Assembly (NCBI GenBank): GCA_040954595.2
Contig: CM082588.2
Coordinates: forward strand, 12,103,398-12,167,397
DNA: 64,000 nt
Origin: Balanoglossus misakiensis
Taxonomy: Eukaryota; Animalia; Hemichordata
Reading direction: 5' to 3'
In this document: piece after piece, positions 1-64,000 of the stretch
How positions within the stretch are numbered: the stretch's first letter is position 1
Layout: each line of letters starts with the position of its first letter
Program-made: the position numbers and the translations under genes
The notes under the pieces: model-generated
The model's database searches: none
What the model saw: the letters and a program-made list of their open reading frames with translations, nothing else
Told to the model about the DNA's origin: nothing

Positions 1-511
1 TTATATTTGAACGCAAAGTATAAAATTCCTTTGTGCCGTAGAAATGAAAATCTGCATTTTGTGGTCCTTCTGCTGGTGAGAAGCAACGGATAAATTCAGC
101 ATGCTCATCGCCCAGGAAATTTAGGTGTACAGAAAAAAAAAAACTAGAATGACAACAGCTATGCATGCAGCTATGCAGGCTAACAATAGAAACACAGAGA
201 ACAGTTCTCCATATTCGTTTTTAATACGATAAGATTCACTGAAATTGGCGGGTCCGTGGGCAGGCAAAGTCATTTCCAACTCGGCTTGCAAATCAGACCC
301 ATGTCTCTTGTTCCCTGATACTGTCTGCTTCTAATAATAGCAATAAGAACTTGACTGTTGTCCGAACTTTTGGTTCAATTTCGCAACATTTTATGATTTC
401 AAGCAGTGCATATTTAACTCTGTTTCAACTTTGGTTGGATGGATAATGATGAAGCCATTTCACTGACAAAATAACGCTACGAATGGACGTCAATATTTGT
501 TTACAGGCAAA

Positions 512-2042
512 TACATTATTGTTAATGTTTATTTCAGATAAAAAATAATCCATAGGAGGTAAACAAGAAAAAAAATACTTCTGGTTAAAATAGTCTTTGA
601 CACCAAACATTCCATAATAAAATTTTTGAAAAAATAGACTTGGGCAGTACAGAAGACACGATCAAAGTACTAGAAAGCTGAAACCTGCTCATTAAACTAT
701 ATGACTTTTTTTCCTTAAGTATCTCATCAAGAGTTAAAACATTTAGATTATCAAGCAATAAAGTATTACTTTGAACATGACTATGTTCGAAACCTGTTAA
801 TTTACGAAATATCAGAGAATATGCTGTTCTAGTGGTATAAAACATGTTCATAGAAAAATTACACCACAAATGAGAATTGAACAGAATGTCACAAAAAACT
901 GAAATTATATTATACCAGTATATTGATGGTGTAAATCACGCTATTTGATTGGTCGAGACACGACACGTGACCGTGATATATTAGCCATATACCACAGTCA
1001 TATATCATAGTCAAAGAAAATGCCTTTTTAAAATGTTTTATGCAAAGTTTCAATATACTGGCATAATATAATAGCAATAAAACACCCCCAGCCATGGTAT
1101 ACCACTCGATTTTGACCAGTTCAACTCCATGTCGTGAACTGGTCAAAATCTCGTGGTATACCATGGCTGGGGGTGTTTTATTGCTTAAATATATGACATT
1201 TGACCGATAAAGATGCAAATTTATAATCACAAAGGATAGCGTTTCCCCCCTAAAGTATAAAAAACAACTCTGAGCTTGAATATCCTCATTATCTTTAAGG
1301 TTTCAAGATATTAAATGACCAAGACATTTGTAAACATTAACATAACTCAGTAGTCTACCATTTAAATAAATTGGAACTGTTTTAAGTTACCTAACACTGG
1401 GTTGAATTAGCATAAACACCGTCTTTTTCTCATTGAAAAGTATCGCATTTATACTGCCTTAACGACCACAGCAATTAACTAACATTTGGTGACCGTAGGC
1501 TCCAGTAGAGAAAATAACTATATCGAAATGTTTCAACCTGTAATCGCCAAGAAGACATCTGAACTGAAGTTTTGATAAATTCCCACTGAAATCATCTAAG
1601 TACACTGTGAAAAAAATTGGAGATGAAATTCCGCCCTGTTTAACATCTTTTTTAGACTAGAATGGTGCAGTATAGATCCGTTCCATTTAACAACAAAATC
1701 TTGAAAAGTCTAACACTTTGAGACGTTCATAAAAGTAACAAAAACATGCGTGTTATGATGTTTATAATAACTCAGAATTTCCTTCAATACAAAAATGGCT
1801 AAATCAGTACAATGTTCTGGTTAAAAACCAAATTGATGATTCGTAGAACAGAGACAATCCATAAAGTTTAGAGGCCGTTGTTGCAAATGCATTGCCATCA
1901 GAAAAATACACATTTTTGTATAACTGCAAGATCTCGCACAGCTGTGAAATTCTAAGGAAATTCATTCATTGGATAAAATTTGTAGTTTATGGATTGTTAA
2001 ACAATCTTAGTCATGAAACCTAAATGGTTACCTCAGCAAAAC
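512..2042 (-). pseudogene. Decayed non-LTR retrotransposon (LINE, RTE-X/L2-like) ORF2 reverse transcriptase and 3' end
   Basis: Manual minus-strand translation from 1644 gives VKQGGISSPIFFTVYLDDFS...KHFDIVIFS...LVNCCGR*G...LFNEKKTVFM...LNGRLLSYVNVYKCLGHLIS, matching the LINE RT motifs GVxQGxxLSPxLF, FNxxKT and YKYLG. It has in-frame stops and the YADD motif is missing. NHLGF near 2030 resembles the NQFGF motif. ORF 585..869 (WCNF...AYSLIFRKLTG) resembles the post-RT region. Minus-strand CTGAAATAAAC plus an AAT-rich tail lies at ~512-538. Interrupted by the 904-1188 element. Confidence 0.8.
904..1188. mobile_element. Small non-autonomous element with two adjacent inverted repeats (Crypton-like architecture)
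   Basis: 23-bp inverted repeat 904-926 / 1050-1072 (1 mismatch), immediately followed by a hairpin with 51-bp arms 1073-1123 / 1135-1185 (2 mismatches, 11-nt loop). It sits inside the LINE coding frame. The Crypton assignment is from recalled similarity of architecture only. Confidence 0.65.
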
Positions 2043-3676
2043 TATGGCAAGCCAAGTGTTGCAAATTTCAATAAAACCATTTTTGTGTTCATGAAGACCA
2101 TGTTTGTGTTCAATAAAACCATGTTTATGTTGATACACTTTTTCAACACTAGATGGCGCTCTGCAATATTTCAAGCAGACGATGCTGAGTGGGATTTGCC
2201 TTTGGATTCAGATACGTTTTATTGTTGAAAAATGTCACACATTTTATTTAGAGGTTGATCAATTGCATTCGTCTTTAAGCAGGAAACATTTGTTTTGTAG
2301 CCAAAACTGAGAGTTGTCCGAAATTGGATAAGGCATTTGAGTAAACATTCAGGATCGTTTATAGTGGCTAGAGTAAAAATGCTGGTTTATAGAAATTGTT
2401 GTCAAGGGGAGTTGTTGGGCTACATAAGTGCAGCAAGGTGGGTTACTGTGCCAAACCACTCTACTAAGCCAATTTCCTGGTGCAATTGATATATTATTTA
2501 TACAAGCCTGTGCTTATGGCCACATGCATCTCTGACTACAGCAGAGCCTGTGCTTAGGGACCGTATAGTTTTTAGGGGGGGGGGGTCAGCAAAATCCTAG
2601 CGGGGTCACATAAATTTTGACATCCAATAGGGTGGGGGCTCATGTTTTTTTTAAACGTTTGGGGGTCACATGCTTTTGCCCCCTTTGGTTTTGAGTCCAC
2701 AATAATGCAGTTTCGAGCCCTTTATTTTACAGATTTTTCTATACCCTCCTCCTTCATTCTCCACCACATTTCATTTATTAGCTGGGGTATCCAGCGTACC
2801 AGGGCAGAGTACTTGCCACCGCACCCCCACGGATTCTAACATTGAGTTGATTTGTTTTTGAGTTCCTTAAAATACAACTTTGAGCTCCGTATTGTACACC
2901 CCTTCCCACACCCACTCCTTCACTTCTTTTGTTTTACAACCTGTGTTTGAACATATTTTTCTCAAGTCATTAATATTGCAGAAATTGTTTTCCTCTATAC
3001 CATCTGCCAGCATTTTTCTCTCCAAAAGTCCCCTATCCCCATCATTGCATGGGGCTATGGGGCTAAATATGTACATGTATTAATAATAGATAACATTCAG
3101 ACCATGCTACTGTACAGAGGGTTATTTATAATTACAGTTTTCATGTTTTTTGCTACATTTTATGTAAGTGTACCTCTGTAATTACTCAGCATTCTTAGTA
3201 ATATGTACCCTTATATTGTCCACTTTGCCAACGCCTAGCCATGTCACTGATACAACAAAGCCCTATACCCATTGCTTGGAAGTGTGATCTAACTGGTATC
3301 CCCTTGAAGTCAATCTCAAATTTTGTTTATCCAATGAGTGGACACAGAATATACATGGTTAACTTTAAGAAAGGATTGGTAACATTTCAAATCATAAGCC
3401 ATGTTTTCTTTATGATACAGACACAGTCCTCAGGATGTTGGGGTCCATGTGACCCCTTCCTAAAGGGGCCCCGCCACCACTATGCATTATAGGCAAAGGG
3501 CATTGCAGAGCGCCATCTTGTGACAAATTGTGTTCATGAACACAAAAATGTACTATTCGTTTTTGACACAAACATGTTTTTTTATGAACACAAACATGCT
3601 TTTTTATGAACACAAACATGGTTTTCATGGACACACAAATGGTTTTATTGAATTTTGCAACACTTGGCTTGCCATA
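2043..3676. mobile_element. MITE with long TIRs and TATGG...CCATA termini (IS3EU-like)
   Basis: TATGGCAAGCCAAGTGTTGCAAATTTCAATAAAACCAT at 2043 is the inverse of the sequence ending ...CACTTGGCTTGCCATA at 3676. Inverted similarity extends ~125-175 bp and includes ~21-bp subterminal tandem repeats. Flanks CAAAAC (2037-2042) and TAAAAC (3677-3682) form a 5/6 match to a 6-bp TSD. No transposase ORF. Confidence 0.8.
2557..2940 (+). mobile_element. Truncated, diverged copy of the 4714-5860 Harbinger-type MITE family nested in the IS3EU-like MITE
   Basis: Begins TTA|GGGACCGTATAGTTTTTA followed by a G-run. Shares ordered blocks with 4714-5500 (TTTTGAGTCCACAA, CCTTCATTCTCC, ACCAGGGCAGAGT, TAACATTGAGTT). 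No right TIR found and the right boundary is approximate. Confidence 0.7.
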
Positions 3677-4713
3677 TAAAACTGTGTTAAATTTCGTCAT
3701 CAATTGCTTGAAATCACACAGGACATCCCCAGAGCTAAGTTACCCATGCAGAAATCAGTTGCATCTCAGCTTGCAAATTGGGACTAAGTCATGTCTTCAT
3801 TGGGACTGTCTGCAGTCTCGTTCACAGTCCTTTGTGCTCATTTGTGAACTTAGAAATGTTCTTTCCTTTGAATAAATATGGGCCACTAGAACAATTTCAG
3901 CTTATTTGCCAATAGAGAGGTTTAGTTACACTTACACGTAAATATGCGTACGTCTGATGGCAGCAGTGGCATTCGCATAGGTGTTTTGCAGTTTAGTTGT
4001 CCGTTTTGAGTATTAATAGAAAATTCAAATTTTTTTCACTTAAAATTTTGTGTGTTATGAATATTCTCTAAGATCACCACCCTTGCAATAGGTTTCTTGA
4101 CTGCAGTGGAAATATACTTTAGTAAAGTTTTCCGATGTCTTAATCGAGGCGTCCACTGAAAACTTATCATGGGAATAAATTTTGTGTTCATGTTTTTAAA
4201 ACGCCAAATACTGCCGGTTTTAGCACATATGGCAGAAATCTTTCAGATTACATGGATGCTGGCTACATCACAATTGCACTTTCAGAGATCAATCCTCAAA
4301 TTAGAGAGAGAATATCGAAAAATCATGATTACGCGTAGAAGCGTCGCTTGCCGTACCGAACGTCTGCTCTACACATACGCAATGTATCTTTATCACATGA
4401 CAACGACGCTACACGTGCTGATCGAACGTATTTACGTGTAACTAAACCTCTCTACTGTTATTCACAAAATACTGGGATTCATGTCCTAGTACATCGTATG
4501 CTTCGGTATTGTCCTCCAGCGGCACGTCTCGGACAATGTTATAGTTAAACCCAGGTAGCCATATGATGTCAGGCAAATGGTCTCCTGCCCTCTAACCTCT
4601 TACCTGGAGTGGAGTGGAGTGGAGTGCCATTGGTAAAACATATTTATATTTTTGTGTGTTGACGTACCTAGATTGTGTGAGTGAGGATGCATCTGTCAGA
4701 TGACACCAGCTAA

Positions 4714-5860
4714 GGGACCGTTCAGTTTTTACGGCCGGGGGGGGGGGGGGCGGCAAAATCCAGGGGGGGGGGTCACTTAAATTTTGAAGTCCACAAGGGG
4801 GGGTCATCTGGATTTTTTAAACGTTTATGGGGGGGGTCACATACTTTTGCCACCGAACTTTTGCTTTTGAGTCCACAAAATTGCAGTTTCGCACCCTTTA
4901 TTTTACAAAATTTTCTAATGTGGGAGGGGGACACCCACCCCCTTCATTCTCCGCCACATTTCATTTTTTGCTGGTTTGTCTAGTGTACCAGGGCAGAGTG
5001 CTTGCCACCCCAACCCCACCGATGATAATATTTAACAAAGTGAATACATAAAGGAGAATAATTGTTTAAACCATTTTGCATAACTGATAGTTTCGCGCTG
5101 CATCTTCTATATACTAGAAGTTTTATAAATGATGTCATGACAAGATGACGCCAAATCTTCTAACTTTGAGTGGAGTGGCAAAAAGTAAAATCCTCCCAAA
5201 CATTGAGATAATTTGCTTTTAAGTTCATTAAAATGCAACTTTGCGCTACATATTTTACAAAATTTTCTTATGTGGGAGGGGGACACTCCCTCCCAAACCC
5301 ACCCCTCCGTTCAAGGCCACATTGCATTTATTCACTGGTTTGTCTAGTGTACCAGGGAAGACTTCTTGCCACCCCACCTCGATGCTTACTTTGAGTGGAG
5401 TGGCAAAATTAAAATTTGTCCTCCCTAACATTGAGTTAATTTGCTTTTGAGTTCATTAAATTGCAACTTTGAGCACCGTATTTTACAAAATTTTCTTACG
5501 CCCACCCCCACCACTTTTCTTGTTTTACCGATTCTAGCAACTATTGTATTGACTTGTCATTTTCTTTTGTTCATAGATTTCTTTATTGCAACGATATACT
5601 ATTATATACTTCAATAATACTTTAAGAAATATATAATTGAGGTGTGAGGAGCCTCATTCCCTTTATTGCATACAGTGTACATAGGATCAGAACGGCGAAT
5701 ATTTTGGGCGTGGGGGGGGGGGTTCATCATATTTTTGGGTCTGTCAAAGGGGGGTCATCATTTTTTGGTCCTGGGTGAAGGGGGGGGGGGTTGGCCTGAT
5801 TTTGAGAACCGATGACTCAAACTTGCCACCCCCCCCCTGCCGTAAAAACTGAACGGTCCC
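4714..5860. mobile_element. PIF/Harbinger-type (Tourist-like) MITE
   Basis: Perfect 22-bp TIR GGGACCGTTCAGTTTTTACGGC (4714-4735 / 5839-5860) flanked by TAA on both sides (4711-4713, 5861-5863). Internal G/C runs and diverged internal repeats. No coding capacity. Confidence 0.88.
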
Positions 5861-8800
5861 TAAATGGTATTCAAAGCAAGGTCACGTAACAGGATATGTA
5901 TAGTTTCAAGGCTTTGTTTTGGAATAACGAATTCTCTACAAGATTTAAGTGGAACAGTCACACAAAATGAAAACAAATATGGAAAGAGTTATGCTGGAAT
6001 GTTGTAAGGGATAGATTAATATTGCAAATAATGTAATTTCTTATATCATAAATGGTATTCAAAGAAAGGTCACATAACAGGATATGTTTAGTTTCAAGGC
6101 TTTGTTTTGGAATAACGAATTCTCTACAAGATTTAAGTGGAACAGTCACAGAATGAAAACAAATATGGAAAGAGTTATGCTGGAATGTTGTAAGGGATAG
6201 ATTAATATTGCAAATAATGTAATTTCTTACATCATAAATGGTATTCAAAGAAAGGTCACGTAACAGGATATGTTATACAAAAAAAGACATGTATATTTTC
6301 AAGGCTTTGTTTTGGAATAACAAATTCTCTCCAAGATTTAAGTGAAACAGTCACAGAATGAAAACAAATATGGAAAGAGTTATGCCGGAATGTTGTAAAG
6401 GTTAGAATAATATTGCACATAATTTAATTTCTTACATCATAAATGGAATTCAAAGAATGGTCACATAACAGGATATGTTTTACTAAAAAGACTTAAGTAA
6501 AATTTCAAGGGTTTGTGTTGAAATACTGAATTCACTACAAGATTTAAGTGGATCAGTCACAGAATGAAAGCAAATATGGAAAGAGTTATGCTGGAATGTT
6601 GTAAGGGATAGATTAATATTGCAAATAATGTAATTTCTTACATCATAAATGGTATTCAAAGAAAGGTCACATGGGAGGATATGTATAGTTTCAAGGTTTT
6701 GTTTTAGAATAACGAATTCTCTACAAGATTTAAGTGGAACAGTCACAGAAAGAAAACAAATATGGAAAGAGTTATGCTGGAATGTTGTATGGGATAGATT
6801 AATATTGCAAATAATGTAATTTCTTACATCATAAATGGTATTCAAAGAAAGGTCACGTAACAGGATATGTATAGTTTCAAGGCTTTGTGTTGAAATACCA
6901 AATTCTTTCCAAAATTTAAGTGGAACAGTCACAAAATGAAAACAAATATGGAAAGAGTTATGCTGAGATGTTGTAAGGGATAGATTAATATTGCAAATAA
7001 TGTAATTTGTTACATCATAAATGGTATTCAAAGAAAGGTCACGTAACAGGATATGTATAGTTTCAAGGCTTTGTTTTGGAATAACGAATTCACTACAAGA
7101 ATTAAGTGCAACAGTCACAAAATGAAAACAAATATGGAAAGAGTTTTGCTGGAATGTTGTAAGGGATAGATTAATATTGCAAATAATGTAATTTCTTACA
7201 TCATAAATGGTATTCAAAGAAAGGTCACATAACAGGATATGTATAGTTTCAAGGCTTTGTTTTGGAATAACGAATTCTCTACAAGATTTAAGTGGAACAG
7301 TCACAGAATGAAAACAAATATGGAAAGAGTTATGCTGGAATGTTGTATGGGATAGATTAATATTGCAAATAATGTAATTTCTTACATCATAAATGGTATT
7401 CAAAGAAAGGTCACGTAACAGGATATGAAAACAAATATGGAAAGAGTTATGCTGAGATGTTGTAAGGGATAGATTAATATTGCAAATAATGTAATTTGTT
7501 ACATCATAAATAGTATTCAAAGAAAGGTCACGTAACAGGATATGTATAGTTTCAAGGCTTTGTTTTGGAATAACGAATTCACTACAAGAATTAAGTGCAA
7601 CAGTCACAAAATGAAAACAAATATGGAAAGAGTTTTGCTGGAATGTTGTAAGGGATAGATTAATATTGCAAATAATGTAATTTCTTACATCATAAATGGT
7701 ATTCAAAGAAAGGTCACATAACAGGATATGTATATTTTCAAGGCTTTGTTTTGGAATAACGAATTCTCTACAAGATTTAAGTGGAACAGTCACAGAATGA
7801 AAACAAATATGGAAAGAGTTATGCCGGAATGTTGTAAGGGATAGATTAATATTGAAAATAATTTAATTTTTAACATCATAAATGGAATTCAAAGAATGGT
7901 CACATAACGGGCCATGTTTTACTAAAAAACTTCTGTATAGTTTCAAGGGTTTGTGTTGAAATTCCGAATTCTCTCCAAGATTTAAGTGGAACAGTTACAG
8001 AATGAAAACAAATATTCAAATAGTTATGCTGGAATGTTGTAAGGGATAGATTAATATTGCAAAAAAATAAATTTCTTACATCATAAATAGAATTCAAAGA
8101 ATGGTCACATAACAGGCCATGCTTTACTAAAAAGACTTATGTATAGTTTCAAGGGTTTGTGTTGAAATACCGAATTCTTTCCAAGATTTAAGTGGAACAG
8201 TCACAAAATGAAAACAAATATGGAAAGAGTTATGCTGAGATGTTGTAAGGGATAAATTAATATTGCAATAATGTAATTTGTTACATCATAAATGGTATCC
8301 AAAGAAAGGTCACGTAACAGGATATGTATAGTTTCAAGGCTTTGTTTTGGAATAATGAATTCACTACAAGAATTAAGTGCAACAGTCACAAAATGAAAAC
8401 AAATATGGAAAGAGTTTTGCTGGAATGTTGTAAGGGATAGATTAATATTGCAAAAAAATAAATTTCTTACATCATAAATAGAATTCAAAGAATGGTCACA
8501 TAACAGGCCATGCTTTACTAAAAAGACTTATGTATAGTTTCAAGGGTTTGTGTTGAAATACTGAATTCACTACAAGATTTAAGTGGAACAGTCACAGAAT
8601 GAAAGCAAATATGGAAAGAGTTATGCTGGAATGTTGTAAGGGATAGATTAATATTGCAAATAATTTAATTTCTTACATCATAAATAGAATTCAAAGAAAG
8701 GTCATATAAGAGGATATGTATATTTTCAAGGCTTTGTTTTGGAATAATGAATTCTCTACAAGATTTAAGTGGAACAGTCACAGAATGAAAACTAATATGG

Positions 8801-11800
8801 AAAGAGTTATGCCGGAATGTTGTAAGGGATAGATTAATATTGCAAATAATTTAATTTCTTACATCATAAATGGAATTCAAAGAATGGTCACATAACGGGC
8901 CATGTTTTACTAAAAAACTTCTGTATAGTTTCAAGGGTTTGTGTTGAAATTCCGAATTCTCTCCAAGATTTAAGTGGAACAGTTACAGAATGAAAACAAA
9001 TATTGACATAGTTATGCTGGAATGGTGTAAGGGATAGATTAATATTGCAAAGAATTTAATTTCTTACATCATAAATGGAATTCAAAGAAAGGTCACGTAA
9101 CAGGATATGTATAGTTTCAAGGCTTTGTGTTGAAATACCAAATTCTTTCCAAGATTTAAGTGGAACAGTCACAGAATGAAAACAAATATGGAAAGAGGTA
9201 TGCTGAGATGTTGTAAGGGATAGATTAATATTACAAATAATGTAATTTGTTACATCATAAATGGTATTCAAAGAAAGGTCATATAAGAGGATATGTATAG
9301 TTTCAAGGCTTTGTTTTGGAATAACGAATTCTCTACAAGATTTAAGTGCAGCAGTCACACAGAATGAAAACAAATATGGAAAGAGTTATGCTGGAATGTT
9401 GTAAGGGATAGATTAATATTGCAAATAATGTAATTTCTTACATCATAAATGGTATTCAAAGAAAGGTCACATAGGAGGATATGTATAGTTTCAAGGCTTT
9501 GTTTTGGAATAACGAATTCTCTACAAGATTTAAGTGGAACAGTCACAGAATGAAAACAAATATGGAAAGAGTTATGGTGGAATGTTGTATGGGATAGATT
9601 AATATTGCAAATAATGTAATTTTTTACATCATAAATGGTATTCAAAGAAAGGTCACGTAACAGGATATGTATAGTTTCAAGGCTTTGTGTTGAAATACCA
9701 AAGTCTTTCCAAGATTTAAGTGGAACAGTCACAAAATGAAAACAAATATGGAAAGAGTTATGCTGAGATGTTGTAAGGGATAGATTAATATTGCAAATAA
9801 TGTAATTTGTTACATCATAAATGGTATTCAAAGAAAGGTCACGTAACAGGATATGTATAGTTTCAAGGCTTTGTTTTGGAATAACGAATTCACTACAAGA
9901 ATTAAGTGCAACAGTCACAGAATGAAAACAAATATGGAAAGAGTTATGCTGGAATGTTGTATGGGATAGATTAATATTGCAAATAATGTAATTTCTTACA
10001 TCATAAATGGTATTCAAAGAAAGGTCACGTAACAGGATATGAAAACAAATGTGGAAAGAGTTATGCTGAGATGTTGTAAGGGATAGATTAATATTGCAAA
10101 TAATGTAATTTGTTACATCATAAATGGTATTCAAAGAAAGGTCACGTAACAGGATATGTATAGTTTCAAGGCTTTGTTTTGGAATAACGAATTCACTACA
10201 AGAATTAAGTGCAACAGTCACAAAATGAAAACAAATATGGAAAGAGTTTTGCTGGAATGTTGTAAGGGATAGATTAATATTGCAAATAATGTAATTTCTT
10301 ACATCATAAATGGTATTCAAAGAAAGGTCACATAACAGGATATGTTTTTTTTCAAGGCTTTGTTTTGGAATAACGAATTCACTACAAGAATTAAGTGGAA
10401 CAGTCACAGAATGAAAACAAATATGGAAAGAGTTATGCCGGAATGTTGTAAGGGATAGATTAATATTGCAAATAATTTAATTTCTTACATCATAAATGGA
10501 ATTCAAAGAATGGTCACATAACAGGCCATGTTTTACTAAAAAACTTCTGTATAGTTTCAAGGGTTTGTGTTGAAATTCCGAATTCTCTCCAAGATTTAAG
10601 TGGAACAGTTACAGAATGAAAACAAATATTGAAATAGTTATGCTGGAATGTTGTAAGGGATAGATTAATATTGCAAAAAAATAAATTTCTTACATCATAA
10701 ATAGAATTCAAAGAATGGTCACATAACAGGCCATGCTTTACTAAAAAGACTTATGTATAGTTTCAAGGGTTTGTGTTGAAATACCGAATTCTCTCCAAGA
10801 TTTAAGTGGAACAGTCACAGAATTAAAACAAATATGGAAAGAGTTATGCTGGAATGTTGTAAGGGATAGATTAATGTTGCAAAGAATTTAATTTCTTACA
10901 TCATAAATGGAATTCAAAGAAAGGTCACGTAACAGGATATGTATAGTTTCAAGGCTTTGTGTTGAAATACCAAATTCTTTCCAAGATTTAAGTGGAACAG
11001 TCACAAAATGAAAACAAATATGGAAAGAGTTATGCTGAGATGTTGTAAGGGATGAATTAATATTGCAATAATGTAATTTCTTACATCATAAATGGTATTC
11101 AAAGAAAGGTCACATAACAGGATATGTATAGTTTCAATGCTTTGTTTTGGAATAACGAATTCTCTACAAGATTTAAGTGGAACAGTCACAGAATGAAAAC
11201 AAATATGGAAAGAGTTATGCTGGAATGTTGTATGGGATAGATTAATATTGCAAATAATGTAATTTCTTACATCATAAATTGTATTCAAAGAAAGGTCACA
11301 TAACAGGATATGTATAGTTTCAAGGCTTTGTTTTGGAATAACGAATTTCTACAAGATTTAAGTGGAACAGTCACAGAATGAAAACAAATATGGAAAGAGT
11401 TATGCTGGAATGTTGTATGGGATAGATTAATATTGCAAATAATGTAATTTCTTACATAATAAATGGTATTCAAAGAAAGGTCACGTAACAGGATATGTAT
11501 AGTTTCAAGGCTTTGCTTTGGAATAACGAATTCACTACAAGAATTAAGTGCAACAGTCACAAAATGAAAACAAATATGGAAAGAGTTTTGCTGGAATGTT
11601 GTAAGGGATAGATTAATATTGCAAATAATGTAATTTCTTACATCATAAATGGTATTCAAAGAAAGGTCACATAACAGGATATGTATATTTTCAAGGCTTT
11701 GCTTTGGAATAACGAATTCACTACAAGAATTAAGTGCAACAGTCACAAAATGAAAACAAATATGGAAAGAGTTTTGCTGGAATGTTGTAAGGGATAGATT

Positions 11801-14800
11801 AATATTGCAAATAATGTAATTTCTTACATCATAAATGGTATTCAAAGAATGGTCACATAACAGGCCATGCTTTACTAAAAAGACTTAATATGTATAGTTT
11901 GAAGGCTTTGTTTTGGAATAACGAATTCTCAACAAGATTTAAGTGGAATAGTCACAGAATGAAAACAAATATGGAAAGAGATATGCTGGAATGTTGTAAG
12001 GGATAGAATAATATTGCATAAAATTTAATTTCTTACATCATAAATGGAATTCAAAGAATGGTCACATAACTGGATATGTTTTACTAAAAAGACTTATGTA
12101 AAGGTTCAAGAATTTGTGTTGAAATACCAAATTCTCTACAAGATTTAAGTGGAACAGTCACAGAATGAAAACAAATATGGAAAGAGTTATGCTGAAATGT
12201 TGTAAGGGATAGAATAATATTGCATAAAATTTAATTTCTTACATCATAAATGGAATTCAAAGAATGGTCACGTAACTGGATATGTTTTACTAAAAAGACT
12301 TATGTATATGTTCAAGAATTTGTGTTGAAATACCAAATTCTCTACAAGATTTAAGTGGAACAGTCACAGAATGAAAACAAATATGGAAAGAGTTATGTCG
12401 GAATGTTGTAAGGGATAGATTAATATTGCAAATAATTTAATTTCTTACATCATAAAAGGAATTCAAAGAATGGTCACATAACAGGATATGTTTTACTAAA
12501 AGACTTATGTTATAGTTTCAAGGCTTTGTTTTGGAATAACGAATTCTCTACAAGATTTAAGTGGAAAAGTCACAGAATGAAAACAAATATGGAAAGAGTT
12601 ATGCCGGAATGTTGTAAGGAATAGATTAATATTGCAAATAATTTAATTTCTTACATCATAAATGGAATTCAAAGAATGGTCACATAACAGGCCATGTTTT
12701 ACTAAAAAACTTCTGTATAGTTTCAAGGGTTTGTGTTGAAATTCCGAATTCTCTCCAAGATTTAAGTGGAACAGTTACAGAATGAAAACAAATATTGAAA
12801 TAGTTATGCTGGAATGTTGTAAGGGATAGATTAATATTGCAAAAAAATAAATTTCTTACATCATAAATAGAATTCAAAGAATGGTCACATAACAGGCCAT
12901 GCTTTACTAAAAAGACTTATGTATAGTTTCAAGGGTTTGTGTTGAAATACCGAATTCTCTCCAAGATTTAAGTGGAACAGTCACAGAATTAAAACAAATA
13001 TGGAAAGAGTTATGCTGGAATGTTGTAAGGGATAGATTAATGTTGCAAAGAATTTAATTTCTTACATCATAAATGGAATTCAAAGAAAGGTCACGTAACA
13101 GGATATGTATAGTTTCAAGGCTTTGTGTTGAAATACCAAATTCTTTCCAAGATTTAAGTGGAACAGTCACAAAATGAAAACAAATATGGAAAGAGTTATG
13201 CTGAGATGTTGTAAGGGATGAATTAATATTGCAATAATGTAATTTCTTACATCATAAATGGTATTCAAAGAAAGGTCACATAACAGGATATGTATAGTTT
13301 CAATGCTTTGTTTTGGAATAACGAATTCTCTACAAGATTTAAGTGGAACAGTCACAGAATGAAAACAAATATGGAAAGAGTTATGCTGGAATGTTGTATG
13401 GGATAGATTAATATTGCAAATAATGTAATTTCTTACATCATAAATTGTATTCAAAGAAAGGTCACATAACAGGATATGTATAGTTTCAAGGCTTTGTTTT
13501 GGAATAACGAATTTCTACAAGATTTAAGTGGAACAGTCACAGAATGAAAACAAATATGGAAAGAGTTATGCTGGAATGTTGTATGGGATAGATTAATATT
13601 GCAAATAATGTAATTTCTTACATAATAAATGGTATTCAAAGAAAGGTCACGTAACAGGATATGTATAGTTTCAAGGCTTTGCTTTGGAATAACGAATTCA
13701 CTACAAGAATTAAGTGCAACAGTCACAAAATGAAAACAAATATGGAAAGAGTTTTGCTGGAATGTTGTAAGGGATAGATTAATATTGCAAATAATGTAAT
13801 TTCTTACATCATAAATGGTATTCAAAGAAAGGTCACATAACAGGATATGTATATTTTCAAGGCTTTGCTTTGGAATAACGAATTCACTACAAGAATTAAG
13901 TGCAACAGTCACAAAATGAAAACAAATATGGAAAGAGTTTTGCTGGAATGTTGTAAGGGATAGATTAATATTGCAAATAATGTAATTTCTTACATCATAA
14001 ATGGTATTCAAAGAATGGTCACATAACAGGCCATGCTTTACTAAAAAGACTTAATATGTATAGTTTGAAGGCTTTGTTTTGGAATAACGAATTCTCAACA
14101 AGATTTAAGTGGAATAGTCACAGAATGAAAACAAATATGGAAAGAGATATGCTGGAATGTTGTAAGGGATAGAATAATATTGCATAAAATTTAATTTCTT
14201 ACATCATAAATGGAATTCAAAGAATGGTCACATAACTGGATATGTTTTACTAAAAAGACTTATGTAAAGGTTCAAGAATTTGTGTTGAAATACCAAATTC
14301 TCTACAAGATTTAAGTGGAACAGTCACAGAATGAAAACAAATATGGAAAGAGTTATGCTGAAATGTTGTAAGGGATAGAATAATATTGCATAAAATTTAA
14401 TTTCTTACATCATAAATGGAATTCAAAGAATGGTCACGTAACTGGATATGTTTTACTAAAAAGACTTATGTATATGTTCAAGAATTTGTGTTGAAATACC
14501 AAATTCTCTACAAGATTTAAGTGGAACAGTCACAGAATGAAAACAAATATGGAAAGAGTTATGTCGGAATGTTGTAAGGGATAGATTAATATTGCAAATA
14601 ATTTAATTTCTTACATCATAAAAGGAATTCAAAGAATGGTCACATAACAGGATATGTTTTACTAAAAGACTTATGTTATAGTTTCAAGGCTTTGTTTTGG
14701 AATAACGAATTCTCTACAAGATTTAAGTGGAAAAGTCACAGAATGAAAACAAATATGGAAAGAGTTATGCCGGAATGTTGTAAGGAATAGATTAATATTG

Positions 14801-17800
14801 CAAATAATTTAATTTCTTACATCATAAATGGAATTCAAAGAAAGGTCACGTAACAGGATATGTATAGTTTCAAGCCTTTGTTTTGGAGTAACGAATTCTC
14901 TACAAGATTTAAGTGGAACAGTCACAGAATGAAAACAAATATGGAAAGAGTTATGCTGAAATGTTGTAAGGGATAGATTAATATTGCATAAAATTTAATT
15001 ACTTACATCATAAATGGAATTCAAAGAATGGTCACATAACAGGATATGTTTTACTAAAAAGAATTATGTATAGGTTCAAGAATTTGTGTTGAAATACCAA
15101 ATTCTCTACAAGATTTAAGTGGAACAGTCACAGAATGAAAACAAATATGGAAAGAGTTATGTCGGAATGTTGTAAGGGATAGATTAATATTGCAAATAAT
15201 TTAATTTCTTACATCATAAATGGAATTCAAAGAATGGTCACATAACGGGCCATGTTTTACTAAAAAGACTTATGTATAGTTTGAAGGCTTTGTTTTGGAA
15301 TAACAAATTCTCTCCAAGATTTAAGTTGAACAGTTACAGAATGAAAACAAATATGGAAAGAGTTATGCCGGAATGTTGTAAGGGATAGATTAATATTGCA
15401 AATAATTTAATTTCTTACATCATAAATGGAATTCAAACAAAACGTCATGTAACACGATATATATAGTTTCAAGGCTTTGTTTTGGAATAACGAATTCTCT
15501 ACAAGATTTAAGTGGAAAAGTCACAGAATGAAAACAAATATGGAAAGAGTTATGCCGGAATGTTGTAAGGAATAGATTAATATTGCAAATAATTTAATTT
15601 CTTACATCATAAATGGAATTCAAAGAAAGGTCACGTAACAGGATATGTATAGTTTCAAGCCTTTGTTTTGGAGTAACGAATTCTCTACAAGATTTAAGTG
15701 GAACAGTCACAGAATGAAAACAAATATGGAAAGAGTTATGCTGAAATGTTGTAAGGGATAGATTAATATTGCATAAAATTTAATTACTTACATCATAAAT
15801 GGAATTCAAAGAATGGTCACATAACTGGATATGTTTTACTGAAAAGAATTATGTATAGGTTCAAGAATTTGTGTTGAAATACCAAATTCTCTACAAGATT
15901 TAAGCGGAACAGTCACAGAATGAAAACAAATATGGAAAGAGTTATGTCGGAATGTTGTAAGGGATAGATTAATATTGCAAATAATTTAATTTCTTACATC
16001 ATAAATGGAATTCAAAGAATGGTCACATAACGGGCCATGTTTTACTAAAAAGACTTATGTATAGTTTCAAGGCTTTGTTTTGGAATAACGAATTCTCTCC
16101 AAGATTTAAGTTGAACAGTTACAGAATGAAAACAAATATGGAAAGAGTTATGCCGGAATGTTGTAAGGGATAGATTAATATTGCAAATAATTTAATTTCT
16201 TACATCATAAATGGAATTCAAACAAAACGTCACGTAACACGATATATATAGTTTCAAGGCTTTGTTTTGGAATAACGAATTCTCTACAAGATTTAAGTGG
16301 AACAGTCACAGAATGAAAACAAATATGGAAAGAGTTATGCCGGAATGTTGTAAGGAATAGATTAATATTGCAAATAATTTAATTTCTTACATCATAAATG
16401 GAATTCAAAGAAAGGTCACGTAACAGGATATGTATAGTTTCAAGCCTTTGTTTTGGAGTAACGAATTCTCTACAAGATTTAAGTGGAACAGTCACAGAAT
16501 GAAAACAAATATGGAAAGAGTTATGCTGAAATGTTGTAAGGGATAGAATAATATTGCATAAAATTTAATTTCTTACATCATAAATGGAATTCAAAGAATG
16601 GTCACATAACTGGATATGTTTTACTAAAAAGACTTATGTATAGGTTCAAGAATTTGTGTTGAAATACCAAATTCTCTACAAGATTTAAGTGGAACAGTCA
16701 CAGAATGAAAACAAATATGGAAAGAGTTATGTCGGAATGTTGTAAGGGATAGATTAATATTGCAAATAATTTAATTTCTTACATCATAAATGGAATTCAA
16801 AGAATGGTCACATAACGGGCCATGTTTTACTAAAAAGACTTATGTATAGTTTTAAGGCTTTGTTTTGGAATAACGAATTCTCTCCAAGATTTAAGTTGAA
16901 CAGTTACAGAATGAAAACAAATATTCAAATAGTTATGCTGGATTGTTGTAAGGGATAGTTTAATATTGCAAATAATTTAATTTCTCACATCATAAATGAA
17001 ATTCAAAGAATGGTAAAATAACGGGCCATGTTTTACTAAAAAGACTTATGTATAGTTTGAAGGCTTTGTTTTGGAATAACGAATTCTCTACAAGATTTAA
17101 GTGGAATAGTCACAGAATGAAAACAAATATGGAAAGAGTTATGCTGGAATGTTGTAAGGGATAGATTAATATTGCAAATAATTTAATTTCTTACATCATA
17201 AAATGAATTCAAAGAATGGTCACATAACAGGATATGTTTTACTAAAAGACTTATGTTATAGTTTCAAGGCTTTGTTTTGGAATAAAGAATTCTCTACAAG
17301 ATTTAAGTGGAACAGTCACAGAATAAAAACAAATATGGAAAGAGTTATGCTGGAATGTTGTAAGGAATAGATTAATATTGCAAATAATTTCATTTCTTAC
17401 ATCATAAATGGAATTCAAAGAAAGGTCACGTAACAGGATATGTATAGTTTCAAGCCTTTGTTTTGGAGTAACGAATTCTCTACAAGATTTAAGTGGAACA
17501 GTCACAGAATGAAAACAAATATGGAAAGAGTTATGCTGAAATGTTGTAAGGGATAGAATAATATTGCATAAAATTTAATTTCTTACATCATAAATGGAAT
17601 TCAAAGAATGGTCACATAACTGGATATGTTTTACTAAAAAGACTTATGTATAGGTTCAAGAATTTGTGTTGAAATACCAAATTCTCTACAAGATTTAAGT
17701 GGAACAGTCACAGAATGAAAACAAATATGGAAAGAGTTATGTCGGAATGTTGTAAGGGATAGATTAATATTGCAAATAATTTAATTTCTTACATCATAAA

Positions 17801-20800
17801 TGGAATTCAAAGAATGGTCACATAACGGGCCATGTTTTACTAAAAAGACTTATGTATAGTTTCAAGGCTTTGTTTTGGAATAACGAATTCTCTCCAAGAT
17901 TTAAGTTGAACAGTTACAGAATGAAAACAAATATTCAAATAGTTATGCTGGATTGTTGTAAGGGATAGTTTAATATTGCAAATAATTTAATTTCTCACAT
18001 CATAAATGAAATTCAAAGAATGGTAAAATAACGGGCCATGTTTTACTAAAAAGACTTAATATGTATAGTTTGAAGGCTTTGTTTTGGAATAACGAATTCT
18101 CTACAAGATTTAAGTGGAACAGTCACAGAATGAAAACAAATATGGAAAGAGTTATGCCGGAATGTTGTAAGGAATAGATTAATATTGCAAATAATTTAAT
18201 TTCTTACATCATAAATGGAATTCAAAGAAAGGTCACGTAACAGGATATGTATAGTTTCAAGCCTTTGTTTTGGAGTAACGAATTCTCTACAAGATTTAAG
18301 TGGAACAGTCACAGAATGAAAACAAATATGGAAAGAGTTATGCTGAAATGTTGTAAGGGATAGATTAATATTGCATAAAATTTAATTACTTACATCATAA
18401 ATGGAATTCAATGAATGGTCACATAACTGGATATGTTTTACTAAAAAGAATTATGTATAGGTTCAAGAATTTGTGTTGAAATACCAAATTCTCTACAAGA
18501 TTTAAGTTGAACACTTACAGAATGAAAACAAATATGGAAAGAGTTATGCCGGAATGTTGTAAGGGATAGATTAATATTGCAAATAATTTAATTTCTTACA
18601 TCATAAATGGAATTCAAAGAATGGTCACATAACAGGATATGTTTTACTGAAAAGACTTATGTTATAGTTTCAAGGCTTTGTTTTGGAATAACGAATTCTC
18701 TACAAGATTTAAGTGGAACAGTCACAGAATGAAAACAAATATGGAAAGAGTTATGCCGGAATGTTGTAAGGAATAGATTAATATTGCAAATAATTTAATT
18801 TCTTACATCATAAATGGAATTCAAACAAATGTCACGTAACAGGATATGTATAGTTTCAAGGCTTTGTTTTGGAATAACGAATACTCTACAAGATTTAAGT
18901 AGAACAGTCACAGAATGAAAACAAATATGGAAAGAGTTATGCTGGAATGTAGTAAGGGATAGATTAATATTGCAAACAATTTAATTTCTTACACCATAAA
19001 TGGAATTCAAAGAAAGGTCGCGTAACAGGATATGTACAGTTTCAAGCCTTTGTTTTGGAATAACGAATTCTCTACAAGATTTAAGTGGAACAGTCACAGA
19101 ATGAAAACAAATATGGAAAGAGTTATGTCGGAATGTTGTAAGGGATACATTAATATTGCAAATAATTTAATTTCTTACATCATAAATGGAATTCAAAGAA
19201 TGGTCACATAACGGGCCATGTTTTACTAAAAAGACTTATGTATAGTTTCAAGGCTTTGTTTTGGAATAACGAATTCTCTCCAAGATTTAAGTTGAACAGT
19301 TACAGAATGAAAACAAATATGGAAAGAGTTATGCTGGAATGTTGTAAGGGATAGATTAATATTGCAAATAATTTAATTTCTTACATCATAAAATGAATTC
19401 AAAGAATGGTCACATAACAGGATATGTTTTACTAAAAAGACTTATGTATAGTTTCAAGGCTTTGTTTTGGAATAACGAATTCTCTCCAAGATTTAAGTTG
19501 AACAGTTACAGAATGAAAACAAATATGGAAAGAGTAATGCCGGAATGTTGTAAGGAATAGATTAATATTGCAAATAATTTAATTTCTTACATCATAAAAT
19601 GAATTCAAACAAACGTCACGTAATAGGATATGTATAGTTTCAAGGCTTTGTTTTGGAATAACGAATACTCTACAAGATTTAAGTAGAACAGTCACAGAAT
19701 GAAAACAAATATGGAAAGAGTTATGCTGGAATGTTGTAAGGGATAGATTAATATTGCAAAAAATTTAATTTCTTACACCATAAATGGAATTCAAAGAAAG
19801 GTCACGTAACAGGATATGTATAGTTTCAAGCCTTTGTTTTGGAATAACGAATTCTCTACAAGATTTAAGTGGAACAGTCACAGAATGAAAACAAATATGG
19901 AAAGAGTTATGTCGGAATGTTGTAAGGGATAGATTTATATTGCAAATAATTTAATTTCTTACAGCATAAATGGAATTCAAAGAATGGTCACATAACGGGC
20001 CATGTTTTACTAAAAAGACTTATGTTATAGTTTCAAGGCTTTGTTTTGGAATAACGAATTCTCTACAAGATTTAAGTGGAACAGTCACAGAATGAAAACA
20101 AATATGGAAAGAGTAATGCCGGAATGTTGTAAGGAATAGATTAATATTGCAAATAATTTAATTTCTTACATCATAAAATGAATTCAAACAAACGTCACGT
20201 AATAGGATATGTATAGTTTCAAGGCTTTGTTTTGGAATAACGAATACTCTACAAGATTTAAGTAGAACAATCATAGAATGAAAACAAATATGGAAAGAGT
20301 TATGCTGGAATGTTGTAAGGGATAGATTAATATTGCAAAAAATTTAATTTCTTACACCATAAATGGAATTCAAAGAAAGGTCACGTAACAGGATATGTAT
20401 AGTTTCAAGCCTTTGTTTTGGAATAACGAATTCTCTACAAGATTTAAGTGGAACAGTCACAGAATGAAAACAAATATGGAAAGAGTTATGTCGGAATGTT
20501 GTAAGGGATAGATTAATATTGCAAATAATTTAATTTCTTACATCATAAATGGAATTCAAAGAATGGTCACATAACGGGCCATGTTTTACTAAAAAGACTT
20601 ATGTATAGTTTCAAGGCTTTGTTTTGGAATAACGAATTCTCTCCAAGATTTAAGTTGAACAGTTACAGAATGAAAACAAATATGGAAAGAGTAATGCCGG
20701 AATGTTGTAAGGAATAGATTAATATTGCAAATAATTTAATTTCTTACATCATAAAATGAATTCAAACAAACGTCACGTAATAGGATATGTATAGTTTCAA

Positions 20801-22431
20801 GGCTTTGTTTTGGAATAACGAATACTCTACAAGATTTAAGTAGAACAGTCACAGAATGAAAACAAATATGGAAAGAGTTATGCTGGAATGTTGTAAGGGA
20901 TAGATTAATATTGCAAAAAATTTAATTTCTTACACCATAAATGGAATTCAAAGAAAGGTCACGTAACAGGATATGTATAGTTTCAAGCCTTTGTTTTGGA
21001 ATAACGAATTCTCTACAAGATTTAAGTGGAACAGTCACAGAATGAAAACAAATATGGAAAGAGTTATGTCGGAATGTTGTAAGGGATAGATTTATATTGC
21101 AAATAATTTAATTTCTTACAGCATAAATGGAATTCAAAGAATGGTCACGTAACAGGATATGTATAGTTTCAAGCCTTTGTTTTGGAATAACGAATTCTCT
21201 ACAAGATTTAAGTGGAACAGTCACAGAATGAAAACAAATATGGAAAGAGTTATGTCGGAATGTTGTAAGGGATAGATTAATATTGCAAATAATTTAATTT
21301 CTTACATCATAAATGGAATTCAAAGAATGGTCACATAACGGGCCATGTTTTACTAAAAAGACTTATGTATAGTTTCAAGGCTTTGTTTTGGAATAACGAA
21401 TTCTCTCCAAGATTTAAGTTGAACAGTTACAGAATGAAAACAAATATGGAAAGAGTTATGCTGGAATGTTGTAAGGGATAGATTAATATTGCAAATAATT
21501 TAATTTCTTACATCATAAAATGAATTCAAAGAATGGTCACATAACAGGATATTTTTTACTAAAAAGACTTATGTATAGTTTCAAGGCTTTGTTTGGAATA
21601 ACGAATTCTCTCCAAGATTTAAGTTGAACAGTTACAGAATGAAAACAAATATTCAAATAGTTATGCTGGAATGTTGTAAGGGATAGTTTAATATTGCAAA
21701 TAATTTAATTTCTTACATCATAAATGAAATTCAAAGAATGGTCAAATAACGGGCCATGTTTTACTAAAAAGACTTAATATGTATAGTTGAAGGCTTTGTT
21801 TTGGAATAACGAATTCTCTACAAGATTTAAGTGGAACAGTCACAGAATGAAAACAAATATGGAAAGAGTTATGTCGGAATGTTGTAAGGGATAGATTAAT
21901 ATTGCAAATAATTTAATTTCTTACAGCATAAAATGAATTCAAACAAACGTCACGTAATAGGATATGTATAGTTTCAAGGCTTTGTTTTGGAATAACGAAT
22001 ACTCTACAAGATTTAAGTAGAACAATCACAGAATGAAAACAAATATGGAAAGAGTTATGCTGGAATGTTGTAAGGGATAGATTAATATTGCAAAAAATTT
22101 AATTTCTTACACCATAAATGGAATTCAAAGAAAGGTCACGTAACAGGATATGTATAGTTTCAAGCCTTTGTTTTGGAATAACGAATTCTCTACAAGATTT
22201 AAGTGGAACAGTCACAGAATGAAAACAAATATGGAAAGAGTTATGTCGGAATGTTGTAAGGGATAGATTAATATTGCAAATAATTTAATTTCTTACATCA
22301 TAAATGGAATTCAAAGAATGGTCACATAACGGGCCATGTTTTACTAAAAAGACTTATGTATAGTTTCAAGGCTTTGTTTTGGAATAACGAATTCTCTCCA
22401 AGATTTAAGTTGAACAGTTACAGAATGAAAA
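5861..22431. repeat. Satellite DNA array, left arm; 186-bp and ~206-bp monomers
   Basis: Uninterrupted head-to-tail copies of ...GAATTCTCTACAAGATTTAAGTGGAACAGTCACAGAATGAAAACAAATATGGAAAGAG... The 62-aa periodicity of the minus-strand ORFs equals 186 bp. The long form carries an extra TTTACTAAAAAGACTTATGT (e.g. spacing 6334 to 6540 = 206). Confidence 0.98.
10455..14842. repeat. Near-perfect 2166-bp tandem duplication (about 11 monomers) within the satellite
   Basis: Identical ORF translations offset by exactly 2166 (10514/12680, 11001/13167, 11285/13451). Private variants recur at the same offset. Confidence 0.9.
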
Positions 22432-23644
22432 TTAAAGCTGCAAGCAGCGTTGGCGGGGCACAAGCGGTTCCCATGGTGACCAGCAAATGCCACGGCTGTA
22501 TCTGCTGGGGATACCAATATATGGGAAAGTAGGTCAAAGGTCACCTGAGGTCACCCAAAATTTGGGCAAAAAAATTGGACCCCATAATAGTCTAGATCCA
22601 ACAAAAAACCAGACCCCTAGCCCTATTGGTTCGCCTGCAATTAGGTATGCACATAATTAATGAAGTCTTGTGTAAGACTCCATTATGTGCTCAATCCCCA
22701 TAAAAGCCAGGGCTCTAACTGCTCTGGATGCTGAGATATGGGAAAGTAGATCAAAGGTCACCCAAGGTCACCCAAAATTAGGGCATAAAATTTTGACCCC
22801 AGAGTGGGCCATGTCCAACCAATACCAGACCTCTAGCCCTATTGGGTAGCATGGAATTAGATATGCAGAAAAATGATGTTTCAGAAATAGGTCAAAGGTC
22901 ATTGTCAAAATTACCAAAATATTTGTGTCATGTCCTGGCAGCATTGGTACCCATGTCCACAAAATTCATGACTTTGGTGCTTTGACAAGAGGAGGTATGG
23001 GGAATATGCATATATAATTAGTTGTTTTAAAACTGGGTCAAAGGTCATGTGAAAATTGCCCCGAAAAATTGTGACAACTTCCGGTCATATGATGACTCAT
23101 ATCCCAAAAAAGTATTTCCATGCTGTCAACATTTTGGCTACAAAACGGAATTATCACTTTTCAATGGTTTTCCGAAAATCCAACATGGCCGCCATAATGA
23201 TCGACCAATCACAGTGCGCTTCGCAAACTTGATAGACATAGGTTAGGTGACCACATATCCCAAATCCCGAGACTCGGTAACCGCTGGTTCTGGAGAAGAA
23301 GATTTTTAAAGTTTTAAGTAGTTTTTCAGAAAAACAATTGTAGCAAAAAAACTTTATGTATGACGTCATGATTTTAATGGGGTAAAATGATGGACATAAG
23401 GTAGGCTACCTGCACACCAAATTTGAACTCGATCGGCCCAGTGGTTTTAGAGAAGGACTCATTTAACGATTTTCAGGAAATCCAATATGGCCGCCAGGTC
23501 ACGTGACTAATTAAATATTCACGAGCCACTGCACGTCTACTCATTGGCCCCTACCACCCTACCAAGTTTCAGCCCCCTAGGTGCTGCGGTTTTCCAGATC
23601 TACCTGGCCGAATTTCTCGGAAGAAGAAGAATAATAAAGAAGAA
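22432..23644 (-). mobile_element. HINE-like element 1 body (outermost); cap at 34105-34160
   Basis: Variant subTIR GGGGCACAAGCG (22455-22466) is matched only by the last hairpin (CGCTTGTGCCCC, 34147-34158). Body ends in a GAA/TAA microsatellite. Confidence 0.85.
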
Positions 23645-25320
23645 TTAAAGCTGCAAGCAGCATTGTCCGGGCCCAAGCTCTATTATCTGATCAGATTATT
23701 AGATATGCACATAATTAATGAGTAGAAACATAATGCTGTGTTTTATCCCATGAAATATCAAGGTTATATCTATGTTTGGTGCTGATATAATGTTAAGTAG
23801 GTCAAAGGTCCCCTGAGGTCACCCAAAATTTGGGCAGAAAAATTTGACCCATAGTGGTCCATGTCCAACAAAAACCAGACCTCTAGCCCTTTTGGTTAGC
23901 CCGGAATTAGGTATGCACATAAATAATGAGTTAAGCAGGTGTCACAGGTGACCCAAAACTTTGGCTTTTAATTATGGCCCCATACCTCCAAACGCCAAGG
24001 CTGTATCTGCTGTGGATGTCGAGATATGCAAAAGTAGGTCAAAGGTCACCAGAGGTCACCCAACATTTGGGCAAATTTGTTTGACCCAATACTGGTCCAT
24101 GTCCAACAGAAACCAAACCTCTAGGTCTATTGGTTCATCTGGAATTAGGTATGTGCATATTTAATGAGGTCAGCAGAGGTCACAGGTGACCCTAAACTGT
24201 GGCTTTTCATTATGGCCCCATATATCCAAATGCCAAGGCTGTACCTGCTTTGGATACCAAGATATGCAAAAGTAGGTCAAAGGTTATCCGTGGTCACCCA
24301 ACATTTGGGTAAAATATTTTGACCCCGTACTGATCCATGTCCAAAAAAACCCAAACCTCCAGGTCTATTGGTTCATCATGAATTAGGTATGCGCATATTT
24401 AATGCGGTCAGCAGAGGTCAAAGGGGTCATGAAAAGTAGCAAAATTGTTTGATCACATACAAATCCACATACATCAAAAACCAAACTTGTAGCCCTATTG
24501 GTTAGCCTGGAATTAGATATGCAGAAAAATGATGTGTCAAAAGTAGGTCAAAGGTCTTTGCCAAAATTACCAAAATATTTATAGCTTATTCTTGTCATAT
24601 GATGATTCATATCCATAAAAAGAATTTCTGTGCTATCAATTTTTAGGCTAGAAAGGGAATTTTTACTTTTTAATCGTTTTTCACAAAATCCAATATGGCC
24701 GCCATAATCTTCGACTAATCACATTCTTCTTCGCAAACTTGATAGACATCTGTTTAATGACCACACACACCAAATCTTGTGACTCGGTTATCGCCGGTTC
24801 TCGAGAAGAAGATTTTTGAAATTTTACTAGGGTTTTTCGAAAATCCAATATGGCCGCCATAATCTTCGACCAATCACAATGATCTTCGCAAACTTGATAG
24901 ACATCAGTTAGTTGACCACATACCCCAAACCCCGTGTCTCGGTTATCACCGGTTCTAGAGAAGAAGATTTTTGAAATTTAAGCCAGATTTCAGAAAAAAA
25001 ATTGTAGCAAAAAAACTGCAACATTGACAGCATAATTTCCAATTACAAAAATGTTTGACAGAAGGTAGTCTACCTGCACGCCAAATTTGAAGTCGATCTG
25101 ACTTGTAGTTTCTGAGATCTGAGATTTGCATTTTTTCAGAAAATCCAAGATGGCCGCCAGGTCATGTGACTAATTAAAAATTCATGGGTTCAATGCACGA
25201 CTACTCATTGACCTTGACCACTGTAGCAAGTTTGAGAACTGTACCTGCAGTGGTGTCTGAGATCTAGAGCGACAAAGAAATGACAGAAGAATATAGAAAG
25301 AAGAAAGAAAGAAAGACAGA
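23645..25320 (-). mobile_element. HINE-like element 2 body; inferred cap 34051-34104
   Basis: TTAAAGCTGCAAGCAGCATTGTCCGGGCCCAAGC start, three ~237-bp subrepeats, ends GAAAGAAAGACAGA. Confidence 0.8.
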
Positions 25321-26751
25321 TTAAAGCTGCAAGCAGCATTGTCCGGGCCCAAGCTCTATTAACTGATCTGATTATTAGATATGCACGTAATTAATGAGTA
25401 GAAACATAATGCTGTGTTTTATCCCATGAAATATCAAGATTATATCTATGTTTAGTGCTGATATAGTGTTAAGTAGGTCGAAGGTCACCCAGAGGTCACC
25501 CACAATTTGGGCAGAAAATTTTGACCCATAGTGGTCCATGTCCAACAAAAAACAGACCTCTACCCCTTTTGGTTAGCCCGGAATTAGGTATGCATATAAA
25601 TAATGAGTTAAGCAGGTGTCACAGGTGACCCAAAACTTTGGCTTTTCATTATGGCCCCATACCTCCAAACGCCAAGGCTGTATCTGCTGTGGATGCTGAG
25701 ATTTGCGAAAGTACGTCAAAGGTCACCAGAGGTCACCCAACATTTGGGTAAAAAATTTTGACCCCATACTTGTCCTGTCCAACAAAAACAAAACCTCTAG
25801 GTCTATTGGTTCGCCTGTAATTAGCTATGCACATAATTAATTAGGTCAGCAGGGGTCAAAGGGGTCATGAAAAGTAGCAAAATATTTTGATCACACACTA
25901 ATCCACATACAACAAAGACCAAACTTATAGCCCTATTGGTTAGCCTGGAATTAGATATGCAGAAAAATGATGCGTCAAAAGTAGGTCAAAGGTCATTGCC
26001 AAAATTACCAAAATATTTAAAGCACATTGTAGTCATATGATGATTCATATCCATAAAAAGAATTTCTGTGCTATCAATTTTTAGGCTAGAAAGGGAATTT
26101 TTACTTTTTAATCGTTTTTCACAAAATCCAATATGGCCGCCATAATCTTCGACCAATCACAATGCTCTTTGCAAACTTGATAGACATCTGTTTAATGACC
26201 ACACACACCAAATCTTGTGACTCGCTTATCGCCGGTTCTTGAGAAGAAGATTTTTGAAATTTTACTAGGGTTTTTCGAAAATCCAATATGGCCGACAAAA
26301 TCTTCGACCAATCACAATGATCTTCGCAAACTTGATAGACATCAGTTAGGTGACCACATACACCAAACCCTGTGTCTCGGTTATCACCGGTTCTGGAGAA
26401 GAAGATTTTTGAAATTTAAGCCAGATTTCAGAAAAAAAATTGTAGCAAAAAACTGCAACTTTGTCAGCATAATTTCCAATTACAAAAATGATGGACAGAG
26501 GGTAGTCTACCAGCATGCCAAATTTGAAGTCGATCTGACTTGTAGTTTCTGAGATCTGAGATTTGCATTTTTTCAGAAAATCCAAGATGGCCGCCAGGTC
26601 ACGTGACTAATTAAAAATTCAAGGGTTCAATGCACGACTACTCATTGACCTTGACCACTGTAGCAAGTTTCAGAAGTGTACCTGCAGCGGTGTCTGAGAT
26701 CTCGTGGGTCAAAGAATTGACACAAGAATAAAGAAAGAAAGAAAGAAAGTA
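25321..26751 (-). mobile_element. HINE-like element 3 body; inferred cap 33998-34050
   Basis: Same terminus, two ~237-bp subrepeats, ends GAAAGAAAGTA. Confidence 0.8.
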
Positions 26752-27862
26752 TTAAAGCTGCAAGCAGCATTGTCCGGGCCCAAGCTCTATTATCTGATCT
26801 GATGCTGATATAGTGTTAAGTAGGTCAAAGGTCACCCGAGGTCACCCAACATTTGGGCAAAATATTTTGACCCCATACTGGTCCATGTATAACAAAAACA
26901 AAACCTCTAGGTCTATTGGTTCATCTGTAATTAGCTATGCACATAATTAATGAGGTAAGCAGAGGTCAAAGGGGTCATGAAAAGTAGCAAAAATTTTTGA
27001 TCACATACAAATCCACATACATCAAAAACCAAACGTCTAGCCCTATTGGTTAGCCTGGAATTAGATATGCAGAAAAAAGATGCGTCAAAAGTAGGTCAAA
27101 GGTCATTGCCAAAATTACCAAAATATTTATAGCTTATTCTTGCCATATGATGATTCATATCCATAAAAAGAATTTCTGTGCTATCAATTTTTAGGCTAGA
27201 AAAGGAATTTTTACTTTTAAATCGTTTTTCACAAAATCCAATATGGCCGCCATAATCTTCGACCAATCACATTCCCCTTCGCAAACTTGATAGACATCTG
27301 TTTAATGACCAAACACACCAAATCTTGTGACTCGGTTATCGCCCGTTCTGGAGAAGAAGATTTTTGGAGTTTAACTATTGTTTTTCGAAAATCCAATATG
27401 GCCGCCATAATCTTCGACCAATCACAATGATCTTCGCAAACTTGATAGACATCAGTTAGGTGACCACATACCCCAAACCGCGTGACTTAGTTATCACCGG
27501 TTCTGGAGAAGAAGATTTTTGAAATTTAAGCCAGATTTCAGAAAAAAAATTGTAGCAAAAAAACTGCAACATTTACAGCAAAATATCCAATTACAAAAAT
27601 GATGGGTAGAAGGAAGACTACCTGCACACCAAATTTGAAGTCGATCTGACTTGTAGTTTCTGAGATCTGAGATTTGCATTTTTTCAGAAAATCCAATATG
27701 GCCGCCAGGTCACGTGACTAATTAAAAATTCAAGGGTTCAATGCACAACTACTTATTGACCTTGACCACTGTAGCAAGTTTCAGAAGTGTACCTGCAGCG
27801 GTGTCTGAGATCTAGAGCGACAAAGAATTGACAGAAGAATAAAGAAAGAAAGAAAGAAAGAA
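26752..27862 (-). mobile_element. HINE-like element 4 body (internally shortened); inferred cap 33937-33997
   Basis: Same terminus, deletion near 26800, one subrepeat, ends in (GAAA)n. Confidence 0.8.
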
Positions 27863-29294
27863 TTAAAGCTGCAAGCAGCATTGTCCGGGCCCAAGCTCTA
27901 TTATCTGATCTGATTATTAGTTATGCACATTATGAATGAGTAGAAACATAATGCTGTGTTTTATCCCATGAAATATCAAGGTTATATCTAGGTTTGGTGT
28001 TGACATAGTGTTAAGTAGGTCAAAGGTCACCCAGAGGTCACCCAAAATTTGGGCAGAATATTTTGACCCATAGTGGTCTATGTCCAACAAAAACCAGATC
28101 TCTAGCCCTTTTGGTTAGCCCGGAATTAGGTATGCACATAAATAATGAGTTAAGCAGGTGTCACAGGTGACCCAAAACTTTGGCTTTTCATTATGGCCCT
28201 ATACCTCCAAACGCCAAGGCTGTATCTGCTGTGGATGTCAAGATATGCCAAAGTAGGTCAAAGGTCATCCGAGGTCACCCAACATTTGGGCAAAATATTT
28301 TGACCCCATACTGGTCCATGTATAACCAAAACAAAATCTCTAGGTCTATTGGTTCATCTGTAATTAGGTATGTGCATATTTAATGAGGTCAGCAGAGGTC
28401 AAAGGGGTCATGAAAAGTAGCAACATTTTTTGATTACATACAAATCCACATACATCAAAAACCAAACTTATAGCCCTATTGATTAGCCTGGAATTAGATA
28501 TGCAGAAAATTGATGCGTCAAAAATAGGTCAAAGGTCAATGCCAAAATTACCAAAATATTTATAGCTTATTCTTGTTATATGATGATTCATATCCATAAA
28601 AAGAATTTCTGCGCTATCAATTTTTAGGCTAGAAAGGGAATTTTTACTTTTTAATCGTTTTTCACAAAATCCAATATGGCCGCCATAATCTTCGACCAAT
28701 CACATTCCTCTTCGCAAACTTGATAGACATCTGTTGAATGACCACACACACCAAATCTTGTGACTCGGTTATCGCCGGTTCTCGAGAAGAAGATTTTTGA
28801 AATTTTACTAGGGTTTTTCGAAAATCCAATATGGCCGCCATAATCTTCGACCAGTCACAGTGATCTTCGCAAACTTGATAGACATCAGTTAGGTGACCAC
28901 ATACCCCAAACCCCGTGTCTCGGTTATCACCGGTTCTGGAGAAGAAGATTTTTGAAATTTAAGCCAGATTTCAGAAAAAAAATTGTAGCAAAAAAACTGC
29001 AACATTGACAGCATAATTTCCAATTACAAAAATGTTTGACAGAAGGTAGTCTACCTGCACGCCAAATTTAAAGTTGATCTGACTTGTAGTTTCTGAGATC
29101 TGAGATTTGCATTTTTTCAGAAAATCCAAGATGGCCGCCAGGTCATGTGACTAATTAAAAATTCATGGGTTCAATGCACGACTACTCATTGACCTTGACC
29201 ACTGTAGCAAGTTTGAGAACTGTACCTGCAGTGGTGTCTGAGATCTAGAGCGACAAAGAAATGACAGAAGAATAAAGAAAGAAGAAAGAAAGAA
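27863..29294 (-). mobile_element. HINE-like element 5 body; inferred cap 33876-33936
   Basis: Same terminus, two subrepeats, distal part nearly identical to element 2. Confidence 0.8.
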
Positions 29295-30715
29295 TTAAAG
29301 CTGCGAGCAGCATTGTCGGGCCCAAGCGCTGATCTTGAATTATATATGCACAGTATGAATGAGAAGAAACAGAATTTTCTATCGGATGTATTATCTCATG
29401 ACATATCAAGGACGTGTGTATTTTTGCTGCTTAAATAGGGTGAAGTAGGTCAAAGGTCACCTGAGGTCACCCAACATTTGGGCAATTTTTTTTGACCCAT
29501 ACTGGTCCATGTCCAACAAAAACCAAAACTCTAGCTCTATTGGTTCGCCTGTAATTAGGTATGTGCATATTTAATGAGGTCAGCAGGTGTCACAGGTGAC
29601 CCAAAAATGTGGCTTTACATTTTGGTCCCATCCTACCAAATGCCATGGCTGTATCTGCTCTGGATGCTGAGATATGCGAAAGTAGGTCAAAGGTCACCAG
29701 AGGTCACGCAACATTTGGGCAAAACATTTTGACCCCATACTGGTCTGTGTCCAACAAAAACCAAACCTCTAGCTCTATTGGTTCGCCTGTAATTAGCTAT
29801 GCACATAATTAATGAGGTCAGCAGAGGTCAAAGGGGTCATGAAAAGTAGCAAAATATTTTGATCACACACTAATCCACATTCATCAAAAACCAAACGTCT
29901 AGCCCTATAGGTTAGCCTGGAATTAGATATGCAGAAATAATAACGCGTGATAAGTAGGTCAAAGGTCATGTGAAAAATCGCCAAAAAATTGTAACATATT
30001 TTAGTCACATGACGATTGATATCCATAAAAAGAATTTGTATGCTATCAATTTTTAGACTAGAAAAAGGAATTTCAATTTTTCACTGCTTTTTACAAAATC
30101 CAATATGGCCGCCATAATCTTCAACCAATCACAATGCTCTTTGCAAACTTGATAGACATCAGTGTAGTGACCATACTCCCCGAATCTTGCGACTCAGTCA
30201 TCGCCCGTTCTGGAGAAGAAGATTTTTGGAGTTTAACAATGGTTTTTCTAAAATCCAATATGGCCGCCATAATCTTCGACCAATCACAATGATCTTCGCA
30301 AACTTGATAGACATCAGTTAGGTGACCACATACCCCAAACCCCGTGTCTCGGTTATCACTGGTTCTGGAGAAGAAGATTTTTGAAATTTAAGCCAGATTT
30401 CAGAAAAAAAATTGTAGCAAAAAAACTGCAACATTGACAGCAAAATTTCCAATTACAAAAATGATGGGTAGAAGGTAGTCTACCTGCATGCCAAATTTGA
30501 AGTCGATCTGACTTGTAGTTTCTGAGATCTGAGATTTGAATTTTTTCAGAAAATCCAATATGGCCGCCAGGTCACGTGACTAATTAATTATTCACAAGTC
30601 ACTGCACATCTACTCATTGACCTTGACCACTGTATCAAGTTTGAGAAGTGTACCTGCAGTAGTTTCAGAGATCTCGTTGGCCGAAGAAATTGACACAAGA
30701 AAAAAGAAAGAAAGA
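29295..30715 (-). mobile_element. HINE-like element 6 body (diverged subfamily); inferred cap 33822-33875
   Basis: Starts TTAAAGCTGCGAGCAGCATTGTCGGGCCCAAGCGC with a diverged first 150 bp, ends in (GAAA)n. Confidence 0.8.
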
Positions 30716-32145
30716 TTAAAGCTGCAAGCAGCATTGTCCGGGCCCAAGCTCTATTATCTGATCTGATTATAAGATATGCACATAATTAATGAGTAGAAAC
30801 ATAATGCTGTGTTTTATCCCATGAAATATCAAGGTTATATCTGTTTGGTGCTGATATAGTGTTAAGTAGGTCAAAGGTCACCCAGGGGTCACCCATAATT
30901 TTGGCAGAACATTTTGACCCATAGTGGTCCATGTCCAACAAAAGCCAGACCTCTAGCCCTTTTGGTTAGCCCGGAATTAGGTATGCACATAAATAATGAG
31001 TAAAGCAGGTGTCACAGGTGACCCAAAACTTTGGCTTTTAATTATGGCCCTATGCCTCCAAACGCCAAGGCTGTATCTGCTGTGGATGTCGAGATATGCA
31101 AAAGTAGGTCAAAGGTCACCCGAGGTCACCCAACATTCGGGCAAAATATTTTGACCCCATACTTGTCCATGTCCAACAAAAACCAAACCTCTAGCTCTCT
31201 TGGTTCGCCCGTAATTAGCTATGCACATAATTAATGAGGTCAGCTGAGGTCAAAGGGGTCATGGAAAGTAGCAAAATATTTTGATCACACACTAATCCAC
31301 ATGCATCAAAAACCAAATGTCTAGCCCTTTTGGTTAGCCTGTAATTAGATATGCAGAAAAATGATGCATCAAAAGTAGGTCAAAGGTCATTGCCAAAATT
31401 ACCAAAATATTTATAGCTTATTCTTGTCATATGATGAGTCATATCCATAAAAAGAATTTCTGTGCTATCAATATTTGGGCTAGAAAGGGAATTTTTACTT
31501 TTTAATCGTTTTTCACAAAATCCAATATGGCCGCCATAATCTTCGACCAATCACATTCCTCTTCGCAAACTTGATAGACATCTGTTTAATGACCACACAC
31601 ACCAAATCTTGTGACTCAGTTATCGCCGGTTCTTGAGAAGAAGATTTTTGAAATTTTACTAGGGTTTTTCGAAAATCCAATATGGCCGCCTTAATCTTCG
31701 ACCAATCACAATGATCTTCGCAAACTTGATAGACCTCAGTTTGGTGACCACATACCCCAAACCGCGTGACTCGGTTATCGCCGGTTCTGGAGAAGAAGAT
31801 TTTTGAAATTTTGACCAGATTTCAGAAAAACAACTGTAGCAAAAAATCTGCAACATTGACAGCAAAATATCCAATTACAAAAATGATGGGCAGAAGGTAC
31901 ACTACCAGCACACCAAATCTGAAGTAAATCTGACTTGTAGTTTCTGAGATCTGAGATTTGCATTTTTTCAGAAAATCCAATATGGCCGCCATGTCACGTG
32001 ACTAATTAAAAATTCAAGAGTTCAATGCACGACTACCCATTGACCTTGACCACTGTAGCAAGTTTGAGAAGTGTACCTGCAGCGGTGTCTGAGATCTAGA
32101 GCGACAAAGAATTGACACAAGAATAAAGAAAGAAGAAAGAAAGAA
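30716..32145 (-). mobile_element. HINE-like element 7 body; inferred cap 33769-33821
   Basis: Same terminus as elements 2-5, two subrepeats, ends in (GAAA)n. Confidence 0.8.
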
Positions 32146-33768
32146 ATATAGCTGCAAGCAGCGATGACGGGCCCAAGCTTAAGCCGAAGGTCAAAGGTCA
32201 TAAGAGGTCACCCGAAATTTTGGCAAGAAATTTTGACCCCCATACTGGTCCGTGTCCCACAAGAACAAAATCTCTAGCCCTATTGGTTCGCCTACAATTA
32301 GGTATGCGCATAATTAATGAGATAAAGTGTAAGGCTCCATCAGGAGTTCCATCCCTCCAAATGCCAAGGCTGTATCTGCTGTGGATGCCGAGATATGGTA
32401 AAGTAGGTCAAAGGTCACCTGAGGTCACCCAAAATTTGGGCAAAAAATTTTGACCCCATACTGGTCCATGGTCAGCATAAATCAAACCTCTAGCCCTATT
32501 GCTTAGCCTGGAATTAGGTATGCACATAATTAATGAGATAAGCAGGTGTCACAGGTGACCCCAATTTTGGCTTTTCAATTTTAGTCCCAACCCTCCAAAC
32601 GCCAAGTCTGTACCTGCTCTGGATGCGGAGATATAGGAAAGTAGGTCAAAGGTCACCTGAGGTCACCCAAAATTTGGGCAAGAAATTTTGACCCTATACT
32701 GGTCCATGTCCCACAAGAACGAAACCTCTAGCCCTCTTAGTTAACCCAGAATTAGGTATGCACATAATTAATGAGTTAAGCAGGTGTCACAGGTGACCCC
32801 CAGTGTTGCCTTTTCAATTTTAGTCCCAACCCTCCAAACGCCAAGTCTGTACCTGCTCTGGATGCCAAGATATAGGAAAGTAGGTCAAAGGTCACCTGAG
32901 GTCACCCAAAATTTGGGCAAGAAATTTTGACCCTATACTGGTCCATGTCCCACAAGAACGAAACCTCTAGCCCTCTTATTTAGCCCAGAATTAGGTATGC
33001 ACATAATTAATGAGTTAAGCAGGTGTTACAGGTGAGCCTAAAATTGTGCCTTTTATTTTGGTGCCATTGTGCTCACCGACCAATAGACAGTCACTGTACA
33101 GGACTATTGCACAGACCAGAATTCCACAATAAGACATGGACATAGCTTATCCATAGAGGTATAAGTAAAGGTATTATTTAATAAAAAAATTAATATAAAA
33201 AAATCGGTCGATTTTTCATACTATTTTTTTTCGCTTAAAATTATTGACAAATGCTAGGCTAGCTGCATACCAAAGTTGAAGAAGATTGGCCTGACAGATT
33301 TTGAGATATGTATGCATATTTATCCAAAATAATATGTGGTCATGGCTTTACTATGGAAAGTATAGGCCCATGGCTTGGTAAAAAATATGAAAAATAATAC
33401 TTAAAAATCTTCTTCTCAAAATTGGAATGGCCAATGGCCTTGACATTTGGCATGTAGTACACTGACCACATGGTCCGCAAAAGTTGCTAAAAGAATTTTG
33501 ATATCTCCATTCATATGCAAATAAGGCCGATTTCAAAATTTTGCCCATATATGGTCATCAGGTCACATGACTAATTAAACATTCACAAGGGTACTGCACT
33601 AGCTCTCATTGGCCTGCACCATTGTGCCAAGTTTGAAATTGGTAGGTTTAGCAGTTTTCCAGATCTACCTCGCCAAAGAAAACGACAGAAGAAGAAAAAG
33701 AAGAAGAAGTAGAAGAAAAACCAGGATAATACCAATAGGGCCCAAGCGCTGCATGCGCTTGGGCCCTA
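32146..33768 (-). mobile_element. HINE-like element 8 (innermost, uninterrupted, distinct subfamily)
   Basis: Starts ATATAGCTGCAAGCAGCGATGACGGGCCCAAGC. About four ~238-bp subrepeats, a unique 33060-33540 segment, an intact (GAA)n tract ~33686-33720, and its own hairpin 33736-33768 directly attached. Confidence 0.85.
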
Positions 33769-34160
33769 AAAACCCCAACGAAACCAATAGGGCCCAAGCG
33801 CTGGCTTGCGCTTGGGCCCTAAAAAACCCCAACGAAACCAATAGGGCCCAAGCGCTTGCGTGCGCTTGGGCCCTAAAGACAGAAAAACCCCAACGAAACC
33901 AATAGGGCCCAAGCGCTGGTATGCGCTTGGGCCCTAAAGACAGAAAAACCCCAACGAAACCAATAGGGCCCAAGCGCTGGTATGCGCTTGGGCCCTAAAA
34001 ATTCCAACGAAACCAATACGGGCCCAAGCCTGGCTTGGCTTGGGCCCGTAAAAAACCCCAACGAAACCAATAGGGCCCAAGCGCTGGTATGCGCTTGGGC
34101 CCTAAATATTCCAACAATAACAATGGGGGCACAAGCCGCCTGAGGGCGCTTGTGCCCCCA
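33736..34160. repeat. Stack of eight terminal hairpin caps (52-61 bp period)
   Basis: Hairpins at 33736-33768, 33788-33821, 33842-33875, 33903-33936, 33964-33997, 34017-34050, 34071-34104 and 34124-34160. Consensus TAGGGCCCAAGCGC-loop-GCGCTTGGGCCCTA with AAAACCCCAACGAAACCAA linkers. Confidence 0.95.
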
Positions 34161-37100
34161 ACAAATATGGAAAGAGTTATGCTGGAATGTTGTAAGGGAT
34201 AGATTAATATTGCAAATAATTTAATTTCTTACATCATAAAATGAATTCAAAGAATGGTCACATAACAGGATATGTTTTACTAAAAAGACTTATGTATAGT
34301 TTCAAGGCTTTGTTTGGAATAACGAATTCTCTCCAAGATTTAAGTTGAACAGTTACAGAATGAAAACAAATATTCAAATAGTTATGCTGGAATGTTGTAA
34401 GGGATAGTTTAATATTGCAAATAATTTAATTTCTTACATCATAAATGAAATTCAAAGAATGGTCAAATAACGGGCCATGTTTTACTAAAAAGACTTAATA
34501 TGTATAGTTGAAGGCTTTGTTTTGGAATAACGAATTCTCTACAAGATTTAAGTGGAACAGTCACAGAATGAAAACAAATATGGAAAGAGTTATGTCGGAA
34601 TGTTGTAAGGGATAGATTAATATTGCAAATAATTTAATTTCTTACAGCATAAATGGAATTCAAAGAATGGTCACATAACGGGCCATGTTTTACTAAAAAG
34701 ACTTATGTATAGTTTCAAGGCTTTGTTTTGGAATAACGAATTCTCTCCAAGATTTAAGTTGAACAGTTACAGAATGAAAACAAATATGGAAAGAGTTATG
34801 CTGGAATGTTGTAAGGGATAGATTAATATTGCAAATAATTTAATTTCTTACATCATAAATGGAATTCAAAGAATGGTCACATAACGGGCCATGTTTTACT
34901 AAAAAGACTTATGTATAGTTTCAAGGCTTTGTTTTGGAATAACGAATTCTCTCCAAGATTTAAGTTGAACAGTTACAGAATGAAAACAAATATTCAAATA
35001 GTTATGCTGGAATGTTGTAAGGGATAGTTTAATATTGCAAATAATTTAATTTCTTACATCATAAATGAAATTCAAAGAATGGTCAAATAACGGGCCATGT
35101 TTTACTAAAAAGACTTAATATGTATAGTTTGAAGGCTTTGTTTTGGAATAACGAATTCTCTACAAGATTTAAGTGGAACAGTCACAGAATGAAAACAAAT
35201 ATGGAAAGAGTTATGCCGGAATGTTGTAAGGAATAGATTAAAATTGCAAATAATTTAATTTCTTACATCATAAATGGAATTCAAAGAAACGTCACGTAAC
35301 AGGATATGTATAGGTTCAAGAATTTGTGTTGAAATACCAAATTCTCTACAAGATTTAAGTGGAACAGTTACAGAATGAAAACAAATATTCAAATAGTTAT
35401 GCTGGAATGTTGTAAGGGATAGTTTAATATTGCAAATAATTTAATTTCTTACATCATAAATGAAATTCAAAGAATGGTCAAATAACGGGCCATGTTTTAC
35501 TAAAAAGACTTAATATGTATAGTTGAAGGCTTTGTTTTGGAATAACGAATTCTCTACAAGATTTAAGTGGAACAGTCACAGAATGAAAACAAATATGGAA
35601 AGCGTTATGCCGGAATGTTGTAAGGGATAGATAATTATTGCAAATAATTTAATTTCTTACATCATAAATGGAATTCAAAGAATGGTCACATAACGGGCCA
35701 TGTTTTACAAAAAGACTTATGTATAGTTTCAAGGCTTTGTTTTGGAATAACGAATTCTCTACAAGATTTAAGTGGAACAGTCACAGAATGAAAACAAATA
35801 TGGAAAGAGTTATGCCGGAATGTTGTAAGGAATAGATTAAAATTGCAAATAATTTAATTTCTTACATCATAAATGGAATTCAAAGAATGGTCACATAACG
35901 GGCCATGTTTTACAAAAAGACTTATGTATAGTTTCAAGGCTTTGTTTTGGAATAACGAATTCTCTACAAGATTTAAGTGGAACAGTCACAGAATGAAAAC
36001 AAATATGGAAAGAGTTATGCTGAAATGTTGTAAGGGATAGATTAATATTGCAAATAATTTAATTTCTTACATCATAAATGGAATTCAAAGAATGGTCACA
36101 TAACGGGCCATGTTTTACTAAAAAGACTTATGTATAGTTTCAAGGCTTTGTTTGGAATAACGAATTCTCTCCAAGATTTAAGTTGAACAGTTACAGAATG
36201 AAAACAAATATTCAAATAGTTATGCTGGAATGTTGTAAGGGATAGATTAATATTGCAAATAATTTAATTTCTTACATCATAAATGGAATTCAAAGAAACG
36301 TCACGTAACAGGATATGTATAGTTTCAAGGCTTTATTTTGGAATAACGAATTCTCTACAAGATTTAAGTGGAACAGTCACAAAATGAAAACAAATATTCA
36401 AATAGTTATGCTGGAATGTTGTAAATGATAGTTTAATATTGCAAATAATTTAATTTCTTACATCATAAATGAAATTCAAAGAATGGTCACATAACGGGCC
36501 ATGTTTTACCAAAAAGACTTATGTATAGTTTCAAGGTTTTGTTTTGGAATAACGAATTCTCTACAAGATTTAAGTGGAATAGTCACAGAATGAAAACAAA
36601 TATGGAAAGAGTTATGCTGGAATGTTGTAAGGGATAGATTAATATTGCAAATAATTTAATTTCTTACATTATAAAATGAATTCAAAGAATGGTCACATAA
36701 CAGGATATATTTTACTAAAAAGACTTATGTTATAGTTTCAAGGCTTTGTTTTGGAATAACGAATTCTCTACAAGATTTAAGTGGAACAGTCACAGAATGA
36801 AAACAAATATGGAAAGAGTTATGCCGGAATGTTGTAAGGAATAGATTAATATTGCAAATAATTTAACTTCTTACATCATAAATGGAATTCAAAGAAAGGT
36901 CACGTAACAGGATATGTATAGTTTCAAGCCTTTGTTTTGGAGTAACGAATTCTCTACAAGATTTAAGTGGAACAGTCACAGAATGAAAACAAATATGGAA
37001 AGAGTTATGCTGAAATGTTGTAAGGGATAGATTAATATTGCATAAAATTTTTATTTCTTACATCATAAATGGAATTCAAAGAATGGTCACATAACTGGAT

Positions 37101-40100
37101 ATGTTTTACTAAAAAGACTTATGTATAGGTTCAAGAATTTGTGTTGAAATACCAAATTCTCTACAAGATTTAAGTGGAACAGTCACAGAATGAAAACAAA
37201 TATGGAAAGAGATATGTCAGAATGTTGTAAGGGATAGATTAATATTGCAAATAATTTAATTTCTTACATCATAAATGGAATTCAAAGAATGGTCACATAA
37301 CGGGCCATGTTTTACCAAAAAGACTTATGTATAGTTTCAAGGTTTTGTTTTGGAATAACGAATTCTCTACAAGATTTAAGTGGAATAGTCACAGAATGAA
37401 AACAAATATGGAAATAGTTATGCTGAAATGTTGTAAGGGATAGTTTAATATTGCAAATAATTTAATTTCTTACATCATAAATGAAATTCAAAGAATGGTC
37501 AAATAACAAGCCATGTTTTACTAAAAAGACTTAATATGTATAGTTTGAAGGCTTTGTTTTGGAATAACGAATTCTCTACAAGATTTAAGTGGAACAGTCA
37601 CAGAATGAAAACAAATATGGAAAGCGTTATGCTGGAATGTTGTAAGGGATAGATTAATATTGCAAATAATTTAATTTCTTACATAATAAAATGAATTCAA
37701 AGAATGGTCACATAACAGGATATGTTTTACTAAAAAGACTTATGTTATAGTTTCAAGGCTTTGTTTTGGAATAACGAATTCTCTACAAGATTTAAGTGGA
37801 ACAGTCACAGAATGAAAACAAATATGGAAAGAGTTATGCCGGAATGTTGTAAGGAATAGATTAAAGTTGCAAATAATTTAATTTCTTACATCATAAATGG
37901 AATTCGAAGAAAGGTCACGTAACAGGATATGTATAGGTTCAAGAATTTGTGTTGAAATACCAAATTCTCTACAAGATTTAAGTGGAACAGTCACAGAATG
38001 AAAACAAATATGGAAAGAGTTATGTCGGAATGTTGTAAGGGATAGATTAATATTGCAAATAATTTAATTTCTTACATCATAAATGGAATTCAAAGAATGG
38101 TCACATAACGGGCCATGTTTTACTAAAAAGACTTATGTATAGTTTCAAGGCTTTGTTTGGAATAACGAATTCTCTCCAAGATTTAAGTTGAAGAGTTACA
38201 GAATGAAAACAAATATTCAAATAGTTATGCTGGAATGTTGTAAGGGATAGATTAATATTGCAAATAATTTAATTTCTTACATCATAAATGGAATTCAAAG
38301 AATGGTCACATAACGGGCCATGTTTTACTAAAAAGACTTGTGTATAGTTTCAAGGCTTTGTTTGGAATAACGAATTCTCTCCAAGATTTAAGTTGAACAG
38401 TTACAGAATGAAAACATATATTCAAATAGTTATGCTGGTATGTTGTAAGGGATAGTTTAATATTGCAAATAATTTAATTTCTTACATCATAAATGAAATT
38501 CAAAGAATGTTCACATAACGGGCCATGTTTTACTAAAAAGACTTAATATGTATAGTTTGAAGGCTTTGTTTTGGAATAACGAATTCTCTACAAGATTTAA
38601 GTGGAACAGTCACAGAATGAAAACAAATATGGAAAGCGTTATGCTGGAATGTTGTAAGGGATAGATTAATATTGCAAATAATTTAATTTCTTACATCATA
38701 AAATGAATTCAAAGAATGGTCACATAACAGGATATGTTTTACTAAAAAGACTTATGTTATAGTTTCAAGGCTTTGTTTTGGAATAACGAATTCTCTACAA
38801 GATTTAAGTGGAACAGTCACAGAATGAAAACAAATATGGAAAGAGTTATGCCGGAATGTTGTAAGGAATAGATTAAAGTTGCAAATAATTTAATTTCTTA
38901 CATCATAAATGGAATTCGAAGAAAGGTCACGTAACAGGATATGTATAGGTTCAAGAATTTGTGTTGAAATACCAAATTCTCTACAAGATTTAAGTGGAAC
39001 AGTCACAGAATGAAAACAAATATGGAAAGAGTTATGTCGGAATGTTGTAAGGGATAGATTAATATTGCAAATAATTTAATTTCTTACATCATAAATGGAA
39101 TTCAAAGAATGGTCACATAACGGGCCATGTTTTACTAAAAAGACTTATGTATAGTTTCAAGGCTTTGGTTGGAATAACGAATTCTCTCCAAGATTTAAGT
39201 TGAACAGTTAAAGAATGAAAACAAATATTCAAATAGTTATGCTGGAATGTTGTAAGGGATAGATTAATATTGCAAATAATTTAATTTCTTACATCATAAA
39301 TGGAATTCAAAGAATGGTCACATAACGGGCCATGTTTTACTAAAAAGACTTGTGTATAGTTTCAAGGCTTTGTTTGGAATAACGAATTCTCTCCAAGATT
39401 TAAGTTGAACAGTTACAGAATGAAAACATATATTCAAATAGTTATGCTGGAATGTTGTAAGGGATAGTTTAATATTGCAAATAATTTAATTTCTTACATC
39501 ATAAATGAAATTCAAAGAATGTTCACATAACGGGCCATGTTTTACTAAAAAGACTTATGTATAGTTTCAAGGTTTTGTTTTGGAATAACGAATTCTCTAC
39601 AAGATTTAAGTGGAATAGTCACAGAATGAAAACAAATATGGAAAGAGTTATGCTGGAATGTTGTAAGGGATAGATTAATATTGCAAATAATTTAATTTCT
39701 TACATCATAAAATGAATTCAAAGAATGTTCACATAACAGGATATATTTTACTAAAAAGACTTATGTTATAGTTTCAAGGCTTTGTTTTGGAATAACGAAT
39801 TCTCTACAAGATTTAAGTGGAACAGTCACAGAATGAAAACAAATATGGAAAGAGTTATGCCGGAATGTTGTAAGGAATAGATTAATATTGCAAATAATTT
39901 AATTTCTTACATCATAAATGGAATTCAAATAAAGGTCACGTAACAGGATATGTATAGTTTCAAGCCATTGTTTTGGAGTAACGAATTCTCTACAAGATTT
40001 AAGTGGAACAGTCACAGAATGAAAACAAATATGGAAAGAGTTATGCTGAAATGTTGTAAGGGATAGATTAATATTGCATAAAATTTTTATTTCTTACATC

Positions 40101-43100
40101 ATAAATGGAATTGAAAGAATGGTCACATAACTGGATATGTTTTACTAAAAAGACTTATGTATAGGTTCAAGAATTTGTGTTGAAATACCAAATTCTCTAC
40201 AAGATTTAAGTGGAACAGTCACAGAATGAAAACAAATATGGAAAGAGTTATGCCGGAATGTTGTAAGGAATAGATTAAAATTGCAAATAATTTAATTTCT
40301 TACATCATAAATGGAATTCAAAGAAACGTCACGTAACAGGATATGTATAGGTTCAAGAATTTGTGTTGAAATACCAAATTCTCTACAAGATTTATGTGGA
40401 ACAGTCAGAGAATGAAAACAAATATGGAAAGAGTTATGTCGGAATGTTGTAAGGGATAGATTAATATTGCAAATAATTTAATTTCTTACATCATAAATGG
40501 AATTCAAAGAATGGTCACATAACGGGCCATGTTTTACTAAAAAGACTTATGTATAGTTTCAAGGCTTTGTTTGGAATAACGAATTCTCTCCAAGATTTAA
40601 GTTGAACAGTTACAGAATGAAAACAAATATTCAAATAGTTATGCTGGAATGTTGTAAGGGATAGTTTAATATTGCAAATAATTTAATTTCTTACATCATA
40701 AATGGAATTCGAAGAATGTTCACATAACGGGCCATGTTTTACTAATAATACTTATGTATAGTTTCAAGGTTTTGTTTTGGAATAACGAATTCTCTACAAG
40801 ATTTAAGTGGAATAGTCACAGAATGAAAACAAATATGGAAAGAGTTATGCTGGAATGTTGTAAGGGATAGATCAATATTGCAAATCATTTAATTTCTTAC
40901 ATCATAAAATGAATTCAAAGAATGGTCACATAACAGGATATATTTTACTAAAAAGACTTATGTTATAGTTTCAAGGCTTTGTTTTGGAATAACGAATTCT
41001 CTACAAGATTTAACTGGAACAGTCACAGAATGAAAACAAATATGGAAAGAGTTATGCCGGAATGTTGTAAGGAATAGATTAATATTGCAAATAATTTAAT
41101 TTCTTACATCATAAATGGAATTCAAAGAAAGGTCACGTAGGATATGTATAGTTTCAAGCCATTGTTTTGGAGTAACGAATTCTCTACAAGATTTAAGTGG
41201 AACAGTCACAGAATGAAAACAAATATGAAAAGAGTTATGCTGAAATGTTGTAAGGGATAGATTAATATTGCATAAAATTTTTATTTCTTACATCATAAAT
41301 GGAATTCAAAGAATGGTCACATAACTGGATATGTTTTACTAAAAAGACTTATGTATAGGTTCAAGAATTTGTGTTGAAATACCAAATTCTCTACAAGATT
41401 TAAGTGGAACAGTTACAGAATGAAAACAAATATTCAAATAGTTATGCTGAAATGTTGTAAGGGATAGTTTAATATTGCAAATAATTTAATTTCTTACGTC
41501 ATAAATGAAATTCAAAGAATGGTCAAATAAGGGGCCATGTTTTACTAAAAAGACTTAATATGTATAGTTTGAAGGCTTTGTTTTGGAATAACGAATTCTC
41601 TACAAGATTTAAGTGGAACAGTCACAGTTTGAAAACAAATATGGAAAGCGTTATGCTGGAATGTTGTAAGGGATAGATTAATATTGCAAATAATTTAATT
41701 TCTTACATCATAAAATGAATTCAAAGAATGGTCACATAACAGGATATGTTTTACTAAAAAGACTTATGTTATAGTTTCAAGGCTTTGTTTTGGAATAACG
41801 AATTCTCTACAAGATTTAAGTGGAACAGTCACAGAATGAAAACAAATATGGAAAGAGTTATGCCGGAATGTTGTAAGGAATAGATTAATATTGCAAATAA
41901 TTTAATTTCTCACATCATAAATGAAATTCAAAGAATGGTCAAATAACGGGCCATGTTTTACTAAAAAGACTTATGTATAGTTTCAAGGCTTTGTTTGGAA
42001 TAACGAATTCTCTCCAAGATTTAAGTTGAACAGTTACAGAATGAAAACAAATATTCATATAGTTATGCTGGAATGTTGTAAGGGATAGTTTAATATTGCA
42101 AATAATTTAATTTCTTACATCATAAATGAAATTCAAAGAATGGTCACATAACGGGCCATGTTTTACTAAAAAGACTTATGTATAGTTTCAAGGTTTTGTT
42201 TTGGAATAACGAATTCTCTACAAGATTTAAGTGGAATAGTCACAGAATGAAAACAAATATGGACAGAGTTATGCTGGAATGTTGTAAGGGATAGATTAAT
42301 ATTGCAAATAATTTAATTTCTTACATCATAAAATGAATTCAAAGAATGGTCACATAACAGGATATGTTTTACTAAAGAGACTTATGTTATAGTTTCAAGG
42401 CTTTGTTTTGGAATAACGAATTCTCTACAAGATTTTAGTGGAACAGTCACAGAATGAAAATAAATATGGAAAGCGTTATGCTGGAATGTTGTAAGGGATA
42501 GATTAATATTGCAAATAATTTAATTTCTTACATCATAAAATGAATTCAAAGAATGGTCACATAACAGGATATGTTTTACTAAAAAGACTTATGTTATAGT
42601 TTCAAGGCTTTGTTTTGGAATAACGAATTCTCTACAAGATTTAAGTGGAACCGTCACAGAATGAAAACAAATATGGAAAGAGTTATGCCGGAATGTTGTA
42701 AGGAATAGATTAATATTGCAAATAATTTAATTTCTGACATCATAAATGGAATTCAAAGAATGGTCACGTAACAGGATATGTATAAGTTCAAGAATTTGTG
42801 TTGAAATACCAAATTCTCTACAAGATTTAAGTGGAACAGTCACAGAATGAAAACAAATATGGAAAGAGTTATGCTGAAATGTTGTAAGGGATAGATTAAT
42901 ATTGCAAATAATTTAATTTCTTACATCATAAATGGAATTCAAAGAATGGTCACATAACGGGCCATGTTTTACTAAAAAGACTTATGTATAGTTTCAAGGT
43001 TTTGTTTTGTAATAACGAATTCTCTACAAGATTTAAGTGGAATAGTCACAGAATGAAAACAAATATGGAAAGAGTTATGCTGGAATGTTGTAAGGGATAC

Positions 43101-46100
43101 ATTAATATTGCAAATAATTTAATTTCTTACATCATAAATTGAATTCAAAGAATGGTCACATAACAGGATATGTTTTACTAAAAAGACTTATGTTATAGTT
43201 TCAAGGCTTTGTTTTGGAATAACGAATTCTCTACAAGATTTAAGTGGAACAGTCACAGAATGAAAACAAATATGGAAAGAGTTATGCTAGAATGTTGTAA
43301 GAGAAAGTTTAATATTGCAAATAATTTAATTTCTTACATCATAAATGAAATTCAAAGAATGGTCACATAACGGGCCATGTTTTACTAAAAAGACTTATGT
43401 ATAGTTTCAAGGTTTTGTTTTGGAATAACGAATTCTCTACAAGATTTAAGTGGAATAGTCACAGAATGAAAACAAATATGGAAAGAGTTATGCTGGAATG
43501 TTGTAAGGGATAGATTAATATTGCAAATAATTTAATTTCTTACATCATAAAATGAATTCAAAGAATGGTCACATAACAGGATATGTTTTACTAAAAAGAC
43601 TTATGTTATAGTTTCAAGGCTTTGTTTTGGAATAACGAATTCTCTACAAGATTTAAGTGGAACAGTCACAGAATGAAAACAAATATGGAAAGAGTTATGC
43701 CGGAATGTTGTAAGGAATAGATTAATATTGCAAATAATTTAATTTCTTACATCATAAATGGAATTCAAAGAAAGGTCACGTAACAGGATATGTATAGTTT
43801 CAAGCCTTTGTTTTGGAGTAACGAATTCTCTACAAGATTTAAGTGGAACAGTCACAGAATGAAAACAAATATGGAAAGAGTTATGCTGAAATGTTGTAAG
43901 GGATAGATTAATATTGCATAAAATTTAATTTCTTACATCACAAATGGAATTCAAAGAATGGTCACATAACTGGATATGTTTTACTAAAAAGACTTATGTA
44001 TAAGTTCAAGAATTTGTGTTGAAATACCAAATTCTCTACAAGATTTAAGTGGAACAGTCACAGAATGAAAACAAATATGGAAAGAGATATGTCGGATTGT
44101 TGTAAGGGATAGATTAATATTGCAAATAATTTAATTTCTTACATCATAAATGGAATTCAAAGAATGCTCACATAACGGGCCATGTTTTACTAAAAAGACT
44201 TATGTATAGTTTCAAGGCTTTGTTTGGAATAACGAATTCTCTCCAAGATTTAAGTGGAACAGTCACAGAATGAAAACAAGTATGGAAAGAGTTATGCTGA
44301 AATGTTGTAAGGGATAGATTAATATTGCAAATAATTTAATTTCTTACATCATAAATGGAATTCAAAGAATGCTCACATAACGGGCCATGTTTTACTAAAA
44401 AGACTTATGTATAGTTTCAAGGCTTTGTTTGGAATAACGAATTCTCTCCAAGATTTAAGTTGAACATTTACAGAATGAAAACAAATATTCAAATAGTTAT
44501 GCTGGAATGTTGTAAGGGATAGTTTAATATTGCAAATAATTTAATTTCTTACATCATAAATGAAATTCAAAGAATGGTCAAATAACGGGCCATGTTTTAC
44601 TAAAAAGAGTTAATATGTATAGTTTGAAGGCTTTGTTTTGGAATAACGAATTCTCTACAAGATTTAAGTGGAACAGGCACAGAATGAAAACAAATATGGA
44701 AAGCTTTATGCCGGAATGTTGTAAGGGATAGATAATTATTGAAAATAATTTAATATCTTACATCATAAATGGAAACCAAAGAAGGGTCACATAACGGGCC
44801 ATGTTTTACAAAAAGACTTATGTATAGTTTCAAGGCTTTGTTTTGGAATAACGAATTCTCTACAAGATTTAAGTGGAATAGTCACAGAATGAAAACAAAT
44901 ATGGAAAGAGTTATGCTGGAATGTTGTAAGGGATGGATTAATATTGCAAATAATTTAATTTCTTACATCATAAATGGAATTCAAAGAAAGGTCACGTAAC
45001 AGGATATGTATAGTTACAAGCCTTTGTTTTGGAGTAACGAATTCTCTACAAGATTTAAGTGGAACAGTCACAGAATGAAAACAAATATGGAAAGAGTTAT
45101 GCTGAAATGTTGTAAGGGATAGATTAATATTGCATAAAATTTAATTTCTTACATCATAAATGGAATTCAAAGAATGGTCACGTAACTGGATATGTTTTAC
45201 TAAAAAGACTTACGTATAAGTTCAAGAATTTGTGTTGAAATACCAAATTCTCTACAAGATTTAAGTGGAACAGTCATAGAATGAAAACAAATATGGAAAG
45301 AGATATGTCGGATTGTTGTAAGGGATAGATTAATATTGCAAATAATTTAATTTCTTACATCATAAATGAAATTCAAAGAATGGTCACATAACGGGCCATG
45401 TTTTACTAAAAAGACTTATGTATAGTTTCAAGGCTTTGTTTTGGAATAACGAATTCTCTCCAAGATTTAAGTTGAACAGTTACAGAATGAAAACAAATAT
45501 TCAAATAGTTATGCTGAAATGTTGTAAGGGATAGTTTAATATTGCAAATAATTTAATTTCTTACATCATAAATGAAATTCAAAGAATGGTCAAATAACGG
45601 GCCATGTTTTACTAAAAAGACTTAATATGTATAATTTCAAGCCTTTGTTTTGGAGTAACGAATTCTCTACAAGATTTAAGTGGAACAGTCACAGAATGAA
45701 AACAAATATGGAAAGAGTTATGCTGGAATGTTGTAAGGGATAGATTAATATTGCATAAAATTTAATTTCTTACATCATAAATGGAATTCAAAGAATGGTC
45801 ACATAACGGGCCATGTTTTACTAAAAAGACTTATGTATAGTTTCAAGGCTTTGTTTGGAATAACGAATTCTCTCCAAGATTTAAGTTGAACAGTTACAGA
45901 ATGAAAACAAATATTCAAATAGTTATGCTGGAATGTTGTAAGGGATAGTTTAATATTGCAAATAATTTAATTTCTTACATCATAAATGATATTCAAAGAA
46001 TGGTCACATAACGGGCCATGTTTTACTAAAAAGACTTATGTATAGTTTCAAGGTTTTGTTTTGGAATAACGAATTCTCTACAAGATTTAAGTGGAATAGT

Positions 46101-49100
46101 CACAGAATGAAAACAAATATGGAAAGAGTTATGCTGGAATGTTGTAAGGGATAGATTAATATTGCAAATAATTTAATTTCTTACATCATAAAATGAATTC
46201 AAAGAATGGTCACATAACGGGCCATGTTTTACTAAAAAGACTTATGTATAGTTTCAAGGCTTTGTTTGGAATAACGAATTCTCTCCAAGATTTAAGTTGA
46301 ACAGTTACAGAATGAAAACAAATATTCAAATAGTTATGCTGGAATGTTGTAAGGGATAGTTTAATATTGCAAATAATTTAATTTCTTACATCATAAATGA
46401 TATTCAAAGAATGGTCACATAACGGGCCATGTTTTACTAAAAAGACTTATGTATAGTTTCAAGGTTTTGTTTTGGAATAACGAATTCTCTACAAGATTTA
46501 AGTGGAATAGTCACAGAATGAAAACAAATATGGAAAGAGTTATGCTGGAATGTTGTAAGGGATAGATTAATATTGCAAATAATTTAATTTCTTACATCAT
46601 AAAATGAATTCAAAGAATGGTCACATAACAGGATATGTTTTACTAAAAAGACTTATGTATAGTTTCAAGGTTTTGTTTTGGAATAACGAATTCTCTACAA
46701 GATTTAAGTGGAACAGTCACAGAATGAAAACAAATATGGAAAGAGTTATGCCGGAATGTTGTAAGGAATAGATTAATATTGCAAATAATTTAATTTCTTA
46801 CATCATAAATGGAATTCAAAGAAAGGTCACGTAACAGGATATGTATAGTTTCAAGCCTTTGTTTTGGAGTAACGAATTCTCTACAAGATTTAAGTGGAAC
46901 AGTCACAGAATGAAAACAAATATGGAAAGAGTTATGCTGAAATGTTGTAAGGGATAGATTAATATTGCAAATTATTTAATTTCTTACATCATAAATGGAA
47001 TTCAAAGAATGCTCACATAACGGGCCATGTTTTACTAAAAAGACTTATGTATAGTTTCAAGGCTTTGTTTGGAATAAGGAATTCTCTCCAAGATTTAAGT
47101 TGAACAGTTACAGAATGAAAACAAATATTCAAATAGTTATGCTGGAATGTTGTAAGGGATAGTTTAATATTGCAAATAATTTAATTTCTTACATCATAAA
47201 TGAAATTCAAAGAATGGTCAAATAACGGGCCATGTTTTACTAAAAAGAGTTAATATGTATAGTTTGAAGGCTTTGTTTTGGAATAACGAATTCTCTACAA
47301 GATTTAAGTGGAACAGGCACAGAATGAAAACAAATATGGAAAGCTTTATGCCGGAATGTTGTAAGGGATAGATAATTATTGAAAATAATTTAATATCTTA
47401 CATCATAAATGGAAACCAAAGAAGGGTCACATAACGGGCCATGTTTTACAAAAAGACTTATGTATAGTTTCAAGGCTTTGTTTTGGAATAACGAATTCTC
47501 TACAAGATTTAAGTGGAATAGTCACAGAATGAAAACAAATATGGAAAGAGTTATGCTGGAATGTTGTAAGGGATGGATTAATATTGCAAATAATTTAATT
47601 TCTTACATCATAAAATGAATTCAAAGAATGGTCACATTACAGGATATGTTTTACTAAAAAGACTTATGTTATAGTTTCAAGGCTTTGTTTTGGAATAACG
47701 AAATCTCTACAAGATTTAAGTGGAACAGTCACAGAATGAAAACAAATATGGAAAGAGATATGTCGGATTGTTGTAAGGGATAGATTAATATTGCAAATAA
47801 TTTAATTTCTTACATCATAAAATGAATTCAAAGAATGGTCACATAACGGGCCATGTTTTACTAAAAAGACTTATGTATAGTTTCAAGGCTTTGTTTGGAA
47901 TAACGAATTCTCTCCAAGATTTAAGTTGAACAGTTACAGAATGAAAACAAATATTCATATAGTTATGCTGGAATGTTGTAAGGGATAGTTTAATATTGCA
48001 AATAATTTAATTTCTTACATCATAAATGAAATTCAAAGAATGGTCACATAACGGGCCATGTTTTACTAAAAAGACTTATGTATAGTTTCAAGGTTTTGTT
48101 TTGGAATAACGAATTCTCTACAAGATTTAAGTGGAATAGTCACAGAATGAAAACAAATATGGACAGAGTTATGCTGGAATGTTGTAAGGGATAGATTAAT
48201 ATTGCAAATAATTTAATTTCTTACATCATAAAATGAATTCAAAGAATGGTCACATAACAGGATATGTTTTACTAAAAAGACTTATGTTATAGTTTCAAGG
48301 CTTTGTTTTGGAATAACGAATTCTCTACAAGATTTTAGTGGAACAGTCACAGAATGAAAATAAATATGGAAAGCGTTATGCTGGAATGTTGTAAGGGATA
48401 GATTAATATTGCAAATAATTTAATTTCTTACATCATAAAATGAATTCAAAGAATGGTCACATAACAGGATATGTTTTACTAAAAAGACTTATGTTATAGT
48501 TTCAAGGCTTTGTTTTGGAATAACGAATTCTCTACAAGATTTAAGTGGAACCGTCACAGAATGAAAACAAATATGGAAAGAGTTATGCCGGAATGTTGTA
48601 AGGAATAGATTAATATTGCAAATAATTTAATTTCTGACATCATAAATGGAATTCAAAGAATGGTCACGTAACAGGATATGTATAAGTTCAAGAATTTGTG
48701 TTGAAATACCAAATTCTCTACAAGATTTAAGTGGAACAGTCACAGAATGAAAACAAATATGGAAAGAGTTATGCTGAAATGTTGTAAGGGATAGATTAAT
48801 ATTGCAAATAATTTAATTTCTTACATCATAAATGGAATTCAAAGAATGGTCACATAACGGGCCATGTTTTACTAAAAAGACTTATGTATAGTTTCAAGGT
48901 TTTGTTTTGTAATAACGAATTCTCTACAAGATTTAAGTGGAATAGTCACAGAATGAAAACAAATATGGAAAGAGTTATGCTGGAATGTTGTAAGGGATAC
49001 ATTAATATTGCAAATAATTTAATTTCTTACATCATAAATTGAATTCAAAGAATGGTCACATAACAGGATATGTTTTACTAAAAAGACTTATGTTATAGTT

Positions 49101-52100
49101 TCAAGGCTTTGTTTTGGAATAACGAATTCTCTACAAGATTTAAGTGGAACAGTCACAGAATGAAAACAAATATGGAAAGAGTTATGCTGGAATGTTGTAA
49201 GAGAAAGTTTAATATTGCAAATAATTTAATTTCTTACATCATAAATGAAATTCAAAGAATGGTCACATAACGGGCCATGTTTTACTAAAAAGACTTATGT
49301 ATAGTTTCAAGGTTTTGTTTTGGAATAACGAATTCTCTACAAGATTTAAGTGGAATAGTCACAGAATGAAAACAAATATGGAAAGAGTTATGCTGGAATG
49401 TTGTAAGGGATAGATTAATATTGCAAATAATTTAATTTCTTACATCATAAAATGAATTCAAAGAATGGTCACATAACAGGATATGTTTTACTAAAAAGAC
49501 TTATGTTATAGTTTCAAGGCTTTGTTTTGGAATAACGAATTCTCTACAAGATTTAAGTGGAACAGTCACAGAATGAAAACAAATATGGAAAGAGTTATGC
49601 CGGAATGTTGTAAGGAATAGATTAATATTGCAAATAATTTAATTTCTTACATCATAAATGGAATTCAAAGAAAGGTCACGTAACAGGATATGTATAGTTT
49701 CAAGCCTTTGTTTTGGAGTAACGAATTCTCTACAAGATTTAAGTGGAACAGTCACAGAATGAAAACAAATATGGAAAGAGTTATGCTGAAATGTTGTAAG
49801 GGATAGATTAATATTGCATAAAATTTAATTTCTTACATCATAAATGGAATTCAAAGAATGGTCACATAACTGGATATGTTTTACTAAAAAGACTTATGTA
49901 TAAGTTCAAGAATTTGTGTTGAAATACCAAATTCTCTACAAGATTTAAGTGGAACAGTCACAGAATGAAAAAAAAATATGGAAAGAGATATGTCGGATTG
50001 TTGTAAGGGATAGATTAATATTGCAAATAATTTAATTTCTTACATCATAAATGGAATTCAAAGAATGGTCACATAACGGGCCATGTTTCACTAAAAAGAC
50101 TTATGTATAGTTTCAAGGCTTTGTTTTGGAATAACGAATTCTCTCCAAGATTTAAGTTGAACAGTTACAGAATGAAAACAAATATTCAAGTAGTTATGCT
50201 GAAATGTTGTAAGGGATAGTTTAATATTGCAAATAATTTAATTTCTTACATCATAAATGAAATTCAAAGAATGGTCAAATAACGGGCCATGTTTTACTAA
50301 AAAGACTTATGTTATAGTTTCAAGGCTTTGTTTTGGAATAACGAATTCTCTACAAGATTTAAGTGGAACAGTCACAGAATGAAAACAAATATGGAAAGAG
50401 TTATGCCGGAATGTTGTAAGGAATAGATTAATATTGCAAATAATTTAATTTCTTACATCATAAATGGAATTCAAAGAATGCTCACATAACGGGCCATGTT
50501 TTACTAAAAAGACTTATGTATAGTTTCAAGGCTTTGTTTGGAATAACGAATTCTCTCCAAGATTTAAGTGGAACAGTCACAGAATGAAAACAAGTATGGA
50601 AAGAGTTATGCTGAAATGTTGTAAGGGATAGATTAATATTGCAAATAATTTAATTTCTTACATCATAAATGGAATTCAAAGAATGCTCACATAACGGGCC
50701 ATGTTTTACTAAAAAGACTTATGTATAGTTTCAAGGCTTTGTTTGGAATAACGAATTCTCTCCAAGATTTAAGTTGAACATTTACAGAATGAAAACAAAT
50801 ATTCAAATAGTTATGCTGGAATGTTGTAAGGGATAGTTTAATATTGCAAATAATTTAATTTCTTACATCATAAATGAAATTCAAAGAATGGTCAAATAAC
50901 GGGCCATGTTTTACTAAAAAGAGTTAATATGTATAGTTTGAAGGCTTTGTTTTGGAATAACGAATTCTCTACAAGATTTAAGTGGAACAGGCACAGAATG
51001 AAAACAAATATGGAAAGCTTTATGCCGGAATGTTGTAAGGGATAGATAATTATTGAAAATAATTTAATATCTTACATCATAAATGGAAACCAAAGAAGGG
51101 TCACATAACGGGCCATGTTTTACAAAAAGACTTATGTATAGTTTCAAGGCTTTGTTTTGGAATAACGAATTCTCTACAAGATTTAAGTGGAATAGTCACA
51201 GAATGAAAACAAATATGGAAAGAGTTATGCTGGAATGTTGTAAGGGATGGATTAATATTGCAAATAATTTAATTTCTTACATCATAAATGGAATTCAAAG
51301 AAAGGTCACGTAACAGGATATGTATAGTTACAAGCCTTTGTTTTGGAGTAACGAATTCTCTACAAGATTTAAGTGGAACAGTCACAGAATGAAAACAAAT
51401 ATGGAAAGAGTTATGCTGAAATGTTGTAAGGGATAGATTAATATTGCATAAAATTTAATTTCTTACATCATAAATGGAATTCAAAGAATGGTCACGTAAC
51501 TGGATATGTTTTACTAAAAAGACTTACGTATAAGTTCAAGAATTTGTGTTGAAATACCAAATTCTCTACAAGATTTAAGTGGAACAGTCATAGAATGAAA
51601 ACAAATATGGAAAGAGATATGTCGGATTGTTGTAAGGGATAGATTAATATTGCAAATAATTTAATTTCTTACATCATAAATGAAATTCAAAGAATGGTCA
51701 CATAACGGGCCATGTTTTACTAAAAAGACTTATGTATAGTTTCAAGGCTTTGTTTTGGAATAACGAATTCTCTCCAAGATTTAAGTTGAACAGTTACAGA
51801 ATGAAAACAAATATTCAAATAGTTATGCTGAAATGTTGTAAGGGATAGTTTAATATTGCAAATAATTTAATTTCTTACATCATAAATGAAATTCAAAGAA
51901 TGGTCAAATAACGGGCCATGTTTTACTAAAAAGACTTAATATGTATAATTTCAAGCCTTTGTTTTGGAGTAACGAATTCTCTACAAGATTTAAGTGGAAC
52001 AGTCACAGAATGAAAACAAATATGGAAAGAGTTATGCTGGAATGTTGTAAGGGATAGATTAATATTGCATAAAATTTAATTTCTTACATCATAAATGGAA

Positions 52101-55100
52101 TTCAAAGAATGGTCACATAACGGGCCATGTTTTACTAAAAAGACTTATGTATAGTTTCAAGGCTTTGTTTGGAATAACGAATTCTCTCCAAGATTTAAGT
52201 TGAACAGTTACAGAATGAAAACAAATATTCAAATAGTTATGCTGGAATGTTGTAAGGGATAGTTTAATATTGCAAATAATTTAATTTCTTACATCATAAA
52301 TGATATTCAAAGAATGGTCACATAACGGGCCATGTTTTACTAAAAAGACTTATGTATAGTTTCAAGGTTTTGTTTTGGAATAACGAATTCTCTACAAGAT
52401 TTAAGTGGAATAGTCACAGAATGAAAACAAATATGGAAAGAGTTATGCTGGAATGTTGTAAGGGATAGATTAATATTGCAAATAATTTAATTTCTTACAT
52501 CATAAAATGAATTCAAAGAATGGTCACATAACGGGCCATGTTTTACTAAAAAGACTTATGTATAGTTTCAAGGCTTTGTTTGGAATAACGAATGCTCTCC
52601 AAGATTTAAGTTGAACAGTTACAGAATGAAAACAAATATTCAAATAGTTATGCTGGAATGTTGTAAGGGATAGTTTAATATTGCAAATAATTTAATTTCT
52701 TACATCATAAATGATATTCAAAGAATGGTCACATAACGGGCCATGTTTTACTAAAAAGACTTATGTATAGTTTCAAGGTTTTGTTTTGGAATAACGAATT
52801 CTCTACAAGATTTAAGTGGAATAGTCACAGAATGAAAACAAATATGGAAAGAGTTATGCTGGAATGTTGTAAGGGATAGATTAATATTGCAAATAATTTA
52901 ATTTCTTACATCATAAAATGAATTCAAAGAATGGTCACATAACAGGATATGTTTTACTAAAAAGACTTATGTATAGTTTCAAGGTTTTGTTTTGGAATAA
53001 CGAATTCTCTACAAGATTTAAGTGGAACAGTCACAGAATGAAAACAAATATGGAAAGAGTTATGCCGGAATGTTGTAAGGAATAGATTAATATTGCAAAT
53101 AATTTAATTTCTTACATCATAAATGGAATTCAAAGAAAGGTCACGTAACAGGATATGTATAGTTTCAAGCCTTTGTTTTGGAGTAACGAATTCTCTACAA
53201 GATTTAAGTGGAACAGTCACAGAATGAAAACAAATATGGAAAGAGTTATGCTGAAATGTTGTAAGGGATAGATTAATATTGCAAATTATTTAATTTCTTA
53301 CATCATAAATGGAATTCAAAGAATGCTCACATAACGGGCCATGTTTTACTAAAAAGACTTATGTATAGTTTCAAGGCTTTGTTTGGAATAAGGAATTCTC
53401 TCCAAGATTTAAGTTGAACAGTTACAGAATGAAAACAAATATTCAAATAGTTATGCTGGAATGTTGTAAGGGATAGTTTAATATTGCAAATAATTTAATT
53501 TCTTACATCATAAATGAAATTCAAAGAATGGTCAAATAACGGGCCATGTTTTACTAAAAAGAGTTAATATGTATAGTTTGAAGGCTTTGTTTTGGAATAA
53601 CGAATTCTCTACAAGATTTAAGTGGAACAGGCACAGAATGAAAACAAATATGGAAAGCTTTATGCCGGAATGTTGTAAGGGATAGATAATTATTGAAAAT
53701 AATTTAATATCTTACATCATAAATGGAAACCAAAGAAGGGTCACATAACGGGCCATGTTTTACAAAAAGACTTATGTATAGTTTCAAGGCTTTGTTTTGG
53801 AATAACGAATTCTCTACAAGATTTAAGTGGAATAGTCACAGAATGAAAACAAATATGGAAAGAGTTATGCTGGAATGTTGTAAGGGATGGATTAATATTG
53901 CAAATAATTTAATTTCTTACATCATAAAATGAATTCAAAGAATGGTCACATTACAGGATATGTTTTACTAAAAAGACTTATGTTATAGTTTCAAGGCTTT
54001 GTTTTGGAATAACGAAATCTCTACAAGATTTAAGTGGAACAGTCACAGAATGAAAACAAATATGGAAAGAGATATGTCGGATTGTTGTAAGGGATAGATT
54101 AATATTGCAAATAATTTAATTTCTTACATCATAAAATGAATTCAAAGAATGGTCACATAACGGGCCATGTTTTACTAAAAACACTTATGTATAGTTTCAA
54201 GGCTTTGTTTGGAATAACGAATTCTCTCCAAGATTTAAGTTGAACAGTTACAGAATGAAAACAAATATTCAAATAGTTATGCTGGAATGTTGTAAGGGAT
54301 AGTTTAATATTGCAAATAATTTAATTTCTTACATCATAAATGATATTCAAAGAATGGTCACATAACGGGCCATGTTTTACTAAAAAGACTTATGTATAGT
54401 TTCAAGGTTTTGTTTTGGAATAACGAATTCTCTACAAGATTTAAGTGGAATAGTCACAGAAAGAAAACAAATATGGAAAGAGTTATGCTGGAATGTTGTA
54501 AGGGATAGATTAATATTGCAAATAATTTAATTTCTTACATCATAAAATGAATTCAAAGAATGGTCATATAACAGGATATGTTTTACTAAAAAGACTTATG
54601 TATAGTTTCAAGGTTTTGTTTTGGAATAACGAATTCTCTACAAGATTTAAGTGGAACAGTCACAGAATGAAAACAAATATGGAAAGAGTTATGCCGGAAT
54701 GTTGTAAGGAATAGATTAATATTGCAAATAATTTAATTTCTTACATCATAAATGGAATTCAAAGAAAGGTCACGTAACAGGATATGTATAGTTTCAAGCC
54801 TTTGTTTTGGAGTAACGAATTCTCTACAAGATTTAAGTGGAACAGTCACAGAATGAAAACAAATATGGAAAGAGTTATGCTGAAATGTTGTAAGGGATAG
54901 ATTAATATTGCAAATTATTTAATTTCTTACATCATAAATGGAATTCAAAGAATGCTCACATAACGGGCCATGTTTTACTAAAAAGACTTATGTATAGTTT
55001 CAAGGCTTTGTTTGGAATAAGGAATTCTCTCCAAGATTTAAGTTGAACAGTTACAGAATGAAAACAAATATTCAAATAGTTATGCTGGAATGTTGTAAGG

Positions 55101-58100
55101 GATAGTTTAATATTGCAAATAATTTAATTTCTTACATCATAAATGAAATTCAAAGAATGGTCAAATAACGGGCCATGTTTTACTAAAAAGAGTTAATATG
55201 TATAGTTTGAAGGCTTTGTTTTGGAATAACGAATTCTCTACAAGATTTAAGTGGAACAGGCACAGAATGAAAACAAATATGGAAAGCTTTATGCCGGAAT
55301 GTTGTAAGGGATAGATAATTATTGAAAATAATTTAATATCTTACATCATAAATGGAAACCAAAGAAGGGTCACATAACGGGCCATGTTTTACAAAAAGAC
55401 TTATGTATAGTTTCAAGGCTTTGTTTTGGAATAACGAATTCTCTACAAGATTTAAGTGGAATAGTCACAGAATGAAAACAAATATGGAAAGAGTTATGCT
55501 GGAATGTTGTAAGGGATGGATTAATATTGCAAATAATTTAATTTCTTACATCATAAAATGAATTCAAAGAATGGTCACATAACAGGATATGTTTTACTAA
55601 AAAGACTTATGTTATAGTTTCAAGGCTTTGTTTTGGAATAACGAATTCTCTACAAGATTTAAGTGGAACAGTCACAGAATGAAAACAAATATGGAAAGAG
55701 ATATGTCGGATTGTTGTAAGGGATAGATTAATATTTCAAATAATTTAATTTCTTACATCATAAATGGAATTCAAAGAAAGGTCACGTAACAGGATATGTA
55801 TAGTTACAAGCCTTTGTTTTGGAGTAACGAATTCTCTACAAGATTTAAGTGGAACAGTCACAGAATGAAAACAAATATGGAAAGAGTTATGCTGAAATGT
55901 TGTAAGGGATAGATTAATATTGCATAAAATTTAATTTCTTACATCATAAATGGAATTCAAAGAATGGTCACGTAACTGGATATGTTTTACTAAAAAGACT
56001 TATGTATAAGTTCAAGAATTTGTGTTGAAATACCAAATTCTCTACAAGATTTAAGTGGAACAGTCATAGAATGAAAACAAATATGGAAAGAGATATGTCG
56101 GATTGTTGTAAGGGATAGATTAATATTGCAAATAATTTAATTTCTTACATCATAAATGAAATTCAAAGAATGGTCACATAACGGGCCATGTTTTACTAAA
56201 AAGACTTATGTATAGTTTCAAGGCTTTGTTTTGGAATAACGAATTCTCTCCAAGATTTAAGTTGAACAGTTACAGAATGAAAACAAATATTCAAATAGTT
56301 ATGCTGAAATGTTGTAAGGGATAGTTTAATATTGCAAATAATTTAATTTCTTACATCATAAATGAAATTCAAAGAATGGTCAAATAACGGGCCATGTTTT
56401 ACTAAAAAGACTTAATATGTATAATTTCAAGCCTTTGTTTTGGAGTAACGAATTCTCTACAAGATTAAAGTGGAACAGTCACAGAATGAAAACAAATATG
56501 GAAAGAGTTATGCTGGAATGTTGAAAGGATAGATTAATATTGCATAAAATTTAATTTCTTACATCATAAATGGAATTCAAAGAATGGTCACATAACGGGC
56601 CATGTTTTACTAAAAAGACTTATGTATAGTTTCAAGGCTTTGTTTGGAATAACGAATTCTCTCCAAGATTTAAGTTGAACAGTTACAGAATGAAAACAAA
56701 TATTCAAATAGTTATGCTGGAATGTTGTAAGGGATAGTTTAATATTGCAAATAATTTAATTTCTTACATCATAAATGATATTCAAAGAATGGTCACATAA
56801 CGGGCCATGTTTTACTAAAAAGACTTATGTATAGTTTCAAGGTTTTGTTTTGGAATAACGAATTCTCTACAAGATTTAAGTGGAATAGTCACAGAATGAA
56901 AACAAATATGGAAAGAGTTATGCTGGAATGTTGTAAGGGATAGATTAATATTGCAAATAATTTAATTTCTTACATCATAAAATGAATTCAAAGAATGGTC
57001 ACATAACGGGCCATGTTTTACTAAAAAGACTTATGTATAGTTTCAAGGCTTTGTTTGGAATAACGAATTCTCTCCAAGATTTAAGTTGAACAGTTACAGA
57101 ATGAAAACAAATATTCAAATAGTTATGCTGGAATGTTGTAAGGGATAGTTTAATATTGCAAATAATTTAATTTCTTACATCATAAATGATATTCAAAGAA
57201 TGGTCACATAACGGGCCATGTTTTACTAAAAAGACTTATGTATAGTTTCAAGGTTTTGTTTTGGAATAACGAATTCTCTACAAGATTTAAGTGGAATAGT
57301 CACAGAATGAAAACAAATATGGAAAGAGTTATGCTGGAATGTTGTAAGGGATAGATTAATATTGCAAATAATTTAATTTCTTACATCATAAAATGAATTC
57401 AAAGAATGGTCACATAACAGGATATGTTTTACTAAAAAGACTTATGTATAGTTTCAAGGTTTTGTTTTGGAATAACGAATTCTCTACAAGATTTAAGTGG
57501 AACAGTCACAGAATGAAAACAAATATGGAAAGAGTTATGCCGGAATGTTGTAAGGAATAGATTAATATTGCAAATAATTTAATTTCTTACATCATAAATG
57601 GAATTCAAAGAAAGGTCACGTAACAGGATATGTATAGTTTCAAGCCTTTGTTTTGGAGTAACGAATTCTCTACAAGATTTAAGTGGAACAGTCACAGAAT
57701 GAAAACAAATATGGAAAGAGTTATGCTGAAATGTTGTAAGGGATAGATCAATATTGCAAATTATTTAATTTCTTACATCATAAATGGAATTCAAAGAATG
57801 CTCACATAACGGGCCATGTTTTACTAAAAAGACTTATGTATAGTTTCAAGGCTTTGTTTGGAATAAGGAATTCTCTCCAAGATTTAAGTTGAACAGTTAC
57901 AGAATGAAAACAAATATTCAAATAGTTATGCTGGAATGTTGTAAGGGATAGTTTAATATTGCAAATAATTTAATTTCTTACATCATAAATGAAATTCAAA
58001 GAATGGTCACATAACGGGCCATGTTTTACTAAAAAGACTTATGTATAGTTTCAAGGTTTTGTTTTGGAATAACGAATTCTCTACAAGATTTAAGTGGAAT

Positions 58101-61100
58101 AGTCACAGAATGAAAACAAATATGGAAAGAGTTATGCTAGAATGTTGTAAGGGATAGATTAATATTGCAAATAATTTAATTTCTTACATCATAAATGGAA
58201 ACCAAAGAATGGTCACATAACGGGCCATGTTTTACAAAAAGACTTATGTATAGTTTCAAGGCTTTGTTTTGGAATAACGAATTCTCTACAAGATTTAAGT
58301 GGAATAGTCACATAATGAAAACAAATATGGAAAGAGTTATGCTGGAATGTTGTAAGGGATAGATTAATATTGCAAATAATTTAATTTCTTACATCATAAA
58401 ATGAATTCAAAGAATGGTCACATAACAGGATATGTTTTACGAAAAAGACTTATGTTATAGTTTCAAGGCTTTGTTTTGGAATAACGAATTCTCTACAAGA
58501 TTTAAGTGGAACAGTCACAGAATAAAAAGAAATATGGAAAGAGTTATGCTGAAATGTTGTAAGGGATAGATTAATATTGCATAAAATTTAATTTCTTACA
58601 TCATAAATGGAATTCAAAGAATGGTCACATAACGGGCCATGTTTTACTAAAAAGACTTATGTATAGTTTCAAGGCTTTGTTTGGAATAACGAATTCTCTC
58701 CAAGATTTAAGTTGAACAGTTACAGAATGAAAACAAATATTCAAATAGTTATGCTGGAATGTTGTAAGGGATAGTTTAATATTGCAAATAATTTAATTTC
58801 TTACATCATAAATGAAATTCAAAGAATGGTCACATAACGGGCCATGTTTTACTAAAAAGACTTATGTATAGTTTCAAGGTTTTGTTTTGGAATAACGGAT
58901 TCTCTACAAGATTTAAGTGGAATAGTCACAGAATGAAAACAAATATGGAAAGAGTTATGCTGGAATGTTGTAAGGGATAGATTAATATTGCAAATAATTC
59001 AATTTCTTACATCATAAAATGAATTCAAAGAATGGTCACATGACAGGATATGTTTTACTAAAAAGACTTATGTTATAGTTTCAAGGCTTTGTTTTGGAAT
59101 AACGAATTCTCTACAAGATTTAAGTGGAACAGTCACAGAATGAAAACAAATATGGAAAGAGTTATGCCTGAATGTTGTAAGGAATAGATTAATATTGCAA
59201 ATAATTTAATTTCTTACATCATAAATGGAATTCAAAGAAAGGTCACGTAACAGGATATGTATAGTTTCAAGCCTTTGTTTTGGAGTAACGAATTCTCTAC
59301 AAGATTTAAGTGGAACAGTCACAGAATGAAAACAAATATGGAAAGAGTTATGCTGAAATGTTGTAAGGGATAGATTAATATTGCATAAAATTTAATTTCT
59401 TACATCATAAATTGAATTCAAAGAATGGTCACATAACTGGATATGTTTTACTAAAAAGACGTATGTATAGGTTCAAGAATTTGTGTTGAAATACCAAATT
59501 CTCTACAAGATTTAAGTGGAACAGTCACAGAATGAAAACAAATATGGAAAGAGATATGTCGGAATGTTGTTAGGGATAGATTAATATTGCAAATAATTTA
59601 ATTTCTTACATCATAAATGGAATTCAAAGAATGGTCACATAACAGGCCATGTTTTACTAAAAAGACTTATGTATAGTTTCAAGCCTTTGTTTTGGAATCA
59701 CGAATTCTCTCCAAGATTTAAGTTGAACAGTTACAGAATGAAAACAAATATTCAAATAGTTATGCTGAAATGTTGTAAGGGATAGTTTAATATTGCAAAT
59801 AATTTAATTTCTTACATCATAAATGAAATTCAAAGAATGGTCAAATAACGGGCCATGTTTTACTAAAAAGACTTAATATGTATAGTTTGAAGGCTTTGTT
59901 TTGGAATAACGAATTCTATACAAGATTTAAGTGGAATAGTCAAAGAATGAAAACAAATATGGAAAGAGTTATGCTGGAATGTTGTAAGGGATAGATTAAT
60001 ATTGCAAATAATTTAATTTCTTACATCATAAAATGAATTCAAAGAATGGAAACATAACAGGATATGTTTTACGAAAAAGACTTATGTTATAGTTTCAAGG
60101 CTTTGTTTTGGAATAATGAATTATCTACAAGATTTAAGTGGAACAGTCACAGAATGAAAACAAATATGGAAAGAGTTGTGCCGGAATGTTGTAAGGAATA
60201 GATTAATATTGCAAATAATTTAATTTCTTACATCATAAATGGAATTCAAAGAAAGGTCACGTAACAGGATATGTATAATTTCAAGCCTTTGTTTTGGATT
60301 AACGAATTCTCTACAAGATTTAAGTGGAACAGTCACAGAATGAAAACAAATATGGAAAGAGTTATGCTGAAATGTTGTAAGGGATAGATTAATATTGCAT
60401 ACAATTTAATTTCTTACATCATAAATGGAATTCAAATAATGGTCACATAACAGGATATGTTTTACTAAAAAGACTTATGTATAGGTTCAAGAATTTGTGT
60501 TGAAATACCAAATTCTCTACAAGATTTAAGTGGAACAGTCACAGAATGAAAACAAATATAGAAAGAGTTATGCCTGAATGTTGTAAGGGATAGATTAATA
60601 TTGCAAATAATTAAATTTCTTATATCATAAATGGAATTCAAAGAATGGTCACATAACGGGCCATGTTTTAGTAAAAAGACTTATGTATAGTTTCAAGGCT
60701 TTGTTTTGGAATAACGAATTCTCTCCAAGATTTAAGTTGAACAGTTACAGAATGAAAACAAATATTCAAATAGTTATGTTGGAATGTTGTAAGGGATAGT
60801 TTAATATTGCAAATAATTTAATTTCTTACATCATAAATGAAATTCAAAGAATGGTCAAATAACGGGCCCTGTTTTACTAAAAAGACTTAATATGTATAGT
60901 TTGAAGGCTTTGTTTTGGAATAACGAATTCTCTACAAGATTTAAGTGGAACAGTCACAGAATGAAAACAAATATGGAAAGAGTTATGTCGGAATGTTGTA
61001 AGGGATAGATTAATATTGCAAATAATTTAATTTCTTACATCATAAATGGAATTCAAAGAAACGTCACGTAACAGGATATGTATAGTTTCAAGGCTTTGTT

Positions 61101-64000
61101 TTGGAATAACGAATTCTCTACAAGATTTAAGTGGAACAGTCACAGAATGAAAACAAATATGGAAATAGTTATGCTGGAATGTTGTAAGGGATAGATTAAT
61201 ATTGCAAAAAATTTAATTTCTTACATCATAAATGGAATTCAAAGAAAGGTCACGTAACATGATATGTATAGTTTTTAAGCCTTTGTTTTGGAGTAACGAA
61301 TTCTCTACAAGATTTAAGTGGAACAGTCACAGAATGAAAACAAATATGGAAAGAGTTATGCTGAAATGTTGTAAGGGATAGATTAACATTGCATAAAATT
61401 TAATTTCTTACATCATAAATGGAATTCAAAGAATGGTCACATAACTGGATATGTTTTACTAAAAAGACTTATGTATAGGTTCAAGAATTTATGTTGAAAT
61501 ACCAAATTCTCTACAAGATTTAAGTGGAACAGTCACGGAATGAAAACAAATATAGAAAGAGTTATGCCGGAATGTTGTAAGGGATAGATTAATATTGCAA
61601 ATAATTTAATTTCTTATATCATAAATGGAATTCAAAGAATGGTCACATAACGGGCCATGTTTTAGTAAAAAGACTTATGTATAGTTTCAAGGCTTTGTTT
61701 TTGGAATAACGAATTCTCTACAAGATTTAAGTTGAACAGTTACAGAATGAAAACAAATATGGAAAGAGTTATGCTGGAATGTTATAAGGGATAGATTAAT
61801 ATTGCAAATAATTTAATTTCTTACATCATAAAATATATTCAAAGAATGGTCACATAACAGGATATGTTTTACTAAAAAGACTTATGTTATAGTTTCAAGG
61901 CTTTGTTTTGGAATAACGAATTCTCTCCAAGATTTAAGTTGAACAGTTACAGAATGAAAACAAATATTCAAATAGTTATGCCAGAATGTTGTAAGGGATA
62001 GATTAATATTGCAAATAATTTAATTTCTTACATCATAAATGGAATTCAAAGAAACGTCACGTAACAGGATATGTATAGTTTCAAGGCTTTGTTTTGGAAT
62101 AACGAATTCTCTACAAGATTTAAGTGGAACAGTCACAGAATGAAAACAAATATGGAAAGAGTTATGTCGGAATGTTGTAAGGGATAGATTAATATTGCAA
62201 ATAATTTAATTTCTTACATCATAAATGGAATTCAAAGAATGGTCACATAAGGGCCATGTTTTACTAAAAAGACTTATGTATAGTTTCAAGGCTTTGTTTT
62301 GGAATAACGAATTCTCTCCAAGATTTAAGTTGAACAGTTACAGAATGAAAACAAATATTCAAATAGTTATGCCAGAATGTTGTAAGGGATAGATTAATAT
62401 TGCAAATAATTTAATTTCTTACATCATAAATGGAATTCAAAGAATGGTCACATAACGGGCCATGTTTTACAAAAAGACTTTTGTATAGTTTCAAGGCTTT
62501 GTTTTGGAATAACGAATTCTCTACAGGATTTAAGTGGAACAGTCACAGAATGAAAACAAATATGGAAAGAGTTATGCTGGAATGTTGTAAGGGATAGATT
62601 AATATTGCAAATAATTTAATTTCTTACATCATAAAATGAATTCAAAGAATGGTCACATAACAGGATATGTTTTACTAAAAAGACTTATGTAAAGTTACAA
62701 GGCTTTGTTTTGGAATAACGAATTCACTACAAGATTTAAGTGGAACAGTCACAGAATGAAAACAAATATGGAAAGAGTTATGCTGGAATGTTATAAGGGA
62801 TAGATTAATATTGCAAATAAGTTAATTTCTTACATCATAAAATAAATTCAAAGAATGGTCACATAACAGAATATGTTTTACTAAAAAGACTTATGTTATA
62901 GTTTCAAGGCTTTGTTTTGGAATAAAGAATTCTCTCCAAGATTTAAGTTGAACAGTTACAGAATGAAAACAAATATTCAAATAGTTATGCCAGAATGTTG
63001 TAAGGGATAGATTAATATTGCAAATAATTTAATTTCTTACATCATAAATGGAATTCGAAGAAACGTCACGTAACAGGATATGTATAGTTTCAAGGCTTTG
63101 TTTTGGAATAACGAATTCTCTACAAGATTTAAGTGGAACAGTCACAGAATGAAAACAAATATGGAAAGAGTTATGTCGGAATGTTGTAAGGGATAGATTA
63201 ATATTGCAAATAATTTAATTTCTTACATCATAAATGGAATTCAAAGAATGGTCACATAACGGGCCATGTTTTACAAAAAGACTTTTGTATAGTTTCAAGG
63301 CTTTGTTTTGGAATAACGAATTCTCTCCAAGATTTAAGTGGAACAGTCACAGAATGAAAACAAATATGGAAAGAGTTATGCTGGAATGTTATAAGGGATA
63401 GATTAATATTGCAAATAATTTAATTTCTTACATCATAAAATAAATTCAAAGAATGGTCACATAACAGGATATGTTTTACTAAAAAGACTTATGTTATAGT
63501 TTCAAGGCTTTGTTTTGGAATAACGAATTCTCTCCAAGATTTAAGTTGAACAGTTACAGAATGAAAACAAATATTCAAATAGTTATGCCAGAATGTTGTA
63601 AGGGATAGATTAATATTGCAAATAATTTAATTTCTTACATCATAAATGGAATTCAAAGAAACGTCACGTAACAGGATATGTATAGTTTCAAGGCTTTGTT
63701 TTGGAATAACGAATTCTCTACAAGATTTAAGTGGAACAGTCACAGAATGAAAACAAATATGGAAAGAGTTATGTCGGAATGTTGTAAGGGATAGATTAAT
63801 ATTGCAAATAATTTAATTTCTTACATCATAAATGGAATTCAAAGAATGGTCACATAAGGGCCATGTTTTACTAAAAAGACTTATGTATAGTTTCAAGGCT
63901 TTGTTTTGGAATAACGAATTCTCTCCAAGATTTAAGTTGAACAGTTACAGAATGAAAACAAATATTCAAATAGTTATGCCAGAATGTTGTAAGGGATAGA
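34161..64000. repeat. Satellite DNA array, right arm; mostly ~205-209-bp monomers with interspersed 186-bp monomers; runs off window end
   Basis: Same monomer and orientation as the left arm, e.g. GAATTC at 34532 to GAATTC at 34738 = 206 bp. Confidence 0.98.
41945..54160. repeat. ~5.9-6.3-kb tandem segmental duplication within the satellite
   Basis: Private variants ATATTCATAT (42051/47951), GGACAGAG (42261/48161) and CCGTCACAGA (42651/48551) are offset by 5900. ORFs 44769/51083 and 47409/53723 are offset by 6314. Boundaries approximate. Confidence 0.85.

Follow-up and report, generated by a model that had tools for sequence, protein, structure and literature searches.

Layout of the block

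How can eight transposons come to lie in one block with all of their bodies in front and all of their terminal hairpins behind? This arrangement is found in the window, the 64-kb stretch of DNA that was analysed, where an 11.7-kb block of eight small non-coding Helentron-type (rolling-circle) transposons lies inside a satellite repeat. The stack was probably built in place, by serial self-insertion into a target that is split and renewed by each insertion.

The eight bodies (22432-33715) precede the eight hairpin caps (33716-34159) in a uniform orientation (Table 1). The reading direction of the elements is that of the minus strand, so the caps correspond to the 5' ends and the heads of the bodies to the 3' ends. 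A scan of the entire window yielded eight head stem-loops (at 22436, 23649, 25325, 26756, 27867, 29299, 30720 and 32150), eight hairpins (spanning 33738-34157), no head stem-loop on the opposite strand and no nest sequence in the rest of the window. The numbers given in a preliminary description of this DNA were thus confirmed, as was its statement that only the innermost body is joined to its hairpin: body 8 alone continues into a cap. The other seven of the eight caps are split off from any body, which bears out the claim of nesting and led us to reject a head-to-tail rolling-circle array, as these caps are not adjacent to their own bodies. No two bodies are alike (pairwise identity at most 96.4%), so that the block can be put down neither to chance nor to simple repeat collapse. 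After subtraction of the nest the interrupted satellite monomer measures 208 nt, versus the usual 206, the block being inserted in phase. The sequence of the window is free of N.

Table 1. Positions of the bodies, caps and satellite arms in the window
Feature	Position	Strand	Description
Body 1, outermost	22432..23644	-	Divergent family (~69% identity with bodies 2-7); has a 3' subTIR and stem-loop, repeats in its interior and remains of a microsatellite
Body 2	23645..25320	-	Main subfamily; additional 238-bp unit; GACAG at inner end; 96.4% identity with body 5
Body 3	25321..26751	-	Mosaic; blocks in common with body 6
Body 4	26752..27862	-	~320 bp shorter through internal deletion near 3' end
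Body 5	27863..29294	-	
Body 6	29295..30715	-	More divergent subfamily, 86-89% identity to bodies 2-5 and 7
Body 7	30716..32145	-	
Body 8, innermost	32146..33715	-	Divergent family; three 239-bp units; still joined to cap
Cap 8	33716..33767	-	5' subTIR/IR hairpin and linker
Cap 7	33768..33820	-	
Cap 6	33821..33874	-	
Cap 5	33875..33935	-	TGGTAT loop; GACAG present
Cap 4	33936..33996	-	61 nt identical to cap 5
Cap 3	33997..34049	-	Stem variant, both arms changed
Cap 2	34050..34103	-	TGGTAT loop; without GACAG (found on body 2 instead)
Cap 1, outermost	34104..34159	-	Unique subTIR matching body 1; sole imperfect stem
Host satellite, left arm	5861..22431	.	186/206-bp monomers
Host satellite, right arm	34160..64000	.	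Mostly 205-209-bp monomers; phase kept after block

Classification of the elements

Judged by their minus-strand anatomy, the elements can be classified as HINE/DINE-1-like non-autonomous Helentrons, in support of the earlier assignment, which had named the subTIRs, the 5' hairpin, the microsatellite and the 3' stem-loop. The exact subTIR match is 12 bp in layers 1 and 6, 11 bp in layer 3 and 10 bp in layers 2, 4, 5, 7 and 8; the last five fall one base below the range of about 11-15 bp published for HINE/DINE-1 and were counted as matching. The hairpin inverted repeat that adjoins the 5' subTIR forms a perfect 14-bp stem in seven of the eight caps, predicted to fold as DNA with -18.4 to -20.7 kcal/mol. 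All eight bodies carry an (AAAG/AAG)n microsatellite tract at the inner end, and central tandem repeats occur as 155-bp dimers in bodies 2-7, while bodies 2 and 8 contain arrays of 238-239-bp units. A 5-bp inverted repeat, the 3' stem-loop outside the 3' subTIR, is present in all eight heads (with a single change, located in the loop, in body 6); its predicted fold is weak (-2.2 to -2.5 kcal/mol). Stop-to-stop frames reaching 120 aa were absent from 22432-34160.

In the available parts of the literature (Thomas et al. 2014, PMC4067079; oyster Cg_HINE, PMC7492417; clam DTC84/pearl, PMC3879986), HINE/DINE-1 elements are described as non-autonomous Helentrons. They have in common with the stack the order of 5' subTIR and inverted-repeat hairpin, microsatellite, tandem repeats in the centre, and a 3' end with subTIR and stem-loop, as well as the absence of coding sequence and the use of a T-run as target with no clear duplication. 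The microsatellite is (TTTC)n in the stack versus GTCY in HINE/DINE-1, and the latter are described as dispersed single copies or as insertions into other repeats, whereas the elements of the stack probably entered the 5' end of their own family. An autonomous partner was not seen in the window.

Two other classes were considered and rejected. Canonical Helitron1 elements have a 5' TC and a 3' CTRR and insert between A and T (PMC11417382), to which neither the ends nor the targets conform. A cut-and-paste TIR MITE does not agree with the asymmetric ends, the subterminal position of the repeat at the 3' end and the lack of a consistent target duplication. A search of Rfam gave no matches, nor did a metagenome scan for stacked caps. 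A metagenome scan for single hairpins gave 84 loci, mostly GC-rich and terminator-like, none of which was similar beyond the ~30-nt hairpin; there was no solo copy of the element among these loci or in the window.

Pairing of bodies and caps

The outermost layer provides a direct link between the two series. The GGGGCACAAGCG subTIR is carried only by body 1 and by the last hairpin, as had been noted before, with an exact match of 12 bp, as compared to at most 7 bp when body 1 or cap 1 is combined with any other partner. The best pairing marker is the 5-nt motif GACAG, which body 2 carries and cap 2 lacks; in layers 4 and 5 it sits on the caps and is missing from the bodies. This placement implies cut points 7 nt apart, which are complementary only if cap 2 is the partner of body 2. 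Mirror pairing satisfies the subTIR, GACAG and nearest-SNP markers, which were picked post hoc after inspection of the sequence, as do 48 of the 40,320 pairings in all; same-order pairing fails all three. Caps 3, 6 and 7 can be interchanged without contradicting any marker.

The bodies themselves provide additional information. The body sites that were informative numbered 53; over these the cap split {2,4,5}|{3,6,7} ranked first of the ten possible 3:3 splits, with 6 sites identical to it and 32 compatible with it. Mantel-type correlations of body and cap distances, which involved no selection of markers, gave p 0.003-0.046 over all eight layers, driven by the outlier layers 1 and 8, and lost significance when restricted to layers 2-7 (p 0.18-0.48); in several of the distance tests same-order pairing reached an r equal to or higher than that of mirror pairing. 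The reverse-order pairing put forward in the preliminary description is supported for layers 1, 2, 4/5 and 8, with complementary body and cap markers in layers 1, 2 and 4/5, and layers 3, 6 and 7 fit in any order.

Age and relations of the bodies

Serial insertion had been taken to leave a chronological record in which the last of eight events lies innermost, a claim that was not borne out. Private substitutions show no gradient from outer to inner bodies (18, 17, 13, 16, 61 and 29 in layers 2-7; rho 0.43, p 0.40; rho 0.10 when body 6 is excluded), and bodies 2-7 are recombinant mosaics, with 572 of 1378 site pairs incompatible. Moreover, the nest by itself does not give the time order of the junctions, because blocks might move as units. 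Indeed, one unlikely alternative accepts the nest but has it put together from pre-formed blocks (composites of 2-3 layers or multi-cap chimeras) that each moved as a unit into a resident copy, leaving junctions without a time order. The missing age gradient and the intact outer ends of every sub-nest agree with it, and FoHeli copies with several 5' termini are described as transposing as units (PMC5148889). However, the movement of a balanced sub-nest demands read-through of an exact number of inner 3' stem-loops, and multi-cap chimeras would leave caps in excess of bodies and disrupt the GACAG complement. According to a proposal by Chellapan et al. (PMC5148889), mobilisation that begins at an outer 5' end halts at the first 3' end. 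Such a stop would give unbalanced products, so that the balanced stack favours growth in place.

The mosaic structure also bears on a rather improbable second alternative, in which a shallower nest of 3-5 insertions was enlarged by unequal crossover among the bodies and slippage of the caps, the 8:8 balance being partly luck. The sites are clustered (17 adjacent pairs with the same split versus 5.5 expected), and shared variants pair the bodies at lag 3, (2,5)(3,6)(4,7), which ranks first among 15 matchings with 24 sites (19 for the runner-up) and hints at duplication or conversion within the stack. Bodies 2 and 5 differ at just 6 sites across five 100-nt windows near the cap end, and caps 4 and 5 do not differ at any of 61 nt. 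A trimer duplication nevertheless predicts that bodies 3 and 6 and bodies 4 and 7 are as close as bodies 2 and 5, and was judged unlikely, since they are 87.7% and 92.1% identical compared to 96.4% and the deletion of body 4 is missing in body 7. Expansion is further contradicted by the different cut points at the junctions following bodies 2 and 5, and by the lack of any identical tract longer than 200 nt. If the stack grew in place, the mosaic bodies 2-7 would have arisen through recombination or conversion between members of the family, either ahead of insertion or following it.

Insertion sites and probable growth in place

The linkers between hairpin and insertion point measure 20, 21, 20, 28, 28, 21 and 20 nt in layers 1-7, which places all seven internal insertions within one 9-nt zone, 20-28 nt from the host hairpin, despite the 87-115 A-runs in each element. 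The end of each body retains 6-10 A-runs in its last 45 nt, and none of the seven newcomers entered the residual microsatellite of an outer layer or the space between caps; under an equal-choice null the probability of this outcome is 1/7! = 0.0002. The proposed insertion at T-rich sites is supported, as all eight junctions lie inside A/T-runs. Two extra A are found at all four junctions for which the empty site can be inferred, and the single A on one side at three junctions does not fit a 2-bp AA duplication; the junctions may share 1 nt. Layer 1 entered a T4 run of the satellite, where there was no resident hairpin. Its inferred empty site, the only one to be matched, has a motif present in 197 satellite copies.

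This first insertion, together with the preference of HINEs for TT or T-rich sites reported in the available parts of PMC4067079 and PMC7492417, would suit a very unlikely reading without special self-targeting, in which the element merely favours T-rich DNA and its own microsatellite is a good site by chance. Against this, some 200 equivalent satellite sites and all residual microsatellites remained unused, and seven of seven newcomers landed in the 9-nt zone. The element may recognise a local sequence motif that extends across the cut, which would be a mild form of the self-insertion proposed here. An assembly artefact, to which a location within a satellite array might point, is hardly credible in view of the eight distinct bodies, the complementary differences at the junctions, the in-phase flanks and the N-free window.

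Under serial self-insertion, an explanation that concerns a single locus, each newcomer would enter the T-run that follows the 5' hairpin of the element then lying innermost, beside its (TTTC)n microsatellite, through a Helentron RepHel/endonuclease supplied in trans. The preferred target would be bipartite, with the 5' end to one side and the microsatellite and body to the other. Since each insertion would split its own site and bring in one new intact site, last-in-innermost growth would be forced.

Relation to known systems

The implied lack of precedent for such a structure was overstated. Copies of FoHeli, a Helitron2-type element of Fusarium oxysporum, carry up to five stacked 5' termini in units of 31-85 bp, which PMC5148889 and PMC13342296 ascribe to self-insertion a short distance behind the 5' end. 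In that fungus a single 3' end serves several 5' ends, a product of re-mobilisation, whereas the present stack has kept the parent structure. It comprises eight 5' ends and the same number of bodies and 3' ends, draws on three or more divergent families and lies in an animal-type satellite. The MITE multimers of rice and maize (Jiang and Wessler 2001, via the review PMC5172404) are also non-autonomous and often insert into their own family. However, they are cut-and-paste TIR elements with target duplications, and the available part of the review gives no fixed landing distance from one end. Head-to-tail Helitron arrays (PMC7492417 and PMC5148889, in the parts available) likewise consist of serial copies in one orientation, but keep the 5' end with its body, where in the stack seven of eight are separated and piled up. 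A complete, balanced stack of such depth was not found in the literature searched. The block probably represents a deeper and balanced form of the self-insertion already known from related fungal elements.

Significance

Helentron-type target choice has been characterised, in the available sources, solely as 'TT or T-rich'. Seven insertions in a 9-nt zone behind a resident 5' hairpin, with the half-sites unused, turn this into a sharp and testable statement on target capture. Tentatively, the Helentron transposase could home to the intact 5' end of resident family members (hairpin plus adjoining microsatellite) and insert at a measured distance, even between families that are ~60-70% alike. 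Each insertion would then consume one attachment site and supply the next, resulting in a self-renewing safe harbour, and stacks would be true last-in-innermost logs. The stack also represents the intact parent structure that was proposed for the Fusarium elements with multiple 5' ends, where it is known as a by-product only. If growth in place is true, such stacks would rank the activity of subfamilies in time, provide a harmless landing site, and account for cap arrays and fragmentary annotations of these families.

Structure of the nest

The nest is real and unusually clean, and consists of eight layers of HINE-like elements. Exactly eight element heads are followed by exactly eight hairpins, flanked by the two arms of the satellite (monomers of 186/206 bp) that makes up the bulk of the window, and no further heads or hairpins occur outside the nest in these 64 kb. 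The preliminary description, which had counted eight bodies and eight caps, was exact on both numbers. Read on the minus strand, an element has a 5' hairpin (the cap), the outer arm of which is the subterminal inverted repeat (subTIR). A short linker leads from it to a (TTTC)n microsatellite; tandem repeats with units of 155 and 238 bp occupy the centre, and the 3' end holds its own subTIR together with a small stem-loop. This is the HINE/DINE-1 anatomy proposed earlier, and it agrees with the features given in the available text of Thomas et al. 2014 (PMC4067079) and with those of the oyster Cg_HINE in that of PMC7492417. Long reading frames are absent from the nest elements, and a search of the nest against Rfam gave 0 matches.

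Positions of the nest, its satellite arms and neighbouring features
Feature	Position	Remark
Degenerate partial copy of the TIR element	2552-2990	left end and internal repeats
Segment of ~550 bp	3910-4457	inverted ends of 25 bp, 92% complementary
TIR element, 1.15 kb	4713-5861	36-bp terminal inverted repeats, 94% complementary; TAA on both flanks
Satellite arm, left	5861-22431	
Stop-free satellite frames	6483-14050	minus strand, 199-459 codons
Bodies 1-8 (starts)	22432, 23645, 25321, 26752, 27863, 29295, 30716, 32146	lengths 1111-1676 bp
Eight caps	33716-34159	units 52-61 bp
Cap 3	33997-34049	
Satellite arm, right	34160-64000	

All eight junctions lie in A/T-runs, and two A/T were gained per insertion wherever the empty site could be deduced, that is for element 1 from the satellite and for elements 3, 5 and 6 from a comparison of layers 2, 4 and 5. 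With the nest removed the host monomer counts 208 nt versus the usual 206; the empty-site motif targeted by element 1 has 197 copies in the satellite, where variants with a longer or shorter A-run were not found. A 2-bp duplication does not fit, because three junctions have a single A on the left side. Both stem arms of cap 3 differ from those of the neighbouring caps and 14 perfect pairs are kept, which suggests that the hairpin structure is maintained.

Left of the satellite, the terminal inverted repeats and flanking TAA led us to take the 1.15-kb element to be Harbinger/PIF-MITE-like. Its right end is directly the start of the satellite array. The ~550-bp segment is likely a second MITE, judging from its inverted ends. 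Monomers of 186 bp constitute 34 of 82 left of the nest versus 24 of 146 to the right (5861-64000), and neighbouring long monomers are ~96% alike on both sides. The stop-free satellite frames are probably a by-product of period length, 186 bp being a multiple of three.

Pairing and relatedness of the layers

In the mirror pairing, bodies 1 (outermost) to 8 (innermost) belong to the caps in reverse order. Cap 1 and body 1 share a unique 12-bp subTIR match, and cap 8 is joined directly to body 8. Caps 2, 4 and 5 have one loop in common, as bodies 2, 4 and 5 have the cap-nearest informative variant. The 5-nt marker GACAG is present on body 2 and absent from cap 2, whereas it is present on caps 4 and 5 and absent from bodies 4 and 5; the cuts made by newcomers in layer 2 and in layers 4/5 thus lie 7 nt from each other, and in mirror order the cut halves are complementary. 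The subTIR test leaves 5040 of the 40,320 pairings; adding the GACAG test reduces these to 720, and adding the nearest-variant test to 48. The mirror pairing passes three of the three tests and the same-order pairing none, with markers picked post hoc after inspection of the sequence.

Tests that do not depend on chosen markers give weaker results. Among 53 informative body sites the cap split comes first of 10, the last 30 alignment columns being left out as microsatellite. Body and cap distances are correlated over all eight layers (p 0.003-0.046, outliers 1 and 8 included), but not significantly for layers 2-7 alone (p 0.18-0.48), and in several distance comparisons the same-order pairing gives a similar or higher r. 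The reverse order claimed earlier is supported by markers or junction for layers 1, 2, 4/5 and 8 and is putative for caps 3, 6 and 7; the distance test adds no significant support within layers 2-7.

No body is a copy of another. Identity among bodies 2-5 and 7 is 92-96%, body 6 is 86-89% identical to these, and bodies 1 and 8 represent divergent families. Bodies 2-7 are mosaics, given that 572 of 1378 pairs of informative sites are incompatible and like sites are clustered (17 adjacent versus 5.5 expected). Duplication of a trimer is unlikely: bodies 3/6 and 4/7 show only background closeness, the deletion of body 4 is absent in body 7, and the junctions are not alike. Exchange between layers within the stack is conceivable, considering this mosaicism and the lag-3 matching of bodies by shared variants, which ranks first of 15.

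Relation to known elements

The element class and the habit of self-insertion are already known. In the accessible text of Chellapan et al. 2016 (PMC5148889), FoHeli copies with repeated 5' termini of 31-85 bp are described, for which self-insertion followed by re-mobilisation was proposed; as far as the available texts go, PMC13342296 has five 5' termini in one copy, PMC5172404 reviews MITE multimers formed by self-insertion, and PMC1794594 tabulates nine INE-1-in-INE-1 nests in Drosophila. The accessible parts of PMC11417382, PMC3630058, PMC6544945 and PMC3879986 mention no self-targeted stack. Full-text literature, screened by title and abstract opening and with subscription journals thinly covered, yielded no HINE nest that is balanced, has many layers and sits at a fixed site; supplementary tables and figures on FoHeli could affect the claim of depth. 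Metagenome scans gave no relative. New here are the nest's depth, its balance and the narrow zone in which the insertions landed. The depth, first remarked upon as unfamiliar, stands as new as far as this literature reaches; self-insertion has its precedent in FoHeli.

Insertion site and order of events

The distances between the host hairpin and the seven internal insertions are 20, 21, 20, 28, 28, 21 and 20 nt, with 87-115 A-runs on offer per element, and the narrow distance also holds where the divergent layer 1 is the host. Each insertion leaves two half-sites, a body-end microsatellite (6-10 A-runs each) and a hairpin with T-run in the cap stack. The site used in layer 2 is still present in caps 4 and 5, and the nest holds no insertions into leftover half-sites. 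Under the simple null that resident microsatellites are equally good, the probability of all insertions being innermost is 1/7! = 0.0002. Layer 1 landed in plain satellite, which shows that insertion does not need a resident hairpin.

Blocks moving as a whole would deprive the nest topology of its information on the order of the junctions. In the model of Chellapan et al., as given in the available text, copying ends once the first 3' end is reached, which would make balanced blocks hard to move and favours growth in place. Private substitutions reveal no age gradient across the layers. The nest and the narrow placement of its insertions are in line with the serial self-insertion proposed at the outset, whereas the last-in-innermost chronological record is something we infer.

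As the best explanation of the nest we regard serial self-insertion into a site that is renewed, and we consider it fairly probable. The target would consist of two parts and be split by every insertion, with the newcomer re-supplying an intact two-part target. Judging from this single locus, the transposase may recognise either the hairpin or the sequence across the cut point.

Follow-up and report, generated by a model that had tools for sequence, protein, structure and literature searches.

Nested insertions raise the question of what directs a mobile element into a copy of its own family, and the present locus raises it seven times over. In the window (the whole stretch of DNA analysed, 64,000 nucleotides), positions 22432-34161 were confirmed as an eight-deep nest of self-inserted elements, all non-coding and all within one satellite (Table 1). 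Motif search places eight heads on a single strand, at the starts of the E1 to E8 rows, and the elements read on the minus strand. Eight stacked hairpin ends terminate at the last positions of E8 and of the seven displaced ends, and heads and hairpin ends pair last in, first out, 8 to 8. Four of 5040 pairing permutations pass all four sequence checks, and the last-in-first-out order is among these four. Excision of the nest in silico leaves a satellite monomer with a run of four As, which is present in 197 of 197 monomers, and there is no target duplication. A sequence-only reading had located seven internal junctions, and all seven coincide with head starts; its statement that insertion left both host termini intact also holds.

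Table 1. Positions of the nested elements, their displaced ends and the surrounding satellite in the window.
Feature	Position	Strand	Remarks
Left satellite array, host of E1	5861..22431	+	
Whole nest, eight elements (likely Helitron2/HINE-type) in 186/206-bp satellite	22432..34161	-	without target duplication; TRF arrays on both sides
E1 body and 3' end, outermost; subfamily with variant inverted repeat GGGGCACAAGC	22432..23644	-	68-69% identity to E2-E7
E1 residual pyrimidine tract beside guest's 3' end	23620..23644	-	
E2 body and 3' end	23645..25320	-	one additional copy of 238-bp repeat
Central 238-bp tandem repeat, example	23795..24424	.	followed by 155-bp dimers (e.g. 24676-24979)
E3 body and 3' end	25321..26751	-	
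E4 body and 3' end	26752..27862	-	internal deletion, ~320 bp shorter
E5 body and 3' end	27863..29294	-	nearest relative E2 (96.5%)
E6 body and 3' end	29295..30715	-	86.5-89% identity to E2-E5 and E7
E7 body and 3' end	30716..32145	-	
Residual tracts of other hosts	ending at 25320, 26751, 27862, 29294, 30715, 32145	-	20-35 nt
E8, innermost, sole intact element, divergent subfamily	32146..33769	-	uncut tract ~33680-33720; 5' hairpin 33736-33769
E7 displaced 5' end (hairpin and spacer)	33770..33822	-	53 nt
E6 displaced 5' end	33823..33876	-	54 nt
E5 displaced 5' end	33877..33937	-	61 nt
E4 displaced 5' end	33938..33998	-	61 nt; same sequence as that of E5
E3 displaced 5' end	33999..34051	-	53 nt; changes in both hairpin arms, pairing kept
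E2 displaced 5' end	34052..34105	-	54 nt
E1 displaced 5' end	34106..34161	-	56 nt; variant inverted repeat, sole matching head at 22432
Right satellite array	34162..64000	+	near-identical higher-order repeats of ~5.9 and 6.3 kb

An apparent nest could also arise by tandem duplication, of bodies as well as of hairpins, or through misassembly, and some details would fit: E4 and E5 have the same 61-nt end, the head of E8 shares 12 nt with the end assigned to E3 and 10 nt with its own, and no contig among those listed spans the long stretch. This explanation is largely refuted, and we regard it as highly improbable. No two bodies are alike (86.5-96.5% identity among E2-E7, and 55-69% for E1 and E8), variants flanking each cut agree across up to 10.5 kb, contigs cross a tail-to-spacer joint (records 6-11), and removal of the nest precisely recovers the outer empty site. 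For this locus, recombination of a circle with a resident copy was also rejected, because it would yield a head-tail-head-tail order and not a nest.

Helitron2 and HINE elements are characterized by a 5' hairpin formed by an inverted repeat that lies within a few bases of the end, a 3' copy of the subterminal repeat (8-15 bp, 20-30 bp from the 3' end), a short stem-loop between this copy and the 3' end, a T-rich target without duplication, a microsatellite near the 5' end with central tandem repeats, and lack of coding capacity, and all of these occur here. A Helentron in the strict sense would also have a partner transposase with an endonuclease domain. The nested elements are therefore likely of the Helitron2/Helentron type (HINE, DINE-1-like), a rolling-circle kind, as judged from their sequence. 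The 5' inverted repeat has a 13-14-bp arm from nt 2 in 8/8 elements, with the repeat starting at nt 4, and the four 5' ends that were folded gave -18.8 to -22.7 kcal/mol (z -6 to -7). A 10-12-bp copy of this repeat lies 23-24 nt from the 3' end in 8/8. The 3' stem-loop GCTGC..GCAGC is kept in all eight heads, and in 3/3 tried it folded as a weak 4-bp stem, not better than shuffles. Behind the 14-bp hairpin, a resident end has a spacer of 15-18 nt and then a pyrimidine tract of 24-40 nt, which starts at nt 50-53 of the element. Central tandem repeats have units of 238 bp and 155 bp. The longest stop-to-stop frame is 117 aa, among 15 frames of at least 80 aa, and an Rfam search returned 0 matches. 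The target is T/T (the slash marks the cut) at 7/7 internal sites and G/T at the outer site. Helitron1 identity was rejected because it needs 5'-TC and CTRR-3' ends and an A/T target, which the observed ends and targets do not fit. A cut-and-paste MITE was rejected because the repeats are asymmetric and subterminal and the outer site is restored without duplication.

An autonomous RepHel partner with the same ends would be expected for such a family. The viral, metagenome and genome contig collections searched gave no match to the family, and the head motif had 0 matches in viral contigs and 0 in genome contigs. The hairpin motif occurred at 89 metagenome loci, none of which (0/89) had a BLAST match of at least 40 bp to the elements; judged by G+C and flanks, these look like unrelated microbial hairpins.

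The closest known system is the HINE/DINE-1 group of non-autonomous Helentrons (Yang and Barbash, 2008, PMC2374699; Thomas et al., 2014, PMC4067079), including oyster Cg_HINE (PMC7492417). Shared features are a 5' subterminal repeat folded with an inverted copy, an adjoining microsatellite, central tandem repeats, a 3' subterminal repeat followed by a stem-loop, no ORF, and a T-rich target without duplication. The present elements differ in the sequence of the subterminal repeat and in having a (TTTC)n tract instead of GTCY. The available text of the three reports does not describe nesting in the element's own microsatellite. Chlamydomonas Helitron2 likewise has asymmetric terminal repeats, a hairpin at each end, and a T-rich target without duplication; self-nesting is not described in the sections available (Bao and Jurka, 2013, PMC3627910).

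Self-insertion near the 5' end has already been proposed for FoHeli (Helitron2) of Fusarium oxysporum, which has multiple 5' termini (Chellapan et al., 2016, PMC5148889; TR4 study, PMC13342296), and this nest is an unusually complete example. FoHeli copies carry up to five stacked 5' ends of 31-85 nt, attributed to such self-insertion, as well as joined ends. In FoHeli several 5' ends share a single 3' end, and the complete nest was an inferred intermediate (PMC5148889); here each of the eight 5' ends still has its own 3' end and body, and the insertion site is marked by a microsatellite. The first 31, 65, 73 or 85 nt of FoHeli1 are repeated, a similar distance to that seen here; a microsatellite is not mentioned in the available part of that paper (PMC5148889). 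Nested Helitrons were also proposed as multi-end intermediates for maize Helitron1, with one insertion 25 bp from a 5' end, although those elements have TC...CTAG ends, an A/T target, mostly multiple 3' ends, and no carried microsatellite target (Dong et al., 2011, PMC3288121). The balanced nest is the intermediate predicted by the Fusarium and maize models of multi-ended Helitrons. Own-family nesting at a fixed site is not described in the available portions of four further sources (PMC4344730, PMC3630058, PMC11417382, PMC13286980).

The cuts fall within a narrow part of the host element. After rejoining, the seven internal cuts lie 53, 53, 54, 54, 56, 61, and 61 nt from the host end and 18-26 nt past the hairpin arm, in agreement with the earlier estimate of about 20-30 bp from the hairpin. 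That all seven lie in the GAA/GAAA tract, as had been claimed, is correct, but they are confined to its hairpin-side edge: five are within a short A-run 3-4 nt into the tract, two are 11 nt in, and none is in the middle or far part (tracts of 24-40 nt). If every host T/T on either strand were an equal target, the probability of all seven cuts within nt 45-100 would be ~10^-8.5, and under a stricter TNTT rule ~10^-7.5, with both test windows chosen post hoc on data already seen. Plain T/T preference is thus rejected as the sole cause of the concentration (about 1e-8), which upholds the proposal that targeting goes beyond TT preference. All eight heads do share one strand, but TT occurs 12-20 times per tract on the element strand and 0-3 times on the opposite one, so the T/T rule alone fixes the orientation and we dropped it as independent evidence.

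The flanking satellite had also been taken as a control, with ~46 kb and one insertion. The 46,410 bp contain no further non-satellite stretch of at least 40 bp, but for 9 of the 26 kilobases tested there is a second copy at 99.7-100% identity. Because much of the satellite was recently amplified, it is a poor control, and its emptiness was dropped as evidence for targeting.

Terminus-guided targeting is the best reading of these data, unproven, with a probability of about 0.5. Each guest entered its predecessor 53-61 nt from that predecessor's 5' hairpin end, likely because the partner Rep/helicase prefers whichever T-rich sites come first after a resident 5' end that is intact. No transposase was found in this analysis; a Rep/helicase encoded elsewhere would act in trans on the non-coding elements. 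HUH nucleases cut only single-stranded DNA according to the literature, and a resident end bound or opened by the transposase may expose the T-rich strand, with the incoming circle joined at the first usable T-run. Insertion would part the hairpin from the tract and leave the newest intact element alone as a good target, so the nest would grow inward. A pure-nest order has P=1/7!=2e-4, assuming equal tracts and layers added singly. Two points from other systems count against this reading. Which end of Helitron2 starts replication is disputed (PMC5148889; PMC3627910), and a start at the 3' end was argued for the Chlamydomonas elements (PMC3627910). For Helraiser, a Helitron1, 701 events showed no clustering near donors.

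Simple repeats are favoured by some other Helitrons, with the repeat strand setting the orientation, as here. Moth MINE-1 elements reportedly target GAAA microsatellites (Coates et al., 2010, via review PMC3812793), and Paramecium Helitrons sit in telomeric repeats (PMC13085455). In those cases the repeat is genomic, whereas here it travels inside the element. A T-run with a pyrimidine tract may thus be favoured anywhere, the family's best such site being the one that adjoins its hairpin. Helitron2 inserts after TTTT or similar T-rich words (PMC3627910); the element ends are ambiguous by one base, and in the other register 6/7 cuts follow TTTT or TCTT, words already within that rule. The outer insertion, at a T-run with pyrimidines in the satellite, had no hairpin nearby. 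These observations and the GAAA targeting of MINE-1 favour sequence preference over guidance by an end. Because the window has no (GAA/GAAA)n tract outside the elements, it cannot separate the two.

The position of cuts within the tract bears on the same point. Cuts rank 1-5 of 10-18 T/T sites (P=0.003) and 1-3 of 7-10 equal TNTT sites (P=0.0004). The E6 cut is in an edge run of five Ts and passed over a deeper run of six, and the E1 cut is at the first site despite no long T-run there. Once longer T-runs are given more weight as targets, this edge bias becomes weaker and, under strong weighting, non-significant (P=0.013, 0.043, 0.10, and 0.18 for powers 1 to 4 of run length); under a TTTT rule alone four cuts qualify (P=0.35). 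The residual tracts, with 9-13 T/T sites each, took no second insertion, against what sequence preference predicts, and FoHeli self-insertions at a like distance (PMC5148889) also speak against it; we consider sequence preference as the whole cause rather doubtful. The displaced hairpin ends keep a T-run at the same distance, and none of the 12 TTTT sites in their 392-bp stack was re-hit, which does not fit recruitment by the hairpin alone. Neither half of a split host took a second insertion, so the hairpin or the tract alone is insufficient at this locus.

The stack may also have been assembled from parts made elsewhere, by rare insertions spread through gene conversion or as composite units, in which case nest depth would overstate targeting at this locus. 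Gene conversion needs homology on both flanks of a site, so only intact hosts qualify, and a pure nest could also arise by copying occupied sites. Variants shared among E2-E7 form incompatible blocks (pairs 2-5, 3-6, 4-6, and 4-7; trios 2-4-5 and 2-3-5), as from recombination. Private substitutions show no outer-to-inner fall (E2 13, E3 44, E4 34, E5 16, E7 31), and layer dating from them gave no trend. With at most 15% of copies nested, fewer than 0.02 eight-deep chains would be expected per genome, and some odd joints have high depth. On the other side, no two of the seven junctions share cut site, host variant and guest subfamily alike, so at least seven own-tract insertions, seen directly as distinct host-guest junctions, happened somewhere. 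A rolling-circle move of the whole stack would require bypass of seven internal ends, and heads and tails are balanced, 8 to 8. Assembly from parts is unlikely in our judgement, less probable than sequence preference.

Contigs indicate that nesting also occurs elsewhere in the genome, as had been anticipated, and the own-family site is occupied in other copies. The spacer seen here follows hairpin ends elsewhere at a depth ~10-14% that of the hairpin (lower bound 5%, upper bound 26-50%), against a chance level of 0.006-0.03% assuming 2,000-10,000 copies in 310 Mb, and spacers of other subfamilies also follow hairpin ends. Contig depths suggest, very roughly, that ~5-30% or more of family ends genome-wide are in such a site; these depths are not copy numbers, and contig sets X1/X2 may be the window's own sample. 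A precise joint, with a tail directly followed by a head, occurs in organism A (loose-end row, 7 contigs, agreement 0.69) and organism B (one contig), where a circle and a tandem pair are indistinguishable. In another layout, at depth 1143, eight letters of TAA repeat separate a tail from the head that follows. Tails are followed by GAAA repeats in one contig and by unrelated flanks in others, and with such varied flanks most copies are probably not nested.

The sequence-only reading had viewed the tract as a safe-harbour landing pad. Such a harbour may exist for the genome. For the host element it is doubtful, since a complete guest now parts the host's 5' end from its body; in the FoHeli model the separated 5' end carries the guest instead (Chellapan et al., 2016, PMC5148889). 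More tentatively, and on balance with the odds against it, the carried microsatellite of DINE-1-like elements may be a working landing pad, where a resident end guides the cut at a set distance, a sizeable share of jumps enter the own family, the guest takes the resident's 5' end, and stacks form by a rule general to Helitron2.

The locus bears on how Helitron2 transposases choose their targets and on why so many of the non-coding partners retain a microsatellite next to the 5' hairpin. The nest offers a defined target (hairpin, spacer, and tract) with parts that can be removed singly. If T-run preference alone is at work, the nest is a tidy example of known behaviour; guidance of the cut by the resident end would instead make self-targeting a force on copy number and on the growth of heterochromatin.

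Most of the window is a 186/206-bp satellite found by tandem-repeat analysis, and it is broken at one place only; the sequence suggests an animal as the likely source. The interrupting block holds a row of eight related bodies (1.1-1.7 kb each), all opening with the same short palindrome, and a stack of eight hairpins after the eighth body. In silico excision of the block restores the 4-A run of the satellite (present in 197/197 monomers) with no duplication, and all seven internal junctions placed by an earlier sequence-only reading were correct. The eight elements, from E1 (outermost) to E8 (innermost), are a true nest. Rejoining bodies with stacked ends in last-in-first-out order gives coherent sites; the outer head (element 3' end) and outer end have in common a variant repeat absent from all other pairs, the run of A preceding the spacer regains its five letters in all five hosts with that spacer, and the three bodies that share one terminal variant are matched to the three ends that share one loop. 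All 5040 body-end pairings were scored with four checks picked after inspection of the data, and four passed, the nested order among them. Given their identities (86.5-96.5% among E2-E7; 55-69% for E1 and E8), the bodies are not accounted for by recent tandem copying. The E8 head (32146-32180) matches the E3 end (33999-34051) over 12 nt versus 10 nt for its own end, possibly by chance.

Read on the minus strand, all eight elements share the layout of HINE/DINE-1 elements (PMC4067079; PMC2374699; PMC7492417), so that by common convention the large hairpin marks the 5' end. The 5' start is a 13-14-bp hairpin (z of -6 to -7 in 4/4 folded ends), followed by a spacer, a (TTTC)n tract, and 238-bp and 155-bp repeats in the central part. 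Near the 3' end, 23-24 nt before it, the 5' repeat recurs as a 10-12-bp copy with a weak stem-loop beyond it; open frames reach 117 aa at most. Direct hairpin end-to-head joints in contigs of two organisms (sequencing runs X1 and X4, aligned at window 33822) confirm the element ends; such joints may be circles or tandem pairs.

Further features lie at the left edge of the window. A MITE-like element, putatively PIF/Harbinger-like, sits directly at the satellite's left edge, and a second, partial copy begins near 2554.

Features of the window and their coordinates
Feature	Position	Details
Hairpin element	904-1192	58-bp near-perfect hairpin 1066-1192; further inverted pair 904-926 / 1050-1072
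Inverted repeats	2043-3676	76 nt, built of 21-22-bp units, 1.5 kb apart; enclose partial MITE copy
MITE-like element	4713-5861	36-bp terminal inverted repeats (94%), TAA triplet each side
Satellite, left array	5861-22431	2166-bp exact repeat
Block of nested elements	22432-34161	
Hairpin stack	33736-34161	
Satellite, right array	34162-64000	Higher-order repeats of ~5.9 and 6.3 kb, identity 99.8-100%

Each host offers 249-369 T|T sites on both strands, 13-22 of them within nt 45-100, and the probability that all seven cuts fall within this interval is ~10^-8.5 on T|T sites, or 10^-7.5 when TNTT is taken as the rule, which upholds the earlier proposal that targeting goes beyond TT preference. Measured from the host end, the cuts fall at 53-61 nt, which is 18-26 nt beyond the hairpin; five hosts were cut 3-4 nt inside the tract and two 11 nt inside. 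With a one-base shift of the end reading, 6/7 cuts come after TTTT or TCTT, words within the Helitron2 target rule (PMC3627910); local site choice is therefore ordinary, but the concentration of cuts at one place is not. Tract-edge bias is significant with equal T|T sites (P = 0.003) or TNTT sites (P = 0.0004) and weakens to 0.013, 0.043, 0.10, and 0.18 with rising weight on longer T-runs. Plain sequence preference draws on this weakening and on the six cuts after target words, and we consider it rather unlikely. Two further arguments of the sequence-only reading carry no weight. In the tract region, TT dinucleotides number 12-20 on the element strand versus 0-3 on the other, so any T|T rule yields the single orientation; and 9/26 test kilobases of satellite have a twin at 99.7-100% identity, so the 46 kb taken as a control exaggerates the exposed target.

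After each insertion the host keeps a residual tract of 20-35 nt with 9-13 T|T sites, and displaced hairpins still have a T-run equally far away (the hairpin stack contains 12 TTTT sites). No second hits on residual tracts or displaced hairpins occur in this nest, and the probability of a pure nest is 1/7! = 2e-4 if layers were added singly and all tracts were equal targets. This topology speaks for a target in which hairpin and tract are both required, a narrower form of the suggested recruitment by a resident terminus. End-guided targeting is plausible, with a probability of about 0.5: RepHel coded elsewhere would bind or open the 5' end of a resident element, the T-rich strand that follows would become exposed, and the incoming element would be attached at the first T-run it can use. 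HUH nucleases act on single-stranded DNA by cutting it, and Helraiser moves via circles (PMC4778049). The topology does not settle the matter, because gene conversion from an occupied to an empty host would likewise require both sides intact and because the bodies look mosaic. Both points fit a stack assembled from copied parts, which could combine with end-guided targeting or sequence preference and which we judge the least probable of the three. Variants common to E2-E7 (23645-32145) form incompatible blocks, pointing to probable recombination or conversion among copies; private substitutions in the bodies gave no age order of layers.

Five sequencing runs, from two samples, contain family sequence, and X1 and X2 may be from the window's own sample. 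The family is abundant, since 12,981 (X1) and 7,340 (X2) contigs align to a 3.6-kb stretch. Across a 60-base stretch at one tail-to-spacer joint, spacer depth relative to hairpin depth was 10% (X1) and 14% (X2), 5% once all contigs running off the stretch end were removed, and 26-50% with edge-effect matching, an overcount because uncut spacers lie there too; depth is not copy number, and these nested shares are a rough range. Chance expectation for a hairpin end then a spacer is 0.006-0.03%, assuming 2,000-10,000 copies in 310 Mb. Among the 14 of 15 loose-end rows listed, hairpin ends are also followed by spacers of other subfamilies, GAAA repeats (one contig), or unrelated flanks. One X1 joint (34051 to 30715; depth 1143; among the 15 of 125 joints listed) runs from a hairpin end through 8 letters of TAA repeat into a head, so that two elements neighbour each other within a single tract, an arrangement that the window does not contain. 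Self-insertion is thus common, yet not exclusive. By calculation, an eight-deep chain is expected only with ~30% or more of copies nested, a requirement that allows for a local hotspot, copying, or the picking of a rare case.

In Fusarium FoHeli1, the first 31, 65, 73, or 85 nt are repeated, which was explained by self-insertion (PMC5148889). FoHeli copies have up to five 5' ends (PMC13342296), and multi-ended maize Helitrons were traced to nests (PMC3288121). MINE-1 is said, second-hand in a review, to insert at GAAA repeats (PMC3812793), and Helitrons of Paramecium occupy telomeric repeats with a single orientation (PMC13085455). The literature search, which covered titles, abstract openings, and text passages outside subscription journals, Repbase Reports, and supplements, turned up no HINEs forming a balanced nest within the microsatellite that they carry. 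The suggestion that the element carries its own safe harbour suits the genome, the nest being located in satellite, but fits the host element poorly, because the FoHeli model has the outer 5' end move with the guest afterwards (PMC5148889). The nest is real and well resolved; self-insertion is already known for Helitron2, and the nest is a novel variation on it.

Follow-up and report, generated by a model that had tools for sequence, protein, structure and literature searches.

The region 22432-34161 of the analysed window (64,000 nucleotides of Balanoglossus misakiensis DNA, contig CM082588.2) is probably a stack of eight non-coding Helentron-like elements of the HINE/DINE-1 type, grown by serial self-insertion near the 5' end of the newest copy. 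The eight related transposon copies lie on the minus strand, nested in a satellite array and each split 53-61 nt from one end. In order come eight bodies and then eight 5' hairpin caps, all in one orientation. Nearly all evidence on the nest comes from this window and concerns one locus. The features are as follows (coordinates of the window).

5861..22431, no strand: host satellite array, left of the nest; 186/206-bp monomers
22432..23644, minus strand: body of the outermost element, 1; its subTIR belongs to a different family and its 3' end lies at 22432; sits in the satellite
23645..25320, minus strand: body of element 2; remnant motif kept on the body side; identical over 199 bp to the end of body 5
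25321..26751, minus strand: body of element 3
26752..27862, minus strand: body of element 4; shorter, about 320 bp missing near the 3' end
27863..29294, minus strand: body of element 5
29295..30715, minus strand: body of element 6; most divergent among 2-7, 85-88% to the others
30716..32145, minus strand: body of element 7
32146..33769, minus strand: element 8, innermost and unsplit, with its own cap still in place; contains a 239-bp repeat in 2.9 copies; start ±1 nt
33770..33822, minus strand: 5' hairpin cap assigned to element 7; 53 nt
33823..33876, minus strand: 5' hairpin cap assigned to element 6; 54 nt; could be swapped with cap 3
33877..33937, minus strand: 5' hairpin cap assigned to element 5; 61 nt; with remnant; identical to cap 4
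33938..33998, minus strand: 5' hairpin cap assigned to element 4; 61 nt; with remnant
33999..34051, minus strand: 5' hairpin cap assigned to element 3; 53 nt; divergent, both arms changed, stem kept
34052..34105, minus strand: 5' hairpin cap assigned to element 2; 54 nt; without remnant
34106..34161, minus strand: 5' hairpin cap belonging to element 1; 56 nt; directly adjoined by the remainder of the split satellite monomer
34162..64000, no strand: host satellite array, right of the nest

Eight occurrences of a conserved end motif, all on a single strand, open the bodies at 22432, 23645, 25321, 26752, 27863, 29295, 30716 and 32146; no reverse-strand copy of it was found. Body sizes range from 1.1 to 1.7 kb. 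The satellite array extends from about 5.9 kb to the end of the window and is broken once, by the nest. Excising 22432-34161 rebuilds a 206-bp satellite monomer exactly, without target duplication at the insertion site, and the rebuilt 20-nt empty site is seen 152 times within the window. The nested elements gave no BLAST match to the satellite or flanks at E<=1e-3.

Read on the minus strand, each element is ordered as 5' subTIR within a hairpin, T-rich microsatellite, internal tandem repeats, 3' subTIR and 3' stem. The subTIR is a 10-12 nt exact match between the 3' end of a body and its own cap in all eight elements; in five of them it falls 1 nt below the published range of 11-15 nt. All eight caps form 5' hairpin stems of at least 14 bp (-18.6 to -20.9 kcal/mol). 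The 3' stem, present in seven of eight elements, is weak (4 bp, 5 nt from the end, about -3 kcal/mol). A T-rich tract is visible at all body ends, and TRF identified internal repeats of 130-239 bp in 7/8 bodies. Insertion sites are T^T in seven of eight cases; the outermost is G^T with the same boundaries (T^T if moved by 1 nt). Two ORFs of at least 100 aa overlap the nest, both non-ATG, and an Rfam search of 22400-33700 returned no matches.

The elements match the published anatomy of non-autonomous Helentrons (HLE2) of the HINE/DINE-1 type: subTIRs, a 5' inverted repeat, microsatellite plus tandem repeats, and T^T insertion without duplication. This layout is given in the parts drawn on here of PMC4067079, PMC2374699 and PMC7492417, and for HLE2 of PMC11417382. 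Shared with the elements of the first three sources, among them the oyster Cg_HINE (PMC7492417), are the 5' subTIR with adjoining inverted repeat, the neighbouring microsatellite, the central tandem repeats, the 3' subTIR, the T^T target and the lack of duplication; a small 3' palindrome and a non-coding character may be shared as well. The nest differs from those descriptions in its subTIR length (10-12 vs 11-15 nt), in a (TTTC)n rather than a GTCY tract, and in the 4-bp 3' stem; the DINE-1 stems reported in the passages used are 7-11 nt (PMC2374699) and the mite HINE palindromes 5-10 bp (PMC4067079). Fixed-position self-nesting is seen here and does not figure in the parts of the HINE/DINE-1 accounts drawn on (PMC4067079, PMC2374699, PMC7492417). 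Two other classes were considered and rejected. A cut-and-paste MITE would have terminal inverted repeats and a target site duplication; here the repeats are subterminal and asymmetric, and no duplication is present at the satellite site. A canonical Helitron (HLE1), defined in the part of PMC11417382 used here by 5' TC, 3' CTRR and insertion at A^T, does not fit the termini and sites of the nest.

All seven inner insertions are in the same strand, at T^T on the minus strand, with cuts 53, 54, 61, 61, 53, 54 and 56 nt from the 5' ends of the hosts. Each of these sites lies within or at the edge of a T-rich tract, and all cuts are at the cap-side edge. Every host offers 156-215 AA steps, of which 3-5 fall in the 53-61 window; uniform choice would give all seven with p ~1e-12, a value that is post hoc and model-dependent, the 53-61 window having been set after the fact. 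Older bodies retain 20-27 nt of tract, and no reuse of split sites (tracts on older bodies, A-runs between caps) was found in the nest. If split sites were equally good targets and growth proceeded from the outside in, always hitting the newest copy would have p=1/5040, likewise a post hoc and model-dependent figure.

The initial annotation had proposed that junction remnants and loop sequences independently confirm the pairing of bodies with caps in reverse order. Its quoted motifs are all present, with coordinates correct to within 1 nt. The remnant AGACAGA ends body 2 (25320) and is missing from the reverse-order cap at 34052-34105, while it opens caps 5 (33877-33937) and 4 (33938-33998), whose bodies lack it; both are seen directly. 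The loop TGGTAT is common to caps 2, 4 and 5. The quoted end motif is indeed shared by bodies 2, 4 and 5, but body 7, one base off (C for G), had been left out. Element 7 carries the remnant on neither side.

What these junctions say about pairing had been overstated: reverse-order pairing is supported, but neither the congruence check nor the remnant rule singles it out. Congruence was run as the correlation of body-end with cap distances over all 720 pairings of elements 2-7, not as trees. With the last 150 bp of the bodies, same-order pairing (r=0.785, p=0.083) exceeded nested pairing (r=0.262, p=0.175), and it did so at all four body lengths (at 30 bp, r 0.764 vs 0.565). By distance correlation, same-order pairing thus fits elements 2-7 at least as well, a result that the annotation itself had said would count against its claim. 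The better correlation arises because the order of types is nearly palindromic. For elements 1-7, nested pairing reached r 0.89 (p 0.025) against -0.27 for same-order, driven by element 1 alone; with all eight elements, same-order was ahead at 150 and 300 bp. The argument that the divergent bodies 3 and 6 go with divergent caps is uninformative, because reversing the order swaps 3 with 6 and 4 with 5, so that the pairing is symmetric in both orders. The remnant rule taken alone is passed by same-order pairing too.

The discriminating evidence is more local. The subTIR of body 1 has a 12-nt match to the last cap and 5-6 nt to the other seven. When elements 2 and 5 are rejoined in reverse order, they show one difference in the last 280 columns, microsatellite length included, despite cuts 7 nt apart; same-order rejoining adds three differences across those columns. 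When all 720 ways of pairing elements 2-7 are considered, body SNP and loop agree in 36, 12 of these also satisfy the remnant rule and four also conserve the A-run, the 12/720 and 4/720 being optimistic, as the loop, remnant and A-run characters were picked after inspection. For the A-run test, the start of element 8 has to be set at 32146, or else body 7 must remain free; if 32147 is chosen, 0/720 pass the strict version. Nested pairing is among the four, whose sole differences concern the identical caps 4/5 and the choice of 3 vs 6, whereas same-order pairing fails the loop and A-run tests. For 3 vs 6, subTIR lengths lean towards nested (23 vs 21 nt), a 1-nt hint. In an alignment-cost score, nested pairing ranks 32 of 720 and same-order 166 when the junction alone is used; with longer body sequence the nested/same-order ranks become 92/92, 122/160 and 180/138, and discrimination is lost. 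On this sequence evidence the reverse-order, nested pairing is supported, less neatly than first claimed. The junction finding itself is supporting evidence for the nested structure, not a new system.

The other part of the annotation's claim held up as well. The junctions are separate insertion events, not copies of one junction: in 21 pairwise comparisons no two of the seven match on both sides. With 200 bp compared per side, the best pair reached 89%/94%; for the two junctions whose caps are identical, the values were 95%/75%. The insertion point also shifts between events, the same target sequence having been cut at two steps 7 nt apart.

Bodies 2-7 are mutually 85-94% alike, and elements 1 and 8 are about 72-84% similar to the remainder. 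Bodies 2 and 5 are identical over their last 200 bp (199-bp exact match) and 10% apart in a middle window; in the first alignment window, bodies 4 and 7 show no differences. Bodies 2-7 (23645-32145) thus look mosaic, which suggests exchange of modules between subfamilies. Singleton differences in bodies 2-7 number 15, 17, 12, 16, 68 and 27, with no age gradient from outside to inside in either direction.

Taken together, the fixed same-strand sites point to a target that could renew itself, made up of hairpin plus T-rich tract. A rolling-circle transposase supplied in trans would prefer a site made of two parts, namely the 5' hairpin/subTIR of the resident copy and the T-rich tract next to it, and would probably recognise the same hairpin on donors. 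Each newcomer would insert at a T^T step lying 53-61 nt in from the 5' end of the preceding copy, splitting the site (tract on the body, hairpin on the cap) while supplying a fresh intact one. Only the innermost copy would then remain a target, so that bodies would accumulate to one side of it and the caps would line up in reverse order on the other. The preference would cross families, because element 2 entered element 1 and element 8 entered element 7.

The same nest could also have been built inside-out or partly elsewhere, with a composite (element plus passenger) transposing as a unit into intact family members repeatedly and finally into the satellite. This main rival is considered unlikely, even though it yields an identical final sequence, explains hits on intact sites only without a two-part rule, and sits well with the missing outside-to-inside age gradient. 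It requires read-through of up to seven internal 3' ends and the same positional preference at every step; moreover, the Fusarium model, as set out in the part of PMC5148889 used here, expects a stop at the first 3' end and several caps per body, where eight bodies and eight caps are found. Serial nesting might instead have taken place in a heterochromatic sink through attraction to T-rich or (TTTC)n tracts alone, the hairpin having no role. The position of every inner site in or at the edge of a T-rich tract agrees with this, as does the reported preference of HINEs for T-rich/TT sites (PMC4067079, PMC2374699 and PMC7492417, in the passages used), but the 20-27 nt of tract on older bodies was never hit again, the cuts are all at the cap-side edge, and no further family copy was found in the remaining 52 kb of AT-rich window. 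A role for the tract alone is judged quite unlikely.

Enlargement of a small nest by unequal exchange or tandem duplication, acting on bodies and caps separately, would make the pairing same-order or meaningless. The identical, adjacent caps 4 and 5, the 199 identical bp of bodies 2 and 5, the better same-order fit by distance and the apparently mosaic bodies could all be read in this way. Under duplication, however, the equality of eight bodies and eight caps would be a coincidence, adjacent bodies are only about 72-94% alike, no junction is duplicated, and same-order pairing fails the loop and A-run tests; the probability of this explanation is put very low. An assembly artefact within the satellite array is hardly credible. 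The setting is highly repetitive, and none of the contig pieces listed spans the stretch compared (30350-32200), but the eight bodies are all distinct and the junctions are base-exact complements. Two sequencing runs contain 0.67 and 0.55 of the sampled words; they are possibly from the source sample and so not independent.

Serial self-insertion into the newest copy has partial precedents, taken here from portions of the respective sources. In Fusarium oxysporum, FoHeli carries 5' ends of 31-85 nt repeated on one body, and self-insertion near the 5' end was proposed (PMC5148889); Xenopus HelenXT233 (HLE2) has two left termini (PMC11417382). The stacked short 5' ends of FoHeli resemble those found here (31-85 vs 53-61 nt; PMC5148889). 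The difference is that FoHeli and HelenXT233 have several 5' ends per body, self-insertion being inferred, whereas the nest keeps all bodies and 3' ends eight deep, and the proposed precursor state is visible (PMC5148889, PMC11417382). Nested Helitrons were invoked in Paramecium (PMC13085455), and PMC3630058 reports nesting for three DINE-1-like copies, of which two lie within fragments of a different element. MITE multimers and self-insertion in rice and maize, summarised in a review (PMC5172404), are similar in that members of a family insert into one another in independent events, but they are cut-and-paste elements with target duplications, and no fixed position or deep serial nests are described in the part of the review drawn on (PMC5172404).

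A literature search found no eight-deep, fixed-position Helentron self-nest, which is weak evidence of absence as subscription papers and Repbase reports lie mostly outside its coverage. Nothing relevant was found in a search for self-targeting of the Zepp/DIRS-1 type. Zepp and DIRS-1 are self-targeting analogies and form no part of the argument.

So far, nothing more specific than 'TT in T-rich DNA' has been known about target choice in HLE2/Helentrons. A run of seven same-strand hits, one after another in a 9-nt window of a family member, implies a far stronger target rule, and the nest shows intact the precursor only hypothesised for Helitrons with multiple 5' ends. It is tentatively proposed, at somewhat less than even confidence, that Helentron transposases dock on the 5' hairpin of a resident element and integrate at a set distance of 53-61 nt inside that element, across subfamilies whose subTIRs differ. 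The hairpin and tract might thus form a single-use landing pad that is destroyed and renewed with each insertion. Such a system could be considered a self-targeting safe-harbour strategy, leaving a time-ordered record of active subfamilies, and might be the source of the multi-capped Helentrons in fungi and frogs. If general, nests of this kind would provide the order of subfamily activity and a defined substrate for target-choice assays.

Contigs of four sequencing runs were compared with 30350-32200. Two runs of one sample (organism A) gave 7981 and 3759 matching pieces, in keeping with a very abundant family, and organism B gave 48 pieces in each of two runs. None of the matches listed for 30350-32200 covered a body end, so no body-cap linkage is readable from them. 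Three runs with sampled-word shares of 0.16-0.26 were left out of the evidence. A metagenome scan for the hairpin pattern returned 111 loci, none similar beyond the 31-35-nt hairpin, and scans for the 3' end in genome-contig and viral-contig collections gave 0 matches each; none of these scans yielded a copy from the host.

Several further features were observed in the window, to the left of the satellite. At 1066-1192 lies a small foldback element with a 58-bp near-perfect inverted repeat and an 11-nt spacer. The stretch 2043-3676 has 76-bp inverted arms 1.5 kb apart with short repeats inside; a motif near 2148 presumably resembles a CTCF site. Another small DNA transposon is probably located at 3910-4457, with 25-bp inverted arms 498 nt apart. 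The element at 4714-5860 has 36-bp inverted ends and TAA at both flanks, abuts the start of the satellite array, and looks like a PIF/Harbinger-type MITE; its left end recurs as a partial copy beginning near 2556. The satellite itself (5861-64000) consists of intermixed 186- and 205-207-bp monomers with a strong G-over-C skew (~0.25), and signs of higher-order repetition are visible in its left part.
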